Positions 1 through 64,000 of a DNA stretch of 64,000 nucleotides are shown here, piece after piece. The stretch spans positions 50,826 through 114,825 of the forward strand of contig PAPO01000024.1 in assembly GCA_002708935.1 (NCBI GenBank), in the 5' to 3' direction. Source of the stretch: Acidimicrobiaceae bacterium (GTDB lineage: Bacteria; Actinomycetota; Acidimicrobiia; Acidimicrobiales; Poriferisodalaceae). Made by a program: the position numbers and the translations under genes. Each line of letters opens with the position of its first letter. Position 1 is the stretch's first letter. The notes under the pieces were generated by a model. That model was not told the DNA's origin and made no database searches. It was given only the letters and a program-made list of their open reading frames with translations.

Positions 1-309
1 AGCTCCGCATGAATGACATAGAGCTTCGACACGGACCATTCCATGGGAGGTGTCAATCTCTGTATCGACGACAGCCTCGGAAAGTGGCTGCCAAAAACTT
101 GGCCAACCAGACCCAGACTCATATTTAGATTCATTTGAAAACAAGTCAGCGTCGCAAACTACGCAGTGATAGGTCCCATCCTGTTTTTGATCCCAAGTCT
201 CACCTGTGAAGGCCTGCTCGGTTCCAGACTCCTGGGTGACGTGGTACTGAAGCGGAGTTAAACGATCTCGTAGGTCTTCTTCAGTAAAAGCTTTTGAATG
301 GTCGCTCAT
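1..309 (-). CDS. msrB: Peptide-methionine (R)-S-oxide reductase MsrB, N-terminal part only (the rest runs off the left window edge)
   Basis: Not in the ORF track because it is open at the window edge. Manual minus-strand translation from ATG 309-307 gives MSDHSKAFTEEDLRDRLTPLQYHVTQESGTEQAFTGETWDQKQDGTYHCVVCDADLFSNESKYESGSGWPSFWQPL...HSCGA. The LTPxQYxVTQ..GTE..FTGE stretch, the CxxC pairs and SGSGWPSF are MsrB hallmarks. Confidence 0.85.
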   Translation of the reverse strand, partial: MSDHSKAFTEEDLRDRLTPLQYHVTQESGTEQAFTGETWDQKQDGTYHCVVCDADLFSNESKYESGSGWPSFWQPLSEAVVDTEIDTSHGMVRVEALCHSCGA

Positions 310-471
310 CGGTAACTCTCAAACACTATTCGGACAAACTGTGGACAAAAATAAGACTATTGCAGTAACCACCTAGAAATCTTATCTGTGGAAATAGATT
401 GTCTTTCCACTAAAAATTCACAGCTTTTCGACACTGGTTAACCACAGGAGCTAAGAGGTAGATTCGAATTC

Positions 472-669
472 ATGGTCTTTGAGTTGATCTTCGTTGATGG
501 TCGAGCAGAAGTAGTTTCTGGTGTTGATAACTATGAACAGGAAGGTCCCATGACGACTTTCTTTCAGTCGGAGGGCCGAAATTATGTGGATTCGTGGTCG
601 CTGCGTATTGCTAGCTACAGAACGGTCGATCTGACTTCTGTCCGCCGAGTGCTGGTAGGTGAACAGTAA
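472..669 (+). CDS. Small hypothetical protein (65 aa)
   Basis: Track ORF with a purine-rich GAGGT motif (458-462) about 9 nt upstream of the ATG. No family recognised. Confidence 0.3.
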   Translation: MVFELIFVDGRAEVVSGVDNYEQEGPMTTFFQSEGRNYVDSWSLRIASYRTVDLTSVRRVLVGEQ

Positions 670-718
670 TTACTTCGGGCATCGACGCTGTTTGTGACAG
701 ATGAAAGGCGCTTTGGGG

Positions 719-1777
719 CTATTTGTCGTCGCTGTTCAAAGATCGGACGATGTCTACGATTCCACCGAGGCTATCCAGGCGTTCCTGGGTGTCGGCGCCT
801 TCAGGTTGGACGCGGAGAACTGAAATACCAGCATCTCGATAGGCGCGGACACGCTCTGTGACTTCAGAGACTGAGCCCAAAAAGTTGGTTTGCAGGATCA
901 ACTCGTCAGGTACCGCTTCGACAGCCTGCTCGCGTTCACCATCAACCCACAATTTTTGGACTTGTTGCGCCGCCATTTCAAAACCGCCACGCCTGTATGC
1001 GTCATTGTAAAAGTTTGTTGTTGGGGAGCCCATAGCTCCCAAGGTGAATGCAACCCCGGGTCTCCTGGGGGCCAGGAGCGGCTCTATTTCGTCACCGAAC
1101 TGGACAGCTCCTCCCGCCTGATACTCGATGGCGGAAGGGTCTCTTCCTGCTGCGGCAGCTCCTTGTTGGACATGCCCGAGCGTGGCAGCAGCGCCGGAGG
1201 GAACAAAGGATGTTCCTGCCCAACCGTCAGCCACTTGGCCTGTGTATTCGAGAGATTTTGGGCCGAGGGTCGCCAACCAAATTGGTATTTGTTCGTTGGC
1301 TGGTTGAGCTAGACGTAAGGCTTTCCCCTCACCTCCCGGGAGAGGTAGTAGGTGGTGGGAGCCTTCGTAGCTAATCTTTTCACCAGCAAATGCTTGTCTG
1401 ACTATGTCTACCGTTTCGCGAAGTCGGGTCAGCGGCTGATGAAATGGGACCCCATGTAATCCTTCAACTACTTGGGGTCCACTTACGCCGAGTCCTAAAA
1501 TAAATCGGTCTTCACTGATAGCAGCCATCGATAGCGCCGTCATAGCGGTCATGACGGGAGTGCGAGCGGAGATTTGTAGGATCCCGGTCCCGAGTTGAAC
1601 TTCGTTGGTTACAGCTGCGAGGTAGGCCAGAGTGCTAACACCATCCATGCCCCATGCTTCGGCTGACCAAATTATGTCCACACCCATTTGTTCGGCTTCG
1701 CGTAAGAATTCAACTTGGATGTCCCAGTCACGCTTCTTGCCTGAAGCGGGACCTCCGAATGCGATAGAAACCTTCAT
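719..1777 (-). CDS. LLM-class (luciferase-like) F420/flavin-dependent oxidoreductase
   Basis: 352 aa. The N-terminal TIM-barrel pattern (VDIIWSAEAWGMDGVSTLAYLAAVTNEVQLGTGILQI, FILGLGVSGPQVVEG) is typical of the luciferase-like monooxygenase family. Confidence 0.8.
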   Translation of the reverse strand: MKVSIAFGGPASGKKRDWDIQVEFLREAEQMGVDIIWSAEAWGMDGVSTLAYLAAVTNEVQLGTGILQISARTPVMTAMTALSMAAISEDRFILGLGVSGPQVVEGLHGVPFHQPLTRLRETVDIVRQAFAGEKISYEGSHHLLPLPGGEGKALRLAQPANEQIPIWLATLGPKSLEYTGQVADGWAGTSFVPSGAAATLGHVQQGAAAAGRDPSAIEYQAGGAVQFGDEIEPLLAPRRPGVAFTLGAMGSPTTNFYNDAYRRGGFEMAAQQVQKLWVDGEREQAVEAVPDELILQTNFLGSVSEVTERVRAYRDAGISVLRVQPEGADTQERLDSLGGIVDIVRSLNSDDK

Positions 1778-1829
1778 ACCTCTTGCCTAGCGCACTACGG
1801 CGGCTCGTGCAGCGCTAGTTTCTGTAGGT

Positions 1830-2675
1830 ATGGAAATTAAACCGCTTACCGGCGCCTTCGGGGCAGAGGTCTTAGACGTTGACCTCAAATCTGGCATCGG
1901 TACAGAGGAATCACGATTGATCGAGGCAGCTCTTGCAGAAAATGTGGTTCTAGTATTTCGAAACCAAGATTTAGATATCGATGGTTTCGAAAGTTTTGCA
2001 GCGAGCATCGGTGATTTTGGTGAGACTCCCTTCATTACACCGGTTGAGGGTCACCCAAACGTGTTGCGAGTTATACGTGAGGCTGAAGAAACGGGACCGC
2101 TGTTTGGAAGTGGGTGGCATAGCGACTGGAGTTTCCAGCAGCGACCACCGAGCGCGACGCTGCTCTACGCGTTGGAGGTTCCAGATGTAGGAGGAGATAC
2201 GGCATTTACCAACCAATATTTGGCTTTCGAAAGTCTTTCAGAACCCATGCAGTCGATTCTTCGTGGTCTGAAAGGGATTCATTCAGCAGAACGGAGTTAT
2301 GGGCCCCAGGGGACCTTTGGACGTCCTGATCCAGACTCTTCGATGGACATACATGGTGATGAGTCGGCGGTTGTGCACCAGACACACCCCTTGGTGCGCT
2401 CCCATCCGCTGACAGGACGTCAGTCACTGTTTGTTAATGAGGTGTACACGGTCGGGATAGAAGGGATGACCAATACTGAAAGCAATTCCCTTCTGGAGTT
2501 CTTATTTGAGCACAGTCGCCAAATCGCTTTCACATGCCGCGTTCGGTGGACTCCGGGGACCCTGACGATATGGGATAACCGAGCGACGCAGCACTTCGCC
2601 ATCAACGACTATGCCGGAAGCAAGAGAGAGATGTATCGGGTTACTTTGGCGGGCGAGCAGCCTGCGTTGAGCTAG
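1830..2675 (+). CDS. TauD/TfdA-family Fe(II)/2-oxoglutarate-dependent dioxygenase
   Basis: 281 aa with WHSDWSF (HxD iron ligands), GGDTAFTN, and a C-terminal WDNRATQH motif as in taurine dioxygenase-like enzymes. Confidence 0.85.
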   Translation: MEIKPLTGAFGAEVLDVDLKSGIGTEESRLIEAALAENVVLVFRNQDLDIDGFESFAASIGDFGETPFITPVEGHPNVLRVIREAEETGPLFGSGWHSDWSFQQRPPSATLLYALEVPDVGGDTAFTNQYLAFESLSEPMQSILRGLKGIHSAERSYGPQGTFGRPDPDSSMDIHGDESAVVHQTHPLVRSHPLTGRQSLFVNEVYTVGIEGMTNTESNSLLEFLFEHSRQIAFTCRVRWTPGTLTIWDNRATQHFAINDYAGSKREMYRVTLAGEQPALS

Positions 2676-3067
2676 TTGGTGAGCGAGTTATCGAGAACAA
2701 CTAAAGGACCCAAAAGAGCCAGATCTTGTAAGGCCTGGTCGTAGAGAAACTTCTCGGTACAGGCGGGTCGAGCCCAGTCCTCTTCGTCTCGTGTTGGGAG
2801 CCTCCCTCTGCCCTGTACGCGAAGATTACCCGTTAGGCGACTGCTCACTAACACGTCTTGATCTAGGAGCATCTGGATGAATTTATCTGGGTTATGGCTG
2901 GGCTCGTCAAACACGTAAAGCTTCAACCCATCGGTGACGAAAGGGGTGATGTAGTGCGTCAGTTTTCCTTGGGATCCGCTGATGTCGAAGCGAAGCATAA
3001 GCGAGTCCTCAAATACTTTGAATGGTGCATCAGCAGACCCGTTCATCGGGACGACCGTAGCAACCAA
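2672..3067 (-). CDS. Hypothetical protein (131 aa; start uncertain, TTG 3067 or ATG 3046)
   Basis: Track ORF fills the gap between convergent and divergent neighbours. No family recognised. Confidence 0.4.
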   Translation of the reverse strand: MVATVVPMNGSADAPFKVFEDSLMLRFDISGSQGKLTHYITPFVTDGLKLYVFDEPSHNPDKFIQMLLDQDVLVSSRLTGNLRVQGRGRLPTRDEEDWARPACTEKFLYDQALQDLALLGPLVVLDNSLTN

Positions 3068-3138
3068 AGGGCGTGCAAGGTTGCCAGGAAGTAGCTTCTT
3101 CGTAGGAGTGAACTATCAGAGACGCCGGGGGTTTCAAG

Positions 3139-4035
3139 ATGTCGGTTCAACAAGGCGAATATTGCGGATTTCTCACAACGGTTGAGGAACCTGGAATTCT
3201 CGTAGTGACGTTCAACCGTCCAGAGAGCCTGAATGCATCTACTGCTGCAATGAAAAGGGATTTAGTTGAGTTGCTGACACAAACTCAAATGGACGACGCT
3301 ATCCGGATCGTTGTCTTCACGGGGCAAGGTTCGGCGTTTTGGGCGGGAGATGACCTAAAGGGTTACGGCGGAGACAGCGTCCAAGTGCCACAGATTCATC
3401 ATGGGCACCACAACCCCTCCGGCACCTACAACGGTTTGCGAACGATATCTCAGGCGGTAAACACCGCAGTTCGGAATCTCGACAAGATTTCCATCGCAGC
3501 AATAAATGGCTTCGCCATCCAAACAGGCTTCTCACTTGCTTTAGCCTGCGATTTCCGTATTGCTTCGAGGTCAGCAAAATTGGGAAGTGCAACACTCAGA
3601 TTTGGGCTGTTACCTGATGAAGGTGGCCAATGGTTGTTAGTGCAACATTTGGGAGTGGCGAAGGCAACCGACTTCATGATGCGTAAACGAATTGTTGACG
3701 GTGAAACAGCCCATGAGTTGGGGCTAGTACATGAGGTTGTCGATGATGACAGTCTGATGGATGAAACTCTGTCATTAGCTCGAGAACTAGCCGACGGGCC
3801 ACAAGTCGCGATGAGAATGCTGAAGCGCTCGATCCTTTTGGCAGCAGACTTAACATGGGATCAGTCGCTTGATGAGATAGCTGCGAAGACGGCCGTTACT
3901 GACCATCTACCCGATGCTCGTGAAGGTGCTGCAGCATTTATCGAAAAGCGTCAACCCCAATTCAATGGATGGTTAGAAGGTCGTGTCGACCCACCCATGG
4001 ATGGGCCTGCTCCATGGGAAGCTGACTCAGAGTAA
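3139..4035 (+). CDS. Enoyl-CoA hydratase/isomerase (crotonase) family protein
   Basis: 298 aa with the crotonase patterns FTGQGSAFWAGDDLK and AAINGFAIQTGFSLALACDFRIA. Confidence 0.8.
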   Translation: MSVQQGEYCGFLTTVEEPGILVVTFNRPESLNASTAAMKRDLVELLTQTQMDDAIRIVVFTGQGSAFWAGDDLKGYGGDSVQVPQIHHGHHNPSGTYNGLRTISQAVNTAVRNLDKISIAAINGFAIQTGFSLALACDFRIASRSAKLGSATLRFGLLPDEGGQWLLVQHLGVAKATDFMMRKRIVDGETAHELGLVHEVVDDDSLMDETLSLARELADGPQVAMRMLKRSILLAADLTWDQSLDEIAAKTAVTDHLPDAREGAAAFIEKRQPQFNGWLEGRVDPPMDGPAPWEADSE

Positions 4036-4076
4036 AGCACGATAAGCAGAGCAGAAAAGTGAGGGACCTGGTGGCG

Positions 4077-5174
4077 TTAATGACCCGCGTTTGTTAATTC
4101 TTCAAGAGCGCCCAACAACAGTGTTACGTTCCGCATCCGTGCTGTGTGACCCATGCAACCAATCCTCCACACCTTTCCAGCAACTGGTCCGAGCCCGCCA
4201 CCGATTTCGATGCCATAACGATCTAGTAGGTGCTGGCGACTCTTAACGTCGTCGAGCCCTTCAGGGATAGACACTGTCGTGAGTTCGGGGAGCCGATACC
4301 CCTCTTGAGCCCATAACTCGAAGCCAAGTTCTGGTAGACGACTGTGGAGCTCATCGCCGCAAGATTGATGGCGGCCCAAGGTTTGTTCGAGCCCTTCGGA
4401 TAGCACCACCCCTAAGCCGGCATGTAAGGCATACAGCATCGAGATGGGCGCCGTGTGGTGGTAAGCACGAGCACCGTCCCCGGATACGTATTCCTTAATC
4501 ATGTTGAGGTCGAGATACCAGCTTTGCGGAGTCTCAACGAGCCTCTCCATCGCTCTGTGGCTAACAGTTAGTGGAGATAAGCCAGGTGGAACGCCGAGGC
4601 ATTTCTGGGTCCCGCTGTAGGCGATATCGACGTTCCATTCATCAATTAGCACTGGTATTCCCGCAAGAGAAGTCACACAATCAACCAAAAGCAAAGAATC
4701 ACCTTTGTTTGCTCCCAACTCGGCGATGTCATTTCGCACCCCGGTTGAGGTCTCTGCGTGTACGAGTGCGATGATCGATGGGTTGGGGTGGGCATCTAAG
4801 AGGCGTTGGGGATCTATGGTGCGTCCCCAATCTTCCTCGACTCGGGTGACTGTCGCTCCTGCACGAGTTGCTACTTCGCACATTCGGTTCCCAAAAACAC
4901 CGTTAACACCGATTACTACGTCATCGCCCGGGGTAATGAAATTCACAAAGGAGGTTTCCATACCAGCAGAGCCAGTGGCGCTAATTGGAAAAGTTAATGC
5001 GTTGTTCGTCTGCCATACCTCGCGTAGACGGTCGTTCGTTTCGTCTAGAAGCGATATGAATTCCGGATCTAGGTGTCCAAGGACAGGCCGATTGAAGGCT
5101 TCCATTACTTCTGGGTATGGATTACTCGGGCCGGGGCCCATCAATATTCGATCGCTATGAATCACGCCGAGCAA
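4077..5174 (-). CDS. Class V aminotransferase (serine-pyruvate / alanine-glyoxylate aminotransferase-like)
   Basis: 365 aa with LMGPGPSNPYPEV near the N-terminus and SGTQKCLGVPPGLSP (PLP-lysine region), typical of the AGXT/SPT family. Confidence 0.8.
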   Translation of the reverse strand: MLGVIHSDRILMGPGPSNPYPEVMEAFNRPVLGHLDPEFISLLDETNDRLREVWQTNNALTFPISATGSAGMETSFVNFITPGDDVVIGVNGVFGNRMCEVATRAGATVTRVEEDWGRTIDPQRLLDAHPNPSIIALVHAETSTGVRNDIAELGANKGDSLLLVDCVTSLAGIPVLIDEWNVDIAYSGTQKCLGVPPGLSPLTVSHRAMERLVETPQSWYLDLNMIKEYVSGDGARAYHHTAPISMLYALHAGLGVVLSEGLEQTLGRHQSCGDELHSRLPELGFELWAQEGYRLPELTTVSIPEGLDDVKSRQHLLDRYGIEIGGGLGPVAGKVWRIGCMGHTARMRNVTLLLGALEELTNAGH

Positions 5175-5208
5175 CCGTAGTCAGAGGATCAGCTTTATGC
5201 ACAATCGT

Positions 5209-6093
5209 CTATGACGACTCCACCGCTAGTCGCGTAATCAAACTGCTTGTATCCCAGCGACCACCTCCGCCTCTTTGAATTTCTGCGTAGTAAGAGTCGA
5301 CCAGTCTCGTGATGTCCACGGCGGTCCGAAGACGGTTTGCCTCTTCGATAACAATTCCCAGATCTTTTCTCATCCAGTCCACAGCGAACCCGAAATCAAA
5401 CTCATTACGAATCATTGTGGAGCCACGATTTTCCATTTGCCATGAGCCAGCTGCTCCTTTGCTGATGGTTTCAAGTACGAGTTCGAGGTTCAGCCCACTG
5501 CGCTTACCGAATTCAAGAGCCTCTGAGAGTCCTTGCAGTAGGCCCGCAATACAAATTTGGTTGACCATTTTAGTTAGTTGGCCTGATCCGCTGGGGCCGA
5601 TCAGATTGCAGGCTTGGCTGTAGACAGAAATTATTGGTTCGGCAAGAGAGAACCATCGCTGATGGCCGCCGCACATGACGGTCAAGGTGCCGTTTTCGGC
5701 GCCTGCCTGCCCTCCAGATATAGGCGCATCAAGAAATCCGACCTCGTGCGCAGCGCAGAGTTCATTGAGCTCGTTTGCAAGCTTGGCCGAAGCTGTGGTG
5801 TGGTCAACAATCAACGTGTCAGGTGCCATACCGGCAAGTACCCCGTCGTCATCTAACACAACAGAGCGAACATCATCGTCATTGCCGACGCAGAGAAAGG
5901 CTATTTCTGCGCCATCAACGGCGAGTCGCGGAGTTGCCGCTGAGGTCCCTTTGTTTTCTTGAATCCAAGCTTCAGATTTTGATGCCGTTCTGTTATAGAC
6001 GGATACGACATGGCCAGCTTCTGATAGATGCCTGGCCATCGGAAAGCCCATAACTCCTAAACCGATGAATGCAACTTTCTTTGGCGTAGTCAT
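5209..6093 (-). CDS. NAD(P)-dependent 3-hydroxyisobutyrate / 2-hydroxy-3-oxopropionate reductase family dehydrogenase
   Basis: 294 aa. Has the Rossmann motif VAFIGLGVMGFPMARHL, DAPISGG, and the LTKMVNQ pattern of the beta-hydroxyacid dehydrogenase family. Confidence 0.8.
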   Translation of the reverse strand: MTTPKKVAFIGLGVMGFPMARHLSEAGHVVSVYNRTASKSEAWIQENKGTSAATPRLAVDGAEIAFLCVGNDDDVRSVVLDDDGVLAGMAPDTLIVDHTTASAKLANELNELCAAHEVGFLDAPISGGQAGAENGTLTVMCGGHQRWFSLAEPIISVYSQACNLIGPSGSGQLTKMVNQICIAGLLQGLSEALEFGKRSGLNLELVLETISKGAAGSWQMENRGSTMIRNEFDFGFAVDWMRKDLGIVIEEANRLRTAVDITRLVDSYYAEIQRGGGGRWDTSSLITRLAVESS

Positions 6094-6164
6094 AAAGCTT
6101 TCCTTTGGTATACGAAAGTATTCAAATCAGAAGCAACTAATTCTGAGGTTGGCCCTGTCTCGGC

Positions 6165-7664
6165 TTAAGTTGCAGTTTCATTCTCAGCGATCAGAACACG
6201 GACTTCGTGTTTCAATACTTTGCCCATCACGTTTCTCGGGAGCTGCTCCGTCCAGATCACCCGCTTTGGGTGCTTAAAGCGAGCGATTTGCCCATCGAAA
6301 AGTTGAAGAACAGCTTCGCTATTCTGTTCGGAACCCTCAGCGGCGACAGCTACGACTACGGGAATTTCACCCCAACGGCTATCGCTCACCCCCACGACTG
6401 TTGCCTCCGAAAGTAGATCACTTTCTGCAAGTACGTTTTCCAACTCAGCAGGGTAAATATTCTCTCCTCCAGAGATGACTACGTCTTTCTTGCGGTCGTC
6501 GATATAGAGCCAACCCTCGGTATCCATATGTCCGATATCGCCGGTGTGGAACCAACCGTCGGTTATTGACTCAGATGTGGCGTCGGGATTGCCCCAATAA
6601 CTCGTCAAAACATTTGGTCCGCGCACCCATAGTTCACCAGATTCTCCTGCCGCTACGTCAACGCCTTCATCGTTGACGATGCGAACGTCGCAAAGAGTTG
6701 CAGCTTTACCGCAAGAGCCAGGTCGTTGAGCAGCCTGATCGATTCTCAAAACCACTGCGGTTGGAGAGGTTTCGGTAGCTCCATAAACCTGACCTACAGA
6801 GATTCCGCGTTCGAAGAAGGGTCGAGTTGCCGCCTCTGGGATTGTCGACGACCCCGCCATGAGGCCCTTGAGGGACGATAGATCCGCTTCCGCGAATGCT
6901 GGGTGATTGGTTACGGCATTTAAAGTCGCCGGAACGAACAGAGACCAAGTGGGCTGCCACCTTTCGACATCTTTGAGCCACTGCCCGGGGTCGAAGGAAC
7001 TGTGTAGAAGAACTGATGCGCCTCCCATTAATGCGGGGAGTGTCTGAATGTTGAGTCCACCGACATGAAATAGGGGCAGAAAAGTCAGGAAGCGGTCATT
7101 GGAAGTTAAGTCGTGGGCATGGGCGCCATTGACAGCGTTGGCCGCCAGCGCACTTTGAGACAGGAGTGCTCCCTTGGGCGTTCCAGTAGTTCCGGAGGTG
7201 TATGCAAGTAAAACAGGGTCATCAGGCTGACCGGATCTAGGAGTTACCTCGATGGGCTCAGATTGAGAGACCTCAGCTAGTGAAAATACTGGTGTCTCTT
7301 CCGCAGCCTCTGCTGCATGTTCGGCGAAGTCCTTGTGAGCTACAACAAGCCTGGGCCCTGCGTCTTGAAGAATCCAACGATGTTCAGCGATGAGCAGGCG
7401 CGAGTTCAGAGGCAGAAAGATCGCTCCCAATCGGGAACAAGCGAGTAGTAACTCGATTGCTAGCGGGTGGTTTGGTCCTAGCCAAGCAACTCGATCGCCA
7501 GGTTCGACTTCATGCAGGTGTAACCAACCAGCTATTGATGCAATCCTTGTGGAGAGCTGCTGGTAACTGGTTTTGTCACCTTCGAACTCAACAGCGAGCG
7601 CGTCGGGTTGGTGGTCAGCCCACTTGTCTACCCATGATGCGAGATCCGATCCGTTACTCCACAT
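6165..7664 (-). CDS. AMP-dependent acyl-CoA synthetase/ligase
   Basis: 499 aa with AYTSGTTGTPKGA (AMP-binding P-loop), YGATE and GWFHTGDIG motifs. Confidence 0.85.
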   Translation of the reverse strand: MWSNGSDLASWVDKWADHQPDALAVEFEGDKTSYQQLSTRIASIAGWLHLHEVEPGDRVAWLGPNHPLAIELLLACSRLGAIFLPLNSRLLIAEHRWILQDAGPRLVVAHKDFAEHAAEAAEETPVFSLAEVSQSEPIEVTPRSGQPDDPVLLAYTSGTTGTPKGALLSQSALAANAVNGAHAHDLTSNDRFLTFLPLFHVGGLNIQTLPALMGGASVLLHSSFDPGQWLKDVERWQPTWSLFVPATLNAVTNHPAFAEADLSSLKGLMAGSSTIPEAATRPFFERGISVGQVYGATETSPTAVVLRIDQAAQRPGSCGKAATLCDVRIVNDEGVDVAAGESGELWVRGPNVLTSYWGNPDATSESITDGWFHTGDIGHMDTEGWLYIDDRKKDVVISGGENIYPAELENVLAESDLLSEATVVGVSDSRWGEIPVVVAVAAEGSEQNSEAVLQLFDGQIARFKHPKRVIWTEQLPRNVMGKVLKHEVRVLIAENETAT

Positions 7665-7675
7665 GAGAAGTGCCG

Positions 7676-8722
7676 TTATACCAAATCACCTTGCAACACA
7701 CCTTCTATGACGACAGGATCGCCGTCTAAGGCCACGGTGTGATTTCGCATGGGAAGATCGAAATGGCCGAGCGTATGTCGACCGGCGTGTTCGTTGGCCC
7801 CTGTCGAATAAAGAAAGTTGCCTGCAAATGCTCGTTGTTCAGTCCCGTTGGTTTGGCTTCTGTCATACAAAGGCAAGGTGTCCCAGCGAGCCCCAGGATT
7901 CATGCCCCATCCAATGTGGCTAGTTGCGTAGGCGTCGGGGTCACCCCATGCATCTGAATAGCTGCGGAAAAGAGACGCATCGGTACCTTCGCCTGCGACA
8001 TCAACCACATAGTCGTTTTCGATCGTAAGTGTTACAGGAGACTCGATATAACGCTTGAACGTCAAATTCATGTCACCTCGATCCATGACGATTACGCCAT
8101 TTACTGTGTTGGCTTTGGGGAAGGCTAAACACAAGCCGCCGGGCCAATGAGAGATCGACCCCGCTTGGGTTGTGTAGCCCCAACCGCCGCCGCAAGGAGC
8201 GTCGCTTAGGTTTACAACTACGTCGGTTCCAGCGGCCGATGTCACATGCATCTCTGTTGCTTTGATCAGCTTCTTGATTCCCGTCTTGACTTTAGGTTCA
8301 AGGTCCTCTGTCGGCATCAATCTCTCAAGGGCCTCTGGATGTTCGTTCGAGACCATCAACACCCGACTGCCATCGGCCAAAATCTCTGGCAGCTCGGGAG
8401 CGTGCAGTAAACCTTCAACAGTGCAGTCGACGACGAAGTCGACTGAAGCAAGTGCCTTTATGACAGCTGTTGAACCGGCGATCGCGTCTGACGCTCCCGT
8501 CGACCTGACGGGGACGGGAGAGTTTTGACGCAACGTGGGGAGAACTATGTGAATTGGGCGGATACCTAATCGATCCAAAGCAAGTTCCGCCAAATTTACG
8601 TTGACGTTTCGACTTTGAGTTTCAGAAAGGATTGCTGCGGTTTGGGTCTTATCGACGGCGCACATTTCGAACACGCGAGCGAACACGTCAATCCATTTTC
8701 CTTCGATGCGCTCTACAAGCAT
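7676..8722 (-). CDS. NicX-like 2,5-dihydroxypyridine 5,6-dioxygenase / aminopeptidase-T (M29)-like family protein
   Basis: The track ORF extends to 8752. I prefer ATG 8722-8720, which is preceded by AGGAGGAA. By-eye resemblance to NicX includes LMPTED, SHIGWGMNP, GNFLYSTGAN and HFDLPMRN. Assignment is from memory of the family, not a search. Confidence 0.55.
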   Translation of the reverse strand: MLVERIEGKWIDVFARVFEMCAVDKTQTAAILSETQSRNVNVNLAELALDRLGIRPIHIVLPTLRQNSPVPVRSTGASDAIAGSTAVIKALASVDFVVDCTVEGLLHAPELPEILADGSRVLMVSNEHPEALERLMPTEDLEPKVKTGIKKLIKATEMHVTSAAGTDVVVNLSDAPCGGGWGYTTQAGSISHWPGGLCLAFPKANTVNGVIVMDRGDMNLTFKRYIESPVTLTIENDYVVDVAGEGTDASLFRSYSDAWGDPDAYATSHIGWGMNPGARWDTLPLYDRSQTNGTEQRAFAGNFLYSTGANEHAGRHTLGHFDLPMRNHTVALDGDPVVIEGVLQGDLV

Positions 8723-8858
8723 GCTTCCTCCTGGTATACAGCGTGAAATCAATATCTGAGACCTAGTTAAGCATTGATGACTGCGAATCGATCAAGATTC
8801 CTGGGATCTGACTGACGATGGCAAAATTAGTTTCTCGCGGGATTAGAAACTCTGGTGA

Positions 8859-9557
8859 TCAAAGGTGGTCGCGCGGATCTAAATCAGTCCCATGGAGGTG
8901 GGACGTGTCGTTGTATCTCCGACACATCCACCTTCGTCCTCGCTCCCCACCAGAAACGACCTCTAATTCGGTGATGGAGGTGACGTTGGGCGCAAGTTCC
9001 GTATGCCACTGGTTCGGTCCCAGCCCAAAGGCGATCGCCATTGCGGCTGAAATAACACCGCCGTGGCACCCGATCAGAATGGTAGAGCCCACATGAGTGC
9101 TTCCGATCTGACTCAATGCTTGGCCCACTCGGTGACGGAATCCTGCTCTGCTGTCAGCACCGGGGATTATCGGGACAAATGGGTCTCGTTGCTCGAAGTT
9201 GCCGAGGTCATATCGCTCTCTGACCTGCTCCCAGGTCAGGCCGTCGGCTTCGCCTAGTCGGAACTCTTCGAGGTCAGAATGAATGTTTATTTCATGTTGT
9301 TGCAAAGCACAAGACAGGACAATCTCGGTGGTTTCGATGGCTCGAGGAAGTGGGGATGAATAGACGACATCGATTGAATTTTCGTTTCCACTAGCCAACC
9401 TCTCACCCAAACAAGCTGCTTGTTCTTTCCCGCGGGCAGAGAGTCCTGAACAAGTGTTGGGGCCACCGACCACACCGTCGACCATGACGTTGGATTCTCC
9501 GTGGCGAATCAGAAGAAACCTTGTCGTGAAGGTGCGGTCAGTCTGCGTTTCTGTCAT
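8859..9557 (-). CDS. Histidine phosphatase (phosphoglycerate mutase-like) family protein
   Basis: 232 aa with the catalytic motif LIRHGESN and a later CHGGVI motif. Confidence 0.8.
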   Translation of the reverse strand: MTETQTDRTFTTRFLLIRHGESNVMVDGVVGGPNTCSGLSARGKEQAACLGERLASGNENSIDVVYSSPLPRAIETTEIVLSCALQQHEINIHSDLEEFRLGEADGLTWEQVRERYDLGNFEQRDPFVPIIPGADSRAGFRHRVGQALSQIGSTHVGSTILIGCHGGVISAAMAIAFGLGPNQWHTELAPNVTSITELEVVSGGERGRRWMCRRYNDTSHLHGTDLDPRDHL

Positions 9558-9656
9558 CGAGGCACTCTAGAGGTAGAAAGGTATTTGCAGTCAAAACTTG
9601 ATCAGCTGACGTAGCCTACGGTTTCGAGCACCGCCCGCTAACCGGAGAACGACCTG

Positions 9657-10889
9657 ATGACAGCACTCGAAGTTGAGGTGGACCCAGGCGAAGCGGGCTT
9701 TGACGCCAAGCGCCTAGGTAGGTTAAGTACCCACCTAAACAAATATGTGGACAAAGGACTTCTCCCCGGCGTAAACGTATTGGTCAGTCGCGGTGAGGAA
9801 ATCGTTTATCGACACATGTACGGAGCGCGCGACATGGAACGCGCATTGCCGGTGGAAGCTGACACTATTTACCGTTTTTATTCAATGACGAAGCCCATTA
9901 CTTCGATCGCCATAATGCAACTATACGAGCAGGGTCTGTTCCAGTTGAAAGACCCAATATCGCGGTGGATACCTTCATTCGCGGGTAGTCAGGTTTTTGC
10001 TGGTGGGGACGCACTCCAGCCTCAAACACGTGACGCAACTAGAGACATATCGGTTCATGACCTATTGACACACACAAGTGGACTTACCTACCACTTCCAT
10101 ATGGCTCATCATGTAGACGAAATGTATAGAAGAGCCGGTTTCGACTGGACGAAAAGTCCAGGTGACTTAGAAAGTCAATGCGACATCCTGGCTTCGCTGC
10201 CTCTTTTGTTCGACCCAGGGAGTGAATGGAATTATTCATATTCGACCGACGTTTTGGGACGCCTTGTTGAGGTAATGAGCGGCCTAAGTCTTGATGCCTA
10301 TTTGAAAAAAAATATTTTCGAGCCCATAGGTATGGTGGACACTGGGTTTTCGGTGCCGGGCGGGCAAGAGGAACGATTTGCCTCTTGCTATTACCCAGAT
10401 GGCGAAACTCAACAGGCAACTTTGCTGGATGATGCTCAACGGTCTCGATACCTTCGCGAACCCGAAGCTTTTTCGGGCGGAGGCGGACTGGTTTCAACCC
10501 TAGGTGACTATCACCGCTTCACCCAGGCACTAAGGAGTGGGGGGGCTTTAAACGGTAAGAGGATTATCGGACGGAAGACCTTGGAATTTATGACTTCCAA
10601 CCATCTACCGGGAGGAGTGGACCTGACTGAATACGGGCGACCGTTGTTTTCAGAAACGGCATACGACGGTGTTGGGTTTGGATTGGGTTTTTCCGTGGTG
10701 GTCGATCCAGCGAAGGCCAAGGTCTTGAGCCAGCAAGGAGAATACGCGTGGGGTGGGGCAGCTTCCACGGCATTTTGGGTGGACCCTGTCGAGGACCTAA
10801 CCGTAATATTTTTAACGCAACTGCTGCCCTCGAGCACACACCCAATTAGGCCCGAGATGAAGGCGTTGGTTTATCAAGCGCTTCTGTAG
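9657..10889 (+). CDS. Serine hydrolase, beta-lactamase/transpeptidase-like (class C family)
   Basis: 410 aa with the SxxK motif (YSMTKPITS), YSYS (YxN-like region), and the WGGAASTAFWVDP C-terminal pattern. Confidence 0.8.
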   Translation: MTALEVEVDPGEAGFDAKRLGRLSTHLNKYVDKGLLPGVNVLVSRGEEIVYRHMYGARDMERALPVEADTIYRFYSMTKPITSIAIMQLYEQGLFQLKDPISRWIPSFAGSQVFAGGDALQPQTRDATRDISVHDLLTHTSGLTYHFHMAHHVDEMYRRAGFDWTKSPGDLESQCDILASLPLLFDPGSEWNYSYSTDVLGRLVEVMSGLSLDAYLKKNIFEPIGMVDTGFSVPGGQEERFASCYYPDGETQQATLLDDAQRSRYLREPEAFSGGGGLVSTLGDYHRFTQALRSGGALNGKRIIGRKTLEFMTSNHLPGGVDLTEYGRPLFSETAYDGVGFGLGFSVVVDPAKAKVLSQQGEYAWGGAASTAFWVDPVEDLTVIFLTQLLPSSTHPIRPEMKALVYQALL

Positions 10890-10969
10890 CTCGTAGAACT
10901 TCTAACTAGATGTGCGCGGTACGGTCGAAGTTGGGTCTATTTGGCTAGGGCGGAAAGAATGATGAGTAA

Positions 10970-12397
10970 ATGCCTGCGAGACTCTCGGTTATGAGCGATG
11001 AAGCTACCGAAGAGTTTGATCTCGTAATTGTCGGCACGGGATCAGGCAACAGTATCCCTGGCCCCGAGTTTGGTCATTGGAAGATAGCAATCGTTGAGAA
11101 AGGTCTGTTCGGAGGCACCTGCCTCAACGTTGGCTGTATCCCATCGAAAATGTTCGTTTACGCAGCCGATGTAGCGGAGACAATTCGAGCAGCTGAGATC
11201 TATGGACTTCAGGCTGAGCTGACGGGAGTGAATTGGTCGGCAATTCGCGACCGGGTGTTTGGACGAATTGATCCGATCGTGGAAGGCGGTGAGAGCTACC
11301 GGTTAGGTGCTGAGTGCCCCAACATCACTGTGTTTAAAGGAGAAGGCCACCTCATAGGTGAACGGACCCTTGAGGTAACTGGTGAAGATGGAGGAGTGAG
11401 CCGTATATCAGGGCGGCATGTAGTTCTGGGCGCGGGAGCCCGCCCGTTTGTGCCGCCTTACCCAGGTCTCATGGATGTTGACTTCCACACCTCGGACACA
11501 GTGATGCGTCTCGAAGTTCTTCCTGAACGAATGCTCATTTTTGGAGGTGGGTATATAGCTGCAGAGCTCGGACATGTTTTCTCGGCCTTCGGTTGTGAGG
11601 TGACCATGGTCAATCGGGGAGACAGGCTGTTGCGCCGAGAAGATGAAGATATTGCCCAACGGTTTACCGAACTAATGAGCCGAAGGTTCGATGTTCGATG
11701 CGGAGCAGAAGTCATAAAAGTCGCGCAAGAGGATGAAATCCTGCGAGTTGAGGTCAGGGTCGATGACAATGTCGAAGTCATCGAAACCGACCTCATTCTG
11801 GTCGCAGCGGGTCGAGTGCCGAATGGTGATCTAATTGGAGCTGAGTCGTGCGGGATTGCTTGCGAAGATGGACGGGTGCTGGTTGATGAGTACTTCCGAA
11901 CAACAGTGCCGGGGGTTTGGGCCTTTGGTGATCTTTCTAATACCCACCAGCTGAAGCACTTAGCAAACGCTGAAGTGAGAGCTCTGCGTCACAACCTTTT
12001 GGTTGCCGACGGGGAAGTCGATACCCCGATGCACAGTGTCGACGACACGTTTGTTCCTCACGCTGTTTTCGGGCATCCACAAGTGGCGTCTGTAGGGCTT
12101 ACAGAGAATGACGCACGCGAGATGGGTGTGCCGTTCGTCGTTGCACTTAAAGAGTACGGAGCGACTGCATATGGTTGGGCAATGGAAGACTCGGAGAGCT
12201 TTTGCAAGTTAATCGCTCATGCTGAAAGTCGACAGCTATTGGGTGCGCACATTATCGGTCCCCAGGCATCGACCCTGATACAGCAGTTGGTGCAAGGCAT
12301 GGAATTCGGACAGACGGTAGACGAGTTGGCCTCTGGTCAGTTCTACACGCACCCAGCGTTGACGGAACTCGTAGAAAACGCCCTGCTGGAATTTTGA
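10970..12397 (+). CDS. mtr: Mycothione reductase-like pyridine nucleotide-disulfide oxidoreductase (start 10970 or ATG 10991)
   Basis: 475 aa with FDLVIVGTGSGNSI, the redox-active disulfide GGTCLNVGCIPSKM, and the C-terminal dimerisation-domain HP motif (FYTHPALTE). Confidence 0.7.
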   Translation: MPARLSVMSDEATEEFDLVIVGTGSGNSIPGPEFGHWKIAIVEKGLFGGTCLNVGCIPSKMFVYAADVAETIRAAEIYGLQAELTGVNWSAIRDRVFGRIDPIVEGGESYRLGAECPNITVFKGEGHLIGERTLEVTGEDGGVSRISGRHVVLGAGARPFVPPYPGLMDVDFHTSDTVMRLEVLPERMLIFGGGYIAAELGHVFSAFGCEVTMVNRGDRLLRREDEDIAQRFTELMSRRFDVRCGAEVIKVAQEDEILRVEVRVDDNVEVIETDLILVAAGRVPNGDLIGAESCGIACEDGRVLVDEYFRTTVPGVWAFGDLSNTHQLKHLANAEVRALRHNLLVADGEVDTPMHSVDDTFVPHAVFGHPQVASVGLTENDAREMGVPFVVALKEYGATAYGWAMEDSESFCKLIAHAESRQLLGAHIIGPQASTLIQQLVQGMEFGQTVDELASGQFYTHPALTELVENALLEF

Positions 12398-12412
12398 TGT
12401 CCGCGCAACTGA

Positions 12413-13378
12413 TCATTCGGAACTTAGGTTAATTTCCCAAAGCACCTGGTCTAAACAGTCTCCGGCCGACATTGCAGGAAAGCTGCAGGGACGTTCGGTC
12501 GAAATCGTTGATGGAACTGGAGACAGAATCGTCCAGGGGGTCGGGTGACAGAACTGAACGACGCTGAGCCGCCCCTCGTTTTGATTTGGATCGGCGACGA
12601 CTCGATGCCATCCCACGGGGATTAGACCGTTAGTCAACCTTTCAAGCATGATACCGGTGTTGATGATGACGTATCCGTCCGGTGGTGTTGCATCGACCCA
12701 TCGGTCTTCAATCTTGACCTGAAGTCCGCGACTAGTAGCTCTTGGTAGAGCTGTTATCAGATTGATATCTCCGTGTTCTTCTGCCCAAACATGACCGCCA
12801 TCCCCGGTTTTTGGGGCTTCGTTCATAGGTGGATAGTTGATAGCTCTGGTGAGATGGGACCCATCTTTCAGCATGGTGTCGAAGAAGCTCGCGTTCACGC
12901 CGATGCCGGTAGCGATTATTCGCAAAAAGCGAGTTTGGAGTTCCACAAGGTTTTCGTGAAAAGTCGACAAGATTTGAGCAGCTTCGGGAAGGTGGTTGGA
13001 AGGAAAGACTGGGTCACCATATCGATGCGGATATCGGGCACGCAGCGGATGCCCATTTGGTAGAGGTGCTCCCCAATTCAGCATCTCCTTCCAATCTGGG
13101 GTGTGAGACACTGCTGCTGTTTCAACCAACAAGCCTGTGTAACCGCTTTGGCCTCTGGAGCCGCTAGCTATGTATTCCTCTTTGGCCTCCAAGGGAAGAT
13201 TAAAGAACCTCGATAGAACGTCGTAAGTGTCGTCGAGCATTGCTTCGGAGAGGTCATGTTTGGTGTAGACGAACCCTGTAGCGAGACTCCGCATGACACC
13301 ATCTACTACTGCGAGACGCTCTTTGGTGCTTCCTTGTTCGAAAGCCAATAAGTCAACGTCGAGAATTTCATTCATCAT
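12413..13378 (-). CDS. 2OG-Fe(II) oxygenase, isopenicillin N synthase-like family
   Basis: 321 aa with the HxD iron motif in EEHGDINLITALP, a later GWHRV histidine, and RLSVVQF (2OG-binding R-x-S). Confidence 0.8.
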   Translation of the reverse strand: MMNEILDVDLLAFEQGSTKERLAVVDGVMRSLATGFVYTKHDLSEAMLDDTYDVLSRFFNLPLEAKEEYIASGSRGQSGYTGLLVETAAVSHTPDWKEMLNWGAPLPNGHPLRARYPHRYGDPVFPSNHLPEAAQILSTFHENLVELQTRFLRIIATGIGVNASFFDTMLKDGSHLTRAINYPPMNEAPKTGDGGHVWAEEHGDINLITALPRATSRGLQVKIEDRWVDATPPDGYVIINTGIMLERLTNGLIPVGWHRVVADPNQNEGRLSVVQFCHPTPWTILSPVPSTISTERPCSFPAMSAGDCLDQVLWEINLSSE

Positions 13379-13408
13379 GAGCCAAGGTATGTGTAATTCG
13401 CAGGGTTG

Positions 13409-13978
13409 TCAGTCAGTTTTTCCGGTTAACCAAAGTTCGTACCTCTCGGTGTCGGTCCAAGCCCCCGTCAATTCGTCGAATCTTTTTGCTGGTCCAAGCA
13501 TGAGCGAAGTGAGCCCGTCGCGTGCTTCTGAGCTAGACACCGAGTTCATGTTTTGTGGAAGAAGGAGTTCTTGGGTGGGAGGCGCTTCGAATGGTTGCCG
13601 AGGGACGATCGCAAGTTCAGGCAACGTTGCGAGGGCCGAATCACGCAACGCTGTATCACCTTCATAAAAAATTGGATCCTGTATCTGGTGCCATTTGTCA
13701 GCTCCCATTACTAACAAGTCGTAACCAACAGCCATATCTGCCAATAGTTGAGAGTCTGTTACACGAATTTGTAGCCATTCATGTTCAGCGGCTACCTCTT
13801 CCAATATTGCGATGCGATGTTCGAACCTCGGAATAGAAACATCCTCTTTAGCTAGAGCAACTCTGCTGACCGCCCAGACGACCTGTTCTATTTCGTGTTG
13901 GGCTATCACCGCCTCCGAAATAGCTAAATGCGCCACTGTCGGCGGATTGAATGATCCGGGATATATCGCAGTGGCCAT
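13409..13978 (-). CDS. Cytidylyltransferase-fold nucleotidyltransferase, NadD-like
   Basis: 189 aa with the GSFNPPTVAHLAI (GxFxPxHxxH) motif and a C-terminal SSSEAR (ISSTxxR-like) motif. Its start lies 1 nt after the stop of the J-domain gene. Confidence 0.65.
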   Translation of the reverse strand: MATAIYPGSFNPPTVAHLAISEAVIAQHEIEQVVWAVSRVALAKEDVSIPRFEHRIAILEEVAAEHEWLQIRVTDSQLLADMAVGYDLLVMGADKWHQIQDPIFYEGDTALRDSALATLPELAIVPRQPFEAPPTQELLLPQNMNSVSSSEARDGLTSLMLGPAKRFDELTGAWTDTERYELWLTGKTD

Positions 13979-13979
13979 A

Positions 13980-14687
13980 TCAGATACGTCTACCAGTCAA
14001 CGACCGCAGAGCTCTCGGGTTGCCGCCAAGTTTAATTTCGACATCCCTGTTGATTCCGTGCGCAAGGTTGTCCCACATCCGGTCAATCAATTGAGCGCAA
14101 AGGACATCGTCGTCACGCACCCCATCTGCCGAAGAACGACGCAGGAAGGGGATGCAGTAGGCGTTTAGGCCGATTAATGCCGAAGCTAATCCTAAGTCCA
14201 GAGGCGCTGCCCCTGCTTCGCGAGATAGCTGAACCCTGAGTTCTATATTTTCACCGAGAACCTGGATTATTGGCAGTGCGAGTTCCTCGTATGCCGCTCG
14301 AGGAACTTGGTGTCGATTGGATAACGCTTGGGTAGCACTTCGCGCTGCTTCGTCTCCGAGTCTCAATGTTTGGAGTCTTATTCCAGCGAACCAAGCGGCC
14401 TTTCTGTTCAGCTTTTGGGGAGGAGGGAACCGAGATCGGGTTTGTTTCGGAGATGGCGCAGTTTTCAAGACGCGATCATATTCAGCTCGACGACCTGGGT
14501 CAGACAAGACGAACCAGGCATCGTTAATCTGGCGCATTACAGCCGAATCACCAGACTGTCTATCGGGGTGATGGACAAGTGCTAGTCGTCGATAGGCACG
14601 TTGTAGAGACTCTTGAGTACTGCCAACTGGGACCCCTAATTGTTCGTACAACGATGGGTTGACCACCTTGCTCTTGGAATCGTCCAT
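13980..14687 (-). CDS. J-domain (DnaJ-like) protein with an uncharacterised C-terminal region
   Basis: 235 aa. The N-terminal J domain reads YEQLGVPVGSTQESLQRAYRRLALVHHPDR and includes the HPD tripeptide. There is no zinc finger or DnaJ C-terminal domain. Confidence 0.8.
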   Translation of the reverse strand: MDDSKSKVVNPSLYEQLGVPVGSTQESLQRAYRRLALVHHPDRQSGDSAVMRQINDAWFVLSDPGRRAEYDRVLKTAPSPKQTRSRFPPPQKLNRKAAWFAGIRLQTLRLGDEAARSATQALSNRHQVPRAAYEELALPIIQVLGENIELRVQLSREAGAAPLDLGLASALIGLNAYCIPFLRRSSADGVRDDDVLCAQLIDRMWDNLAHGINRDVEIKLGGNPRALRSLTGRRI

Positions 14688-14690
14688 AGG

Positions 14691-15749
14691 TCAGTTTCTC
14701 AGCGCGATATGTCCAGGGTCTCCTGGCTCCAACTCACCTATTACCGCTGCGAAGTGACCCACTTCTGTGAGTTCTGCAACAGCATCGACAGCAGCGGACG
14801 CGTCACAAGAGAATAGAAGGCCTCCCGAGGTTTGAGCATCGCAGAGAATGAGGCGCTCAGTAAAGGATCCGCCACTTAAAAATGGTTCAAGAAAATCTAG
14901 GTTTCTTTCGGTGCCTCCAGCCACGAAACCACCTTCAACCAGGTCATTAGTGCCAGGTAGAAGTGGAACCGATGTTGTTTCGACTGAGGCAGATAACCCA
15001 CTCGCTGATGCCAGCTCATAGAGGTGACCGAGGAGGCCGAACCCCGTAACGTCTGTGGCTGCTGAGGCCCCCACTCGAGAGGCAGTTTTGGCCGCCGAGG
15101 AATTGAGGCGAGTCATTTCTCGAACGCCCGCAAGGTAAACCTCATTTAATGAACCGTCTTGTGAAATGGCTTCAGGGTCGGAACGCTTTAAAGCTGTTGC
15201 CAATAAACCTGTTCCTATTGGCTTTGTTAGGACCAGAGCTTGACCCGCTTCACCTCCGCCATTGGTAAGAAGTTCTTCAGGTGCAACTTCGCCCACGATA
15301 GACATCCCGTACATTGGTTCAGGTCCATCAACGGTATGACCGCCGGCTACGACCCAGCCGCCCTCATCAGCAGCCATCTGACCTCCGATGAGGACATCGC
15401 CGAGGATCTCCAAGGCAAGTTCCTCCCTCGGCCACGCGACCAGGTTGAGTGCGAATAATGGCTCGCCTCCCATGGCATAAATGTCGCTGACGGCGTTAGT
15501 CGCGGATATCTGACCCCAGAGTTTTGGGTCATCAACTATTGGGGTGAAAAAGTCGGCTGTGGCAGCTAGAGCATTCCCATCTGAGCGTTGCCACACGGCA
15601 GCGTCGTCGCTATTTTCTGTGCCGACCAGAAGGTCGGGATGACTAGGATTTGGCAAGTGACGCAACACGTGCGCCAAGTCACTGGGACCGAGCTTGCAAG
15701 CTCAACCAGCGCCGTGGCTGTATTGGGTCAGTCGAATCAAACTTGTCAC
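14691..15749 (-). CDS. selD: Selenide, water dikinase (selenophosphate synthetase) SelD, selenocysteine-containing (in-frame TGA at 15702-15704)
   Basis: The track ORF 14691..15677 carries SelD body motifs (AVSDIYAMGGEPLFALNLVAWP, GGHTVDG) but lacks the N-terminal active-site loop. Reading upstream in frame on the minus strand gives VTSLIRLTQYSHGAG-TGA-ACKLGPSDLAHVL. This matches E. coli IRLTQYSHGAGCGCK with the TGA at the Cys17 position. The start is GTG 15749 or TTG 15740. Confidence 0.85.
15656..15683 (-). promoter_or_regulatory. Candidate SECIS-like hairpin downstream of the selD UGA
   Basis: Minus-strand AGUGAC(16 nt)GUCACU begins 18 nt after the UGA. An alternative inner stem GCGCA/UGCGU has a CGUGU loop. 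Seen by eye only and not folded computationally. Confidence 0.35.
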
Positions 15750-15772
15750 GCCACCACGGTAGTACCCAAGGA

Positions 15773-16702
15773 CTAGTTCACCGTATATGTGCTCATTGTC
15801 TCAAGGAAAATTTGCATTCCCTGATCGCGGTCAATTTTGTAAGCAACTTCGCAGTTGAGTGGTTGATCTCCCCATCCGCGTTGATCCACAACCGTCATGC
15901 CCCGTGTGTGCGCTCCCTCGGTTTCAACGGTTACGTTCCGAAGTTCGAACTCAAATAATTCCGGGTGAGTTATAGCAAGAACAGCGCATGGGTCGTGCAG
16001 AGGGACCCGCTGCCCGCGAGTTCTCTTCTGGTACGACATGAGATAAAAGTCGAAAAGATCGGCAGCGAAACTTGCTACTTGATTATTGATGCTTCGGAGG
16101 TCTGCGATGATTTGTTCATCAATACCGAATTCATGAGTGAGGTTAAGCCCAGCCATTCGAAACGGTTTTATACCAGCGCTAAAAACAATTGAGGCAGCAT
16201 GGGGGTCAGCCCATACATTGAATTCGGCTGTGGCGGTGACGTTACCCACTGTTGCGCTCCCACCCATGATCGATATGCCGGCAACGCGCTCGACTATGTC
16301 GGGTGCTTGTTGCACGGCTAAAGCAATATTTGTAAGAGGTCCGATGGGCACCAGCCACACGTCGTCATTGTCGCGAACGGTGTCAATGATGAAACGCACT
16401 GCATCTGAGCTTTTGGCAGAGCGTGTGACTGTTGGCCGGGATGGTCCATCTAATCCTGTTTTGCCATGGGCCTCTTCGGCATGTCTTGGCGGTAATAAAA
16501 TGGGTTTTTCGGCGCCTGCATGCACCTCAACGTCAAGACCAACAAGTTCTGTGAGGAGAAGAGCATTGTCGGTGGTTAAGTCCAACGGTGCATTACCTGA
16601 CACAGTCGTGATTCCTAGAATTTCGGTCAACTTGGCGGCCATCATGATCGCTACAGCATCGTCGTGTCCGGGGTCGCAGTCGATGATGATTTTGGGCTTC
16701 AT
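15773..16702 (-). CDS. Nucleoside hydrolase (IUNH family)
   Basis: Canonical N-terminus MKPKIIIDCDPGHDDAVAIMMA (DxDxxxDD motif). I prefer ATG 16702-16700, which forms an ATGA overlap with the upstream gene's stop, over the track start at 16744. Confidence 0.85.
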   Translation of the reverse strand: MKPKIIIDCDPGHDDAVAIMMAAKLTEILGITTVSGNAPLDLTTDNALLLTELVGLDVEVHAGAEKPILLPPRHAEEAHGKTGLDGPSRPTVTRSAKSSDAVRFIIDTVRDNDDVWLVPIGPLTNIALAVQQAPDIVERVAGISIMGGSATVGNVTATAEFNVWADPHAASIVFSAGIKPFRMAGLNLTHEFGIDEQIIADLRSINNQVASFAADLFDFYLMSYQKRTRGQRVPLHDPCAVLAITHPELFEFELRNVTVETEGAHTRGMTVVDQRGWGDQPLNCEVAYKIDRDQGMQIFLETMSTYTVN

Positions 16703-17415
16703 ATTCTTGCCATCCCGGGGCCGTTCACGTCCGTGTCTCCCCAATAGTGGGGCAGTCTTAGGTACCCAACTCTTGGTAAGTCAAGCGCGGGTTTCAGTCC
16801 TTGATGAAGTTTGAGTCTTTGGATGGAACGAACGTGACTCAACATTTCGTAAAAAACCATCCAAAGGGAGCCCTCTAGGTCATAGGTGATACTGCTGCCC
16901 TGTGGATCGTCGGTGCTTGCCCCTCTCGGAAGGGTGGTAATTACGTACTTCCAAAACTCGGTGCCTCTAACCGTTTGCGTTTCCGATCTGAGCAGTTCTA
17001 TGGGCTGTTCTTCGACGAGTCTTGTCAGCCAACCGATCCCCAAGTTTAAATGGCTCAAGATGTCCGGTATTTGCGAGAATAAATCAGTATCGAGAACTCG
17101 GTCCCATTTGTTGTTAGGTCCCATCTGATGCTCGGCCCAGTTAATTGGGTCGGGAATGTCACCGTTGGGCCATAGAAGGTGGCCCGCTCGTCTTTTAGTG
17201 AACACAAGGGCATCCCATGCGATATGAGAGACTTGTCTTCTGCAGGACCACCACATCCATTCTTTTTCGGGCGAGGTGTCGTGGAAATCCAGTTGGTCGT
17301 CTGACAGGTCTGCCAGTTCGGCTTCTACCCAATCGACGATGTGGGGGTACCAAGGCATTGCCCCCGACTCTGAAGAAGTTGGCATCTCGAGGATGCTGGG
17401 GTCTGTTAGAGCCAT
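16699..17415 (-). CDS. DinB-like (DinB_2 / mycothiol-transferase-like four-helix bundle) family protein
   Basis: 238 aa with the His-containing helices WSCRRQVSHIAWD and FYEMLSHVRSIQRL, typical of DinB-fold metal-binding proteins. Assigned by eye. Confidence 0.5.
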   Translation of the reverse strand: MALTDPSILEMPTSSESGAMPWYPHIVDWVEAELADLSDDQLDFHDTSPEKEWMWWSCRRQVSHIAWDALVFTKRRAGHLLWPNGDIPDPINWAEHQMGPNNKWDRVLDTDLFSQIPDILSHLNLGIGWLTRLVEEQPIELLRSETQTVRGTEFWKYVITTLPRGASTDDPQGSSITYDLEGSLWMVFYEMLSHVRSIQRLKLHQGLKPALDLPRVGYLRLPHYWGDTDVNGPGMARI

Positions 17416-17452
17416 GTGACGAAGCTAGTCGTGCGCCTTGGATAGTTGCTGT

Positions 17453-20308
17453 TTAGCTAGGTAGTTCTTCGAAGGAACGCGGGCTTGGACAGTTACAGAC
17501 GAGATTCCTGTCACCGTGAGCGCCATCAATTCTGCTTACAGGTGGCCAGTATTTGTCCGCAGAGCTTGAAGGGAGCGGGAAGGCGGCTTCTTGTCGCGTG
17601 TACGGATGACGCCAATCGTCTTTTAGTAGGTCTTCGGCTGGGTGTGGAGCATTTACGAGAGGATTGTCTTCGGCGGGCCATTCACCTGATTCGATTCGTG
17701 CAATTTCTCTTCTGATTTCGATCATGGCATCGCAAAAGCGGTCGATCTCTTGCTTTGACTCACTTTCGGTTGGTTCAACCATCAATGTGCCCGGCACTGG
17801 GAAGGACATCGTTGGGGCATGAAAACCGTAGTCAATCAGTCTCTTTGCTATGTCTTCAACGGTTACGACCTCTGATAGCTGTCTCAGGTCCAAGATGCAT
17901 TCATGGGCGACCAATCCGTTTTGTCCGCGATATAAAACTGGATAGCTGTCGTCTAGCCGCAGTGCGATGTAGTTGGCATTTAAAATCGCGACTGCCGTGG
18001 CGCGCTGCAGCCCTTCGGCTCCCATCATCGCTATATACATCCATGGAATAGGGAGGATTCCTGCAGACCCCCATGGAGCTGCTGCTATGGCTCCACTTCC
18101 GGTTACTGGTCCAGCCTCGGGGACCAGCGGGTGATTGGGCAAGAAAGGAGCTAAATGTTCTCTTACCGCGACCGGGCCTATTCCCGGCCCCCCTCCTCCG
18201 TGAGGGATGCAGAAGGTTTTGTGGAGGTTGAGGTGGCTTACATCTGCTCCGAACTGTCCTGGTGCGGCAAGTCCGACCAGGGCATTTAAGTTTGCTCCAT
18301 CAACGTAGACCTGGCCGCCGGCTTCGTGGATTGTTCGACAGATCTGGACGATCCCTTCCTCAAATACCCCATGTGTCGACGGGTATGTGACCATTATCCC
18401 GGCAAGAACATCTTCATACTCAGCAACTTTGACTTGTAGGTCGTTGAGATCGATATCGCCATCATGATCGCATTCGACAACGACGACTTTGAGTCCTGCC
18501 ATAACCGCTGAAGCAGCGTTAGTCCCATGCGCTGAGGAAGGAATAAGGCAGACATCTCGTTGATCTTCGCCTCGGGACTCGTGATAACGCTTAATGGCTA
18601 GAAGGCCAGCGAACTCTCCTTGCGAGCCAGCATTAGGTTGTAGCGAAATTTCGTCATATCCAGTGCACGCGAGCAGCCAGTTGCTTAGCTCTTCAATTAG
18701 TTCCATGTAACCCCTTGCTTGGTCTAGAGGTGCGAAGGGATGGATGTCCGCGAACTCTGGCCAAGTAATCGGTGTCATTTCACTCGCGGCATTGAGTTTC
18801 ATTGTGCAACTACCGAGAGCAATCATGCTTCGGTCCAAAGCTATGTCCTTGTCAGACAGTCGGCGGATGTATCGGAGCATTTCGGTCTCTGAGCGGTAGG
18901 TATTAAAAACTGGATGATCCAGGTAGCTGGAAGAACGTTTTAGACGTTGAGGTATTCCTTTTTGGGCGTCAAAGGTTTGTGGGCTTTCGCTGTCGTTTAA
19001 GAATGCCTGAACTAAGTGATCAAGGGTCTCCGCATCGCAGGTTTCGTCGAAGGTCACAGCAACGCTGTCTGAGTCAACGAACCGAATATTTATTCCCTCT
19101 CCGAGAGCGCGTTGCACAACTTCTGCTGCCTCATCTGGAACCTGAATGGTAAGAGTGTCGAAAAATGCCTGATTAGAAATAGTGAACCCAGCAGATTCAA
19201 GTTTTGCGGCGAGGGCGGCAGTAAGGCTGTGGACCCGTTGAGCGATCTTCTTCAGACCATCGGGGCCATGGTAAACGGCGTACATAGATGCAATGACTGC
19301 AAGTAAAACCTGAGCTGTGCATATATTGCTCGTGGCCTTTTCGCGACGGATATGTTGCTCACGAGTTTGCAGTGCCAATCGTGTTGCTGGGCGACCTCCA
19401 CTGTCGACTGAGACACCAACTAACCGACCTGGGAGAGCTCGTTTGTGTTCTTCTCGTGCCGCAAGGTAGCCGGCGTGGGGACCCCCAAAGCCGAGTGGAA
19501 CCCCGAAACGTTGTGAAGTTCCTACGACTAAATCAGCCCCCAATTCTCCGGGAGGGGTCAGAAGGCAGAGGGCCAAAAGATCCGAAGCGACGCAAAGAAT
19601 TCCGTCATTTCCGTGGACTGCTTCCGCGATGTGGCTGATATCGCGAATGTCACCTGAAGAGCCCGGGTATTGGACTAAAACTCCGTAGCAATCGGCGGGA
19701 TCGAGATCTTGCCAGGCGTTACCAACTTGTATGTCGATGTCCAACGCTTCGGCACGAGTTCGGACCACATCGATGGTTTGCGGGTAACAGTCCGAATCGA
19801 CGAAGAATTTTTGTCCACTAGCTTTTGTTAGCCGCCTCGCCATGGTCATTGCCTCAGCTGCAGCAGTGCTTTCATCCAGCAACGAACTGTTAGATATCTC
19901 CATCCCGGTAAGGTCACAAACCAGTGTTTGGTAGTTGAGAAGAGCTTCCAGCCTGCCTTGGCTTATTTCTGGTTGGTAGGGCGTGTAAGCGGTGTACCAA
20001 CCAGGGTTCTCGAGGACTCGACGGACCACCACGGCGGGTGTCACTGTGTTGTGATAGCCGAGCCCTATCAATGATTTCATTGGCTTGTTCAAACTTGCTA
20101 TTCGTTGAATTTGGGCAATGGCATCAACTTCAGTTAGAGGATTCGGAAGATTAAGTGGTTCGTGTGTGCGGATTGCAGCGGGGACAACGGCAGTGCACAG
20201 CTCCTCGAGGCTGAGATAACCGGTAGCTGAGAGCATCAAAGCTATTTCGTCGTCGCTTGGGCCAAGGTGCCGGACGAGAAAGTCGGGTTGAGGGTTAAGT
20301 TCTTGCAT
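17453..20308 (-). CDS. gcvP: Glycine dehydrogenase (decarboxylating), glycine cleavage system P protein, single-chain form
   Basis: 951 aa with [14 protein letters not shown] and the PLP-lysine motif [18 protein letters not shown]. Confidence 0.95.
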
Positions 20309-20317
20309 GTGTAAGTC

Positions 20318-21451
20318 TCAATTTCGGCTGTAGTTGTGGGGAACGAATGGCAGAGCGCTGATTTGGCAAGGGACCTCTTTGCCCCGTACTTCAGCAACCA
20401 AAGTGCTTTCAGAGTGCGAAATGATTGGGTCGACATAGCCCATGGCAACTGGTCGATCACAGGTGGGTCCGAAGCCTCCGCTGGTGACAATTCCGACTTC
20501 CAGGCCTTCGTCAGTTCGTAGTTTTGCCCCGTCTCGGATCGGCCGCTTAGTTAGAGAGGAAATTCCTACTCGAGTTCTGTCAGTGCCACCTGAGAATTGA
20601 GCAAGTATGACCTCGGCGCCAGCAAAAGTAGGCTCGTCGCGTCGGCGGCGGGGGATTGTCCATCCGAGACGAGCCTCCACTGGAGTAATGGTTTCGTCGA
20701 GTTCATGGCCGTAAAGACATAGTCCGGCTTCAAGCCGCAGACTGTCCCTGGCCCCTAGACCACAAGAGCTGACGGTCTCGTCATGAAGGAGCATTTCTGC
20801 GAGTTTCACAGCATCGTCAGCCGGAACGATTAGCTCGAAGCCGTCTTCTCCGGTGTAACCGCTACGGCTGATAGCACATTCGATTCCGTCAATTGAGAAC
20901 TGGCCCGAAGCCATGAAGGTCAGATCTGCGATTGTTGAGTCGAAGCCTGACAGAACTGTCACCGCTTTTGGCCCCTGGAGTGCCACTTGAGCGAGGTCCT
21001 CTCGGATATGGATTTCCGTGTAATCGCCAAGAGCTGTTTCGATGCAGTGAAGATCACTCTCCACTCGTGAGGCGTTTAAAACCAATCGAAGTTGGGTGTT
21101 GCCTCTCGAGATGATGAGGTCATCGATGACACCTCCTTGGTCATTAGTTAAGAGCGCGTACCTCAGACGACCCACTTCGAGGTCTTGGATGGAAGCGGGT
21201 GAGACAAGTTCCAGCGAATCGATGACTTCAGGCAGTGAGGTCCCTGGTTTGGGAACGAGATCAACGATCCCCATATGGCTGACATCAAAGAGCCCTGCGG
21301 AGGAACGCGTAGCTAGATGCTCGTCGAGGATGCCGCCGAAACTGAGAGGCAATTCAAAACCAGCGAACGGCGCAAATTTCGCTCCTCGGTCGCGATGCAG
21401 CGAATGCAGGGGCGACTGTTTGGATATTCGAGTTTCGGAAGGTTCGCTCAT
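20318..21451 (-). CDS. gcvT: Aminomethyltransferase, glycine cleavage system T protein
   Basis: 377 aa with GLFDVSHMG and RSGYTGEDGFEL motifs. Lies 9 nt upstream of gcvP and directly downstream of the glycine riboswitch. Confidence 0.95.
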   Translation of the reverse strand: MSEPSETRISKQSPLHSLHRDRGAKFAPFAGFELPLSFGGILDEHLATRSSAGLFDVSHMGIVDLVPKPGTSLPEVIDSLELVSPASIQDLEVGRLRYALLTNDQGGVIDDLIISRGNTQLRLVLNASRVESDLHCIETALGDYTEIHIREDLAQVALQGPKAVTVLSGFDSTIADLTFMASGQFSIDGIECAISRSGYTGEDGFELIVPADDAVKLAEMLLHDETVSSCGLGARDSLRLEAGLCLYGHELDETITPVEARLGWTIPRRRRDEPTFAGAEVILAQFSGGTDRTRVGISSLTKRPIRDGAKLRTDEGLEVGIVTSGGFGPTCDRPVAMGYVDPIISHSESTLVAEVRGKEVPCQISALPFVPHNYSRN

Positions 21452-21477
21452 AGCTCACTAGCCCGCGTCGAGTTTCA

Positions 21478-21670
21478 TGCCCCGCGCTGTCCCGGAACCT
21501 GAGAGATTGGCCGCTTAGCGCAGTTTTCCCCTTCGGTGGAGCCAGCCGAAGCCGGCTCTCTTTCCAGCGTTGCTTCTTCCCTGCGGTCCGGAGGCCTGAG
21601 AGTTTCCCGGGGCGGTTGCTCCTTCGGCGCCGGTCAACCGCAATAGCGGTTAACCAGACTCTCCCACTGG
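21478..21670 (-). promoter_or_regulatory. Tandem glycine riboswitch (two aptamers) in the gcvT leader
   Basis: Minus-strand aptamer 1 reads GGGAGAGUCUGG...GCGCCGAAGGAGCAACC...CUCUCAGGCCUCCGGAC. Aptamer 2 reads GGAAAGAGAGCCGG...CUCCACCGAAGGGGAAAAC...CUCUCAGGUUCCGGGACAG. Both carry the conserved GGAGAG / ACCGAAGGRGCAA / CUCUCAGG..GGAC cores. Confidence 0.85.
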
Positions 21671-21753
21671 GCGTTGGCAGCAAACGTCATCTTAATCGTG
21701 GCGCACTCGCAAGGGTGTGATCAGTTGTGAGTGCGGTACTACGTTGAGAGCAA

Positions 21754-22110
21754 CTACTTGAGAAAATCCGCTATGCGGTCCTTTGGGCGGCCAATTATCG
21801 CATTGTCGGACCTAACGAGAACCGGGCGCTGCATCAAAGCTTTGCGTTCAAGTAGGAGTTCCACGACGGCTTCGGGGTTATCCACATAGTCATCGGGGTC
21901 TAGCCCCAATTCTTTGAATTTCGAGTCCTTGCGCACTAGGTCCTCTACTGGGTCTTCTAGGACAGAGGCAATGTGTTCTAAAGTCTCGCGATCTGGCGGT
22001 GACTTCATATAGAGGACGACATTTGCATCAACGTTTTCCTCCTCAGCGACCGCTAAGGCGTTTTTGGACGAACCTCAATGGGGGTTGTGGTAGATCGTGA
22101 CTTTAGGCAT
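21754..22110 (-). CDS. arsC: Glutaredoxin-type arsenate reductase ArsC homolog, selenocysteine-containing (in-frame TGA at 22075-22077)
   Basis: The track ORF 21754..22008 (84 aa) is only the C-terminal two thirds. In-frame extension gives ATG 22110-22108, preceded by GAGGAG with a 5 nt spacer, then MPKVTIYHNPH-TGA-GSSKNALAVAEEENVDANVVLYMKSPP.... R773/E. coli ArsC reads ITIYHNPACGTSRN...ILYLENPP, so the TGA sits on catalytic Cys12. The three ArsC arginines appear conserved (LVRK, MQRPVL, IGRPKD). Confidence 0.8.
22041..22058 (-). promoter_or_regulatory. SECIS-like hairpin downstream of the arsC UGA
   Basis: Minus-strand CCUUAGC-GGUC-GCUGAGG forms a 7 bp stem (one G-U pair) with a 4 nt GGUC loop. 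It starts 17 nt after the UGA, so spacing and the G/U-containing apical loop resemble bacterial SECIS elements. Confidence 0.55.
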
Positions 22111-22142
22111 TGGCGCTCCTCGACATTTCAGATAGGACCGTA

Positions 22143-22913
22143 TCAGCGTTTGAAGCCTTCTTGGATCCGCTCGATCATGTCAGGGGCGACGCCAGGTCCT
22201 TTTTCTCTCGCCCATTTGAGGCCATCTTCTCGGGTCATCTCAGCAAGTAACCGCATCTGCTTTTTTTCCTCTCGCAATGTGTGCCATGAATTCGTTGCGA
22301 CAGTTTCGGCCCAGTCGTTAGTGGTCGCTTCAAGTTCGGCTTCAGGTACACACCGGTTAGCGAGACCAATTTGGATTGCCTCGACTCCTTCGACGACTCG
22401 TCCGCTGTACATGATGTCGCGAGCAACCAAGGGGCCAACTCGCTCCGGCAAGCGATTAGTCATTCCCCACGTGGGAACCATGCCCCATTTCCCATGTGTG
22501 TCGCAGAAACGCGCGTCATCAGCACAAATGAGCAAATCGCATGCTAAGGCCAGCTCCAATGCACCTGTATAGCAATGACCGCGTACCGAAGCTATTACCG
22601 GTTGAGGCATGCGTTCGATTAAGTCAAGTGTCTCCGCCTGCTGGTATGGGTTGACCAACTTGTCACCCTTTTCGATCGCCTTTAGATCGTTTCCGGCAGA
22701 GAACGACCGGCCGGCTCCGGTAAGGATCACTACTCCGATTTCATCTGGTGAATCAGCAATGTCGGATAGGAGCGATCTGAGCTGTTCAAATAGCAAAGGA
22801 CTCAAAGCATTGAGCGCTTCGGGTCGATTCAGAGTGAGAGTGGACACTCCATCATGATCGGTTCGTACTACTAATGAACTGTTGGTGTCATTCATGCTTG
22901 CAGTGTCCCACAC
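22143..22913 (-). CDS. Enoyl-CoA hydratase/isomerase family protein
   Basis: 256 aa with LTGAGRSFSAGNDLK and ASVRGHCYTGALELALACDLLICA crotonase motifs. Confidence 0.8.
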   Translation of the reverse strand: MWDTASMNDTNSSLVVRTDHDGVSTLTLNRPEALNALSPLLFEQLRSLLSDIADSPDEIGVVILTGAGRSFSAGNDLKAIEKGDKLVNPYQQAETLDLIERMPQPVIASVRGHCYTGALELALACDLLICADDARFCDTHGKWGMVPTWGMTNRLPERVGPLVARDIMYSGRVVEGVEAIQIGLANRCVPEAELEATTNDWAETVATNSWHTLREEKKQMRLLAEMTREDGLKWAREKGPGVAPDMIERIQEGFKR

Positions 22914-22927
22914 AGCGGAACCGCTAG

Positions 22928-24127
22928 CTACGCGATACGACGTTGGGCTTCCAGATCAGATGCATCTGCGGCCTCGACTTCTTCTCGACTCACACCGAGC
23001 ATGAAAAGAATTGCATCTAGGTACGGAACATTAAGAGAAGTGTCGGCCGCCCCTGCCAATACAGGTTTAGCGTTGAACGCGATTCCCAGCCCTGCTTTTT
23101 GCAACATCGGTAGGTCATTAGCTCCATCGCCAATAGCGACAGTTTGTTCCAAAGAGATGCCCTCGTTGAGTGCGATATTTTCGAGGAGGGTTGCCTTGGC
23201 TTCGGGATCAATAATGTCGCCTTCAATCCGCCCGGTTAGGACACCATCGACAACCTCGAGTTTGTTGGCGTACGAGTGATCGATGCCCAGTTCTTTGGCT
23301 AACTCGTCTGTGAAGTGAGTGAAGCCTCCGCTGATTATCGCCACCCGGTATCCGAGGCGTTTCAACGTTCGAATGAAAGTCCTGGCACCTGCGGTAAGTA
23401 CCATTCGTGATTTAGAGCGATTGATTATTTCGACCCCTGCGCCGGCTAACAATTGGACCCTCTGTTTCAGTGCCTCGGAGTAATCAATTTCACCCCGCAT
23501 GGCCTGCTCGGTTAGGCGACTTATTTCCTCGCCATGACCTGCCTCATCGGCCAATAAATCGATCACCTCATTGCGAATGAGGGTCGAATCGACATCAAGA
23601 ACTACTAGACGGCTAGAGCGTCGAGACAAGCCATGAGGCTGAACTGCAATATCGATACCTTCTTGTGCCGCTACGTCCATGAGCGATGCTCTTAATTTTT
23701 CTGGGTCTGCACCTTCAACTAGAAATTCGTAACTCCAGACCGGAAATCGCGAGAGGCGATGAATTCGATCGATGTTGGCACCGCTCGACGTAATCGCACC
23801 ACTGGTTCGCGCTAGAGAACTCGGGGAAAGCTCAGAGGCCAATGCCGTAACGACGTGCCGCTTAACGTGCTGAGTTGGGGTGGAATCGATGACCTCAAAA
23901 TCAATATCTAAATCTCGTTCCCAACCGAACAAGAGAACTTCCTTAGCCAAATCCTTTCCCGTTGGGACAGAGACGGCTAAACCCAGAGTGAGTTGACGCC
24001 TGACTACGACTTGCTCGATGTCTTGCAACTCAGCGTCAAGGGAAGACAGAAGAGTCAAGAGTTCAGTAGTTATGCCCGGCCGGTCTTGGCCAGTCACTCT
24101 GATCAATATGGTCTGGGGGAGGGCCAC
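22928..24127 (-). CDS. serB: Phosphoserine phosphatase SerB with N-terminal ACT domains (actinobacterial SerB2-like architecture)
   Basis: 399 aa with HAD motifs VLDVDSTLI and GDGANDLPML. The N-terminal ~180 aa is ACT-like (ITVTGQDRPGITTELL). Confidence 0.85.
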   Translation of the reverse strand: MALPQTILIRVTGQDRPGITTELLTLLSSLDAELQDIEQVVVRRQLTLGLAVSVPTGKDLAKEVLLFGWERDLDIDFEVIDSTPTQHVKRHVVTALASELSPSSLARTSGAITSSGANIDRIHRLSRFPVWSYEFLVEGADPEKLRASLMDVAAQEGIDIAVQPHGLSRRSSRLVVLDVDSTLIRNEVIDLLADEAGHGEEISRLTEQAMRGEIDYSEALKQRVQLLAGAGVEIINRSKSRMVLTAGARTFIRTLKRLGYRVAIISGGFTHFTDELAKELGIDHSYANKLEVVDGVLTGRIEGDIIDPEAKATLLENIALNEGISLEQTVAIGDGANDLPMLQKAGLGIAFNAKPVLAGAADTSLNVPYLDAILFMLGVSREEVEAADASDLEAQRRIA

Positions 24128-24303
24128 TTCTTTGACCGTACAGCGCTGAGTCGAACTGTTCTAGAACCCTGACGAACATATTTCACTTCGGGCTTTTGTG
24201 ATACTGAACAATCATGACCGGCATTAAAAATCGGGAAGCTGTCCCAGAAAGATCCGCCAGGTTTTGATAGGAAGGGCCTGTCGTTCCGAATTGCGGAAAT
24301 TGT

Positions 24304-25317
24304 ATGAACTCTCTGATTCAGGTACTCCGTAGCTTTCCCAAGTGGCTTCAACAGAGTGCTCCGGGCCTCACGCTAGTTGCCGGCGCCACCACAGCGGCTT
24401 TATGGATTAACGCTGTCACTAATTTGTCAGCTGGAGCCATTGCATTGGGTTTCGGACTTTGGTTCGGAAACATTTCTCTCGGTTCAGGGCGCGCGCAGGT
24501 TGGCTTGACGTTTTCCTCACGACGCCTGTTGAGAGTGGGCGTGGTCTTGTTGGGGTTTCGGTTAAGTATTTCCGAGCTTCGTCAGAGCATGAACTGGTTG
24601 GACGCGCTCATGGTGGTCACCCTGGTTTCGCTGACTCTGTGGGGAGTTGGCCGCGTGTGTAAAGCATTCGGTTTATCGCCAGACTTCGGACGACTTCTTG
24701 GAGTCGGATACGCAGTTTGTGGTGTTTCAGCGATAGCGGCTGTAAAGCCGTTAACGAAGGCAGAGGAAGAAGAAGTGGCCTACGCAGTCGGAGTAGTCAC
24801 ACTTTTTGGAACCCTGTCGATGGCGTGCTACCCAGTTATCGGAGCGATTGCCAACCTCGCGCCCGAAACATTTGGTTGGTGGGCAGGCTCAGCGATTCAC
24901 GATGTTGCTCAAGTGGTTGCGACGGCAACGATGCGAGGAGATGAAGCTCTGGAAACAGCGGTTGTTATCAAACTTGGACGCGTCGCGCTCCTGGGACCGA
25001 TCCTTGTATTTGTGAGTATGAAAACTCGAGGTCGAGCCAACTCCGAGAGGTCGGCCGCCGTAAAAGCTATCCCCCTGTTCGTAGTTGGCTTCATACTCGC
25101 CGTAGTGGCCCGGTCGATTGAGATTTTGCCGATCGGCACCCTCGAACTACTAGATGACATGAGGAAGATCTTTCTCACGGCGGCGATGGTTGGAGTAGGA
25201 GCCCTAGTGAAGTTGAGAAGTCTGGTGTCGATGGGTCGTGGACCGCTTAACGCTGGGTTTATTTCTTGGCTCCTACTCGCGGGTATAGCGTTCGTCGTAA
25301 GCGGACTCATGACCTAA
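24304..25317 (+). CDS. YeiH/UPF0324-family integral membrane protein (putative sulfate exporter family)
   Basis: 337 aa and multi-pass hydrophobic, with a GVGYAVCGVSAIAA motif resembling the conserved xCGxSAI of the YeiH family. Confidence 0.65.
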   Translation: MNSLIQVLRSFPKWLQQSAPGLTLVAGATTAALWINAVTNLSAGAIALGFGLWFGNISLGSGRAQVGLTFSSRRLLRVGVVLLGFRLSISELRQSMNWLDALMVVTLVSLTLWGVGRVCKAFGLSPDFGRLLGVGYAVCGVSAIAAVKPLTKAEEEEVAYAVGVVTLFGTLSMACYPVIGAIANLAPETFGWWAGSAIHDVAQVVATATMRGDEALETAVVIKLGRVALLGPILVFVSMKTRGRANSERSAAVKAIPLFVVGFILAVVARSIEILPIGTLELLDDMRKIFLTAAMVGVGALVKLRSLVSMGRGPLNAGFISWLLLAGIAFVVSGLMT

Positions 25318-25387
25318 AAGAACATGAACGTCGTTAGGCACTGACAGTCTTGGTACCTAGGGGAGTACCTTTTGAAGTAGATGTCGG

Positions 25388-26548
25388 ATGTTTGGGAGCG
25401 TCGTGGTCGAGGTTAAGGGAAATTGTGAAGAAGACTTTCTGTTGGTTCAAGAGGCATTTGAGGCAAATTTCGACTCAGGTGAAGAACTCGGGGCTAGTGC
25501 TGCGGTAACGGTTGATGGTCAGCCTGTCGTCGATCTATGGGCGGGCAGCAAGAACCTTGCAGGAGAGCCTTGGCAAGAAAACACAATCGTTAATGTGTAC
25601 TCCACAACAAAAACGATGGCGTCTATCTGCATGCTTATGCTGGCGGATCGTAATTTGATCAAATTCTCTGATCCTGTAGCGAAGTATTGGCCTGAGTTTG
25701 CAGCAAACGGTAAAGACGAAGTGCTGGTGAGCCACGTCATGACTCACCAGACCGGATGTTCGGGGTTCCCAAGAGTCATTGCGGCTCGCGAGCTATACGA
25801 TCATGAGCTTTGTGCGTCTTTATTGGCGGAGATGGAACCATGGTGGAAGCCGGGCACGGCACCGGGATATCACGCGTTGACCCAGGGCACTCTTCAGGCC
25901 GAAATTCTGCGCCGGGTCGATGGACGGACGTTGGGAAGATTTTTCAAGGAAGAAGTCAGTGAACCTCTTGAAGCCGATTTTTACATTGGCTTACCTACTT
26001 CGGAAGGAAGTCGCGTAGCTGAGTTAGACCCCCCTGATCGGAGTATTGACGAACTGGTTGAGGTTGAACCGGATTCCGTCGCAGCAAAGACCTTTGGCAG
26101 CTGTGTTCTTGATGGCACAGAAACAGCTACCGATGAGTGGAGAGAGGCGGAGATACCTGCTGCGGGTGGTATTGGAAATGCTCGGTCTATTTCTCGCGTT
26201 CATTCTGCAATAGCGTGCGGCGGGACAGTCGATGGGGTCACGATAGTTAGTTACGAAACCATCGAGGCCGCGTTGGAGCGTCAGACCTTCGAACGTGACC
26301 TAGTGCTGGGACTAGGGGTTCCTTACGGTATGGGCTTCGGTATCAATCATGAGCGAGTCCCACTCACTCCGAGTCCGAGAACTCTTTATTGGTTCGGTTG
26401 GGGAGGTTCGATGGGGGTGATGGATCTAGATCAACGAGTAACCATTTCCTACTCAATGAACAGAATGGCCGCTGGTCTAGTTGGCGATTCGCGTGCATTT
26501 AATCTTATAGCGGCAACGTATGCAGCTCTGGAGAAAGCAAAAGGCTAG
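25388..26548 (+). CDS. Serine hydrolase, beta-lactamase-like family
   Basis: 386 aa with the SxxK motif (YSTTKTMASI). Overall similar in layout to the 9657..10889 protein. Confidence 0.75.
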   Translation: MFGSVVVEVKGNCEEDFLLVQEAFEANFDSGEELGASAAVTVDGQPVVDLWAGSKNLAGEPWQENTIVNVYSTTKTMASICMLMLADRNLIKFSDPVAKYWPEFAANGKDEVLVSHVMTHQTGCSGFPRVIAARELYDHELCASLLAEMEPWWKPGTAPGYHALTQGTLQAEILRRVDGRTLGRFFKEEVSEPLEADFYIGLPTSEGSRVAELDPPDRSIDELVEVEPDSVAAKTFGSCVLDGTETATDEWREAEIPAAGGIGNARSISRVHSAIACGGTVDGVTIVSYETIEAALERQTFERDLVLGLGVPYGMGFGINHERVPLTPSPRTLYWFGWGGSMGVMDLDQRVTISYSMNRMAAGLVGDSRAFNLIAATYAALEKAKG

Positions 26549-26561
26549 ATCCGTTTGAGAA

Positions 26562-27575
26562 CTAGATCGCTTGGATCTCTTGAATGACGTCCGGCGGCAG
26601 GTCCGCAGGAATTTCAGGTGATGCACTTGCGCCTATTGCATCGGTGAGACCGCCGAACCGCTCCGAGACAGCGGCAGCTATCTCATCGTGTCTTCCAACG
26701 GCTGCGAAGAGTCTGACAACGTCGTCGCTCACCAGAGCTGCCATTTTGGACCAGCCGTTGTTCTTGGATAGGTGATTGAGTTCTTGGCCTAGATCAAGGA
26801 GGTCATGTTGTTCAAAAACTGGCCAATATGCCTTGGTGCTCCCGTAAAAGCCGATTCGATATCTAACCCAGTCCATCATTTTCTCTACCGATTCATCGTC
26901 TGGTCCGGTACAAAGAAAACCTCCGCCGCTTATTTCAAAACGGTCACGAGTCAGCAAGTTCTCTTGGAGTCCCTTCTCTAATTGAGGCAGCACCTTCTCC
27001 TCGAGATATGGGCGCGTGCAGAAGGCGTGGAGCCTTACCCCATCACAGACGCGGCCCGCTGTTCGCAGCATCGCAGGTCCGACCGCAGCCATAGTGATCT
27101 TAGGCAATGGAACGGTCAAAGGTTCAGGCGTGAAATTGGGAGTCATGAGAGTGAAGTTGTAGAACTCGCCTTGGTAGTTCAAAGGTTCGCCGGTTAACCA
27201 CGTGTTCCAAATGGCTCTTATGGACTCAACGTATTCCCGCATTCGTGCAGCTGGAGCCGACCACTTAACGCTAAAGCGACGCTCATTGTGGCCACGGACC
27301 TGGCTTCCTAGGCCCAATTCGAAACGGCCAGAACTTGCTTGTTGTAGGTCCCATCCGATGTTGGCAGCGTTCATGGGACTTCTGGGGAAGGCGATAGCGA
27401 CCCCGGTTGCTAGTTCCAGCCTTTCCGAGTGGACTGCGGCCACTGCCAGAGGTAGGAAAGGATCGTGTCTGTTCTCAAGAGCGACAATTCCGTCGTAGCC
27501 GTCGGCCTCGATGCGCTGAATTGCTTCGGGAATATCGTTTAAGTCGGCTTGTGGGAGGGTGGCAAATACCTTCAT
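26562..27575 (-). CDS. LLM-class F420-dependent oxidoreductase
   Basis: 337 aa with luciferase-like patterns (LELATGVAIAFPRSPM, FELGLGSQVRGHNE). Confidence 0.8.
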   Translation of the reverse strand: MKVFATLPQADLNDIPEAIQRIEADGYDGIVALENRHDPFLPLAVAAVHSERLELATGVAIAFPRSPMNAANIGWDLQQASSGRFELGLGSQVRGHNERRFSVKWSAPAARMREYVESIRAIWNTWLTGEPLNYQGEFYNFTLMTPNFTPEPLTVPLPKITMAAVGPAMLRTAGRVCDGVRLHAFCTRPYLEEKVLPQLEKGLQENLLTRDRFEISGGGFLCTGPDDESVEKMMDWVRYRIGFYGSTKAYWPVFEQHDLLDLGQELNHLSKNNGWSKMAALVSDDVVRLFAAVGRHDEIAAAVSERFGGLTDAIGASASPEIPADLPPDVIQEIQAI

Positions 27576-27580
27576 CGTTG

Positions 27581-28174
27581 TTATCTCTTAGGTAGGACGT
27601 CGGCAAACGTGTCCCACTGTTTCCAGTCAGGCTCGGGTGGTGCAACTGAGCCGCCTGGAGCGAATTCGGAGATGGTCCCCGATTCGAGATCGTGGATGTA
27701 ACGGGGGCAGTTAGGAAAAATTCTGGTTAATTGAACTTCGACCACTGCCTCGGCTCCATCGAAGTCTGATAGCGCTGCTTCGTCGAGCAGAATGCTGGCG
27801 GTGCCGTGAATTCGAATTCGATTGGCTTTTGCGTTCTGTCGGATGAACAGCAATGCGACATTGCTGGTTTCTTGGATGCTCCCTAAGGACCGGTACATAC
27901 CGTTTCCGTCGTAGGACGGGAACCGCAGGGTTTGGTGATCGAGAACTTTGACGAACCCAGGGCGACCGCCTTTGTAAGAAACGTCGGGAAAACCTTCGCC
28001 ATCTACGGTCGCCAAGAAGAAATAGCTAGCTCGCTCCAGATATGCAGCAGTCTGATCATCTATTGACGTGCTTACGGTTACTTCGTTGAGACGGTCTGCC
28101 AGCCTCCGCGCATCGAAGTGGTCTTGCATGGCTCTCGCCCCGGTTCCGTACAGTTCGCCAGGAGATTCAGTCAT
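27581..28174 (-). CDS. Pyridoxamine 5'-phosphate oxidase-fold (FMN/F420-binding split barrel) family protein
   Basis: 197 aa. FFLATVDGEGFPDVSYKGGRPGFVKV and RIRIHGTA are typical of PNPOx-like proteins. Confidence 0.65.
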   Translation of the reverse strand: MTESPGELYGTGARAMQDHFDARRLADRLNEVTVSTSIDDQTAAYLERASYFFLATVDGEGFPDVSYKGGRPGFVKVLDHQTLRFPSYDGNGMYRSLGSIQETSNVALLFIRQNAKANRIRIHGTASILLDEAALSDFDGAEAVVEVQLTRIFPNCPRYIHDLESGTISEFAPGGSVAPPEPDWKQWDTFADVLPKR

Positions 28175-28212
28175 AGGTACAGACTAGGCCGAGAGTAAAG
28201 AGCGCCTCCTTG

Positions 28213-28962
28213 TTACGGAGTGGGTTTGTGTGCTTTACGGGAACCAGCCTCCCAGTCCTCCATAACCGGAGCTGATTCGAGCGTTCCTAGGACGTTTATT
28301 TGAGGAGGTTCGCGGAGTGATCGCTTCATCTCTGCGAAGCCCGGGAAGCTGGCTAACTCGATGACAGCGTTCCACAGGGGAACCGCGTCATCGTCACTCG
28401 GCACTCTTGAAATAACGGGACCAAAAAAAGACAGGCCTGTAGGTGGTTGAAACGAGATGATCGGAGTTCCTACGTCTCGGCCGGTTCGGGAAAGAGCCAG
28501 TTCAGTTTCGTTTTCAATTACGTCGTCCCACTCAGAATTATCCACGGCCACGGCATGCCTGGTCGGTAGGCCCGCGGTTGCGAGACACCTTTCCGTGTGT
28601 TCAACAGTGCCCAGTTGTTTTCGTAAACCCGGTTGTTGATCTAGTTCCCAATAGTGGGTACCAAATGCCGCATACAGAGCTGACATGGCACTGCGTCCCT
28701 CTTCTTCTCGGACCTGTGCCGCCGCCCTTAGAAAACGAAGCCCCGAGGTATGTCCTTGTTCGTAGCCGGCTGGAAAGTCAGTGTCGTAGTTCTTCTCTTT
28801 GTTAAGTATCCGCAACGAGATAAATCGCCAATCAACCGAATAGTCAGTTTGGGCAGCGACTTTCTCTATCCACCTGGAGGTCACCCAAGCAAAAGGACAA
28901 ATAGGATCCCAAAAGAACTCGATGTCGTAATTGTCTTCACTCATACCCGACATGGTTACCAC
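28213..28962 (-). CDS. DsbA-fold thioredoxin-like protein, Rv2466c-like (mycothiol-dependent reductase family), monothiol CPFA variant
   Basis: DIEFFWDPICPFAWVTSRW compares with mycobacterial Rv2466c FWFDPLCPWCWITSRW. The C-terminal FFGPVISRVP...LWNAVIELASFPGFAEMKR also matches. The start is probably ATG 28944 (MSEDNYD). Confidence 0.65.
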   Translation of the reverse strand: MVTMSGMSEDNYDIEFFWDPICPFAWVTSRWIEKVAAQTDYSVDWRFISLRILNKEKNYDTDFPAGYEQGHTSGLRFLRAAAQVREEEGRSAMSALYAAFGTHYWELDQQPGLRKQLGTVEHTERCLATAGLPTRHAVAVDNSEWDDVIENETELALSRTGRDVGTPIISFQPPTGLSFFGPVISRVPSDDDAVPLWNAVIELASFPGFAEMKRSLREPPQINVLGTLESAPVMEDWEAGSRKAHKPTP

Positions 28963-29854
28963 GTCTGCGCCTATGGTCGATTGGGTGAGTGAAAATGAAC
29001 AAATCCCGGGCAGTATTCCGGAGCCAGAAATGCTCGATTCGGCTGGCGGGGGACGTATAGCTCTCCATTGTCTCGGAGGAGAGGGACCGCCGGCACTCTT
29101 CGTTCACGCTACGGGTTTCAATGCCCGCACCTATGGTCCATTTGTCAGCGGTCTCGTTGACCGATTCACAATATGGGCCCCGGATTTGCGATCTCATGGA
29201 TGGAGCACTCCACCTAGCGATGGCGACTATGAGTGGACGAGCCTTGCAGAGGATTTATTAGTTGTGGTCGACCATCTTGAAATCAAGACAGGGGAACTTG
29301 ACTGTGTCGGTCATTCTGTAGGCGCCGCAACCCTTCTGTTAGCGGATGCTTCCCGGCCCGGTTTGATACGGCGCATGTATGGCTATGAACCGGTTATGTG
29401 GAGACCCGGTGAAGCTTTCCCACCGGGCCAGAACCCACTGATCTCGGGAGCCGAAAAAAGGCGCGAGGTCTTTGGCTCTCGAGCCGAAGCCCTGGAGAGA
29501 TTTGCCAGCAGACCACCGTTTTCTACCTGTAGGTCCGATGCACTGCATAGCTATGTCGCGAATGTCTTCGAGGATCTAGAAGACGGCACGGTGCGTTTGC
29601 GGTGCAGAGGTTCCGAAGAAGCTCGGGTCTATGACGGTGAACGAGTGTCGACGAACGACAAAATCCGCAACTGCAAAGCAAAAGTTGTGATCGGTAAGAG
29701 TGGTGACCATGGTTTCGGAAATCTTGGAGAACCAGCGGCAGAAGCCCTAGATAATTCTCGAACGATTGATTACGAGGGTTTGACTCACTTTGGTCCACTT
29801 GAAGCACCCGGTCGTTTGTCCAGTGATGCATTGGCAGCATTGTCGGTCTCTTAA
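28931..29854 (+). CDS. Alpha/beta hydrolase (start uncertain; in-frame ATGs at 28952, 28973 and 29030 avoid overlap with the divergent gene)
   Basis: Nucleophile elbow GHSVGA, an HATGF oxyanion region, and a late histidine (LTHFGPLE). Confidence 0.7.
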   Translation: MSSLIPDMVTTSAPMVDWVSENEQIPGSIPEPEMLDSAGGGRIALHCLGGEGPPALFVHATGFNARTYGPFVSGLVDRFTIWAPDLRSHGWSTPPSDGDYEWTSLAEDLLVVVDHLEIKTGELDCVGHSVGAATLLLADASRPGLIRRMYGYEPVMWRPGEAFPPGQNPLISGAEKRREVFGSRAEALERFASRPPFSTCRSDALHSYVANVFEDLEDGTVRLRCRGSEEARVYDGERVSTNDKIRNCKAKVVIGKSGDHGFGNLGEPAAEALDNSRTIDYEGLTHFGPLEAPGRLSSDALAALSVS

Positions 29855-30621
29855 CTAATAGGGGTAATGCCCTGCGTTGAGAGGAACGAAACGATTTCTT
29901 CAATGAGGACATCGGGCTGATCCTTGTGTGCGATATGTCCACACTGTGAAATGAACTTACCGACTGCTTGTGGGACCCTCTGGACAATTCCATGAACCAT
30001 CTCCGCGGTGGCATATTCGTCTTGGTCTCCTTGCAATACCAGTAAAGGACAAGAGATGTCGCCGAGAATTCCGCAGATGTCAAAGGTCTTAAAACTTGGG
30101 TCCAACCAAATTGTGGACCAGCGATCAAACGCAGTATCTGGCTGATGGTGATGGCGTGCCATGCCCTCGACGATTTGATCGCGTCGCTCTTTCGCGACCC
30201 GCACTCCGTTCAGCCCGGCTGGTTCAACGAAAATATGTGCGGCGATAGTAATTGCTCCGACTGGATCTAAAAGGTCGGACGCGGCCGCTATTAATGCAAT
30301 CGATGCTCCATCGCTATGGCCAAGGAGGATCGGTTGGCTTATCTCGAAATTTTGAAGAAGAGCGGGCAATATTTCCAAAGCCTCGCGATGCATGAAATCT
30401 GGTCCGTACTGGGCTGGGCCTGATTCGGATCGCCCGTATCCGCTTCTGTCATATGCGACAACCGGTAAACCTGTCGCGACGTGAATACGGTCAGGAAAGT
30501 CGCGCCATTGGGTGATTGACCCCAGCCCCTCGTGCAACATGACGATGGTCGGCCCAACTCCGATCGCCCCCGTCGTCTCAACAGCTAGGCGAAGGCCCGA
30601 TATCTCGTGAATATCAGTCAT
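29851..30621 (-). CDS. Alpha/beta hydrolase
   Basis: 256 aa with an HEGLGS oxyanion region, nucleophile elbow GHSDGA, and late histidine GHIAHKD. Confidence 0.75.
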   Translation of the reverse strand: MTDIHEISGLRLAVETTGAIGVGPTIVMLHEGLGSITQWRDFPDRIHVATGLPVVAYDRSGYGRSESGPAQYGPDFMHREALEILPALLQNFEISQPILLGHSDGASIALIAAASDLLDPVGAITIAAHIFVEPAGLNGVRVAKERRDQIVEGMARHHHQPDTAFDRWSTIWLDPSFKTFDICGILGDISCPLLVLQGDQDEYATAEMVHGIVQRVPQAVGKFISQCGHIAHKDQPDVLIEEIVSFLSTQGITPIS

Positions 30622-30668
30622 GAGTCTTTGTCGCTGATTGGCCGACTAGGCATGAATTTGCAGCTACT

Positions 30669-31205
30669 TTGCCGGTAATGGTGTTTAGTCCGATCATTGG
30701 AACCCTGATCTATCTCCTCGATCGCGACAGTAATAGTGTTCTGCTGATAAATCGTGATGCCCGACCTGATGATGATCATTACGGAAAGTTCAACGGCCTC
30801 GGGGGAAAACTCGAAGTAGATGAGTCAGTGATAGCCGGAGCACTTCGCGAACTTACAGAAGAGGCCGGCGTGACAGCCACTTCGCTTTCTTTGAGGGGCA
30901 CCATCAGTTGGTCAAATTTCGGTCCCAAACGTGAGGAGTGGTTGGGCTTTGTTTTTCTTGCAGATGCTTGGGAAGGGGAACTCTTGTCTAGTAACGATGA
31001 AGGCTCGCTTGTTTGGGTCCAACTGGAACGGCTCTTGCAAGCGTGTGACCCTAACCCGGGCCTCCGAGCCTCAGCGGACCTTCCGATGTGGGAAGGAGAT
31101 CGCCATTTTATACCTTTGGTGTTTGATAATGATGAGCGACAGTTCCACGGATCGATGCCCTATGACGGCGACAAACCCCTTGGTTGGACCTACCAAAGGG
31201 TGTAG
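30669..31205 (+). CDS. NUDIX hydrolase (MutT-like)
   Basis: Nudix box GGKLEVDESVIAGALRELTEEAGV (GX5EX7REUXEEXGU). Confidence 0.8.
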   Translation: MPVMVFSPIIGTLIYLLDRDSNSVLLINRDARPDDDHYGKFNGLGGKLEVDESVIAGALRELTEEAGVTATSLSLRGTISWSNFGPKREEWLGFVFLADAWEGELLSSNDEGSLVWVQLERLLQACDPNPGLRASADLPMWEGDRHFIPLVFDNDERQFHGSMPYDGDKPLGWTYQRV

Positions 31206-31208
31206 CGG

Positions 31209-32627
31209 TTAGAGCCGGACATACTCGTAGTCAACGGGCTGAGTGTTAATTCCCGCTGTGGGAGCTGAAATCCAACTCGCCATTTGACCAGCTTCATATA
31301 CCGGCTGCATTAAGGAGAGCACGAAGTCTCGGTCTGAATCAGTTGGGAGGAAGTTAGGCGCCAACTCATTCCACTCAGCCTCGGAAGTTATTTCACCGTC
31401 GGGAGTAACAAATTGGTTTTGATGCACTCCAACTTGTCGGTGGAATGCCTCGTGAGGGAGTCCCAGCTGAAGGTCAACCCCGTTTTCTTCGAGGATGCGG
31501 TTCCATCGACGTAGACCTTTTGCGCAGTCATCAATGTAGGAGCGTCTTAGCTGCTGGTTTACAACCGCGATCGCGGGTCGAGTCGTTTCAGTCCACTGGC
31601 CATCCACTATTTCGATTATTGAGTCCTGTTCATCGACCAGTAAGTGATCATCTTTATAGGAATCCTCAGCGAACCTTCCCTTTAATCCAGCTGAATAGTA
31701 ATTCGCTGCATTCGTTGAGGTTTCAGATCCGAACAAGTCCAGAGAAACCGAGAAGTGAAAGTTTATGTATTTTTGGAGAGTTGGTAAGTCAACAACCCCA
31801 TAGCTGCGAACATCATCGGTGTTGTGTTCATTCATAACGTCGCAGGTCCGTTGAATGACTCGACCTATACCTGAAGCGCCCACGAACATGTGGTGGGCCT
31901 CTTCTTTCAACATAAAATCGCAAGTTCGACTTAACGGGTCAAAAGCTGACTCTTTGAGAGCTCCCAACTGATACTTGCCATCCCGGTCTGTGAAGTAAGT
32001 AAAGAGTAAATAAGACAACCAGTCCGATGTCTTCTCGTTGAAAGCACCCAGGATGCGAGGATGGTCGGGATCGCCGGAGTTCCTCTCCAAGAGAGCGTCG
32101 GCTTCGTCTCGCCCGTCCCGACCAAAATAGGCATGAAGTAGATACACCATCGCCCACAGGTGGCGCCCCTCTTCCACATTTATCTGAAATAAGTTCCGCA
32201 AGTCGTAGAGCGAAGGAGCTGTCTGACCTAAGTATCTCTGTTGCTCGACGGACGCTGGTTCTGTGTCACCTTGCACCACGATTAATCGCCTGAGTTCGGT
32301 TCTGAATTCACCAGGCACTTCATGCCAGACCGGCTGCCCTTTAAGTTCGCCGAACCCGATCCGCCGATCAGTTTCCGGCTCGGAAAGAAATATGCCCCAG
32401 CGATATTCGGGCAGTGTGACGTGAGAGAAGTGAGCCCAACCTTGTTGGCCAACGTCTACTGCCGTGCGTAAATATATTTCTTTGTCTTGAAAGTTGGCTG
32501 GTCCCATTTCAGACCACCAATTAGCGAATCGAGGTTGCCAACTTTCCAGTGCACGTTGGAGGCGCCTGTCGCCAACGAGATCGACATTGTTGGGAATTTT
32601 TTCTGAATAATCGATTTCTTTAGTCAT
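31209..32627 (-). CDS. boxB: Benzoyl-CoA 2,3-epoxidase (benzoyl-CoA oxygenase) component B, diiron protein
   Basis: 472 aa. The N-terminus IDYSEKIPNNVDLVGDRRLQRALESWQPRFANWW and the diiron EExH-type helices (EEGRHLW, EEAHHMF) match BoxB as I recall it. Confidence 0.85.
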   Translation of the reverse strand: MTKEIDYSEKIPNNVDLVGDRRLQRALESWQPRFANWWSEMGPANFQDKEIYLRTAVDVGQQGWAHFSHVTLPEYRWGIFLSEPETDRRIGFGELKGQPVWHEVPGEFRTELRRLIVVQGDTEPASVEQQRYLGQTAPSLYDLRNLFQINVEEGRHLWAMVYLLHAYFGRDGRDEADALLERNSGDPDHPRILGAFNEKTSDWLSYLLFTYFTDRDGKYQLGALKESAFDPLSRTCDFMLKEEAHHMFVGASGIGRVIQRTCDVMNEHNTDDVRSYGVVDLPTLQKYINFHFSVSLDLFGSETSTNAANYYSAGLKGRFAEDSYKDDHLLVDEQDSIIEIVDGQWTETTRPAIAVVNQQLRRSYIDDCAKGLRRWNRILEENGVDLQLGLPHEAFHRQVGVHQNQFVTPDGEITSEAEWNELAPNFLPTDSDRDFVLSLMQPVYEAGQMASWISAPTAGINTQPVDYEYVRL

Positions 32628-32651
32628 CTGGTCGTGTGTTTGGTGCTGTCT

Positions 32652-34250
32652 TTAGGTGCGTCGGTTATCAAATTCGGGGCGAGACCCGCTGCCATAGCGT
32701 TGAAGTGCTCCCAGCGGTCCGCTTGCATTTGATCTAGTAAATACCCAATTCTGCCAAGCTGAAAGCCGAGCGAAAATCTTTGTAGCCATAGTTTCAGGGC
32801 CAGAGAACCTTAGGTTCGCCTCCATTGCCGTCAAAGCGTCTGCTGAGAAGCTAGATCTTTCCTCAATAAAGAGTCTCAGTTCATCATCCCAGTCCAAATC
32901 ATCCGGGGTAACGCTAACTAACCCCAGTTGTGCTGCTTGGTCAGCCAAGATGCTTGCATTGGAGTAAGAAAGGGCTTCCAAAGCTTCTTGGTCACCCCAA
33001 AAACGAGAATTCAATCGACTCAAGTTATTCCACATCGGCATTACTCCGAAGTTGGTGTAGGTCAGAAGTATTGACGCCGCTGGTAGAGGGCTGTCGTGGT
33101 CTTCGAAGCGCCCGTCAAGCATAAAAATGCGATCTGCCGCAAGTGCCAATTCGAAAAGAATTCCGACGAAACAGGAGCCAGGTTCGATGGCAGCGACCAG
33201 CGTCTTGGCAGTCAAATCGAGCCTTGTTAAACATTTTTTCCACAGAAGCTGGATCTCAGCGATGCCATTTGTCGTCGAATCAAAAAGTCCAGAATCCATC
33301 TGCGTCGCATGGTCAATAGAGCCTTCTGTCCGCAAGATCAATGTACCGATGTCGGGATAGTCGAATCGAAGGCGGCAGAGAACGTCATCCAGTTCAAGGG
33401 CAGTTCGGAGTAGCCACTCAGGATCAGCGTCTACGAACACCTTCAGTTCTGCGTGGCTGGCGAACAGGGTTACCTTGACCCAGCGGTAGTCGATACGATC
33501 CTCAGCAATCTGTACTTCTATCGGGGAGAGATGAACAGGTTCGGCTTCCACCCGGACGGTAGAGGCTGCAAGTTCGCTTGCTCGATGGGCGACGGCATCG
33601 TCGAAGTTTGTCGGAGTGGCGAGTTCATCGACTAAGCCCCAGTCCAACGCTTCTTGGCCGGAGATGCCCTCTGCCTTCGCTGCAAAAATGTCAGCCCTAT
33701 CCCGTCGGATGTGTCTTTTGTCTGTGAGGCGAGTCAGTCCGCCAGTTCCGGGAAGAACTCCTAGTAGCGGAACTTCTGGCAAGGAAACGGAAGTGCTTTT
33801 GTCATCGACGAGAAGAATATGGTCACAAGCGAGCGCTAACTCATAACCGCCACCTGAGCAGGCTCCATTGATGGCGGCTAGGAACTTGATCCCACTTAAG
33901 GCGCTGGCTTCTTCGATCTCCAATCTTGTTTCGTTGGTGTATTTACAGAAATTGATTTTGTGGGAATGGTCGGCGGCTGCCAGCATTCGAATATTGGCAC
34001 CAGCACAAAACGTCCCTTCTAAGCCACTCGTAATTACGACACATTTCACGTTCGGGTGAGTAAGACGGATGTGACGGATGGCATTTGCTAGCTCGATGTC
34101 GACACCTATGTCGTAGCTGTTTAGCTTCAATTCATATGCGCCAAATGTTGCGGCCGCCGGGTCGACAGTAAGCGTCAAGGTTGCTATTTCACCGTCGATT
34201 GAGAAGACCCAATGTCGAAATTTGTCAGGCGTGATATCAAAAGTGGTCAC
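32652..34250 (-). CDS. boxC: 2,3-epoxybenzoyl-CoA dihydrolase (benzoyl-CoA-dihydrodiol lyase), double crotonase fold
   Basis: 532 aa. ELKLNSYDIGVDIELANAIRHIRLTHPNVKCVVITSGLEGTFCAGANIRML matches the BoxC signature region. Lies immediately upstream of boxB. Confidence 0.8.
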   Translation of the reverse strand: MTTFDITPDKFRHWVFSIDGEIATLTLTVDPAAATFGAYELKLNSYDIGVDIELANAIRHIRLTHPNVKCVVITSGLEGTFCAGANIRMLAAADHSHKINFCKYTNETRLEIEEASALSGIKFLAAINGACSGGGYELALACDHILLVDDKSTSVSLPEVPLLGVLPGTGGLTRLTDKRHIRRDRADIFAAKAEGISGQEALDWGLVDELATPTNFDDAVAHRASELAASTVRVEAEPVHLSPIEVQIAEDRIDYRWVKVTLFASHAELKVFVDADPEWLLRTALELDDVLCRLRFDYPDIGTLILRTEGSIDHATQMDSGLFDSTTNGIAEIQLLWKKCLTRLDLTAKTLVAAIEPGSCFVGILFELALAADRIFMLDGRFEDHDSPLPAASILLTYTNFGVMPMWNNLSRLNSRFWGDQEALEALSYSNASILADQAAQLGLVSVTPDDLDWDDELRLFIEERSSFSADALTAMEANLRFSGPETMATKIFARLSAWQNWVFTRSNASGPLGALQRYGSGSRPEFDNRRT

Positions 34251-34376
34251 GTTGTCAACCTAAGGGAGTGGCTTTTCTGGATATCGCGGTCAACTCTTGA
34301 TATGCCTTTCGCATTTTCGTCCCACACTCTAAACACGTGAGAGGCTGTAACTCATGGCTAGCAGAAGGGAATTTTC

Positions 34377-35873
34377 TTGACCAGTAATGCGTTACACAGG
34401 TTCCTTATTGATCCGGCGGCTATTGCGCCGGATGCGGTTGCGTTAACGGATGCTCCAACTGGGGCAACGACAACTCGGCATGAGTTGTTGGAAGAGGCGC
34501 AAGCTGTAGCGCGGCTGCTTTCGAAGCAGGGTGTGGTTGCAGAACAAAGAGTTGTAATGTGCTGCACCGACACCAAAGCATTTCTGGCATGGTTTTGGGG
34601 CGCGATGTGGATAGGCGCTGTACCCGTCCCAGTTTCGACGATGCTCACAGCGAAGGATTACAAGTTCCTTATAGAAGACTCACGTGCTGTTGGAGTGACG
34701 TACTCTCCTGTTTTCAGCGCCGCGATGAACGAAGCCGCTGTTGACCAGCCGTTTCTTGAATGGATGCAGGTCGATGAAGAAATCCCAGATCTAGTTGAAG
34801 AAGTAGATCTGGGAGAACCGTTTCCAGCTGTCGACGATGACATCGCGTTCTGGCTGTACACATCTGGTACGACCGGTTTTCCCAAAGGGGCGATGCACCG
34901 GCATGTGGACCTCGGGTTTTGTACCGACGTGTATGCGAAAGCAGTACTAGAGATGGGTAGTAATGATGTGGTCTACTCGGTGGCCAAACTGTTCTTCGCA
35001 TATGGACTCGGAAATGCAGGATATTTTCCAGCGGGGACCGGCGCCCAATCAGTTCTTAACCCAGGTCGACCGATACCTGAAGAGATTTCGGCTCACGTGC
35101 TTTTGTATCGCCCAACAATTTTTTTCGGGGTTCCGACCTCGTTCGGTCAATTGTTGAGTTCGGATGTACCCGACAACACGTTCGCATCGGTGAGGATTGC
35201 TGTTTCCGCGGGTGAACCACTTCCACCTGACATACATCAGCGATTCAAAGAAAGATTTAATGTTGAAATTTTGGATGGTCTGGGAACAACTGAACTTGCC
35301 CATATTGCTATCTCCAATAGGCCGGGTTGCTCCGTGCCAGGAACCAGCGGGACCGTCGTGGAAGGGTACGAGGTATCCCTTCGCGATGAGAGTGGAGAAG
35401 AAGTGCAAGACGGAGAAGCCGGCAGGCTCTACGTAAAAGGAGAATCGGTGATGGTCGGGTATTGGAACCGAACCGACCAGACGCGGCAAGCATTATCGGG
35501 CGCGTTTCTGGCTACAGGCGATACGTATATCCGCAACCCGGACGGCACTTACACATGTCTAGGAAGGTCAGACGACATGTTGAAGGTAGGAGGAATCTGG
35601 GTCAGTCCAACTGAAGTTGAGTCTTGCATCCTCGAACTCAAAGAAATAGCGCAAGTAGCTGTTGTTGGAGCAGACGATGAGGAGGGACTCGTCAAACCTA
35701 AGGCTTTTGTGGTTCCCGAAACGTCATCGGCGGAGGCTGATCTCGGGAGCTTGGTACAAGAACACGTTAAAGAGCGTTTAGCACCGTTCAAATACCCCAG
35801 ATGGGTCGAAATAGTTGACGAGCTTCCACAAACTGCGACGGGGAAGATCAAGCGGTATTTACTTCGCTCTTAG
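34377..35873 (+). CDS. Benzoate-CoA ligase family protein
   Basis: 498 aa (TTG start), with YTSGTTGFPKGAMHRH and GRSDDMLKVGGIWVSPTEVE typical of benzoate/4-hydroxybenzoate-CoA ligases. Divergent from boxC. Confidence 0.75.
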   Translation: MTSNALHRFLIDPAAIAPDAVALTDAPTGATTTRHELLEEAQAVARLLSKQGVVAEQRVVMCCTDTKAFLAWFWGAMWIGAVPVPVSTMLTAKDYKFLIEDSRAVGVTYSPVFSAAMNEAAVDQPFLEWMQVDEEIPDLVEEVDLGEPFPAVDDDIAFWLYTSGTTGFPKGAMHRHVDLGFCTDVYAKAVLEMGSNDVVYSVAKLFFAYGLGNAGYFPAGTGAQSVLNPGRPIPEEISAHVLLYRPTIFFGVPTSFGQLLSSDVPDNTFASVRIAVSAGEPLPPDIHQRFKERFNVEILDGLGTTELAHIAISNRPGCSVPGTSGTVVEGYEVSLRDESGEEVQDGEAGRLYVKGESVMVGYWNRTDQTRQALSGAFLATGDTYIRNPDGTYTCLGRSDDMLKVGGIWVSPTEVESCILELKEIAQVAVVGADDEEGLVKPKAFVVPETSSAEADLGSLVQEHVKERLAPFKYPRWVEIVDELPQTATGKIKRYLLRS

Positions 35874-37405
35874 TTCTCCGTGTTAGGTGATCCCCAAGCT
35901 CGAGCTATTGCTTGCGGAAATTCTTCTATCCATTGGATGAGATCGTGCCCACAGACTCGCTCCGTAAAATGATGAGGTGAGGAATGGAAGTGGAGCCATG
36001 CAGCCCAGGCCTCGGTCGCCTGATGGAAACCTTGCTCCAAAGTGCCAGCACAAAGGTGGACAAAAGGAGCGCCCTCTGGATCCCAATGCATTTGTTCGCT
36101 AGGGGGCATACCAGTGGAGTAGGCAATGCAGTGGCCGTATCGGTTTCGATGCATTGATCCAGTTGCTAGAGCGTGTCCTGCGCCATCAGAACATCCGAAG
36201 ATCGCGCGAAACTCTCGATCGGTCGACGCAGAGAATTCGTTTTCAGCCCATTGTGAAATCTCGTCAACGAAGAACCGCTGATGACGGTCGAAGCGTTGAT
36301 CATCAAAACCAGGCAGGTATTCAAGTGCGCGCTCATTGCCAGTGTGATCCATCGGTGCCGCATGGGGCGCAACAATCAAGAACGGCTGAATGAGCCCGGA
36401 TGAAATAGCTGCATCAATACGACGGATGTAGGGCTCGATCATGTTGCCATCGGTTGAATAGACGACAGGAAGTTGAGAATGCAGCTGGTGGTCAGGAGGA
36501 AGGTAAACCTTTATTCGCCTATTTTCACGGAGCGCTGTGCTTGTGAACTCGTGTGTAGAAAGTAAGCCGTCCAATGCGTCATCTTCGTTGCTTGGCATCT
36601 CCTTGGGAGCGAGTTCTCCTCTGTAACGGTTGTCCACCGGACCTCTGCCGCCAATTGGCATTCCGTTATTGTCGAGGCTCCAAAACCCATATCCGAAAAC
36701 TGCCTCATCGAGCCGATCAACACGAATTTGAACGCACCAAAGGTCTGTTTGAGCGCCAGATTCATCTTCAAGGTTCCACATTGGAAGCTCAAAGACTGGT
36801 CCAGGGATGATTCCTGCAGCATCTGACCGACACGCGAGAGTCAGATCATTACCGACAGACCAAGCTCCGTTCGGGAACTGTTCTAGACCTTGGCGGACTT
36901 CCTCGGCGCTGGGCTCAGACCAGATTCGACAAAATCGCTGACCCGCTGGTAGCCCTTCGGTTTCGTACCGTTCCCGGGCTCTCAACTTGTTCTGCCCGGT
37001 GACGGTCTGGCGCATCTCATCTAAAGAAGGTAAGCCGAACGATTTACGCATTTCGTCATCAGCAACTCCGTCAAGCGGGGCCATGACCAGATCACCCTGA
37101 TGTTCAAGGACCACGGTCCCGAACCTTTGGGGACGCCCAGTCATAAGCGCCACTTTGTCTGCGCATTCGGCAAACAAAGACCCAGCTCCAGGAACATCAG
37201 CAGTGTGAGCTCTTCCTGCAAGCTCGCCGGCTATGGGTAGTTGTTGCGGTCCGGCGAAGATAGACAGAGCTCTCGCTGCTCTCAGAGCCTCCGCTCCGCG
37301 GAGCTCCGCTAGTCCTTCTTCTTGCAGTAATTGGCGCACGAAAAAGGGAGCGCTATCTGGGTCTGCTGACTCCAACTGAGTTAATAGATCGCCGATGGCG
37401 CTCAC
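35870..37405 (-). CDS. Two-domain protein: unknown N-terminal ~330 aa plus a C-terminal esterase (enterochelin-esterase-like 'putative esterase') domain
   Basis: 511 aa. The C-terminal region has YLPPD...VVYSTDG and nucleophile elbow GCSDGA. The N-terminal part was not recognised. Confidence 0.5.
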   Translation of the reverse strand: MSAIGDLLTQLESADPDSAPFFVRQLLQEEGLAELRGAEALRAARALSIFAGPQQLPIAGELAGRAHTADVPGAGSLFAECADKVALMTGRPQRFGTVVLEHQGDLVMAPLDGVADDEMRKSFGLPSLDEMRQTVTGQNKLRARERYETEGLPAGQRFCRIWSEPSAEEVRQGLEQFPNGAWSVGNDLTLACRSDAAGIIPGPVFELPMWNLEDESGAQTDLWCVQIRVDRLDEAVFGYGFWSLDNNGMPIGGRGPVDNRYRGELAPKEMPSNEDDALDGLLSTHEFTSTALRENRRIKVYLPPDHQLHSQLPVVYSTDGNMIEPYIRRIDAAISSGLIQPFLIVAPHAAPMDHTGNERALEYLPGFDDQRFDRHQRFFVDEISQWAENEFSASTDREFRAIFGCSDGAGHALATGSMHRNRYGHCIAYSTGMPPSEQMHWDPEGAPFVHLCAGTLEQGFHQATEAWAAWLHFHSSPHHFTERVCGHDLIQWIEEFPQAIARAWGSPNTEN

Positions 37406-37539
37406 TCTGCCTCCTAAGGACCCTTTCAGGGTAGCTCTCCCTCAAGCACGCTTTTCTTTGGTTAAACACTAAGCGACGTGATCTTAAGCATCATTCAGTT
37501 GTAGCGTCACCACCAACAGCCAACTACAGAGGAGATGTC

Positions 37540-38316
37540 GTGTCTGAAGAACTTGTCATAACTGAGAAGCGTGGCCACATCCAGATTCTCACTTTGAATC
37601 GCCCCGAAGATATGAATGCTTTTAACACTGCATTAGCAGCTGCTCTAGGTGAAGCCCTAGAAGCTATGGACAACGACGAGGAAGTCCGAGTTGGGGTTTT
37701 GACGGGTGCTGGCAGAGGATTCAGTGCTGGAATGGATTTGAAACAATTTGCTGACGGCGGTATTGACGCGATGCCCAACGTCGGTGATCGAGGTTTCGCA
37801 GGCATCACAGAAAAAAGCTGTGCAAAGCCGTTGATCGCTGCGGTAGAAGGATTTGCCCTGGCGGGAGGCCTTGAAGTTGCTCTTTCCTGCGACCTTATCG
37901 TGGCCTCGGAAGGGGCGAAGCTAGGTATCCCCGAAGCTGGCGTAGGGCTATTCGCCGGTGCCGGAGCGTTATTGCGATTGCCTCGCCAATTGCCATACAG
38001 CCTGGCTATGGAGATGGCTCTTACTGCAGATCCGATTTCTGCTGAAGTGGCGCACCAACACGGAATGGTAAATCGGGTAGTTCCTAAGGGCGAAACCTTG
38101 TCAGCTGCTTTGGAGCTCGCAGAAAGAATTTCGAAGAATGCACCTATGGGAGTTAGGGCATCAAAGCAACTCATTAAAGATGTTCTCGGTGTCTCCGAAG
38201 ATGAGTTTTGGGGCTTTCAACGACCTGCTTTAGAGGAAGTCTTCGCTTCGCAAGATGCTTTCGAGGGGGCAACCGCTTTCGCTGAAAAGCGCGACCCTAA
38301 CTGGCAGGACAAATAG
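37540..38316 (+). CDS. Enoyl-CoA hydratase (short crotonase)
   Basis: 258 aa (GTG start after GAGGAG), with LTGAGRGFSAGMDLK, AAVEGFALAGGLEVALSCDLIVA and AFAEKR. Confidence 0.85.
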   Translation: MSEELVITEKRGHIQILTLNRPEDMNAFNTALAAALGEALEAMDNDEEVRVGVLTGAGRGFSAGMDLKQFADGGIDAMPNVGDRGFAGITEKSCAKPLIAAVEGFALAGGLEVALSCDLIVASEGAKLGIPEAGVGLFAGAGALLRLPRQLPYSLAMEMALTADPISAEVAHQHGMVNRVVPKGETLSAALELAERISKNAPMGVRASKQLIKDVLGVSEDEFWGFQRPALEEVFASQDAFEGATAFAEKRDPNWQDK

Positions 38317-38324
38317 GCACATTC

Positions 38325-38900
38325 TTGTCTGAAAGTAAATGGAGTCAACAGAGAAATGTTCCCCGGGGCTTCGCCTATGACGAGCGCTGGCAAGGTTTAG
38401 CCGACTCTGGGCAAAACATTCATGGAGAGGCTGATTTCATCTCAGGATTGAAGCCCGCCTCTGTGCTTGACGCAGGCTGCGGCACTGGGCGAGTGGCGAT
38501 TGAGTTGGTCCGGCGTGGTATCGATTGCGTTGGTGTCGACCTTGATCGTGAGATGTTGGCGGTGGCGTCCGAGAAGGCTCCAACTTTGGACTGGGTAGAA
38601 GCTGACCTAAATGACTTCAACTTAGGCCGGACCTTTGACATCGCAGTTCTGGCAGGCAATGTGATGATCTTCGTGCTTTCTGGATCCGAAGAGCTAGTTA
38701 TCAATCAAGTAGCTCGCCACCTATGCGCAGGTGGGCTTGTGGTGGCCGGGTTCTCACTAGATACCGGTGGTATTGGCCTCGAGGACTATGACGCTCTCAT
38801 GAAGCGGCTGGGCCTATCACCTGCGGGTCGATGGAGCACTTGGCAAAGGGAGCCCTTTACCGGTGGTTCGTACGCAGTTTCGGCCCACCGAAAGAACTGA
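38325..38900 (+). CDS. Class I SAM-dependent methyltransferase
   Basis: 191 aa with motif I VLDAGCGTGRV and an acidic post-I residue (GVDLD). Confidence 0.75.
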   Translation: MSESKWSQQRNVPRGFAYDERWQGLADSGQNIHGEADFISGLKPASVLDAGCGTGRVAIELVRRGIDCVGVDLDREMLAVASEKAPTLDWVEADLNDFNLGRTFDIAVLAGNVMIFVLSGSEELVINQVARHLCAGGLVVAGFSLDTGGIGLEDYDALMKRLGLSPAGRWSTWQREPFTGGSYAVSAHRKN

Positions 38901-38908
38901 GTATCGAT

Positions 38909-39217
38909 TTACTCCATAGGCAGACGCGCAAGGAGTTCGATCTTCCGTTCTTCGTACTCGTCGAAGTCAATCTCATCCTCATCAAATTTTGCTTGGAGCT
39001 CTTCCACAAGGCGGAGAAGGTCAGCAGCTGAGATTTCTTGATCCAGATTGCCATCGAGCTGGGCTGCGTCATCATCGATGACTGGCGCGTCCTCTTCATA
39101 TACGAGTGGCCCGCTTTCAGGGGTTTTGCCCATTCTTTTGGCGCGTTTCGCGTCTGCTTTGGCTTTCTTAGCTCTATCGCGTTGGAGTTTTTCGAAAGTT
39201 GTGCGGCTTCCTGCCAT
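38909..39217 (-). CDS. Hypothetical highly charged protein (102 aa)
   Basis: ATG preceded by AGGAG. Has a Lys/Arg-rich N-terminus and an acidic C-terminus. No family recognised. Confidence 0.5.
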   Translation of the reverse strand: MAGSRTTFEKLQRDRAKKAKADAKRAKRMGKTPESGPLVYEEDAPVIDDDAAQLDGNLDQEISAADLLRLVEELQAKFDEDEIDFDEYEERKIELLARLPME

Positions 39218-39403
39218 GTTTACTCCTATTGCCAGTTAAAGCGAAACTAAATCACGCAGAGGCCGAATTCATAACCGCTAAGGGGGAGCCGACGAGATGT
39301 CGACAGATAGCGCCACGGCCAATTAAGTAGTTTAGAACATCGATCGTTGAAATTGGTGTTGTCGGGGTAGTAGCGAAGACAAATAGTGACGTTTAGATAA
39401 GCA

Positions 39404-41032
39404 TTACTTTGGCCACTGAAAATCTTTGAATTGTTCTCTGAGGGCCTTCTTATCAATTTTTCCTGTCCCTGTATGAGGGATCTCGTCAATAGCTACCACG
39501 TCGTTAGGTAACCACCATGACGCCACATGTGGTTTCACGGACTCGAGAACCTCGATTGGGTCAAGCTCTTTTCCTGGCTCGAGGACAACTATCAACAGTG
39601 GTCGTTCACCCCATCGATCGTGGGGCATACCGACCGCTGCGGCCTCAATGACCCCAGGTGCTCCTACGGCAGCGTTTTCAAGTTCGATGGAGCTGATCCA
39701 CTCTCCGCCGCTCTTGATGACATCTTTAGCCCGGTCGACGATTGATATATAGCCTTCAGTATCCATCGTCGCCACATCTCCGGTTCTCAACCAAACCCCG
39801 TTCGATGCAGATATGTGGGTGGAGTCATCGTCTAATTCGAAGTAAGAGCCTGCGACCCAGGGCCCACGAGCTAGCAGCTCGCCTGGAGTTGTGCCGTCGC
39901 GTTGAACGTCATCGCCGTTCTCGTCGACGAGACGAAGTTCAACGCCATATATTTCACGACCTGCCATCGCTTGACGGCCTCTTTTCTCATCCCGATTCAG
40001 CCCCTCAACTCTGTGAGTAAATCTGCCAGCAGACCCTTGGGTCATCTCCGTCATACCCCAGACATGGGAGACGAAGACTCCGTACTCATCTTCCAAGGTG
40101 TCCATCAACGAACGAGGAGCAGCTGCGCCTCCTACTGCCAGGCGATTCAGTGACGGTACGTCTGTTCCACTTTCTTGCAAATGTTGGACGACAGACAGCC
40201 AGATCGTTGGAACGCCAGCAGAGAAAGTAACTGTTTCGTCTTGGATTTGTTTCACGATCGCTTCAGCGGACATATCAGGCCCGGGTAAAACTAATTTGGC
40301 CCCCGCCATCGCTGCGGCAAATGGAATTGCCCAGCCATTCACATGAAACATTGGGACGGCAAGAAGTATTGACTGGCTCGAATTTACGTCGTGTCCATCT
40401 CCAGTGCAGGTCGCCCAAGTTTGCAGAACTATGGACCGATGGCTTTGCATGACGCCCTTTGGATCACCGGTTGTCCCAGATGTGTAGCAGAGAGTAGCGG
40501 CGCTCCATTCGTCTAGAATCGGCCATGTTTCAATTGGTGAGCTCTCTTCGATCCATTCTTCGTAGGCGACAGCGTTTTCGAGAGAAGTCGTCGGTAGTTC
40601 GTCCGTTAGGACAACCCAGCAGCGAACTGAAGCTGTCTCCGAAGCAATTTTTTCTGCTATTGGTAAGAAATCTGGATCGACGAAAACTATTTGGTCTTCT
40701 GCGTGGTTGACGATCCAGGCGATTTGCTGTTCACGCAGGCGGGGGTTCACTGTATGTAAAACCGACCCTATGCCCGTTATTCCGTAATAAACCTCGAGGT
40801 GTCGGTGGTCATTCCAGGCAATGGTGGCAACTCTGTCACCCTGCTCAATTCCTCCGGCTTTCAAAGCACCTGCGACTTGTCGAGCTCGACTATGAACCTG
40901 GGTCCAGTTAGTTCGATGAACGCGGCCACTGGAATCAGTGGCAACGACCTCAGTAGCGGAGTGATTTCGTCCCGCGTAATCGATCAAACTCGATACCAAG
41001 AGCTGGCGGTCCATGTTTAATCCACGAAGCAT
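39404..41032 (-). CDS. Long/medium-chain acyl-CoA synthetase (AMP-binding)
   Basis: 542 aa with [18 protein letters not shown] and WLRTGDVA motifs. Confidence 0.85.
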
Positions 41033-41039
41033 CTAACCC

Positions 41040-42185
41040 TCAACGAATCTGGGAAAAGAAGGACCGCACGTCCTCGACGAATAGTTCGGGTTGTTCAAAG
41101 GCAGCGAAATGCCCTCCCTGCGGCATTTTGGTCCATTGTTGAATGTTGGTATAGGTCCCCTCACTCCAAGACCTCACTGGTGGGATAATTTCTCGAGGAA
41201 AGCAAGCGACCCCAGTTGGTACGTCGACTTGAGCTGGTGGTGGTGGTCGGTTACCGGCTGATGCGAAGCTTTCCCAGTAGAGCCGTGCCGAAGAAGTCGC
41301 TGAGCTAGTGACCCAGTACAACATGATGTTGTCGAGCATTTCGTCTCGAGACAGAGCGTCTTCGGGGTGACCCTGATTGTCGGTCCATGCCCAAAATTTT
41401 TCGAGAATCCAAGCGAGTTGTCCGACAGGAGAATCAGTCAAACCGTATCCAAGTGTTTGTGGTCGGGTTCCTTGTTGAGTTGAGTAGCCCGAATCCCAAT
41501 CTCTGTAGTGGGCAGCCGCTTTGAGCGCAGCTTGTTCTTCGTCATTGGGTTCTCGGTCCTTGGGGCGCTTTCCTCGCATCACCATGTTGAGATGAATTCC
41601 AATGCAGTTGGCGGGGTGACGTCCACCAATTGCAGTGGTGATTGCTGAGCCCCAGTCGCCACCCTGAGCACCAAATTTCTGATATCCCAGCCCGACCATA
41701 AGTTCGGTGAACACGTCAGCCATTTTCTCCACGCCCCAACCTGAGGTAGGAGGCTTTCCGCTAAAGCCATAGCCCGGCAGTGACGGGCAAACAACATGGA
41801 AGGCGTCTTCAGCCTTACCACCATGATCTGTGGGGTTTGTTAGTGGTTCGATAACTTTGTGAAATTCGACAAAAGACCCGGGCCAGCCGTGAGATAGGAG
41901 GAGGGGCACAGCATCCGAATGTGGTGATTGTTGGTGAACGAAGTGAATGTCACAACCTTCTATGGGCGTGGTGAATTGATTGAATCGATTGAGGTCCGCT
42001 TCTCGTCGACGCCAGTCATAGCTATGCAGCCAGTAGTCACACATCTCTTGCACGTAACTCAGCGGAATTCCCTGTGACCAGTCCTCTACAAGCTCTTTCT
42101 CTGGCCAACGAGTTTTAGCTAGGCGATCGTGAAGATCTTCGAGAACTTCATCTGAAACTGAAATTTGGTAAGGGCTTATGTCCAT
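41040..42185 (-). CDS. Epoxide hydrolase (microsomal-type, N-terminal EHN domain plus alpha/beta hydrolase)
   Basis: 381 aa. ISVSDEVLEDLHDRLAKTRWP is an EHN-like N-terminus, HGWPGSF is the oxyanion motif, and GGDWGS is the nucleophile region. Confidence 0.8.
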   Translation of the reverse strand: MDISPYQISVSDEVLEDLHDRLAKTRWPEKELVEDWSQGIPLSYVQEMCDYWLHSYDWRRREADLNRFNQFTTPIEGCDIHFVHQQSPHSDAVPLLLSHGWPGSFVEFHKVIEPLTNPTDHGGKAEDAFHVVCPSLPGYGFSGKPPTSGWGVEKMADVFTELMVGLGYQKFGAQGGDWGSAITTAIGGRHPANCIGIHLNMVMRGKRPKDREPNDEEQAALKAAAHYRDWDSGYSTQQGTRPQTLGYGLTDSPVGQLAWILEKFWAWTDNQGHPEDALSRDEMLDNIMLYWVTSSATSSARLYWESFASAGNRPPPPAQVDVPTGVACFPREIIPPVRSWSEGTYTNIQQWTKMPQGGHFAAFEQPELFVEDVRSFFSQIR

Positions 42186-42216
42186 TTAGCTAACTTACTG
42201 CTGCGAAGTAGTTCTC

Positions 42217-44073
42217 TTAAGCCCGGTTCCGTTTTTTGGTTCGGAGCCTGATGCCGGGATCCAATTCGACTTTTCTGATTCGGATGCTTTCTGGAGTGAC
42301 TTCGACACATTCGTCGTCAGCTATGAACTCTAAAGCGTGCTCTAGGGACAGAATTCGCGGGGGGCTTAACCGCACAGCGTCGTCGGCGGCGGCAGCGCGA
42401 ATATTCGTCTGTTTCTTTTCTTTGCAGATGTTGACATCAAGATCGTCTGGTCGGGGGTTTTCCCCGATCACCATGCCCTGGTACACCGAAACACTTGGGC
42501 CTACGAATAATGACCCCCTTTCTTGAATAGATGAAGCTGCGTAGCCGCTTACCTGCCCTAGGCGATCCGCAACTATTGACCCTGTGTGGCGTGAACGAAT
42601 GTCGCCACTCCACGGAACGTAACTATCGAACACATGATGCAAGAGGCCGGTGCCTCGTGTTTCGGTTAGGAATTCGGTTCGGAACCCTATTAGGCCACGG
42701 GCCGGAATTAGATAGTCAAGGCGAACCCAACCGGTTCCATGGTTAGCCATTTGTTCGAGGCGACCGCGACGTTCACCCAACAGCTGGGTAACCGCTCCAA
42801 CGTGATCTTCTGGAATATCGATGGTCACACGTTCAGCGGGTTCGTGTAACGCCCCATCAACAATTTTGGTGAGGACCTGAGGTTTACCTACTGTTAATTC
42901 GAAACCTTCACGGCGCATGATTTCGACCAGAACTGCCAGTTGAAGTTCACCTCGCCCTTGAATTTCCCAGGCATCTGGTCGGTCCGTGTCGTGTAGTCGT
43001 AGCGAGACATTCCCGATGAGTTCATTTTCGAGACGGTTCTTGATGAGTCGGGCAGTCATTTTTTTCCCTTCGGTACCTGCTAGGGGTGATGTGTTGATCC
43101 CGATCGTCATTGAAAGACTCGGTTCATCAACAGTGATGACTGGAAGTGGTGTGGGAGAGAGTGGGTCACTCAGGCTCTCTCCGATGGTTATTTCTGGGAT
43201 CCCAGCGACGGCAGCGATCTCGCCCGGCCCAACCTCGTCGACGTCAACTCGATGGAGCCCTTCGGTTGTGTACAACTCTGTAACTCGTGTTCTTTCAATT
43301 GAGCCATCGACCCGACACCAGGCCACTTCCTCACCTCGTCGTAGAGTTCCGTGCAGCACCCGACAGATAGCTATCCGGCCTACGTAGGGGTTGGCGTCGA
43401 GAGTCGTTACCCAAGCTTGGAGCGGGTGGTCCGAGATGTAGGTAGGGGAGGGGACCGAGTCGACAAGGACTTCGAAAAGTGCTTCTAGATTTTGTCCCGG
43501 GGATTCAAGGCTTGTTGTTGCTGTACCTTTCCGAGCGTCGGTATAAACGATGGGGAAATCGATCTGGTGGTCCTTAGCGTCAAGGTCCAAAAATAGTTCG
43601 TAGGTCTCATCAATGACTTCTGAAATTCGGCCGTCGGGTCGATCTATCTTGTTGATGACCAGTACTACTGGGAGATCCAGCGCAAGGGCTTTACGCAAGA
43701 CAAATCGAGTTTGTGGGAGAGGTCCTTCGGAGGCGTCAACCAAGAGGACGACTCCGTCGACCATAGTGAGGGCCCGCTCTACCTCGCCTCCGAAATCGGC
43801 ATGGCCCGGGGTATCGATGATGTTGATTTTGATTTCATGATCCGCCTGGTCGCGCCACCGTACAGCAGTGTTTTTGGCCAAGATCGTGATGCCCTTTTCT
43901 CGTTCGAGGTCCATCGAATCAAGCACACGCTCTTGTACTTCCTCATTGTCGCGGAAGGCACCTGATTGCCAAAGCATTGCATCAACAAGCGTTGTTTTTC
44001 CGTGGTCGACATGAGCGATGATTGCGACGTTACGGAGATCGGCTCGCGTCTCACCAGGTTCAGAAGCGGTCAT
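42217..44073 (-). CDS. typA: Translational GTPase TypA/BipA
   Basis: [15 protein letters not shown] (G1), [12 protein letters not shown] (G3) and NKIDR (G4). The start is taken at ATG 44073 (MTASEPGE), because the longer track ORF to 44163 overlaps the 3' end of the upstream gene. Confidence 0.9.
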
Positions 44074-44143
44074 GGATATCGAATTATCGGGGAGGGGAAA
44101 GCACGAAAGATCAAGTGTGCCAGCAAAGGGCCCGATTGTGGTG

Positions 44144-46435
44144 TCAGTCGTACACGAACCCAAGTTCGGCTGGCGGAGGCAGGGTGCCGCCTATAAAACC
44201 ATCAGCCCTCAATTGACGAATGGTGTCTTGGTCGAGGTTCCCGACTTCGGCAAGTACGACGTCGGTGTCCTGATCAAAAAGTGGTGCGTGGCTGGTGGGT
44301 CGAGGTCGTTTTCTGTCAACGGTGAAAGGCGATCCGAGATGTCGCATTGGTCCTGTTACGGGGTGGTCGACCACGTCCAATAGATCGGAAAGGGGAAGCT
44401 GCCCTGGCGCAGTCCAAGGATCCCAACATATTTGTGCTTTGGCGCCAGCGCTCACTATTTTGTGTAAGAGCTCTTCGGCGGTGAAGTCTTTCGCTTGACT
44501 AATTAGTTGTGAAATTAGTCCTAGATCTTGATTCGGTTTAGAGGCGACGACTGCCACCCACTGATCTTTGGTAGGAACGAAAGTTGCGAGTCCTTCACCG
44601 GGTTCACGATTTCCGAGTCGACCTATATTGCGACCCTCGAGCGATGCGAGCACTATCGCTTCGCCCGAATGCTGCCACATTGCCTCTTGCTGGCTTAAGT
44701 CGATTTCGATACCCCGACCGGTTTGGTCTGCGTGGAAAACTCCAGCTAGAAACGCGTTTGCGGCATGAATACCAGCGGTTGGGTCCGGGAAATAGATATT
44801 TGATACTCGAGCTTCTTCGTGTTCGTAGCCTTGACGATGAGCGATTCCGCCCATGGCTTCAATTATCGATCCGTAGCCCACTCCGTCGCTATAGGGGCCG
44901 TCAACACCAAACGCCGGCATACGGACAACGACGAATTGAGGGTTAATTTTTTGAAGCGTGGCGAAATCTAAGCCAAGTTGCGGCAAAACATGAGCGGAGA
45001 AGTTTGCGACAAGGCCATCGGAATTCGCGACTAAAGAAAGAAACGCTTCGCGGCCTTCTTCGGTGGCGATATTAATGACGCAATCCTTCTTCCCTTTGTT
45101 GACAGCGTTAAATAGCCCACCTGCTTCGTAAAATCGGTTGTCGTTTACAAGGTCTTCTTGTCCCGGACGCATTCCGTGGTCGTATGGCCTTTGCGTTCTG
45201 AAGCCATCAAATGGCGCGGTTGATTCGATTTTTATGACCTCGATGCCAAGCGGCGCGAGAATATTGCCGACATATGGACCGGCCCAAGAGATAGTCATTT
45301 CGATTAGGCGAAGGTCCGAAAAAGGTCGAAGGTTCAATGGAGTACGCGGCTTTTCTACCGGAGCCGGATCTGATGCCTGAACCCGCACACGTTGGTCGGG
45401 CACAGGGAGACCCGGAGCTATGAACGGACGTATCGGGCCTATGGTCGCACCCCTTTGTGTGTCGATTGCTCCCAGGTATCCACGAGCCGACAAGTGAGGA
45501 TCCGAAAGAGTGTCTAGCGGAGTCATGACCATCCCCGCCGCCCAAGGAGAACTAAGCGCGAGTTCGAAAATTTCTCGCTTTTCTCTTTGAAGATACCAAG
45601 GCTCGATGTGGTCCCAAATCATTGGGATATGGTGACGTCTCTTAAGTCTGTTGCGAAGTTCAGGGTCATCTATCCACTCGGGCAACCCATAGAAGAGACA
45701 CTGCATTTCCCAGTCGATAGGCCGGATTGAGCCGGGTGCAAAATGGCCGTCCTTGCATTTGATGGCGCCGGAAGGAAAGGCCGTCGGTGGGTGTGCTCCG
45801 ACTTTTGGTCGAACCCGTTGGCAGTGAAGTGCGTCTCCGTAACAGAGTTCTGTCGCAGTTAGCAGGGCTCCTAACCACGAAACGTCAATATGGGAAGCGT
45901 CAGTCCGGCCGATTAGTTGCACCATGGCGGAAGCAAGTCCACCAGCGGCATACTGACTTTGCCAGCCAGGAAGCCTCAGAGGGGGCAGGTCTTGGTCGCC
46001 GTTGAATCCGAGAAATCCAGTGGCCGTTTGTACTAATAGTTCATCGGCTATGCAGCCCGGATCTTGTGCGTCAGCGCCCCAGGCTGTTGTGGTGACTAAG
46101 CGTGTGTCGTGAGAGCGGAGGCGAGCCGGATCCCATTTCGAGTTCTCCAGATCAGCGAGTACGTCCCCGGCAATCACGACGTCGGCCCATGAAGGCTCAA
46201 TATCGTCAGGTGTTACGTTTAACTTCCCTGCGTTTAAGTGAATGTAAAGAGGACTCAGTTCACCGTCACCCAAAGGTGTGTCGTCGACTTGTTGGATGCG
46301 AGCAGGGTCGCCATCCGGGGGCTCTATCTTGATGACATGGGCCCCGAGGCTTGCTAACAGCCGGCCTGCATAGGGGCCTGATATTCCTGTTGCGGTTTCG
46401 ATAACACGAAGGCCGTGGAGCGGAGGCTGAGGCAT
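44144..46435 (-). CDS. Tandem (duplicated) family III CoA-transferase, CaiB/BaiF-like, in a single 763-aa chain
   Basis: Two N-terminal-type family III signatures occur in one ORF. The first is LRVIETATGISGPYAGRLLASLGAHVIKIEPPDGDP at residues ~9-45. The second is LRLIEMTISWAGPYVGNILAPLGIEVIKIES at about residue 375. Confidence 0.8.
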   Translation of the reverse strand: MPQPPLHGLRVIETATGISGPYAGRLLASLGAHVIKIEPPDGDPARIQQVDDTPLGDGELSPLYIHLNAGKLNVTPDDIEPSWADVVIAGDVLADLENSKWDPARLRSHDTRLVTTTAWGADAQDPGCIADELLVQTATGFLGFNGDQDLPPLRLPGWQSQYAAGGLASAMVQLIGRTDASHIDVSWLGALLTATELCYGDALHCQRVRPKVGAHPPTAFPSGAIKCKDGHFAPGSIRPIDWEMQCLFYGLPEWIDDPELRNRLKRRHHIPMIWDHIEPWYLQREKREIFELALSSPWAAGMVMTPLDTLSDPHLSARGYLGAIDTQRGATIGPIRPFIAPGLPVPDQRVRVQASDPAPVEKPRTPLNLRPFSDLRLIEMTISWAGPYVGNILAPLGIEVIKIESTAPFDGFRTQRPYDHGMRPGQEDLVNDNRFYEAGGLFNAVNKGKKDCVINIATEEGREAFLSLVANSDGLVANFSAHVLPQLGLDFATLQKINPQFVVVRMPAFGVDGPYSDGVGYGSIIEAMGGIAHRQGYEHEEARVSNIYFPDPTAGIHAANAFLAGVFHADQTGRGIEIDLSQQEAMWQHSGEAIVLASLEGRNIGRLGNREPGEGLATFVPTKDQWVAVVASKPNQDLGLISQLISQAKDFTAEELLHKIVSAGAKAQICWDPWTAPGQLPLSDLLDVVDHPVTGPMRHLGSPFTVDRKRPRPTSHAPLFDQDTDVVLAEVGNLDQDTIRQLRADGFIGGTLPPPAELGFVYD

Positions 46436-46468
46436 CGCTACAGCATGGCTCGTCGGAGCAACCGGCGC

Positions 46469-47680
46469 TTAATTTTCTGCGGCGTTGGTCTTTCCTTGAC
46501 TCGCCGTGATCTTAAGAGCGTCGGCTGCCTTTTCATTTGACATGATTTTATCGAGAATCGCTTCACCAGCTCGGTTGAAGGCCGTCCGCTCGTTGGACAC
46601 GAACTGCTGAGATTCCCGTAGTTTCTTTGTGTAGCCGTTTATTTCCGGAATGACGTAACGAGCGACCAGGTCCCAACTGTTTGATGTGTCTCGGGGAGTA
46701 GCCCAGTCGTGGACGAATCCTATTGCTGTTCCGAAACCGCCTGTGATCTCGTACATCTTGTGAATGAAATCGACTAAATCGTCGGGCGTTCCCACTACGG
46801 CCGATTGCACGACACCTTTAGCAGCACCACCGCTGACTGCTTCTAAGGCTTCATCGGGGTCGTCGTAGGCGACAGTCCCCGGTCGTTGGAGCGTTCCAAC
46901 GATGTATTCGTTGTGCCAGCGTTGAAGGCCCTCCCGAGCTTGACTTCTCGCAAGTTCTCTAGTTTCAGCCAAATGCCAGTTCAGAAGCACTCGCCAGTCT
47001 GCTCGGTCAACTGTCGATCCCGATTCAAGAGCTGCGTCTTCAGCGAAACCCCACTGTGTGCCGAGCGCAGTAATACCCTCTGATGCCATTGAACCGATGG
47101 AAATAACTCCAATGCCGTACTTGCCTGCCAAAGTCATGCCGGAAGGAGAAACCATTGACGCGGTGGCCGCAGGAATTTGCTCTTGCACTGGGAGTAATTG
47201 CAGCTGAGCATCTTTCATCGTGAACCAGTCGGTCTCATAAGAGAACCGAGGTTCGCCACGGAGAAGACGCAAGATCACTCCGAGAGCTTCGTCTTGGCGA
47301 TCACGAAGCAGCATTGGATCAATGTCGAACGTATGAGCATCTGAGGGTAAAGCACCAGGCCCTGTGCCGAAAATAACTCGCCCTGCAGTCATGTGGTCTA
47401 GTTGAACGATGCGCTGAGCGACATTGAACGGATGGTGATAAGGCAGTGAAACAACTCCTGTGCCTAGTTTGATGCGAGAGGTGCGCTCTCCTGCGGCAGC
47501 CAAGAACATTTCAGGACTTGCAATCATCTCCCAGCCGGACGAATGGTGCTCACCGCACCAAAATTCATCAAGGCCCAACTGTTCAAGTTGAACCACCAGA
47601 TCCAAGTCCCGGCGAAATTGAAGCATCGGATTTTCGCCTATCGGGTGGTGCGGCGCAAGAAAGGCTCCGAAACGCATCAC
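46469..47680 (-). CDS. LLM-class flavin-dependent monooxygenase (limonene-1,2-monooxygenase-like)
   Basis: 403 aa with MRFGAFLAPHHP...LDEFWCGEHHS, typical of luciferase-like monooxygenases. Confidence 0.8.
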   Translation of the reverse strand: MMRFGAFLAPHHPIGENPMLQFRRDLDLVVQLEQLGLDEFWCGEHHSSGWEMIASPEMFLAAAGERTSRIKLGTGVVSLPYHHPFNVAQRIVQLDHMTAGRVIFGTGPGALPSDAHTFDIDPMLLRDRQDEALGVILRLLRGEPRFSYETDWFTMKDAQLQLLPVQEQIPAATASMVSPSGMTLAGKYGIGVISIGSMASEGITALGTQWGFAEDAALESGSTVDRADWRVLLNWHLAETRELARSQAREGLQRWHNEYIVGTLQRPGTVAYDDPDEALEAVSGGAAKGVVQSAVVGTPDDLVDFIHKMYEITGGFGTAIGFVHDWATPRDTSNSWDLVARYVIPEINGYTKKLRESQQFVSNERTAFNRAGEAILDKIMSNEKAADALKITASQGKTNAAEN

Positions 47681-47791
47681 AAAGCCTGACGGATCGATGT
47701 TCGGGACAAGGGTTTCAAGATAGGCATGAGAAGAACCTAGTAGGTAGGGCGCCCAACTCGAATTAAAGATGGAGAGCGAGCTATCAAATCC

Positions 47792-48010
47792 CTATGTCGG
47801 CTGTGGCGGTGACTCGCCGTCGTCGCCCCAGGTATGAGGTGGACCAAATCTAGATTCGTTTAACACATTCAACGCGGTAGAAAGCGAGAACCCGATGAAC
47901 ATCCCGAAGCCAGTGAAAATTACAGGGATGCTTTTCATGAGGATGCCAAGCCATGAAACGGCAACCCCAACGGCAATGAACCAGGCTGGTTCGATGGGTC
48001 GGTTTAGCAT
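47792..48010 (-). CDS. Small putative membrane protein (72 aa, two hydrophobic segments)
   Basis: Track ORF with two predicted TM stretches (WFIAVGVAVSWLGILM and IFTGFGMFIGFSL). No family recognised. Confidence 0.35.
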   Translation of the reverse strand: MLNRPIEPAWFIAVGVAVSWLGILMKSIPVIFTGFGMFIGFSLSTALNVLNESRFGPPHTWGDDGESPPQPT

Positions 48011-48166
48011 GGTTGCTCCCTAAACAATTGAACGTATGAGAATGATGTCGTCGTCCGCAGCTTCTGGGCAGTCACTGAAGCCAATGAACTTCCCATAGGT
48101 TTTAGCAGTATGCAGATATTCTCGATAGTGAACTGAAAAAGCTTCCGAGGTAAAGCAGGTACTCCA

Positions 48167-49036
48167 GTGGACCGGGAACAATCTTCAACAGGAATGATGT
48201 TTAACACCGACCGGATGCCCGGTGACTCGCTGAAAGATTTCGGGAAACAGATTGAATCAATAGGTATCGATACGTTGTGGTTGCCCGAGCTGTTTGGCAG
48301 GGAACCATTTGCCACAGCAGCCCATCTATTGTCCTCCACAACGCACCTTCGCGTCGGTACAGGAATAGCGAACGTATACGCGCGCGACGCAACTGCCGCT
48401 GCAGCAGGCGCTCGTACCTTGTCAGAATTTTCCTCCGGAAGGTTCGTTTTAGGGCTCGGAGTTTCCAACTCCGGATTAGCGCAAGCCCGCGGGCATGATT
48501 GGGAGCCGCCCGTACAAAAGCTACGAGAGTATGTCAAAGCAGTCCGTTCAGCCGAGCTGTCGATTCCAGGCGACTACGAGCTCGAAATCCACGTTGCCGC
48601 GCACGGGCCCAAGATGCTCACCGCTGTCAGAGATTTAGTTGATGGAGTCAGCACATTCTTGCAAACCCCAACCCACACTGCGGAAACGCGGAAGCGAATC
48701 GGTCCCGACGTAGCGCTGAATGTGACACAAATGTGCCTATTAACTGAAGACCCAGCCGAAGCTCGGCGCTTAGCTCGAAAGGCGCTTGCTTTTTACGTCA
48801 GTCTTGATTACTACCATCGAGCTTGGCGTAAGCTCGGATTCACTGAGGACGACTTCACGGACGGCGGAAGCGACCGGCTGATCGATGCGTTAGTGGCTTG
48901 GGGAGACCCTGAGACTATTTCGCTCCGCCTGAGCGAACATCGCAATGTTGGAGCGACAGAGATGGTGATCATTCCCTTGAATCCGGCAGGCGGCGCAGAA
49001 CCCCATCTGCAACTTCTTGAAGCCTTAACCAAATAA
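48167..49036 (+). CDS. LLM-class F420-dependent oxidoreductase (start uncertain)
   Basis: 289 aa with IDTLWLPELFGREPF, LRVGTGIANVYARD and FVLGLGVSN patterns. Confidence 0.75.
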   Translation: MDREQSSTGMMFNTDRMPGDSLKDFGKQIESIGIDTLWLPELFGREPFATAAHLLSSTTHLRVGTGIANVYARDATAAAAGARTLSEFSSGRFVLGLGVSNSGLAQARGHDWEPPVQKLREYVKAVRSAELSIPGDYELEIHVAAHGPKMLTAVRDLVDGVSTFLQTPTHTAETRKRIGPDVALNVTQMCLLTEDPAEARRLARKALAFYVSLDYYHRAWRKLGFTEDDFTDGGSDRLIDALVAWGDPETISLRLSEHRNVGATEMVIIPLNPAGGAEPHLQLLEALTK

Positions 49037-49075
49037 GCGCCTAGGCTGTCACGGACCGATTCAGGAGGAGTACTG

Positions 49076-50155
49076 GTGAGTGGACGACCTCGTGCGGTAG
49101 TGGACAGCCTCCCGCAGTACAAACCAGGAAAATCAGCGGCGCAAGCTGCAGCTGATCACCAACTAAGCGAAGCGATCAAGCTTGCTTCAAACGAGAGTTC
49201 CCATGGCCCTCTGCCGTCGGTATTGGCAGCTGTCGCCGATGGTGCCAATCTCTTGAACCGTTATCCCGATCATCGAGGTCAGGCGTTGCGGGCGGCGATA
49301 TCGGAGAAACAAGGCGTCGGCCAGGATCAAGTAACTGTTGGTTGCGGTTCGGTCGGATTGTTACAACAAGCCTTCACCGCATACGTTGGCGCGGGTGACG
49401 AGGTTGTGTACCCATGGCGTTCTTTTGAAGTCCACCCCGTATTTAGCGCTATTGCAGAAGCACGTGCGGTCACAGTCCCACTCAAAGACCAGGCATTCGA
49501 TCTAGAAGCTGTTGAAGCAGCGGTTACTGAACGCACAAAGCTCGTAATCCTGTCAACTCCGAATAACCCAACTGGCACAGTCTGCAGCACGCACGACCTC
49601 AACAAATTGCTGGATGCGTTGAGTGATGATGTTGTGGTCATAATCGATGAGGCATATCTCGAGTTCGTAACTGATGAATCAGTACGCAACCCTGTCACCG
49701 ATATCTTGCCTCGGCACCATAACGCTGTGGTCTTCAGGACCTTCTCAAAGGCGTACGGCCTCGCGAATCTTCGTGTCGGGTACGCGCTCGGCCATTCTGA
49801 CGTGATCGGAGCCATCGACAAGGTAGCGCTTCCGTTTCTCGTCAACGGATTAGCCCAGGCTGCAGTGCTGGCATCCCTTGAAGCAGCTGCTGAGAAAGAA
49901 CTCGAAGAGCGTGTAGTCGAGGTCATTCAAGAACGAAGTCGCGTTACGGAAGCACTCGGTAAGTTGGGTTGGCCCGTCACTCCAAGTCAGGCAAATTTTC
50001 TTTGGCTTCCGGTTGAGAAAGAAGCTGGTCCACTTTTTCAGCGACTTGAAGGTGAAGGCATAGTTACGCGCCCATTTGAGGACGAGGGCGTGCGAGTTAC
50101 TATCGGCACCCCTGAGGAAAATAATCGGTTTCTTGAGCAAATCGGCCCAAGGTAG
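49076..50155 (+). CDS. Histidinol-phosphate/aromatic aminotransferase (class II, HisC-like)
   Basis: 359 aa with LASNESSHGP, NPNNPTG and RTFSKAYGLANLRVGY (PLP-lysine) motifs. Confidence 0.8.
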   Translation: MSGRPRAVVDSLPQYKPGKSAAQAAADHQLSEAIKLASNESSHGPLPSVLAAVADGANLLNRYPDHRGQALRAAISEKQGVGQDQVTVGCGSVGLLQQAFTAYVGAGDEVVYPWRSFEVHPVFSAIAEARAVTVPLKDQAFDLEAVEAAVTERTKLVILSTPNNPTGTVCSTHDLNKLLDALSDDVVVIIDEAYLEFVTDESVRNPVTDILPRHHNAVVFRTFSKAYGLANLRVGYALGHSDVIGAIDKVALPFLVNGLAQAAVLASLEAAAEKELEERVVEVIQERSRVTEALGKLGWPVTPSQANFLWLPVEKEAGPLFQRLEGEGIVTRPFEDEGVRVTIGTPEENNRFLEQIGPR

Positions 50156-50213
50156 AAGATCTTCTAGGCTGCGAAAAGAAACACTGAACTAGTCGAAAGT
50201 AGCGGAGGTCAAC

Positions 50214-51641
50214 ATGTTTATCGATGGAGCGTGGGTTGAGGCACGATCTGGCGAAACCTTCGACGTCACAAACCCTGCCACCGGTGAAGTACTTGGCACA
50301 GTTCCGGCAGGCGATGCGAGTGATGCAACGGCAGCCATAGACGCCGCAAGTCGAGCCTTTCCTGCTTGGTCGAGCACGACAGCCTATGAACGTTCGAGGC
50401 TCCTGTATCGGGCATGGGAACTGATGACGGAACGGAGCGAAGCACTAGCCCAGCTCATGACGTCGGAACAAGGAAAGCCGTTGAAGGCATCTCGGGCGGA
50501 AGTTAAGTACGCAGCGGATTTTTTAATTTGGTTCGCTGAAGAAGCCAAACGAGTGACTGGCGAATGGCTACCTTCTCAACGAGCAGATCAGCGGTTCCTT
50601 TCAGTGAAAGCTCCCGTAGGAGTTGTAGCTGCCGTAACCCCATGGAATTACCCGATTTCCATGCTCACTAGAAAGATGGGTCCAGCGTTAGCTGCTGGCT
50701 GCACCCTGGTTCTCAAACCAGCTGAAGCGACACCTCTTTGTGCGAAAGCAACCTATGAAGTATTCATCGACGCCGGGTTCCCTGAAGGCGTCATCAATTT
50801 AGTTACGGCTGTCGATCCGGTGCCGATAGGAGACGTCTTCACCGGAGATCCCAGAGTTGCGAAACTAACCTTTACTGGCAGCACTGCGGTTGGACGAACT
50901 CTCGCGGCTAAATCAGCGGCCAATCTGCAGCGAATTTCGGTTGAACTGGGTGGACACGCCCCGTTCATAGTCTTTCCTGACGCCGACCCAGTGCATGCCG
51001 CCAAGGGTGCAGCTGCTCTTAAATTTTTGAACGCCGGCCAAGCGTGTATCAGTCCAAACCGTCTTTATGTGCCCAACTCCCTGCGTTCCGAATTCGAAGA
51101 AACCCTTTGCAGTCGAGTCAGCAAACTACAGACCGGCAATGGAATGGAAGACGGCATCGGTGTCGGTCCTTTAGTGAACGATGCCGCCGTATCAAAGGTT
51201 GAGCAACAGGTCGAAGACGCTCGAGAGAAAGGCGCTGGAGTACCGGTGGGAGGCGCACGCCTAACAGAAGGAGAGCATGCGAGCGGCCACTTCTTCGCTC
51301 CGACAGTGTTAACGGACGTGCGTCCTGAGATGACGATCTATCGGGAAGAGACTTTCGGGCCAGTAGCTCCCGTAATTGGTTATGACGATCCGGAACAGGT
51401 GCTCGAGCTAGCAAATGACACTAATTACGGGTTGGCGGCTTACGTATACACGCGCGACATATCGGTTGCTATGCGTGCTTTCGAGGCACTCAGGTTTGGG
51501 ATCATTGGTATCAACGACGTAAATCCGACCTCAGCTTCGGTGCCATTTGGAGGGATGGGGGACTCTGGTGTCGGGCGTGAAGGTGGTCACGAAGGAATTA
51601 GCGAGTACCTCGAAACCAAAACAGGCGGTTTCGCCATCTAG
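50214..51641 (+). CDS. gabD: NAD(P)-dependent succinate-semialdehyde dehydrogenase-like aldehyde dehydrogenase
   Basis: 475 aa with VAAVTPWNYP, ELGGHAP (catalytic Glu), GQACISPNR (catalytic Cys) and EETFGPVAP. Confidence 0.8.
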   Translation: MFIDGAWVEARSGETFDVTNPATGEVLGTVPAGDASDATAAIDAASRAFPAWSSTTAYERSRLLYRAWELMTERSEALAQLMTSEQGKPLKASRAEVKYAADFLIWFAEEAKRVTGEWLPSQRADQRFLSVKAPVGVVAAVTPWNYPISMLTRKMGPALAAGCTLVLKPAEATPLCAKATYEVFIDAGFPEGVINLVTAVDPVPIGDVFTGDPRVAKLTFTGSTAVGRTLAAKSAANLQRISVELGGHAPFIVFPDADPVHAAKGAAALKFLNAGQACISPNRLYVPNSLRSEFEETLCSRVSKLQTGNGMEDGIGVGPLVNDAAVSKVEQQVEDAREKGAGVPVGGARLTEGEHASGHFFAPTVLTDVRPEMTIYREETFGPVAPVIGYDDPEQVLELANDTNYGLAAYVYTRDISVAMRAFEALRFGIIGINDVNPTSASVPFGGMGDSGVGREGGHEGISEYLETKTGGFAI

Positions 51642-51661
51642 CTACTTGTGTGCAAAAGAGG

Positions 51662-53080
51662 TTAAGCAAGCTGGTCGATCAGAGCCCAAAGAGCATCAAC
51701 ATGTCGCTGCTCGGTTGCGCGTTGACCAATTGATACCCGAATCATGGGACGCCCATCGAGCTCGGAACCAGTCCACGCAACCTCACCACTTGCATTAACT
51801 GCCTCGATTAATCGAGTCGTTGCCTCATCACTTTCCGTGCACCTGAAGCAGACGAGAGCAAACGGGTGGGGCGCCACGAGATCAAAGCGGGGATCGCTTT
51901 CCAAGCGATTCGCTAACTGTTCGGCGAGAGCTACGTGGTAGCGGATCATCGACCGAAGTCCCTCGGCCCCATAACTTCGAATAACCCACCACAGTTTCAG
52001 GGCTCGAAAACGACGGCCGAGAGGCACGTGCCAATCACGGTAGTCAATAACAGCACCAGACTCACTCGCCTCATTTTTTAAATATGGCGGCAAAATGCTG
52101 AGGCAGTCGATAAGGGGACCGCGATCTGCCACGTAAAAAACAGAGCAATCGAAGTTAACCATCAACCATTTGTGTGGGTTGAATGTGTAGCTATGGGCGA
52201 GCTCTACACCGTCTTGGTGGTGTCTGAACTCAGGACAAAGCATCGCGTTGCCGGCGTAGGCGGCATCTATGTGTAACCATAAATCTTCGTTACGACAGAT
52301 CTCTCCGATCGAACGAATGGGATCAATTCCAGTTGTCCCGGTCGTTCCAACTGTCGCAGCAACAAAGACAGGGTTGAGCCCGTTTGCTCGATCACGATCG
52401 ATCGCAGCACGGAGATCTTGCGGGCGCATTGCCTGCTCTTCGTCCACATCGATGAGTGTTATATGACCATACCCAGCTACCGTTGCGCCTTTTTGGATTG
52501 AACTGTGCGTTTGAGTTGAAGCGTAAGCAACCATCGAATCGGGGCTGATTTCCAACTTGGCTGCTTGGTGCCGGGCTACAACAAGTGCAGTATGGGTTGA
52601 GTCTGAGGCGCTCATCTGCAGCACACCACCACCTTGTTCTGTGGTTTTCCAGGAGGTAGGCAGATCCAACAGGTCGACCAACCAATCGAGCACATGACTT
52701 TCGATTTCAGTAGCCGCCGGCGACGTTGACCAAAGCATTCCTTGAACACCTAACCCGGCTGAAACCAGTTCAGCTAGGACGGAAGGCGGCGAAGCATTAG
52801 CTGGAAAGAAAGAGAACCAAGACGGGTGCTGCCAATGGGTTATGCCTGGCATGACCACCGAATCAAGGTCCTTAATAAGGTTTTCAAATGGTTCGCCTGT
52901 TTCGGGAGCATTGGGAGGCAGATGATCACGAATTGCGCCAGGGGCTGCGCGAGACACCACTGGAAGTTCTTCGACGTTTTCCCAGTAGTCAGCGATCCAG
53001 TCGATCAAAGCATGCCCATGCTCGCGAAAGTCGTCTGACGATAAATGCTCGGGAGGTTCAGGAAGATTCTTGTCGGTCAT
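51662..53080 (-). CDS. Pyridoxal-dependent (group II) aromatic-L-amino-acid/tyrosine decarboxylase-like enzyme
   Basis: 472 aa with HWQHPSWFSFFPAN, HIDAAYAG and FNPHKWL (PLP-lysine) motifs. Confidence 0.85.
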   Translation of the reverse strand: MTDKNLPEPPEHLSSDDFREHGHALIDWIADYWENVEELPVVSRAAPGAIRDHLPPNAPETGEPFENLIKDLDSVVMPGITHWQHPSWFSFFPANASPPSVLAELVSAGLGVQGMLWSTSPAATEIESHVLDWLVDLLDLPTSWKTTEQGGGVLQMSASDSTHTALVVARHQAAKLEISPDSMVAYASTQTHSSIQKGATVAGYGHITLIDVDEEQAMRPQDLRAAIDRDRANGLNPVFVAATVGTTGTTGIDPIRSIGEICRNEDLWLHIDAAYAGNAMLCPEFRHHQDGVELAHSYTFNPHKWLMVNFDCSVFYVADRGPLIDCLSILPPYLKNEASESGAVIDYRDWHVPLGRRFRALKLWWVIRSYGAEGLRSMIRYHVALAEQLANRLESDPRFDLVAPHPFALVCFRCTESDEATTRLIEAVNASGEVAWTGSELDGRPMIRVSIGQRATEQRHVDALWALIDQLA

Positions 53081-53191
53081 GGTGTGCCCTCAGGGAGAAT
53101 CGGTGACGAAAGATCGCAGACCTCTTTAGGCATCGTAGCGTCGCGAAACGTTGGAATAGCCGGCACTGCGGACGCAGCCTACGATCTAACT

Positions 53192-53950
53192 ATGAAGAGA
53201 CTTGCAGGACGCGTTGCCGCAATAACAGGTGGTGGTTCAGGAATCGGGAGGTCGACGGCCGTTCGATTTGCCGAAGAAGGGGCGACTGTCGTCACAATCG
53301 ACCTTGACGCAAAAGCTGCAGCAGCTACGTCTGAAATAGCTGAACAACACGGTGGAACTTGTGCCTGGTACGAGTCAGACGTTTCTCATCACGAAGCAGC
53401 CGACGAGATAGCAAATGACATCGTCGAACGATTTGGGTCACTGGACGTACTTGTTACAGCTGCAGGGATTTCAGTTGGCAAGACGGTTCCTGACACTCTC
53501 CCTGAAGAGTGGGACGACATTTTTGCTGTGAACGTCAAAGGCACTTATCTCTGGATGAGAGCGAGTATTCCGCGGATGTCGAGCGGCGGTTCGATCACCG
53601 CTATAGCTTCACAACTTGCCGTCTCGGGAGGGATATCTAATGCAGCCTACATCGCCTCGAAAGGCGCGATAGTAAGCCTGTGTCGCACGGCTGCAAATGA
53701 CCACGCTCCGCAAGGTATTCGAGTCAATTGCATCCTCCCGGGAGCGACCGAGACTCCATTGTTGGAACGCTCCTTTGCCCGGTTTGAAGATCCAACTCCA
53801 TACATCGAGAGGTCCTTGTCTAGACACCCGCTTGGACGATTTGGGAAACCTGAAGAGGTAGCTGAGGCAGCATTGTTCCTGGCCTCGGACGACTCAAGCT
53901 TTACTACGGGTACCGAGTTGCGTGTTGATGGTGGGTGGATTGGCGGCTAG
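53192..53950 (+). CDS. Short-chain dehydrogenase/reductase (SDR)
   Basis: Start taken at ATG 53192 (MKRLAGRVAAITGGGSGIGRS, with TGxxxGxG). Has YIASKGA (YxxxK). The track ORF start at 53045 overlaps the convergent decarboxylase gene. Confidence 0.85.
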   Translation: MKRLAGRVAAITGGGSGIGRSTAVRFAEEGATVVTIDLDAKAAAATSEIAEQHGGTCAWYESDVSHHEAADEIANDIVERFGSLDVLVTAAGISVGKTVPDTLPEEWDDIFAVNVKGTYLWMRASIPRMSSGGSITAIASQLAVSGGISNAAYIASKGAIVSLCRTAANDHAPQGIRVNCILPGATETPLLERSFARFEDPTPYIERSLSRHPLGRFGKPEEVAEAALFLASDDSSFTTGTELRVDGGWIGG

Positions 53951-54351
53951 TGGTGTTGCTCTTCGGTATAGAACTTTGAACCCTGATCAAATTTGTTTGG
54001 CTTGAGGAAGAAACCCAAGATCACCGCGCCGTCCACGCTGCGAGCCTCATGCCGGTTGCCGGCTGGCCTCCATATGTAGTGACCGGGTAGGGCCTTCCCT
54101 TCATCGTCTTCAAACGAACCGGAAATGACCCAAGTTTGTTCAATGTCGGTGTGCTCATGAGCGGGAACCACTGCCCCTGGCTCCAGTTTGAAAAGGATCG
54201 TAGAACGGCCAGATATGGGATCCGACCACAACACCTTGTGTTCGATACCAGCGAATTCTGAAGCGGTCCAAGGCATTTCGTTGGGGTCTGTATAGACAGA
54301 CGCTAGCTCCGGCGGATTGTTGAAAGTAGTCATTGTCAGCCCCTTCAGCAC
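53947..54351 (-). CDS. Cupin domain protein (ChrR-like cupin)
   Basis: 134 aa with a His-rich cupin motif PAHEHTDIEQTWVISG and a later RHEA. Confidence 0.6.
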   Translation of the reverse strand: MLKGLTMTTFNNPPELASVYTDPNEMPWTASEFAGIEHKVLWSDPISGRSTILFKLEPGAVVPAHEHTDIEQTWVISGSFEDDEGKALPGHYIWRPAGNRHEARSVDGAVILGFFLKPNKFDQGSKFYTEEQHH

Positions 54352-54403
54352 CTAGAGTTCAACACAAATGGACGGCTGACGTCGGAACTGCGCTACGAGT
54401 GAG

Positions 54404-55195
54404 GTGAGCTTGATGACTTGGAAAGAAGTTGACAAGGGGTGGGGTGACCAAGCGAGGGTTTGGGCAACAGTTATGGAACCAAGATGGTGGCCCGAATTCG
54501 ACGCGGTGTTGAGAGCGACCAACGTAGGACAAGACATGGATTATCTAGACATTGCGTGTGGGTCTGGTCTCATGGTGAACATGGCGTCTAGACGGGGGGC
54601 GCGAGCGCATGGTCTAGATGCCTCCGATCGACTCCTCGAACTAGCTAAGCGACGCACTCCGACTGCAGATATACGTCATGGGGATATGAACGCGCTGCCT
54701 TGGAGCGATGGAAGTTTTGACGTGGCGACGAGTTGTCGTGGAATCTGGGGACCGAACCAAGAGGCGGTGCATGAAGCGGCGCGAGTTATCAAACCTGGAG
54801 GTTGTCTGGGCCTCAGTTTTTTTTCGGCGGGCCGAGAAGGTAGCCAGGTTGGTAAGGCATTCCATGCGATACGACGTTTGTCAGAACACGAAATTGACTG
54901 GTCCAAACAGTTGGGTGCAATCGGGTTCGAAGGTCGCGCCGAAGAAATGTGTGAAGCTGCAGGCCTAATCCCAGGTGGGCGGCAATCAGTTCAATTTGAT
55001 CTCGAGGGAGCTGATATCGAGCACGAAGTAAGGGCGTGGATGTCCGCAGGGCCAGCATGGATGGCCATTCAAGAACGGGGAGCTGAAGAGGTCGAACGCT
55101 CGATTCGGGAGGAACTTTCTGAGTTGGAAGAACCGGGGCTTGGTGTGAGAACTCAGGTGCTCATCGAATACGTGGTAGCGACAAAGCCAGCCTGA
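54404..55195 (+). CDS. Class I SAM-dependent methyltransferase
   Basis: 263 aa with motif I YLDIACGSGL, then GLDAS and IKPGGCL. Confidence 0.7.
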   Translation: MSLMTWKEVDKGWGDQARVWATVMEPRWWPEFDAVLRATNVGQDMDYLDIACGSGLMVNMASRRGARAHGLDASDRLLELAKRRTPTADIRHGDMNALPWSDGSFDVATSCRGIWGPNQEAVHEAARVIKPGGCLGLSFFSAGREGSQVGKAFHAIRRLSEHEIDWSKQLGAIGFEGRAEEMCEAAGLIPGGRQSVQFDLEGADIEHEVRAWMSAGPAWMAIQERGAEEVERSIREELSELEEPGLGVRTQVLIEYVVATKPA

Positions 55196-55408
55196 ACTTG
55201 TTGAGGGCTAGCGGTGAGATGTTCGCCGTTCTAAATAGCTGACTAATTCTCAGCTGATTAACGACTGTCACACGGCCTTCAACGGTTGGGTTGGCGTTGA
55301 TTCACCGGCTCCCTGGTCGGTGTTGGGAAGCAGCGCAAGCCTTGAGTCAGCGGGTCCCTCAATTGACCTTCTATTATGTGTGCAAATGAATCCTAGGGGG
55401 AGTGGATC

Positions 55409-57112
55409 ATGTACGACTTAGTTATCCAAAACGGAACAGTGGTTGACGGGAGTGGAGCAGATCGTCGTGTAGCGAACGTCGGCATTGTTGGGGATCGAGT
55501 TGTGGAAGTCGGCGAGTGTGTAGGCGAAGCATCGCGCGTGATCGATGCCTCTGGTCGCCTCGTTACTCCTGGATTTGTGGATATTCACACCCACCTCGAT
55601 GCACAACTCGCATGGGATCCCATTGGGAGTGTTTCTTGTTGGCACGGCGTGACCTCAGCGGTAATGGGTAACTGTGGCGTTACTTTCGCACCTTGCAAAC
55701 CCGAAGATCGCGGCTTCCTAGCTGAAGTGATGGAATCTGTTGAAGACATCCCGGCTAAGGCGATATTGGAGGGCCTGCCATGGGATTGGCGCACCTATGG
55801 GGAATATCTCGACTCCTATGAACGGATGCCAAAGGGCTTAAATGTCGGTGGAATGGTGGGGCATTGCTCAGTGCGTCTTATGGCCATGGGCGACCGCTCC
55901 ATCGACGATCATCACGCAAGCGCGGAAGACATTGCACTCATGTGTGATCTAGTTGAAGAAAGCATTGAAGGTGGAGCCTTAGGGTTTTCGACATCACGGA
56001 CGTACCTGCATCAGACACCTGATGGAAGAGAAATCCCGGGCACCTGGGCGCATCCAGAAGAGCTCCTTGCTATCGGCGAAGTTATGGGTCGTTTAGGGAA
56101 AGGAATTTTTGAGGCAGCAGTAGACAACGATCGGCAGTCACATGGGATGGTCGGCGTAGCAGATCGTTCGGTCATTGAGCGAGAAGTCAAGTGGATGAAG
56201 GAACTTTCTTTACGAACTGGCAGACCAGTGACATTCGGTTTTGTGCAGAACCGATCCGACCCTTCCGCCTGGGAATATTGGTTGGAGTTAGTAGAGCAAG
56301 CGAACGACGATGGGGCATTGATCTACCCACAGACAACGAGTCGTGGAATCGGTGTGTTGTTCGGCGTGGCGAATAGAACTCCATTCGATAATTGTTCAAA
56401 GTCGTGGAGAGAGATGCGGGACTTGTCTTGGCAGGAAAAGCTCGAAAAACTTGGTGATAAGTCCTTTAAAGCGCAACTTGTTTCTGACGCAGAGCAGACA
56501 CCTTCAAAGCTTGACTTGTCAGGTATTTACAGATTGGACAGCAGCCGAGTCGACTACGAGGCCGACGAGTCAGAGACACTGATAGCGCATGCAGAAGGAC
56601 GAGGTGTTTCACCGGCAGAAGCTTTCATAGATATGGCCCTGGAGAGTGAGGGGCGTGGCCTTTGGAATTACCCGTTCTTAAACTTTGACTTTGATGCGAT
56701 CCAATCGAAATTAAAGCATCCTGCCGTGGTTCTTGGTATCGGGGATGCAGGCGCACACGTGGGTCAAATACAAGATGCGAGCCAATCAACCTACTTTTTG
56801 ACGAGATGGACGCGCGATAGCGGAACTTGGAGCGTGGAAGAGGCAATAAAAATGTTGACTTCTGAGGGTGCAGAACTCTTCGGATTCAAGGACCGTGGAA
56901 CGCTACAGGCCGGATCATACGCAGACGTAAACATCATCGATTTCGACAACTTAGAGCTACACGCGCCCGAATTCGTTTATGACTTCCCGAATGGTGCTGG
57001 TCGTTATGTGCAAAAAGCATCTGGGTATGACTTAACTCTTGTTAATGGTGAAGTGTTCATGGAAAACGGCGAACACAAAGGCGCGTTGGCAGGCCGGGTT
57101 GTCCGAAGTTGA
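55409..57112 (+). CDS. N-acyl-D-amino-acid deacylase (D-aminoacylase) family amidohydrolase, copy 1
   Basis: 567 aa with YDLVIQNGTVVDGSG, PGFVDIHTHLD (HxH metal motif), MGNCGV and a GDAGAH late motif. A strong AGGGGGAG SD precedes the ATG. Confidence 0.8.
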   Translation: MYDLVIQNGTVVDGSGADRRVANVGIVGDRVVEVGECVGEASRVIDASGRLVTPGFVDIHTHLDAQLAWDPIGSVSCWHGVTSAVMGNCGVTFAPCKPEDRGFLAEVMESVEDIPAKAILEGLPWDWRTYGEYLDSYERMPKGLNVGGMVGHCSVRLMAMGDRSIDDHHASAEDIALMCDLVEESIEGGALGFSTSRTYLHQTPDGREIPGTWAHPEELLAIGEVMGRLGKGIFEAAVDNDRQSHGMVGVADRSVIEREVKWMKELSLRTGRPVTFGFVQNRSDPSAWEYWLELVEQANDDGALIYPQTTSRGIGVLFGVANRTPFDNCSKSWREMRDLSWQEKLEKLGDKSFKAQLVSDAEQTPSKLDLSGIYRLDSSRVDYEADESETLIAHAEGRGVSPAEAFIDMALESEGRGLWNYPFLNFDFDAIQSKLKHPAVVLGIGDAGAHVGQIQDASQSTYFLTRWTRDSGTWSVEEAIKMLTSEGAELFGFKDRGTLQAGSYADVNIIDFDNLELHAPEFVYDFPNGAGRYVQKASGYDLTLVNGEVFMENGEHKGALAGRVVRS

Positions 57113-57171
57113 CGTTGCCCTAGGCAAGTTCTTTACTTGGAGATCACCCCACCTACTTGCTCGCGGTTTCT

Positions 57172-57471
57172 TTAGCCGATGAGTTCGAACCAACGTTCAA
57201 ATTCAATGAAAGGCCCTGACGCCTCTACTTCGATTAGTTGAGCTGCCGAGAGTTTCGCAATAACAGTTTCTGAGTCCTCGACGCTTGCGTATCTATTGAC
57301 GTTGACGAACTTACCAATCGCAGCCGCATATCCACTTAAGACCTGTTCTGTGCCAGCGTTTTCGAGTATCGCCATTTGTGAACCGAGAAGTTCGTTCCAA
57401 CGGTCGCTTCCCACCGTCACGCCGTCATAAGCGCGACCTGGAGCAGCAATAGAAAATGAGGTGTAGCTCAC
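57172..57471 (-). CDS. Hypothetical protein (99 aa)
   Basis: GTG start preceded by AGGAGA at good spacing. No family recognised. Confidence 0.45.
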   Translation of the reverse strand: MSYTSFSIAAPGRAYDGVTVGSDRWNELLGSQMAILENAGTEQVLSGYAAAIGKFVNVNRYASVEDSETVIAKLSAAQLIEVEASGPFIEFERWFELIG

Positions 57472-57722
57472 TGTTCTTCTCCTATACCTGTTAGTTGATT
57501 GAAACGAACCTTAATCATCCCAGCAAATAGGCGGCTGATGGCGTTGCCTTTTCTTGGCTTCGACTACAGAGTCGAGCGTGACTACATCGTCCAGTGATAT
57601 TTGTGAGGTCATACACAAAACCAACTCATAGCCGAAGCCGGGGTTCGTTCTTCTTCCAGGTTTTGAGCGGTTCCTCTCAAGTCTGCGTTACTGAAGTCCC
57701 CAAAAATAGCTAGCTTTCTGGA

Positions 57723-58088
57723 ATGACTGAAGTGATTCAAGAGTTAGAGAAGCGTCGATGGCGCGCAATGATTGAAGTCGACTTGCCAACATTGGATAGT
57801 TTGCTCCACCCGAGTTTGAGATACACCCACTCAACTGCAGCAGTGGACACTAAGGATTCCTACATGTCGGCGATCGAGAATGGTGTTTTCGATTATCGAG
57901 ATGTGAGTAACAGTGATGTAGAGATCCAAATCTTCAATGACCTAGCGCTCGTTAATGGGACAGCCGAAATAACGGTGGTTGCTCGGGAAAAGGAATTTCT
58001 ACTCCGAAGTAGATACACCTGCGTTTGGATAAAAGAATCCAGTGAGTGGCGATTCCTGGCATGGCAAAACACGCCCATTCCGTCTTAA
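57723..58088 (+). CDS. NTF2-like / SnoaL-DUF4440 family protein
   Basis: 121 aa. Size and pattern (RRWRAMIEVDLPTLDSLLHPSLRYTHSTA...WRFLAWQNT) are typical of DUF4440/SnoaL-like proteins. Confidence 0.6.
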   Translation: MTEVIQELEKRRWRAMIEVDLPTLDSLLHPSLRYTHSTAAVDTKDSYMSAIENGVFDYRDVSNSDVEIQIFNDLALVNGTAEITVVAREKEFLLRSRYTCVWIKESSEWRFLAWQNTPIPS

Positions 58089-58196
58089 GAGGAGAGTTGT
58101 GATGGCCTTTACGAACGGAACAGCGAAGATTCAGCTTCGAAGTGCGGGAGATGTCGCATATTGTCTTACGACAGCTTCAGAACGAACGAGGATGAC

Positions 58197-59246
58197 ATGA
58201 CTAACCGCGAGGAGATCATCGGATACGACGTCGAGGCCGTAGAGAATTGGATCAAAGAAAACACTGAAGGACTTGAACCGCCGTTCGAATGGATTCAGTT
58301 GGAGGGTGGACACAGCAATTTGACCTACGCTCTCACAGACCCAAACGGAAGTCGCGCTGTTGTTCGCCGACCTCCCATGGGTGAGTTGCTGCCAAAAGCT
58401 CATGATATGGGTCGCGAATTCTCGATCATTAGTGGCCTAGGACCAACCGCTGTCCCGGTGCCGATTGCCTACGGATATTGCGAGAGTGCAGAAGTAACTG
58501 GGGCCCATTTTTACGTGATGAGCCAAGTTGATGGCAAAGCGTTGTTTGAACTCGAGGATGCCGTGGAGTACCTGACCGAAGACGCACGCGCCAACGTTGG
58601 AACTTCCTTTATGGACGTCTTGGCCTCCCTGCATTCAGTTGACCCAGACGAAGTTGGTCTTGGCGATTTAGGCAAAAAGGAAGACTATGTGGGCAGGCAG
58701 ATCAGAACCTGGTATCGAAGCTGGGAGGCATCAGCCGAGGGTGCTTCGTATGATGACCCTGTCCTACACGAGTTACATGATTTCCTCGAGTCGCGACGTC
58801 CGGAACAAGGACCTGCACGAGTTGTGCACGGAGATTATGGCCTCCATAACTGCCTCCTAAATCAAGAAGGCCAGCTAACTGCGGTTTTGGACTGGGAGAT
58901 ATCAACGCTCGGCGATCCGATGGCAGATTTCGCCTACGCGTTAAATACCTGGGCTGAACCGGGCGATGAGTTAGTGAACAAAGAGAATGCTCCGACACTC
59001 GCTGAGGGTTTCGCCAATAGAGGCCAACTCATTGAGCGATATGCGACAAAAACTGGTTGCGATCTAACAAACCTTCCGTATTACATCAGTTTTAATCATT
59101 TCAAGACAGCTTGCATTGTCCACGGGGTTTATGCCCGGTACATGCAAGGCCAGAAATCCTCAGAAGGAGTTGACCTTGACTACTACCGGACTCGGATTGG
59201 GGTTTCCATCGAGTTGAGCAAACAGGCAGCGGCTGAGCTTTCTTGA
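58197..59246 (+). CDS. Phosphotransferase (APH/ChoK-like kinase) family protein
   Basis: Start taken at ATG 58197, after GAGGA. Has GGHSNLTYAL (the GGxSNxTY of acyl-CoA-dehydrogenase-associated kinases), VVHGDYGLHNCL (catalytic HxDxxxxN) and VLDWE. Confidence 0.75.
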   Translation: MTNREEIIGYDVEAVENWIKENTEGLEPPFEWIQLEGGHSNLTYALTDPNGSRAVVRRPPMGELLPKAHDMGREFSIISGLGPTAVPVPIAYGYCESAEVTGAHFYVMSQVDGKALFELEDAVEYLTEDARANVGTSFMDVLASLHSVDPDEVGLGDLGKKEDYVGRQIRTWYRSWEASAEGASYDDPVLHELHDFLESRRPEQGPARVVHGDYGLHNCLLNQEGQLTAVLDWEISTLGDPMADFAYALNTWAEPGDELVNKENAPTLAEGFANRGQLIERYATKTGCDLTNLPYYISFNHFKTACIVHGVYARYMQGQKSSEGVDLDYYRTRIGVSIELSKQAAAELS

Positions 59247-59256
59247 GGATTGATCA

Positions 59257-59922
59257 GTGTTAACGGATTGGAACCCGTTGTTGCGTCAGGAATTTGCCGA
59301 ACAATATTGGGCTGAGTTGCAAGGCTTTGTTCAACAAGAACGCAAACTCGGTGCTGTATACCCACCAGAGGAGGATGTTTATGCGGCGCTCCACCTCACC
59401 GCTTATGCAGATGTCAAAGTATTGATTTTAGGTCAGGACCCCTACCACGGCGAAGGGCAAGCGCATGGTTTGTGTTTTTCTGTTCGTCGTGGAGTTACGG
59501 TTCCCCCATCTCTACAAAATATTTACAAAGAAATGCAGTCGGATATCGGGTTGGTGCCTCCAAGCCACGGCAATCTTGAAAGCTGGGCGGGTCAAGGCGT
59601 GTTGCTGCTAAACGCTGTTCTTACGGTGAGAGCAAGTCAAGCCGGATCACATAGGAATCGCGGCTGGGAAACTTTCACGGACCAAGTCATCCGTATGGTC
59701 AATAAGAAGAAAGAACGCGTCGTCTTTATCTTGTGGGGGGCATTTGCTCAGAAGAAGAAGCCTCTTATCGACTCTAATCACCACTATGTGATCGAAACGC
59801 CCCATCCCTCTCCTTTTAGCGCCCATCGAGGCTTTTTTGGGAGTCGGCCGTTTTCTCGTGCTAACGCTGCTCTGCTTGAGGCAGGTAGAAGTGGTATCGA
59901 CTGGGGTCTTCCTCACAATTGA
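59257..59922 (+). CDS. ung: Uracil-DNA glycosylase (family 1)
   Basis: 221 aa with the GQDPYHGEGQAHGLCFSV water-activating loop, LLLNAVLTV and HPSPFSA motifs. Confidence 0.9.
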   Translation: MLTDWNPLLRQEFAEQYWAELQGFVQQERKLGAVYPPEEDVYAALHLTAYADVKVLILGQDPYHGEGQAHGLCFSVRRGVTVPPSLQNIYKEMQSDIGLVPPSHGNLESWAGQGVLLLNAVLTVRASQAGSHRNRGWETFTDQVIRMVNKKKERVVFILWGAFAQKKKPLIDSNHHYVIETPHPSPFSAHRGFFGSRPFSRANAALLEAGRSGIDWGLPHN

Positions 59923-60710
59923 TGGCTTATCAGGTGGGGATGTAGCCCACTTTCCGCCTCCAGCCACTCAATTTGCCTCAATACTGACACTTCGCCTTGT
60001 TCGGTCACATCGACGGTAAAACGCCCGCCATAAACAGAGACTCCACGCGCCCACACTCGACTCAACCAACGAGGGTGTAGACAAATTTTGATGTGACTAT
60101 CTCTGCCGGAAAGTCGACCATCGACTGAAGGGACTCTCAAGGGCTCGACAACGCAATTGAACGGTATCAAGGCTGGATTTGGCACCGATGGTCTCTGGTT
60201 GGTTAAAGCTTGAACCAATGAACGGCGGGCTCGGAGCTTGGTGGCTTCTGTTAAGTGACGGTTGAGAGATGGGGCAAAATCCCATCCGCGTTTATCCCCG
60301 GCATCGACCACAGTGGCCATTGCCCGATCAAGAAAGTCGTGAGGCAGAACGGTTATAACCTCACCCATTCTGAGGGCTTTTTCTCGCGGTAAGTCGTACA
60401 GGAAGTCCTGAACGCCTTCAGACCGTAATCGTTCAAGAGCTGTCTTTAACCACCAACGTCTCTGAGGGTCTGCCTTGTACCAAGGGGCCCATTCTTCGAT
60501 AAAGCCACCATCAGTTATTGCTAATTCCCACAAATCGAGAACCTTTAGACACTCCGGTTTCGTGCCTCCCAGAGCGATCAATGCTTTCTCGGAACCGATA
60601 TTCGGATGATCTAGAAGTAGCAACTCTCCACCGGACCAAACGACGGTGTGCTCCTGACCTTCACAATTCACCTCGAACCGTGTACTTGGAACACCTTCAT
60701 GCCAGGGCAC
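59913..60710 (-). CDS. Hypothetical protein (265 aa)
   Basis: Long track ORF with ordinary amino-acid composition. Converges on ung with a 10 nt overlap. No family recognised. Confidence 0.5.
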   Translation of the reverse strand: MPWHEGVPSTRFEVNCEGQEHTVVWSGGELLLLDHPNIGSEKALIALGGTKPECLKVLDLWELAITDGGFIEEWAPWYKADPQRRWWLKTALERLRSEGVQDFLYDLPREKALRMGEVITVLPHDFLDRAMATVVDAGDKRGWDFAPSLNRHLTEATKLRARRSLVQALTNQRPSVPNPALIPFNCVVEPLRVPSVDGRLSGRDSHIKICLHPRWLSRVWARGVSVYGGRFTVDVTEQGEVSVLRQIEWLEAESGLHPHLISHQL

Positions 60711-60906
60711 AATTTTTACCGAGCTCTCTTCCGATCGCAGTGGATGACACTTTGGGGACAGGGATAGATGCTCCTGAGTATCGCATCACTCTGCTCCTTA
60801 GCGCAGAGAATCACTCTCATGTACTGAAAGGCTTGAATCAAAAGTGGTGAAGAGGATCACAGATATTTCAAATAGACAGGAATAATGCTGGCTACGCTTT
60901 CGAAGC

Positions 60907-62616
60907 ATGCATGACTTAGTAGTGAGAAACGCGCGCATCGTCGATGGCAGCGGGTCCCCGGAGTTCGCAGGGGACCTCGCCATTTCAGATGGTGTAGTGA
61001 CCGACGTCGGCAATGTCGACGGCCTCTCTCATCAAGAAATTGATGCCGATGGCCAATTAGTACTTCCGGGATGGGTGGATATTCACACTCACTACGACGG
61101 CCAAGCAACATGGGACCCAGAGATGACTCCTTCCTCATGGCATGGAGTCACAACTGCGGTCTTTGGTAATTGTGGGGTTGGGTTCGCTCCTGTGCGTCAG
61201 GGGAGCGAAGACTTCTTGATTAATCTTATGGAGGGTGTAGAGGACATTCCGGGCACTGTTTTGGCAGAAGGAATTGATTTCACCTGGCAGACATACCCCG
61301 AGTACCTTGACGTCCTCGAGAGCATGCCGCGGGTAATGGACGTGGGAAGCCAAGTTCCCCACGGGGCCCTTCGATTTTTCGTTATGGGAGAAAGAGGAGC
61401 TGACCATAGCGAACTTCCAAGCGCTGATGAACTCGCACAGCTAGAAGTATTAGTTACAGAAGCATTCGAAGCTGGTGCACTTGGTTTCAGCACGAGTCGA
61501 ACAACCAAACACAAAGCTGCGGATGGTCGACTAACTCCATCTTTGTCGGCTGGAGATCCAGAATTGGCTGCGATCGCAAACGCTATGAAGGCCTCTCGTA
61601 CTGGAGTCCTGCAGGTCAATAGTGACTTTGGTCCGGGGGAGTTCGAAGCGTTAGAAGCGGCAACGCGAATATCAGGGAGGCCGCTGTCAGCTCTCATCAT
61701 TCAGGTTGACCATTCACCAGAGCTGTGGCGGGAAACGCTGGCTCAAATCGGGCAGGCCAACAACGAAGGTCTTTCTATGACCGGTCAGGTCGGATGCCGA
61801 CCTATTGGAGTGCTGCTGGGACTGGAAGCGACTGTTAATCCTTTTGGTAACCACCAGGCCTACAAAGCGATTTCTGATCTCCCGCTTGCGGAGCGCGCCG
61901 CTACTTTGCGAGAAAATCAAGAACTGCGGGCAAAGCTCATAGATGAACGACCGAGAGATAGTTTTAGCGACTGGATGAATTACGCGCTTACTAGGGCGTT
62001 CGAACTAGGGGATGAACTTAACTACGAACCGGAGCCGTCAACCTCGGTGGCTGCTCGCGCCGAAGCTATGGGTGAAAGCCCCTGGAAGCTGGCCCTTGAT
62101 CTGCTTGCCAGCGGGTCCGGCGAAACCCTATTGCTGTACCCATTTGAGAACTACAGCTCAGGGTCTTTGAACGAGGTGTTTGAAATGTTGACTGACCCCA
62201 ACACCATCTGTGGGGTTGGAGACGCAGGTGCTCACGTTGGAACGATATGTGATGCTTCCTATCCGACATATCTGCTGACGCATTGGGGTCGTGACAGAAC
62301 TCGTGGGGAGCGACTGCCACTGGAATTCTTAGTAAACAAACAAACTCGCCGAACAGCGGAGACATACGGATTATTAGACAGGGGTCTGCTGCAACCTGGT
62401 TATAAGGCTGACTTCAACATCGTTGATTTCGATCGGCTATCGGTGGGTTCACCCGAACTTATTCGTGATCTCCCGGCTGGTGGAAAACGGCTAGTTCAGC
62501 GACCCATCGGCTACACCCACACTTTCGTGAGTGGTACCGAAGTAGCATCTAGAGGCGAGTTGACGGGATTCCGCCCAGGCCAACTTGTACGCGGTGCACA
62601 GTCGGACCCCAGGTAA
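60907..62616 (+). CDS. N-acyl-D-amino-acid deacylase (D-aminoacylase) family amidohydrolase, copy 2
   Basis: 569 aa, colinear with copy 1 (HDLVVRNARIVDGSG, PGWVDIHTHYD, FGNCGVGFAP, GDAGAHVG). Confidence 0.8.
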   Translation: MHDLVVRNARIVDGSGSPEFAGDLAISDGVVTDVGNVDGLSHQEIDADGQLVLPGWVDIHTHYDGQATWDPEMTPSSWHGVTTAVFGNCGVGFAPVRQGSEDFLINLMEGVEDIPGTVLAEGIDFTWQTYPEYLDVLESMPRVMDVGSQVPHGALRFFVMGERGADHSELPSADELAQLEVLVTEAFEAGALGFSTSRTTKHKAADGRLTPSLSAGDPELAAIANAMKASRTGVLQVNSDFGPGEFEALEAATRISGRPLSALIIQVDHSPELWRETLAQIGQANNEGLSMTGQVGCRPIGVLLGLEATVNPFGNHQAYKAISDLPLAERAATLRENQELRAKLIDERPRDSFSDWMNYALTRAFELGDELNYEPEPSTSVAARAEAMGESPWKLALDLLASGSGETLLLYPFENYSSGSLNEVFEMLTDPNTICGVGDAGAHVGTICDASYPTYLLTHWGRDRTRGERLPLEFLVNKQTRRTAETYGLLDRGLLQPGYKADFNIVDFDRLSVGSPELIRDLPAGGKRLVQRPIGYTHTFVSGTEVASRGELTGFRPGQLVRGAQSDPR

Positions 62617-62623
62617 AGCCTCC

Positions 62624-63811
62624 ATGAAAGAATCAATGCCTTTGACCGACATCACCGTGATCGATTTAACGATTGCGCGTGCGGGCCCAACGGCGGTGCG
62701 ACAGTTGGCGGATTGGGGCGCAAACGTTGTGCGCATAGATGCCCCCAGCGAAGGGTTTGAGGCTGATGGAGGCATGTCCCCTGACTATCTGAATCTTCAT
62801 CGAAACAAGCGTTCAATAGTCATAGACCTTAAGAATCCTGAAGGGCAAAGGACTTTCCATAGATTGGTCGAATCTGCTGACGTTGTTGTAGAAAACATGC
62901 GCAGTCCTGTCAAACATAAATTGGGTTTTGATTTCGAGACGCTGTCGTCAGTTAACCCGCAAATTATTCTTGGCTCGATATCGGGCTTTGGTCAGGATGG
63001 CCCATACGGCGGCCGCGGAGGGGTGGATCAAATAGCCCAAGGCATGGGCGGCCTAATGAGTATTACTGGAGATGCCAACCATGGCCCAGTCAGGGCCGGT
63101 GTTGCCATTAGTGATGTAACGGCTGGGCTTCAGCTTGCTATAGGAATCTTGACAGCGCTTCATGAACGCAAAAGAACAGGCAAAGGTCGATGGGTGCACA
63201 CATCTCTCCTCGAGTCCATGATCGGAATGCTCGACTTTCAAGCAGCCAGATGGACCATCGCTGGGGACAACCCACCGCAAGCAGGTAACGACCATCCAAC
63301 TCTCGGACCGATGGGTATGTACAAGACTGCCGACGGTTTCGTCAATATAGCGGCGCCCGGAGGACGGCTCTGGGAGGCATTTTGTAGAGAATTGGGAGTT
63401 GCTCAGTGGTTGGAGGATCCACATTTCATGACGAGTTCAGCGAGACGCGACAACAAAGAGGAACTGAACCGACTTATCGAACAAGAATTATCTAAAGACA
63501 CTGGGAATAATTGGGTTCAGCGCCTCAATGCAGTGGGCGTTCCGTGTGGACCGGTCAACACGGTGGCTGAGACATTTTCTGACCCACAAGTTCAACATCT
63601 TGGGATGGCAGCGCCAGTCACGCATAGGTCTGCTGGTGACATTGACGTAATCAGAAACGCGACGAACATCGAAGGAGTGTCCTCCGAAATTCGAATGCCG
63701 AGTCCCGTTAAAGGGCAGCATTCGAAAGAAGTGCTAATCGAATTCGGCTTTAGTGAAGATGAAATTGCAGACCTCACAAAGAGCAAGGCTGTCGAATTCA
63801 ACCCCGAATAA
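62624..63811 (+). CDS. Family III CoA-transferase (CaiB/BaiF-like)
   Basis: Start taken at ATG 62624, just after the upstream stop. Has VIDLTIARAGPTAVRQLADWGANVVRIDAP and the catalytic-Asp region AISDVTAGLQLAIGILTAL. Confidence 0.85.
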   Translation: MKESMPLTDITVIDLTIARAGPTAVRQLADWGANVVRIDAPSEGFEADGGMSPDYLNLHRNKRSIVIDLKNPEGQRTFHRLVESADVVVENMRSPVKHKLGFDFETLSSVNPQIILGSISGFGQDGPYGGRGGVDQIAQGMGGLMSITGDANHGPVRAGVAISDVTAGLQLAIGILTALHERKRTGKGRWVHTSLLESMIGMLDFQAARWTIAGDNPPQAGNDHPTLGPMGMYKTADGFVNIAAPGGRLWEAFCRELGVAQWLEDPHFMTSSARRDNKEELNRLIEQELSKDTGNNWVQRLNAVGVPCGPVNTVAETFSDPQVQHLGMAAPVTHRSAGDIDVIRNATNIEGVSSEIRMPSPVKGQHSKEVLIEFGFSEDEIADLTKSKAVEFNPE

Positions 63812-63850
63812 GGACTACCTTTCGTTTACTGCATTCACGCTGCCCGGTAT

Positions 63851-64000
63851 TTAGAAGCCGGCCTGTTTGTCTACAACACCTTCGAGGGCACGCCCCTCCC
63901 GTAAAGCCACCAAATTACGGCAGAAGCGTTCTAGATTTCGGCGGCCTCGATGTTGGCTAGCGCCAGCTGTGTGCGGTGTCATCACGCAGTTATCGAAACT
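63851..64000 (-). CDS. D-isomer-specific 2-hydroxyacid dehydrogenase family, C-terminal 49 codons (N-terminus beyond the right window edge)
   Basis: Manual minus-strand translation gives SFDNCVMTPHTAGASQHRGRRNLERFCRNLVALREGRALEGVVDKQAGF-stop. NxxxTPHxAG is the family's catalytic-His signature. Confidence 0.7.
   Translation of the reverse strand, partial: SFDNCVMTPHTAGASQHRGRRNLERFCRNLVALREGRALEGVVDKQAGF

Follow-up and report, generated by a model that had tools for sequence, protein, structure and literature searches.

A selD gene with a conserved in-frame UGA very probably encodes a selenocysteine-containing selenophosphate synthetase in Acidimicrobiales

Introduction

In the window analysed here, a stretch of 64 kb with a G+C content of about 52%, the open reading frame track lets selD begin with TTG and run over 14691..15677 of the minus strand, an ORF shorter than the full frame and without the N-terminal glycine-rich loop in which the catalytic Cys or selenocysteine (Sec) and then a Lys are found (Cys17 and Lys20 in E. 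coli). Upstream of this ORF the frame remains open, the sole interruption being a TGA at 15704-15702. The locus raises the question of whether this TGA ends translation or is read as Sec, making selD itself a selenoprotein gene. On the comparative evidence given below it is very probable that the product of selD (15749..14691, minus strand) is a selenophosphate synthetase containing selenocysteine, and that the UGA is recoded by way of a hairpin downstream.

The selD frame and its product

The features of the gene are as follows.

14691..15749, minus strand: complete coding sequence of selD, 352 codons with Sec16 among them and then the stop; predicted product selenide, water dikinase (selenophosphate synthetase)
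15747..15749, minus strand: GTG start codon of selD, invariant in the window and the 15 closest relatives
15702..15704, minus strand: in-frame TGA, putative Sec16 codon, aligned with E. coli Cys17
14691..14693, minus strand: TGA stop of selD; the next gene begins at 14687, 4 nt on

From GTG 15749 the gene reads VTSLIRLTQYSHGAG up to the TGA, followed by A-C-K-L-G-P-S-D-L. Profile and E. coli comparisons were made with the 352-aa product in which U was written as C. Aligned to TIGR00476, as the preliminary description of this locus had proposed, the extended product scored 360.9 bits (cut-off 125) over model positions 1-310 of 311, and it reached 354.4 bits against NF002098 (cut-off 299). When compared with E. 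coli SelD (PDB 3u0o) it gave an E value of 1.2e-80 with an alignment that begins at residue 5, in which IRLTQYSHGAG-U-A-C-K stands opposite IRLTQYSHGAG-C17-G-C-K20 and which displays the ATP/Mg-binding motifs DDAAV, ADFF, ATNAVSD and TDVTGFG. The glycine-rich loop is present only if the TGA is read through. The preliminary description was thus right in noting that the track ORF lacks the catalytic loop and in placing the TGA at the position of E. coli Cys17, and its coordinates for the ORF, the TGA, a palindrome and an AGUGAC/GUCACU pairing all proved accurate. The full-length, above-cut-off matches to TIGR00476 and NF002098, together with the N-terminal loop, place the product in the SelD family, its enzymatic activity being predicted.

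Two start codons had been considered for the extended frame, GTG 15749 and TTG 15740. We assign the start to GTG 15749, because this codon is unchanged in the window and 15 relatives while TTG 15740 is TTA in one of them (L009). A longer upstream start was rejected, as no conserved in-frame ATG, GTG or TTG lies upstream in the relatives.

Conservation of the TGA and selection on the flanking codons

Comparison of orthologous loci for Cys versus UGA at this codon had also been proposed. All 21 Acidimicrobiales relatives examined, with SelD identities from 60 to 99%, have TGA here; these comprise genome loci L001-L015 and six loci that were reached via truncated proteins (L036, L037, L040, L042, L043 and L044; five distinct sequences, 60-74% identity). 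TGC stands at the homologous codon in 21 Cys-type loci, namely two Acidimicrobiia-like loci of about 60% identity (L045 and L046) and 19 proteobacterial loci, so that the position forms a Cys/Sec pair.

The preliminary description had staked its reading on the conservation of the residues upstream of the TGA in close relatives, and conserved they are. Among 16 sequences, synonymous variation was found in 9 of the 14 codons from 2 to 15, and an amino-acid change in codon 3 only; the pooled pN/pS was 0.11 for these codons, as compared with 0.20 for codons 17-40. The low pN/pS and the almost exclusively synonymous variation argue that the segment upstream of the TGA is translated in the selD frame, as one piece with the remainder of the gene.

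A candidate recoding signal downstream of the UGA

Three structures near the UGA were compared, with 500 shuffles, in alignment A2, whose 21 sequences reach from 9 nt ahead of the TGA to 75 nt beyond it.

15658..15676, minus strand: bSECIS-like hairpin UGGCGCA-CGUGU-UGCGUCA, 7-bp stem and 5-nt loop; 98.6% of cells paired
15656..15683, minus strand: AGUGAC...GUCACU, the SECIS candidate of the preliminary description, overlapping the conserved hairpin; 81% of cells paired
15690..15703, minus strand: 14-nt palindrome GAGCTTGCAAGCTC, embedding the GA of the UGA; without comparative support

The 7-bp hairpin, which is also the RNAalifold consensus, spans 25-43 nt after the UGA, with its apical loop beginning at 32 nt. 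It contains two compensatory pairs, a value matched by 0 of 500 shuffles: in L009 a G-C pair has become U-A, and in L042 a C-G pair has. Switches between G-U and G-C and between U-A and U-G were also seen, and in the aligned sequences the loop is always x-G-U-x-x. A conserved lower stem was looked for and none was found. The hairpin sits in the conserved peptide L-A-H-V-L-R-H, and part of its conservation for this reason reflects coding constraint. Its predicted stability (-8.7 kcal/mol), which exceeds that of 99.3% of 5000 synonymous recodings encoding the same peptide and drawn from the window's own codon usage, argues that the hairpin is more than a consequence of that peptide. In the bacterial SECIS (bSECIS) model a stem of 4-16 bp carries a loop of 3-9 nt at a UGA-loop spacing of 16-37 nt, with a G in the first two loop positions that is usually followed by G or U (PMC13188914). 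With 7 bp, the loop CGUGU, a spacing of 32 nt and covariation at two pairs, the selD hairpin agrees with this model. The Cys-type loci L045 and L046, only two such controls, do not have the exact 7-bp hairpin (5 of 7 positions in L045), and both are GC-rich and can fold into other hairpins in that region, so that a loss of the SECIS in Cys forms is at most suggested.

The preliminary description had located a possible SECIS at 15656-15683, and a conserved hairpin does overlap that region; the pairing it proposed, of AGUGAC (15683-15678, beginning 18 nt after the UGA) with GUCACU (15661-15656), was rejected as a conserved structure, since pairing extends to only 81% of cells and 12 of the 21 sequences disrupt pair 3. 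Its two compensatory pairs were reached by 215 of 500 shuffles, and its proportion of paired cells by 0 of 500. The perfect palindrome around the UGA is likewise present where it had been reported. The hairpin that it forms with the UGA (15711-15680) has 88.6% of cells paired and no compensatory pairs, 253 of 500 shuffles equal the observed value, and third-position changes (for example GCC and AAA) break its pairs without compensation. The palindrome and the 13-bp minimum free energy hairpin were rejected as a signal, there being no covariation and the shuffles doing as well; the palindrome is most plausibly a side effect of codon choice.

A second putative selenoprotein gene

About 6 kb from selD lies a second gene with a bridged TGA, spotted when neighbourhoods were compared and a small PF03960 (ArsC) gene was found upstream of gcvT in the relatives.

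21754..22110, minus strand: ArsC-family putative selenoprotein gene (glutaredoxin-type arsenate reductase family), with TGA 22077-22075 at the catalytic Cys position
22041..22058, minus strand: bSECIS-like hairpin CCUUAGC-GGUC-GCUGAGG, with the stem 16 nt and the loop 23 nt after the UGA

The track ORF covers 21754..22008 only (84 aa). The extended frame has a GAGGAG Shine-Dalgarno sequence ahead of its ATG at 22110 and reads MPKVTIYHNPH, the TGA, and then GSSKNALAV. The product, with U as C, aligned to TIGR00014 over positions 1-114 of 114 with 94.7 bits, which is under the cut-off of 106; relatives of the gene are listed under PF03960, and homology places it in the ArsC/Spx superfamily. The TGA falls at what we take to be the catalytic Cys12 of plasmid R773 ArsC (IYHNPACGTSRN). 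It is kept in L037, L040 and L042, and in L045 the Cys-type homologue carries Cys there. The states of the two genes are linked, SelD and ArsC both having Sec in four lineages and both having Cys in L045.

In four relatives (L037, L038, L040 and L042) the stem of the ArsC hairpin is CCUUGGC/GCCGAGG, an A-U pair having been replaced by G-C through two synonymous changes. The hairpin has a predicted energy of -9.1 kcal/mol and is more stable than 99.5% of synonymous recodings. Its GGUC loop presumably matches the loop of the E. coli fdhF SECIS. The window was scanned for further TGA-bridged genes, and none was convincing besides the ArsC-like gene.

Selenocysteine decoding and the proposed mechanism

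That two unrelated genes share a TGA at a catalytic Cys position followed by a co-varying hairpin with a G-U loop speaks strongly for Sec decoding by the organism. Neither selA, selB nor any tRNA gene was found in the window, and selA, selB and tRNA-Sec were found neither within about 10 kb beyond either window end nor in the Acidimicrobiales loci examined; among the 30-odd related loci searched overall, the only matches to these genes adjoin selD in the proteobacterial loci L028 and L029. A 99-nt 'tRNA-Val' given by ARAGORN in L046 was treated as a false positive, having no Rfam support. The presence of selA, selB and selC in the genome is assumed.

We propose that translation of selD would begin at GTG 15749, probably on a leaderless mRNA, and that the UGA at codon 16 would be read as Sec. 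The 15676-15658 hairpin would act as a bacterial SECIS that recruits SelB·GTP·Sec-tRNA(Sec); by analogy with the established bacterial pathway, this complex would bind the hairpin loop and deliver Sec to the UGA. Sec16 would then stand for E. coli Cys17 in a glycine-rich N-terminal catalytic loop G-A-G-U-A-C-K, and gene callers, halting at the UGA, report an N-terminally truncated protein of 324-328 aa. The claim of the preliminary description that selD is a Sec-type selenoprotein gene is thereby supported by homology, conservation of the TGA, selection upstream of it, the downstream hairpin and a second selenoprotein gene.

Alternative explanations

It could be argued that the TGA is a real stop, that a functional truncated SelD starts at TTG 15677 or another internal codon, and that the 15 codons upstream are either left untranslated or read as a short peptide of their own. 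Proteins of 324-328 aa are indeed what the ORF track and public gene calls give, and TGA ordinarily terminates other ORFs in the window. Such a product would however lack the glycine-rich loop that bears the catalytic Cys/Sec and Lys, and the 15 upstream codons are conserved as amino acids and lie in frame with the remainder of selD in all 21 relatives, the Cys-type relatives carrying the same peptide without interruption; we hold this explanation to be extremely unlikely. If the TGA were an error of sequencing or assembly, or if selD were a pseudogene inactivated by a recent mutation, the in-frame stop itself would be accounted for and nothing else. That the same TGA should occur in 21 relatives whose assemblies are independent and whose identities go down to 60%, in an intact gene with purifying selection acting to either side of the TGA, leaves this reading with virtually no probability, and we regard it as already refuted by the comparative data.

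Reassignment of UGA throughout the genome (genetic codes 4 or 25) is at odds with stop-codon usage. TGA ends 10 of the 34 long ORFs in the window, that of selD included, where the next gene follows 4 nt on, and the ArsC-like gene aside no convincing TGA-bridged gene was seen. Since TGA is used in this way, UGA is an ordinary stop in this genome and is not reassigned; the chance of reassignment is practically nil, and the idea is already refuted by the observed usage. The UGA might also be read through without SelB and a SECIS, by a near-cognate Cys or Trp tRNA or by a Cys-charged tRNA with a UCA anticodon, which would yield a Cys or Trp SelD. It would fit this proposal that selA, selB and selC were not seen in the window, its flanks of about 10 kb or the Acidimicrobiales loci examined. 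Against it stands the occurrence, in two unrelated genes, of a TGA at a catalytic Cys position with a conserved G-U-loop hairpin at SECIS distance and compensatory changes, a combination that is the signature of SelB-dependent recoding; Trp, moreover, would be non-catalytic at position 16. Read-through of this kind is judged to be very unlikely. Sec is the probable residue at codon 16, and the 15676-15658 hairpin the probable binding site of SelB.

Initiation of selD

No Shine-Dalgarno sequence was found before GTG 15749, and the region upstream holds another element.

15756..15761, minus strand: TACCGT, of the form TANNNT and similar to a -10 element, located 6 nt before the GTG

All 23 loci examined, those with unrelated upstream genes and the Cys-type ones among them, have such a hexamer 6-7 nt ahead of the inferred selD start, and the TANNNT columns are invariant in alignment A1. 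In actinobacterial promoters a TANNNT this close to the start has the geometry of a -10 element that drives a leaderless mRNA. This suggests that the selD mRNA may be leaderless. A scan with the sigma-70 consensus gave no match on the minus strand near selD. A hairpin that would sequester the start, formed by an upstream CCGTGG and the CCACGG of codons 12-13, was considered and dropped, since L007 has an uncompensated CCTTGG; the upstream CCGTGG motif reads better as the -10-like TANNNT element.

Among 29 other ATG-start ORFs of the window, five show the same TANNNT pattern, and an SD-like 4-mer is present in only six.

A leaderless mRNA with a UGA at codon 16 might constitute a selenium-sensing autoregulatory switch, an idea that we put forward as improbable. 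The leaderless start would place the Sec UGA only 45 nt from the 5' end of the mRNA, and when selenium is scarce translation would end at codon 16, which would switch off SelD and, through polarity, the conserved downstream genes (a J-domain protein, a NadD-like protein and a 2OG-oxygenase). SelD may in this manner be autoregulated by selenium.

Relatives and annotation

The SelD of the window is 99% identical to that of the marine metagenome-assembled genome (MAG) Acidimicrobiales MED-G95, and 73-93% identical to those of other marine Acidimicrobiales or 'Acidimicrobiaceae' MAGs (MED-G01, MedAcidi-G3 and others). Genes at the window edges occur on metagenome contigs labelled marine, with run accessions that we take to be those of Tara Oceans runs. 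The closest database homologues of SelD are almost all 324-327 aa long with about 92% query coverage, the pattern expected when a gene caller stops at the in-frame TGA; in the five truncated entries that were examined in DNA, each starts after a TGA.

The practical value of these results lies in fixing truncated database entries of an abundant marine clade, in which SelD is called without its catalytic loop and the neighbouring ArsC-like gene is cut in the same manner. Because both calls are truncated at the UGA, pathway reconstructions for these marine Acidimicrobiales should include the Sec-decoding trait. The locus adds one more lineage to the well-established view of SelD as one of the chief selenoproteins in ocean bacteria, and it raises no new question.

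Comparison with known systems

Sec-containing SelD has been known since 1996 from Haemophilus influenzae, and the hypothesis that synthesis of SelD needs its own product dates from the same year (Guimaraes et al. 1996, as cited in bioRxiv 10.64898/2026.04.03.716425). Sec-type SelD is among the most widespread bacterial selenoproteins (PMC1794560), and with 357 members in the GOS marine metagenomes it is one of the most abundant marine selenoprotein families (PMC2398784). ArsC-like selenoproteins are also known (PMC1794560, Tables 3 and 4; 'ArsC 1' and 'ArsC 2' in PMC2398784). The ArsC-like gene described here has in common with those published the ArsC fold and a predicted Sec in place of the N-terminal catalytic Cys, and differs in that it falls below the TIGR00014 cut-off. 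An explicit literature report of a Sec-type SelD in marine Acidimicrobiales of the MedAcidi or MED-G95 kind was searched for, and none was found.

In Actinomarina a Sec-type SelD, selA, a divergent selB and selC have been described and ybbB is absent; its SelD was predicted as a selenoprotein by deep-Sep, with the SECIS undefined there (bioRxiv 10.64898/2026.04.03.716425). Like the organism studied here Actinomarina is a marine actinobacterium with a SelD predicted to be a selenoprotein; it belongs to a different order, and its SelD has the N-terminus MRLT and 342-346 aa, as against VTSLIRLT in the window. Both organisms presumably belong to the class Acidimicrobiia.

When compared with the SECIS of E. 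coli fdhF and bSECIS elements in general (PMC13188914), the selD hairpin shares a stem-loop 3' of the UGA, a small loop with G and then U, and a spacing within 16-37 nt, whereas its primary sequence is unrelated and its spacing of 32 nt is near the far limit. With the known Sec-type SelD proteins of H. influenzae and the GOS metagenomes, the gene shares the family, a UGA at the Cys17 position, a hairpin in the coding region and a marine habitat. The motif is U-A-C-K here and C-G-C-K in E. coli, and the SECIS sequence is lineage-specific, but there is no difference in kind: selD of the window is an ordinary member of the well-known Sec-type SelD class, and its recognition is a correction of annotation and no discovery.

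A second hidden selenoprotein gene

Besides selD, the window carries a gene of the ArsC family which, judged from its sequence, is a second hidden selenoprotein gene, and a riboswitch lies between it and the glycine-cleavage genes:

21754-22110, minus strand: ArsC-family gene, TGA at the catalytic Cys position
22077-22075, minus strand: the in-frame TGA of this gene
22041-22058, minus strand: SECIS-like hairpin of this gene, with a GGUC loop
21574-21676, minus strand: glycine riboswitch aptamer (Rfam RF00504, 63.8 bits)
20318-21451 and 17453-20308: gcvT-gcvP

The ORF track covered only the C-terminal 84 aa of the ArsC-like gene. The TGA is kept in three Acidimicrobiales relatives with a Sec-type selD (L037, L040 and L042), and the gene of L045, an Acidimicrobiia-like locus with a Cys-type selD, has the Cys form. 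In the same three relatives the ArsC-like gene calls are 88-101 aa long, cut short in the same way as those of SelD. Nearly all public SelD entries for the clade, including the matches to the window protein (P0001-P0041) and others, are 324-327 aa, about 92% of the true protein, having systematically lost their N-terminus at the Sec codon. Given its position between the ArsC-like gene and gcvT-gcvP, the riboswitch presumably controls the glycine-cleavage genes.

An MsrB (SelR, PF01641) gene at the left edge (1 to ~310, minus strand) is incomplete, as it crosses the window boundary. It appears to be of the Cys type, since the complete gene on matching contigs is an uninterrupted call of 135 aa (L050, 11469-11876).

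The start and neighborhood of selD

A TANNNT hexamer was found upstream of the selD start (15756-15761, minus strand), and such a hexamer lies 6-7 nt before the start codon in all 23 loci compared (the window, L002-L015, L036, L037, L040 and L042-L046); no Shine-Dalgarno sequence precedes selD. Together, the hexamer and the absent Shine-Dalgarno sequence suggest that the selD transcript may be leaderless. Among the other ATG-start ORFs of the window the TANNNT pattern occurs at 5 of 29, and an SD-like 4-mer at only 6 of 29.

The genes around selD are arranged as follows:

12413-15749, minus strand: selD cluster, order conserved in L037, L040, L042, L044 and L045
13980-14687, minus strand: J-domain protein gene, starting 4 nt past the selD stop
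13409-13978, minus strand: NadD-like nucleotidyltransferase gene, following the J-domain gene
12413-13378, minus strand: 2OG-Fe(II) oxygenase gene, following the NadD-like gene
16699-17415, minus strand: 238-aa conserved protein, between gcvP and a nucleoside hydrolase gene

The order selD, J-domain, NadD-like, 2OG-Fe(II) oxygenase is common to Sec-type relatives and the Cys-type L045. The 238-aa protein, which has no match in Pfam or NCBIfam, occupies the same position in L037, L040, L042 and L044. Downstream of the Cys-type selD of the Acidimicrobiia-like locus L046, ARAGORN called a 99-nt 'tRNA-Val(cac)' (12589-12687); it has no Rfam match, its sequence is GC-rich and probably coding, and the call is most likely a false positive.

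Two proteobacterial loci offer a different arrangement. In Dyella sp. (L029, ~3382-3945 in unconverted minus-strand coordinates, and 7048-7144) a Cys-type selD adjoins selA, selB and tRNA-Sec (UCA), and in L028 (~2380) a Cys-type selD adjoins selB. Unlike these, the Acidimicrobiales loci have selD outside any cluster with Sec machinery.

Follow-up and report, generated by a model that had tools for sequence, protein, structure and literature searches.

The ArsC-family gene and its neighbourhood

Two genes with an in-frame UGA lie on the minus strand of the 64-kb window, by which we mean the whole stretch of DNA analysed: a short gene of the ArsC family, which we call Sec-ArsC for the residue predicted at its codon 12, and, 6 kb away, selD (table 1). 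At the Sec-ArsC locus the table-11 ORF list gives 21754..22008 (-) alone, with a product of 84 aa. The sequence-only reading from which this analysis started had claimed that the frame runs on upstream through a single TGA, and the coordinates were confirmed: translation of 21754-22110 (-) yields MPKVTIYHNPH, then the TGA at 22075-22077, which is the sole internal stop, and then GSSKNALAV...IGRPKDRIADFLK up to the terminal stop. The ATG at 22110 and the GAGGAG motif that the same reading had taken as its Shine-Dalgarno sequence are present as described, and relatives carry ATG or GTG at the equivalent site.

Table 1. Features of the window associated with the two UGA-containing genes
Feature	Position	Strand	Details
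selD (selenide, water dikinase)	14691..15749	-	In-frame UGA; GTG start proposed at 15749; TIGR00476, NF002098
selD SECIS-like hairpin	15658..15676	-	7-bp stem UGGCGCA/UGCGUCA; 5-nt loop containing G-U
selD in-frame UGA	15702..15704	-	TGA in 47/47 SelD copies
Predicted Sec-ArsC CDS	21754..22110	-	118 residues including the predicted U12, plus TAG stop; translation, PF03960, TIGR00014 and 1I9D match
Sec-ArsC SECIS-like hairpin	22041..22058	-	7-bp stem CCUUAGC/GCUGAGG; GGUC apical loop; 16-nt spacer after UGA
Sec-ArsC in-frame UGA	22075..22077	-	Codon 12; predicted Sec codon at catalytic Cys12 position
Shine-Dalgarno-like GAGGAG	22116..22121	-	5 nt 5' of ATG 22108-22110; read from sequence

The arrangement serB-(ech)-arsC(U)-gcvT-gcvP-...-selD(U) is conserved in about half of the 80 species compared below. 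In ~26 species arsC(U) has been relocated, and selD is not found within 10 kb of it there; because selD fails to follow the moved gene, the linkage seems to have been inherited as synteny and not kept by selection for coupling. A functional coupling of arsC(U) with selD was considered and set aside as unsupported. Genes for arsenic handling (arsB, acr3, arsA, arsR and arsM) were absent from the window and from the gene's surroundings in three relatives with a rearranged locus (L056, L062 and L068), in a search that covered ORFs of at least 150 aa and, within +/-10 kb of gene calls, smaller ones as well; the neighbours of arsC(U) in these three relatives are unrelated to ars. The earlier remark that no arsR, arsB, acr3 or arsA lies nearby therefore holds, and because of this absence arsenate as the substrate is something that we only infer.

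Family and active site of the product

The joined product resembles ArsC on both sides of the TGA, as had been proposed. PF03960 matched it with E = 1.4e-14 (54.6 bits; cut-off 24), and TIGR00014 (arsC) was the top NCBIfam model, with 94.7 bits when computed with Cys substituted for Sec, which is below the trusted (equivalog) cut-off of 106.05. R773 ArsC (1I9D) aligned over the full length with E = 2e-16. In the residue-by-residue alignment to 1I9D and 1JZW the UGA codon falls exactly on catalytic Cys12, His8 and Ser15 are kept, and Arg60/94/107 of R773 ArsC correspond to R60/R95/R108, which are invariant across 20 aligned homologs; this agrees with the earlier placement of the TGA on the nucleophilic cysteine and with the claim that three arsenate-binding arginines are retained. 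The predicted active-site mapping is fixed by this full-length alignment to solved ArsC structures.

Every one of the nearest solved structures is an arsenate reductase; the scores of Spx and YffB were far lower. The redox motif is U12-G-S-S15 (UxxS). An identity as an Spx/MgsR regulator was ruled out by this motif, which is UxxS and not CxxC, and by scores below the cut-offs: TIGR01617 gave 51 against 75 bits, the Spx models gave 18-38 against 123-159 bits, and PDB matches to Spx had E = 1e-4 to 4e-7, compared with 2e-16 for ArsC. These comparisons establish the family of the gene.

Conservation of the in-frame UGA

The comparative set comprised 87 Sec-ArsC loci, including those of the 80 best-matching GTDB species, almost all titled Acidimicrobiia/Acidimicrobiales; the tblastn matches in the 80 species were full length. 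Codon 12 was TGA in all 87 loci, never TAA or TAG, and constantly stood 43 codons before VEDLVRKD. The 11 codons 5' of the TGA, on whose conservation the sequence-only reading had staked its case, are conserved as coding sequence across the 80 species, with VTIYHNPH kept and wobble at CCN, AAY and CAY.

Among the 120 closest homolog clusters, 79 are truncated calls of 84-106 aa, which bears out the expectation that standard callers would truncate or miss the gene; the codon-12 column is written as Trp in 21 clusters and as Cys in 13. Whether orthologs carry Cys at this column had been raised as a check on the prediction, and they do: this is the residue in the 13 clusters, and all three Cys-form homologs whose DNA was read (L092, L094 and L098) have TGC there. 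Both the coding conservation across the UGA and the Sec/Cys column are established by these data.

A constrained hairpin downstream of the UGA

The CCUUAGC-GGUC-GCUGAGG hairpin described earlier was found as proposed, with its stem beginning at the 17th nt after the UGA. Its consensus among relatives is CCUU[A/G]GC-GGUC-GC[U/C]GAGG. Over 75 unique sequences the hairpin codons GCC, UUR, GCG, GUC, GCY and GAG, which are codons 6-11 after the UGA, were fixed in 74-75, synonymous sites included, whereas the flanking codons wobble; the leucine in the hairpin was UUR in 75/75, whereas the leucine 14 codons downstream was CUN in 65/72. Near-invariance was thus the outcome where the earlier reading had made loss of the hairpin among relatives a test of its claim. 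The nucleotide constraint on the hairpin is established by this pattern, and it is relaxed in the Cys-form homologs: those with the same NALAVA peptide use CUG (2/2), and the remaining ones alter the NALAVA peptide itself.

Standard pairing was present in 99.4% of hairpin cells compared with 29-70% in slid controls, and pair counts also exceeded those of shuffled controls. RNAalifold, unprompted, returned the hairpin as the sole consensus structure. The hairpin was retained at genomic GC contents of 38-52% or more, and was identical at 38-44% GC. One pair varied (G-C in 60, A-U in 8 and G-U in 4 sequences, with no mismatches), and because the A-U/G-C state tracks genome GC, this covariation could partly be composition rather than compensation. 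An outward extension of the helix, as a lower SECIS stem, was not conserved in the 75 unique sequences.

RNA folding, which had been suggested as a further check, gave a divided answer. The stem was present in the minimum-free-energy fold, and the 24-nt hairpin reached -10.8 kcal/mol with z = -2.5 (1/200 shuffles as good), but in 48-66-nt contexts around it the stability was not significant (z = -0.3 to -0.9 against shuffles). Because the thermodynamics of the context are uninformative, the argument for the hairpin rests on the comparative data. An Rfam scan of the window at the gathering threshold found no SECIS family and a glycine riboswitch only; the Actinomarina preprint describes bacterial SECIS elements as poorly represented in Rfam (bioRxiv 10.64898/2026.04.03.716425).

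A UGA-containing selD and the selenocysteine machinery

The selD product scored 360.8 bits with TIGR00476 (cut-off 125) and 354 bits with NF002098 (cut-off 299). Gene callers begin it at a TTG codon, which leaves 328 aa, and read-through from the proposed start gives the peptide IRLTQYSHGAG-U-ACK, with U at the position that we take to be Cys17 of E. coli SelD. The 47 SelD copies compared were that of the window, those of six near-identical metagenome contigs and those of 40 species loci, so that the Sec form of selD is present in 40 of the 80 species loci. In the 37 unique hairpin sequences each of the seven pairs was formed in 97-100%, and the loop GU was present in 36/37. With this UGA-containing selD in cis, which is established here, part of the Sec machinery is present in the window.

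The sequence-only reading had looked to the Sec machinery for confirmation. The Sec-form selD was found in the window; selA, selB and selC were found neither in the 64-kb window nor in the flanks of relatives. ARAGORN detected no tRNA-Sec (selC) in the window or in the loci of 60 relatives (L001-L060), NCBIfam models identified no selA or selB among 10 large window ORFs, and E. coli SelA and SelB, used as tblastn queries over the window and ~95 relatives' loci (~1.4 Mb), returned only a cross-match to TypA. We assume that the host genome carries selA, selB and selC. In the sister order Actinomarinales, complete genomes are reported to contain selA, selB, selC and selD, with SelD in the Sec form (bioRxiv 10.64898/2026.04.03.716425).

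Scanning the window for further selenoproteins at 126 in-frame TGA sites gave none that was convincing beyond arsC and selD; candidates near 29104, 38217, 8792 and 48134 were dismissed on inspection of their translations.

Proposed explanation and its alternatives

The main interpretation of the sequence-only reading is supported, and none of the conditions that it had named as refuting proved to hold. We propose that 21754-22110 is very probably a Sec-decoded ArsC-family gene. Its mRNA would be translated from the ATG at 22110, with the UGA of codon 12 not read as a stop. The GGUC-looped 7-bp hairpin 16 nt downstream would serve as a bacterial SECIS and recruit SelB with Sec-tRNA(Sec), and we infer that selenocysteine is inserted at codon 12 in this way. 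Selenophosphate for Sec synthesis would be supplied by SelD, itself a predicted UGA-containing selenoprotein, whose gene lies 6 kb away. The product would be a 118-residue thioredoxin-fold reductase with a selenolate as nucleophile in place of the Cys12 thiolate, and Sec12 would be flanked by His8 and by the oxyanion-binding triad Arg60/Arg95/Arg108. By analogy with R773 ArsC, the likeliest reaction would begin with Sec12 attacking the arsenate bound in the site; a thiol-dependent reduction would follow, and arsenite would be released. Judged from sequence, the whole reading, a genuine glutaredoxin-coupled (R773-type) ArsC-family selenoprotein that is SECIS-decoded and likely arsenate-reducing, seems to us quite probable; arsenate as its physiological substrate is slightly favoured. 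As for the presumed reductant, Actinobacteria usually lack glutathione, and canonical GSH/Grx coupling may therefore not apply to Sec-ArsC.

Every public gene call treats the TGA as a true stop, as the 79 truncated clusters illustrate, and the locus could accordingly be a pseudogene or a 5'-truncated gene with a product of 84 aa (ATG 22008) or of ~100 aa from an internal start. However, the truncated product would contain neither the catalytic nucleophile nor the first beta-strand, and the upstream codons are conserved as protein, with wobble, behind a conserved start that has a Shine-Dalgarno motif in the window. In addition, the TGA is fixed and never exchanged for another stop, and a nucleotide-invariant hairpin is not expected of a pseudogene, so that we regard a true stop as very improbable. 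The Trp deposited in 21 clusters could instead mean that the UGA is read as Trp, Gly or Cys, under a reassigned code or by unprogrammed read-through. Yet the DNA behind three of these clusters (five contigs) merely carries TGA at the Sec column, and its table 11 translation does not give the deposited protein. TGA is also the ordinary stop of 17 of the 52 window ORFs, which indicates a standard genetic code, and the window contains 362 TGG Trp codons. Homologs have their catalytic Cys in this column, and Trp or Gly in its place would abolish the enzyme; together with the conserved SECIS-like hairpin and the presence of a Sec-form SelD, this makes decoding as a standard amino acid hardly credible. 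A sequencing or assembly error for TGC or TGT, which the sequence-only reading had named as fatal to its claim, is refuted, its probability being practically nil: the TGA recurs in the genomes of 80 species, each assembled independently, and exact copies of the truncated product are found in 325 indexed blocks of metagenome assemblies, so that TGA has been seen in hundreds of independent assemblies.

A further alternative contests only the final step of the proposed explanation: the gene would encode a real ArsC-fold selenoprotein, but arsenate would not be its physiological substrate, and the enzyme would act as a general selenol thiol/oxyanion reductase, much as the sequence-only reading had suggested, or in selenium handling (for instance the reduction of Se or its delivery to SelD). 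The functions of the family are described as largely uncharacterised in a 2026 review (PMC13188914), which fits such a role. So do the absence of an ars transporter or regulator from the window and from beside the gene in rearranged relatives, the position within a conserved housekeeping block in about half of the species and the TIGR00014 score under the equivalog cut-off. Against it stand the complete R773 catalytic set (H8, U/C12, S15, R60, R94 and R107), the solved arsenate reductases as nearest structures, and the ~26 species in which selD does not accompany the relocated gene, a pattern of inherited synteny. Stand-alone arsC genes, moreover, are common in marine bacteria. We consider this alternative possible but doubtful. 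That Sec-ArsC is an Acidimicrobiia housekeeping selenol reductase tied to selenium or thiol metabolism (a Se reductant or relay for Sec-form SelD, or a general oxyanion/disulfide reductase), and not a determinant of arsenic resistance, seems unlikely; what leaves room for it is the finding of the Sec form in 80/80 best-matching loci, the absence of ars genes and the retention of the gene in the conserved block serB-arsC(U)-gcvTP-selD(U).

Implications for annotation

One hundred of the 120 closest homolog clusters are mis-annotated in public databases, either as truncations of 84-106 aa or as full-length proteins with Trp at the active site. Anyone who relied on such calls to deduce how marine Acidimicrobiales metabolise As or Se would overlook two predicted selenoproteins, along with the catalytic residue in both. 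The locus confirms the Sec trait in abundant marine Acidimicrobiales, and it offers a clean, deeply sampled case in which a predicted coding-region SECIS constrains both codon choice and peptide sequence. Sec-ArsC is genuine, mis-annotated and already known, its family having been catalogued since 2005, and it opens no new question.

Comparison with known systems

The sequence-only reading had compared the hairpin with the SECIS of E. coli fdhF, and this comparison stood in part. Both elements lie inside the coding sequence directly 3' of the UGA and present an identical GGUC tetraloop on a G/C-rich stem; however, the loop occupies nt 22-25 from the U of the UGA in fdhF and nt 27-30 in Sec-ArsC, that is, 5 nt farther away. 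The Sec-ArsC stem is also perfectly paired and has no bulge, and thus no counterpart of what we take to be the bulged U17 in the upper stem of the fdhF SECIS.

R773 ArsC (PDB 1I9D, 1JZW) shares the fold family, and H8, residue 12, S15, R60, R94 and R107 match by position. The window gene differs in having Sec predicted for Cys12, in its length (118 versus 141 aa), in lying outside an ars operon, in the uncertain GSH/Grx partner of an actinobacterium and in not reaching the TIGR00014 cut-off. The "Arsenate reductase 2"/ArsC-like UxxC proteins (cd03032, NF041106) and Spx/MgsR belong to the same PF03960 superfamily and likewise have a redox motif near the N-terminus, but these UxxC/CxxC groups are without the Arg triad, whereas the window gene combines UxxS with the triad. 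The window selD resembles the Haemophilus-type Sec-SelD in its UGA at the N-terminal catalytic Cys position (GAG-U-ACK) and its downstream hairpin, and Sec-form SelD is known also from Actinomarina (bioRxiv 10.64898/2026.04.03.716425).

The closest counterpart is a family already in the literature. A Sec arsenate reductase with a UxxS motif and a SECIS appears in the Sargasso Sea survey of 2005 (Zhang, Fomenko & Gladyshev, PMC1088965, Table 3), the GOS survey of 2008 (Zhang & Gladyshev, PMC2398784, selenoprotein family table) and the 2026 review, which lists the UxxS arsenate reductase (PMC13188914), and the mention, in the sequence-only reading, of Sec-containing ArsC-like proteins from marine metagenome surveys was correct (PMC1088965, PMC2398784). 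A keyword search of the selenoproteome papers and the Actinomarina preprint did not turn up the Sec form in all 80 loci, the GC-independent invariant SECIS or the synteny with selD(U). The window gene is regarded as a member of the published "arsenate reductase"/"ArsC 1" UxxS selenoprotein family (published representatives AACY01238341 and MBT3519430.1), a membership by domain and motif definition. With ArsC 1 (UxxS; COG1393/pfam03960/TIGR00014) it shares the Pfam family, the UxxS motif (U-G-S-S here), a marine metagenome origin, Cys homologs and a downstream stem-loop whose small apical loop contains G, and there is no essential difference between the two.

Reading Frame and Protein Family of arsC(U)

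The only ORF listed mechanically at the ArsC-family gene, designated arsC(U), was an ATG-initiated stretch of 84 aa (21754..22008, minus strand), and direct translation gave a frame of 118 codons with a single internal stop, reading MPKVTIYHNPH*GSSKNALAVAEEENVDANVVLYMKSPPDRE...IGRPKDRIADFLK*. The coordinates that an earlier sequence-only reading had assigned to the frame, TGA, ATG, and hairpin were each reproduced on rereading the window sequence.

Features of arsC(U), its neighbors, and other window genes
Feature	Position	Strand	Remark
serB	22928-24127		first in local order
enoyl-CoA hydratase (ech)	22143-22913		between serB and arsC(U)
Shine-Dalgarno-like GAGGAG	22116-22121	-	5-nt spacer to ATG
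arsC(U) frame	21754-22110	-	118 codons
arsC(U) start, ATG	22108-22110	-	read from sequence
arsC(U) internal stop, TGA	22075-22077	-	read from translation
Hairpin CCUUAGC-GGUC-GCUGAGG	22041-22058	-	16 nt 3' of UGA
Glycine riboswitch, single aptamer	21574-21676	-	Rfam RF00504, 63.8 bits; between arsC(U) stop and gcvT-gcvP
238-aa ORF (hyp238)	16699-17415	-	no Pfam/NCBIfam match
selD UGA	15702-15704	-	GAG-U-ACK
selD hairpin	15658-15676	-	7 bp, offsets 28-46 from UGA
selD	14691-15749	-	TIGR00476, 360.8 bits (cut-off 125); NF002098, 354 (cut-off 299)
box cluster	31209-35873		boxB TIGR03225, 779 bits; boxC 668 bits, slightly below cut-off
511-aa ORF	35870-37405	-	no match in NCBIfam, sole database scanned
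SAM-dependent methyltransferase, small	38325-38900	+	weak TehB match, PF03848, E = 5e-7
Acyl-CoA ligase	39404-41032	-	NF005426, 658 bits (cut-off 822)

Scored with Cys in place of the stop, the product matched Pfam ArsC (PF03960, 54.6 bits vs. a cut-off of 24), and its top NCBIfam model was TIGR00014 (arsenate reductase, glutaredoxin; 94.7 bits, slightly below the cut-off of 106.05), with the Spx/MgsR and YffB-type models much weaker. The top solved-structure matches were arsenate reductases, including the glutaredoxin-coupled R773 ArsC (1I9D/1JZW) at E = 2e-16 over the full length, compared with E = 1e-4 to 4e-7 for Spx structures. In the alignment to 1I9D/1JZW, the UGA fell exactly on Cys12, His8 and Ser15 were kept, and R60, R95, and R108, which showed no variation among 20 homologs, aligned with catalytic Arg60, Arg94, and Arg107; the active-site motif is U-G-S-S, that is, UxxS. 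These results bear out the earlier assignment to the ArsC family, with the TGA on the nucleophilic cysteine and the three arsenate-binding arginines retained.

Conservation of the UGA Codon

A protein search with the product returned 2,714 relatives, the best 120 clusters of which were classified: 79 were truncated calls (84-106 aa) beginning 3' of the UGA, 21 were full length but had Trp as the active-site residue, and Cys occupied this column in 13. For three of the Trp clusters, contig DNA was read; each of the five contigs carried TGA at this column in DNA of 38-44% GC, and translation with table 11 did not reproduce the deposited proteins; thus, at least the Trp entries whose contigs were read are artefacts of code-4/25 gene calling. 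The Trp-form entries (ENA contigs L087-L091; homolog proteins P0004-P0016, P0035, P0081, and others) come from short low-GC contigs in which TGA was translated by the Mycoplasma-type code. The hairpin in contigs L087-L091 (38-44% GC) is identical to that of arsC(U), and these contigs may represent Actinomarinales-like relatives.

A scan of GTDB species representatives yielded 454 relatives, and the best 80 were nearly all titled Acidimicrobiia/Acidimicrobiales MAGs, among them MED-G95 (96% identity), several "Microthrix" UBA bins, and Ca. Poriferisodalis sponge symbionts. TGA, and not TGC or TGT, lay exactly 43 codons before VEDLVRKD in 80/80 species loci, six metagenome contigs, and the window, and in these 87 loci it was preceded by a conserved VTIYHNPH with an ATG or GTG start at the same position. 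The codons 5' of the UGA varied among relatives by third-position wobble (CCN, AAY, CAY), which we read as a coding signature. A sequencing error at the TGA was excluded because 325 indexed blocks of public assemblies contain the exact truncated product, and a reassigned genetic code was excluded because TGA terminates 17 of the 52 window ORFs.

Constraint on the Putative SECIS Hairpin

Across 75 unique 66-nt segments beginning at the UGA, the A-L-A-V-A-E codons were GCC, UUR, GCG, GUC, and GCY (75/75 each) and GAG (74/74); the flanking Gly, Ser, Lys, Asn, Val, and Asp codons used every synonymous alternative, and a Leu 14 codons farther 3' was CUN in 65/72. The hairpin nucleotides were unchanged in the 38-44% GC contigs, where one would not ordinarily expect GCC, GCG, or GUC, and UUG was kept also in many loci with CUN at other Leu codons, where it is unusual. 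Thus, base composition cannot explain the invariance, which held across GC contents and against local codon choice.

Standard pairs filled 99.4% of stem cells, compared with 29-70% when the 3' arm was slid; the observed covariation score was reached by 0/500 shuffles, and RNAalifold, run without a supplied structure, placed its sole consensus element at this hairpin. Covariation was present at one pair (G-C 60, A-U 8, G-U 4, no mismatches); because its alternation between A-U and G-C follows the GC content of the genome, we weighted synonymous-site invariance above covariation. The isolated hairpin folds at -10.8 kcal/mol (z = -2.5), but in longer contexts the folding energy was without significance. 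At the sequence level, Cys-form homologs serve as a control for this constraint. All Sec forms in the best 120 clusters encode NALAVAE; in two Cys forms with the same NALAVA peptide, Leu is CUG and one hairpin pair is broken, with GUG altering the loop in one and Asp replacing Glu at the next position in the other. The remaining Cys forms have different peptides (NALALLDEL, NAVAIAKDL, and others).

Gene Neighborhood and Sec Machinery

The order serB-(ech)-arsC(U)-gcvT-gcvP-hyp238-rihA-selD(U) (window 14691-24127) was conserved in about half of the 80 Acidimicrobiia species (loci L001-L080), with two selenoprotein genes ~6 kb apart in one block. Glycine cleavage genes are classically induced through a glycine riboswitch placed, as here, before gcvT-gcvP; the riboswitch is followed by gcvT, gcvP, the 238-aa ORF (conserved at this position, ahead of rihA, in 39 species), a rihA-like nucleosidase, and selD(U). 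In 40/80 species loci, selD was located downstream of arsC(U) at a distance of ~6 kb, and in ~26 of the 80 species arsC(U) was relocated, with no selD within 10 kb.

The selD gene, called as a 328-aa ORF from a TTG start through truncation by the ORF caller, reads IRLTQYSHGAG-(TGA)-ACKLGP and is a selenoprotein gene of its own, with its UGA at what we take to be the position of E. coli Cys17. TGA was present in 47/47 selD copies examined, and pairing in the selD hairpin was 97-100%; of 37 unique sequences, 36 had G-U in its loop. No selA, selB, or tRNA-Sec was found in the 64-kb window or in the relatives' loci searched for each. For Actinomarinales, a sister order within Acidimicrobiia, a 2026 preprint reports selA, a divergent selB, selC, and selD, with SelD in the Sec form, in 84/84 complete genomes; ArsC is unmentioned there (bioRxiv 10.64898/2026.04.03.716425).

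Elsewhere in the window, the aerobic benzoyl-CoA (box) cluster, which also holds a benzoate-CoA ligase family gene, suggests aromatic-compound catabolism in the marine Acidimicrobiales host. The acyl-CoA ligase best matches 3-(methylthio)propionyl-CoA ligase; this DmdB-like gene has several enoyl-CoA hydratases and a family III CoA-transferase in its vicinity, so a role connected with DMSP demethylation is possible. The only window gene that can be linked, and then loosely, to the chemistry of metalloids is the TehB-like (tellurite-resistance) methyltransferase.

Function and Comparison with Known Selenoproteins

As the sequence-only reading had noted, ars genes are absent nearby: no ArsB, Acr3, ArsA, ArsM, or ArsR family member was found in the window or beside the gene in three rearranged genomes. 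The functional assignment is therefore drawn from active-site conservation, from which we lean toward an arsenate reductase; that the same selenoenzyme acts on a substrate other than arsenate seems less probable, although it deserves consideration. For an arsenate reductase, with R773 ArsC as the model, the Sec12 selenolate would attack arginine-bound arsenate, and thiol-dependent reduction would then release arsenite; Sec would be a stronger nucleophile than the Cys of R773 ArsC.

Taken together, the observation of arsC(U) is confirmed and its interpretation as a Sec-containing ArsC with a SECIS is supported. The family is already known, and the case, clean, well supported, and of use for annotation, would not surprise selenoprotein specialists. 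To this family we add incremental details, namely that all 80 best-matching Acidimicrobiia species loci have the Sec form, that the SECIS is invariant over differing GC contents, that synteny exists with Sec-SelD, and that mis-annotation is extensive. The hairpin had been likened to the E. coli fdhF SECIS (UGA codon 140); in comparison with the real fdhF sequence, the GGUC apical loop is common to both, but the spacing differs (nt 27-30 in arsC(U) vs. nt 22-25). Sec-containing ArsC-like proteins have been described in two marine surveys: the Sargasso Sea selenoproteome, which reported "Arsenate reductase" as a new selenoprotein family (14 sequences under COG1393, motif UxxS, SECIS shown in a figure; PMC1088965), and the GOS survey, which lists "ArsC 1" (pfam03960, UxxS; Sec 77 vs. 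Cys 784 sequences, as the table columns read; PMC2398784). A 2026 review assigns the family to TIGR00014, gives a GenBank representative for it, and describes such proteins as functionally uncharacterised (PMC13188914). The window gene shares the defining features of this published UxxS ArsC selenoprotein family (PMC1088965, PMC2398784).
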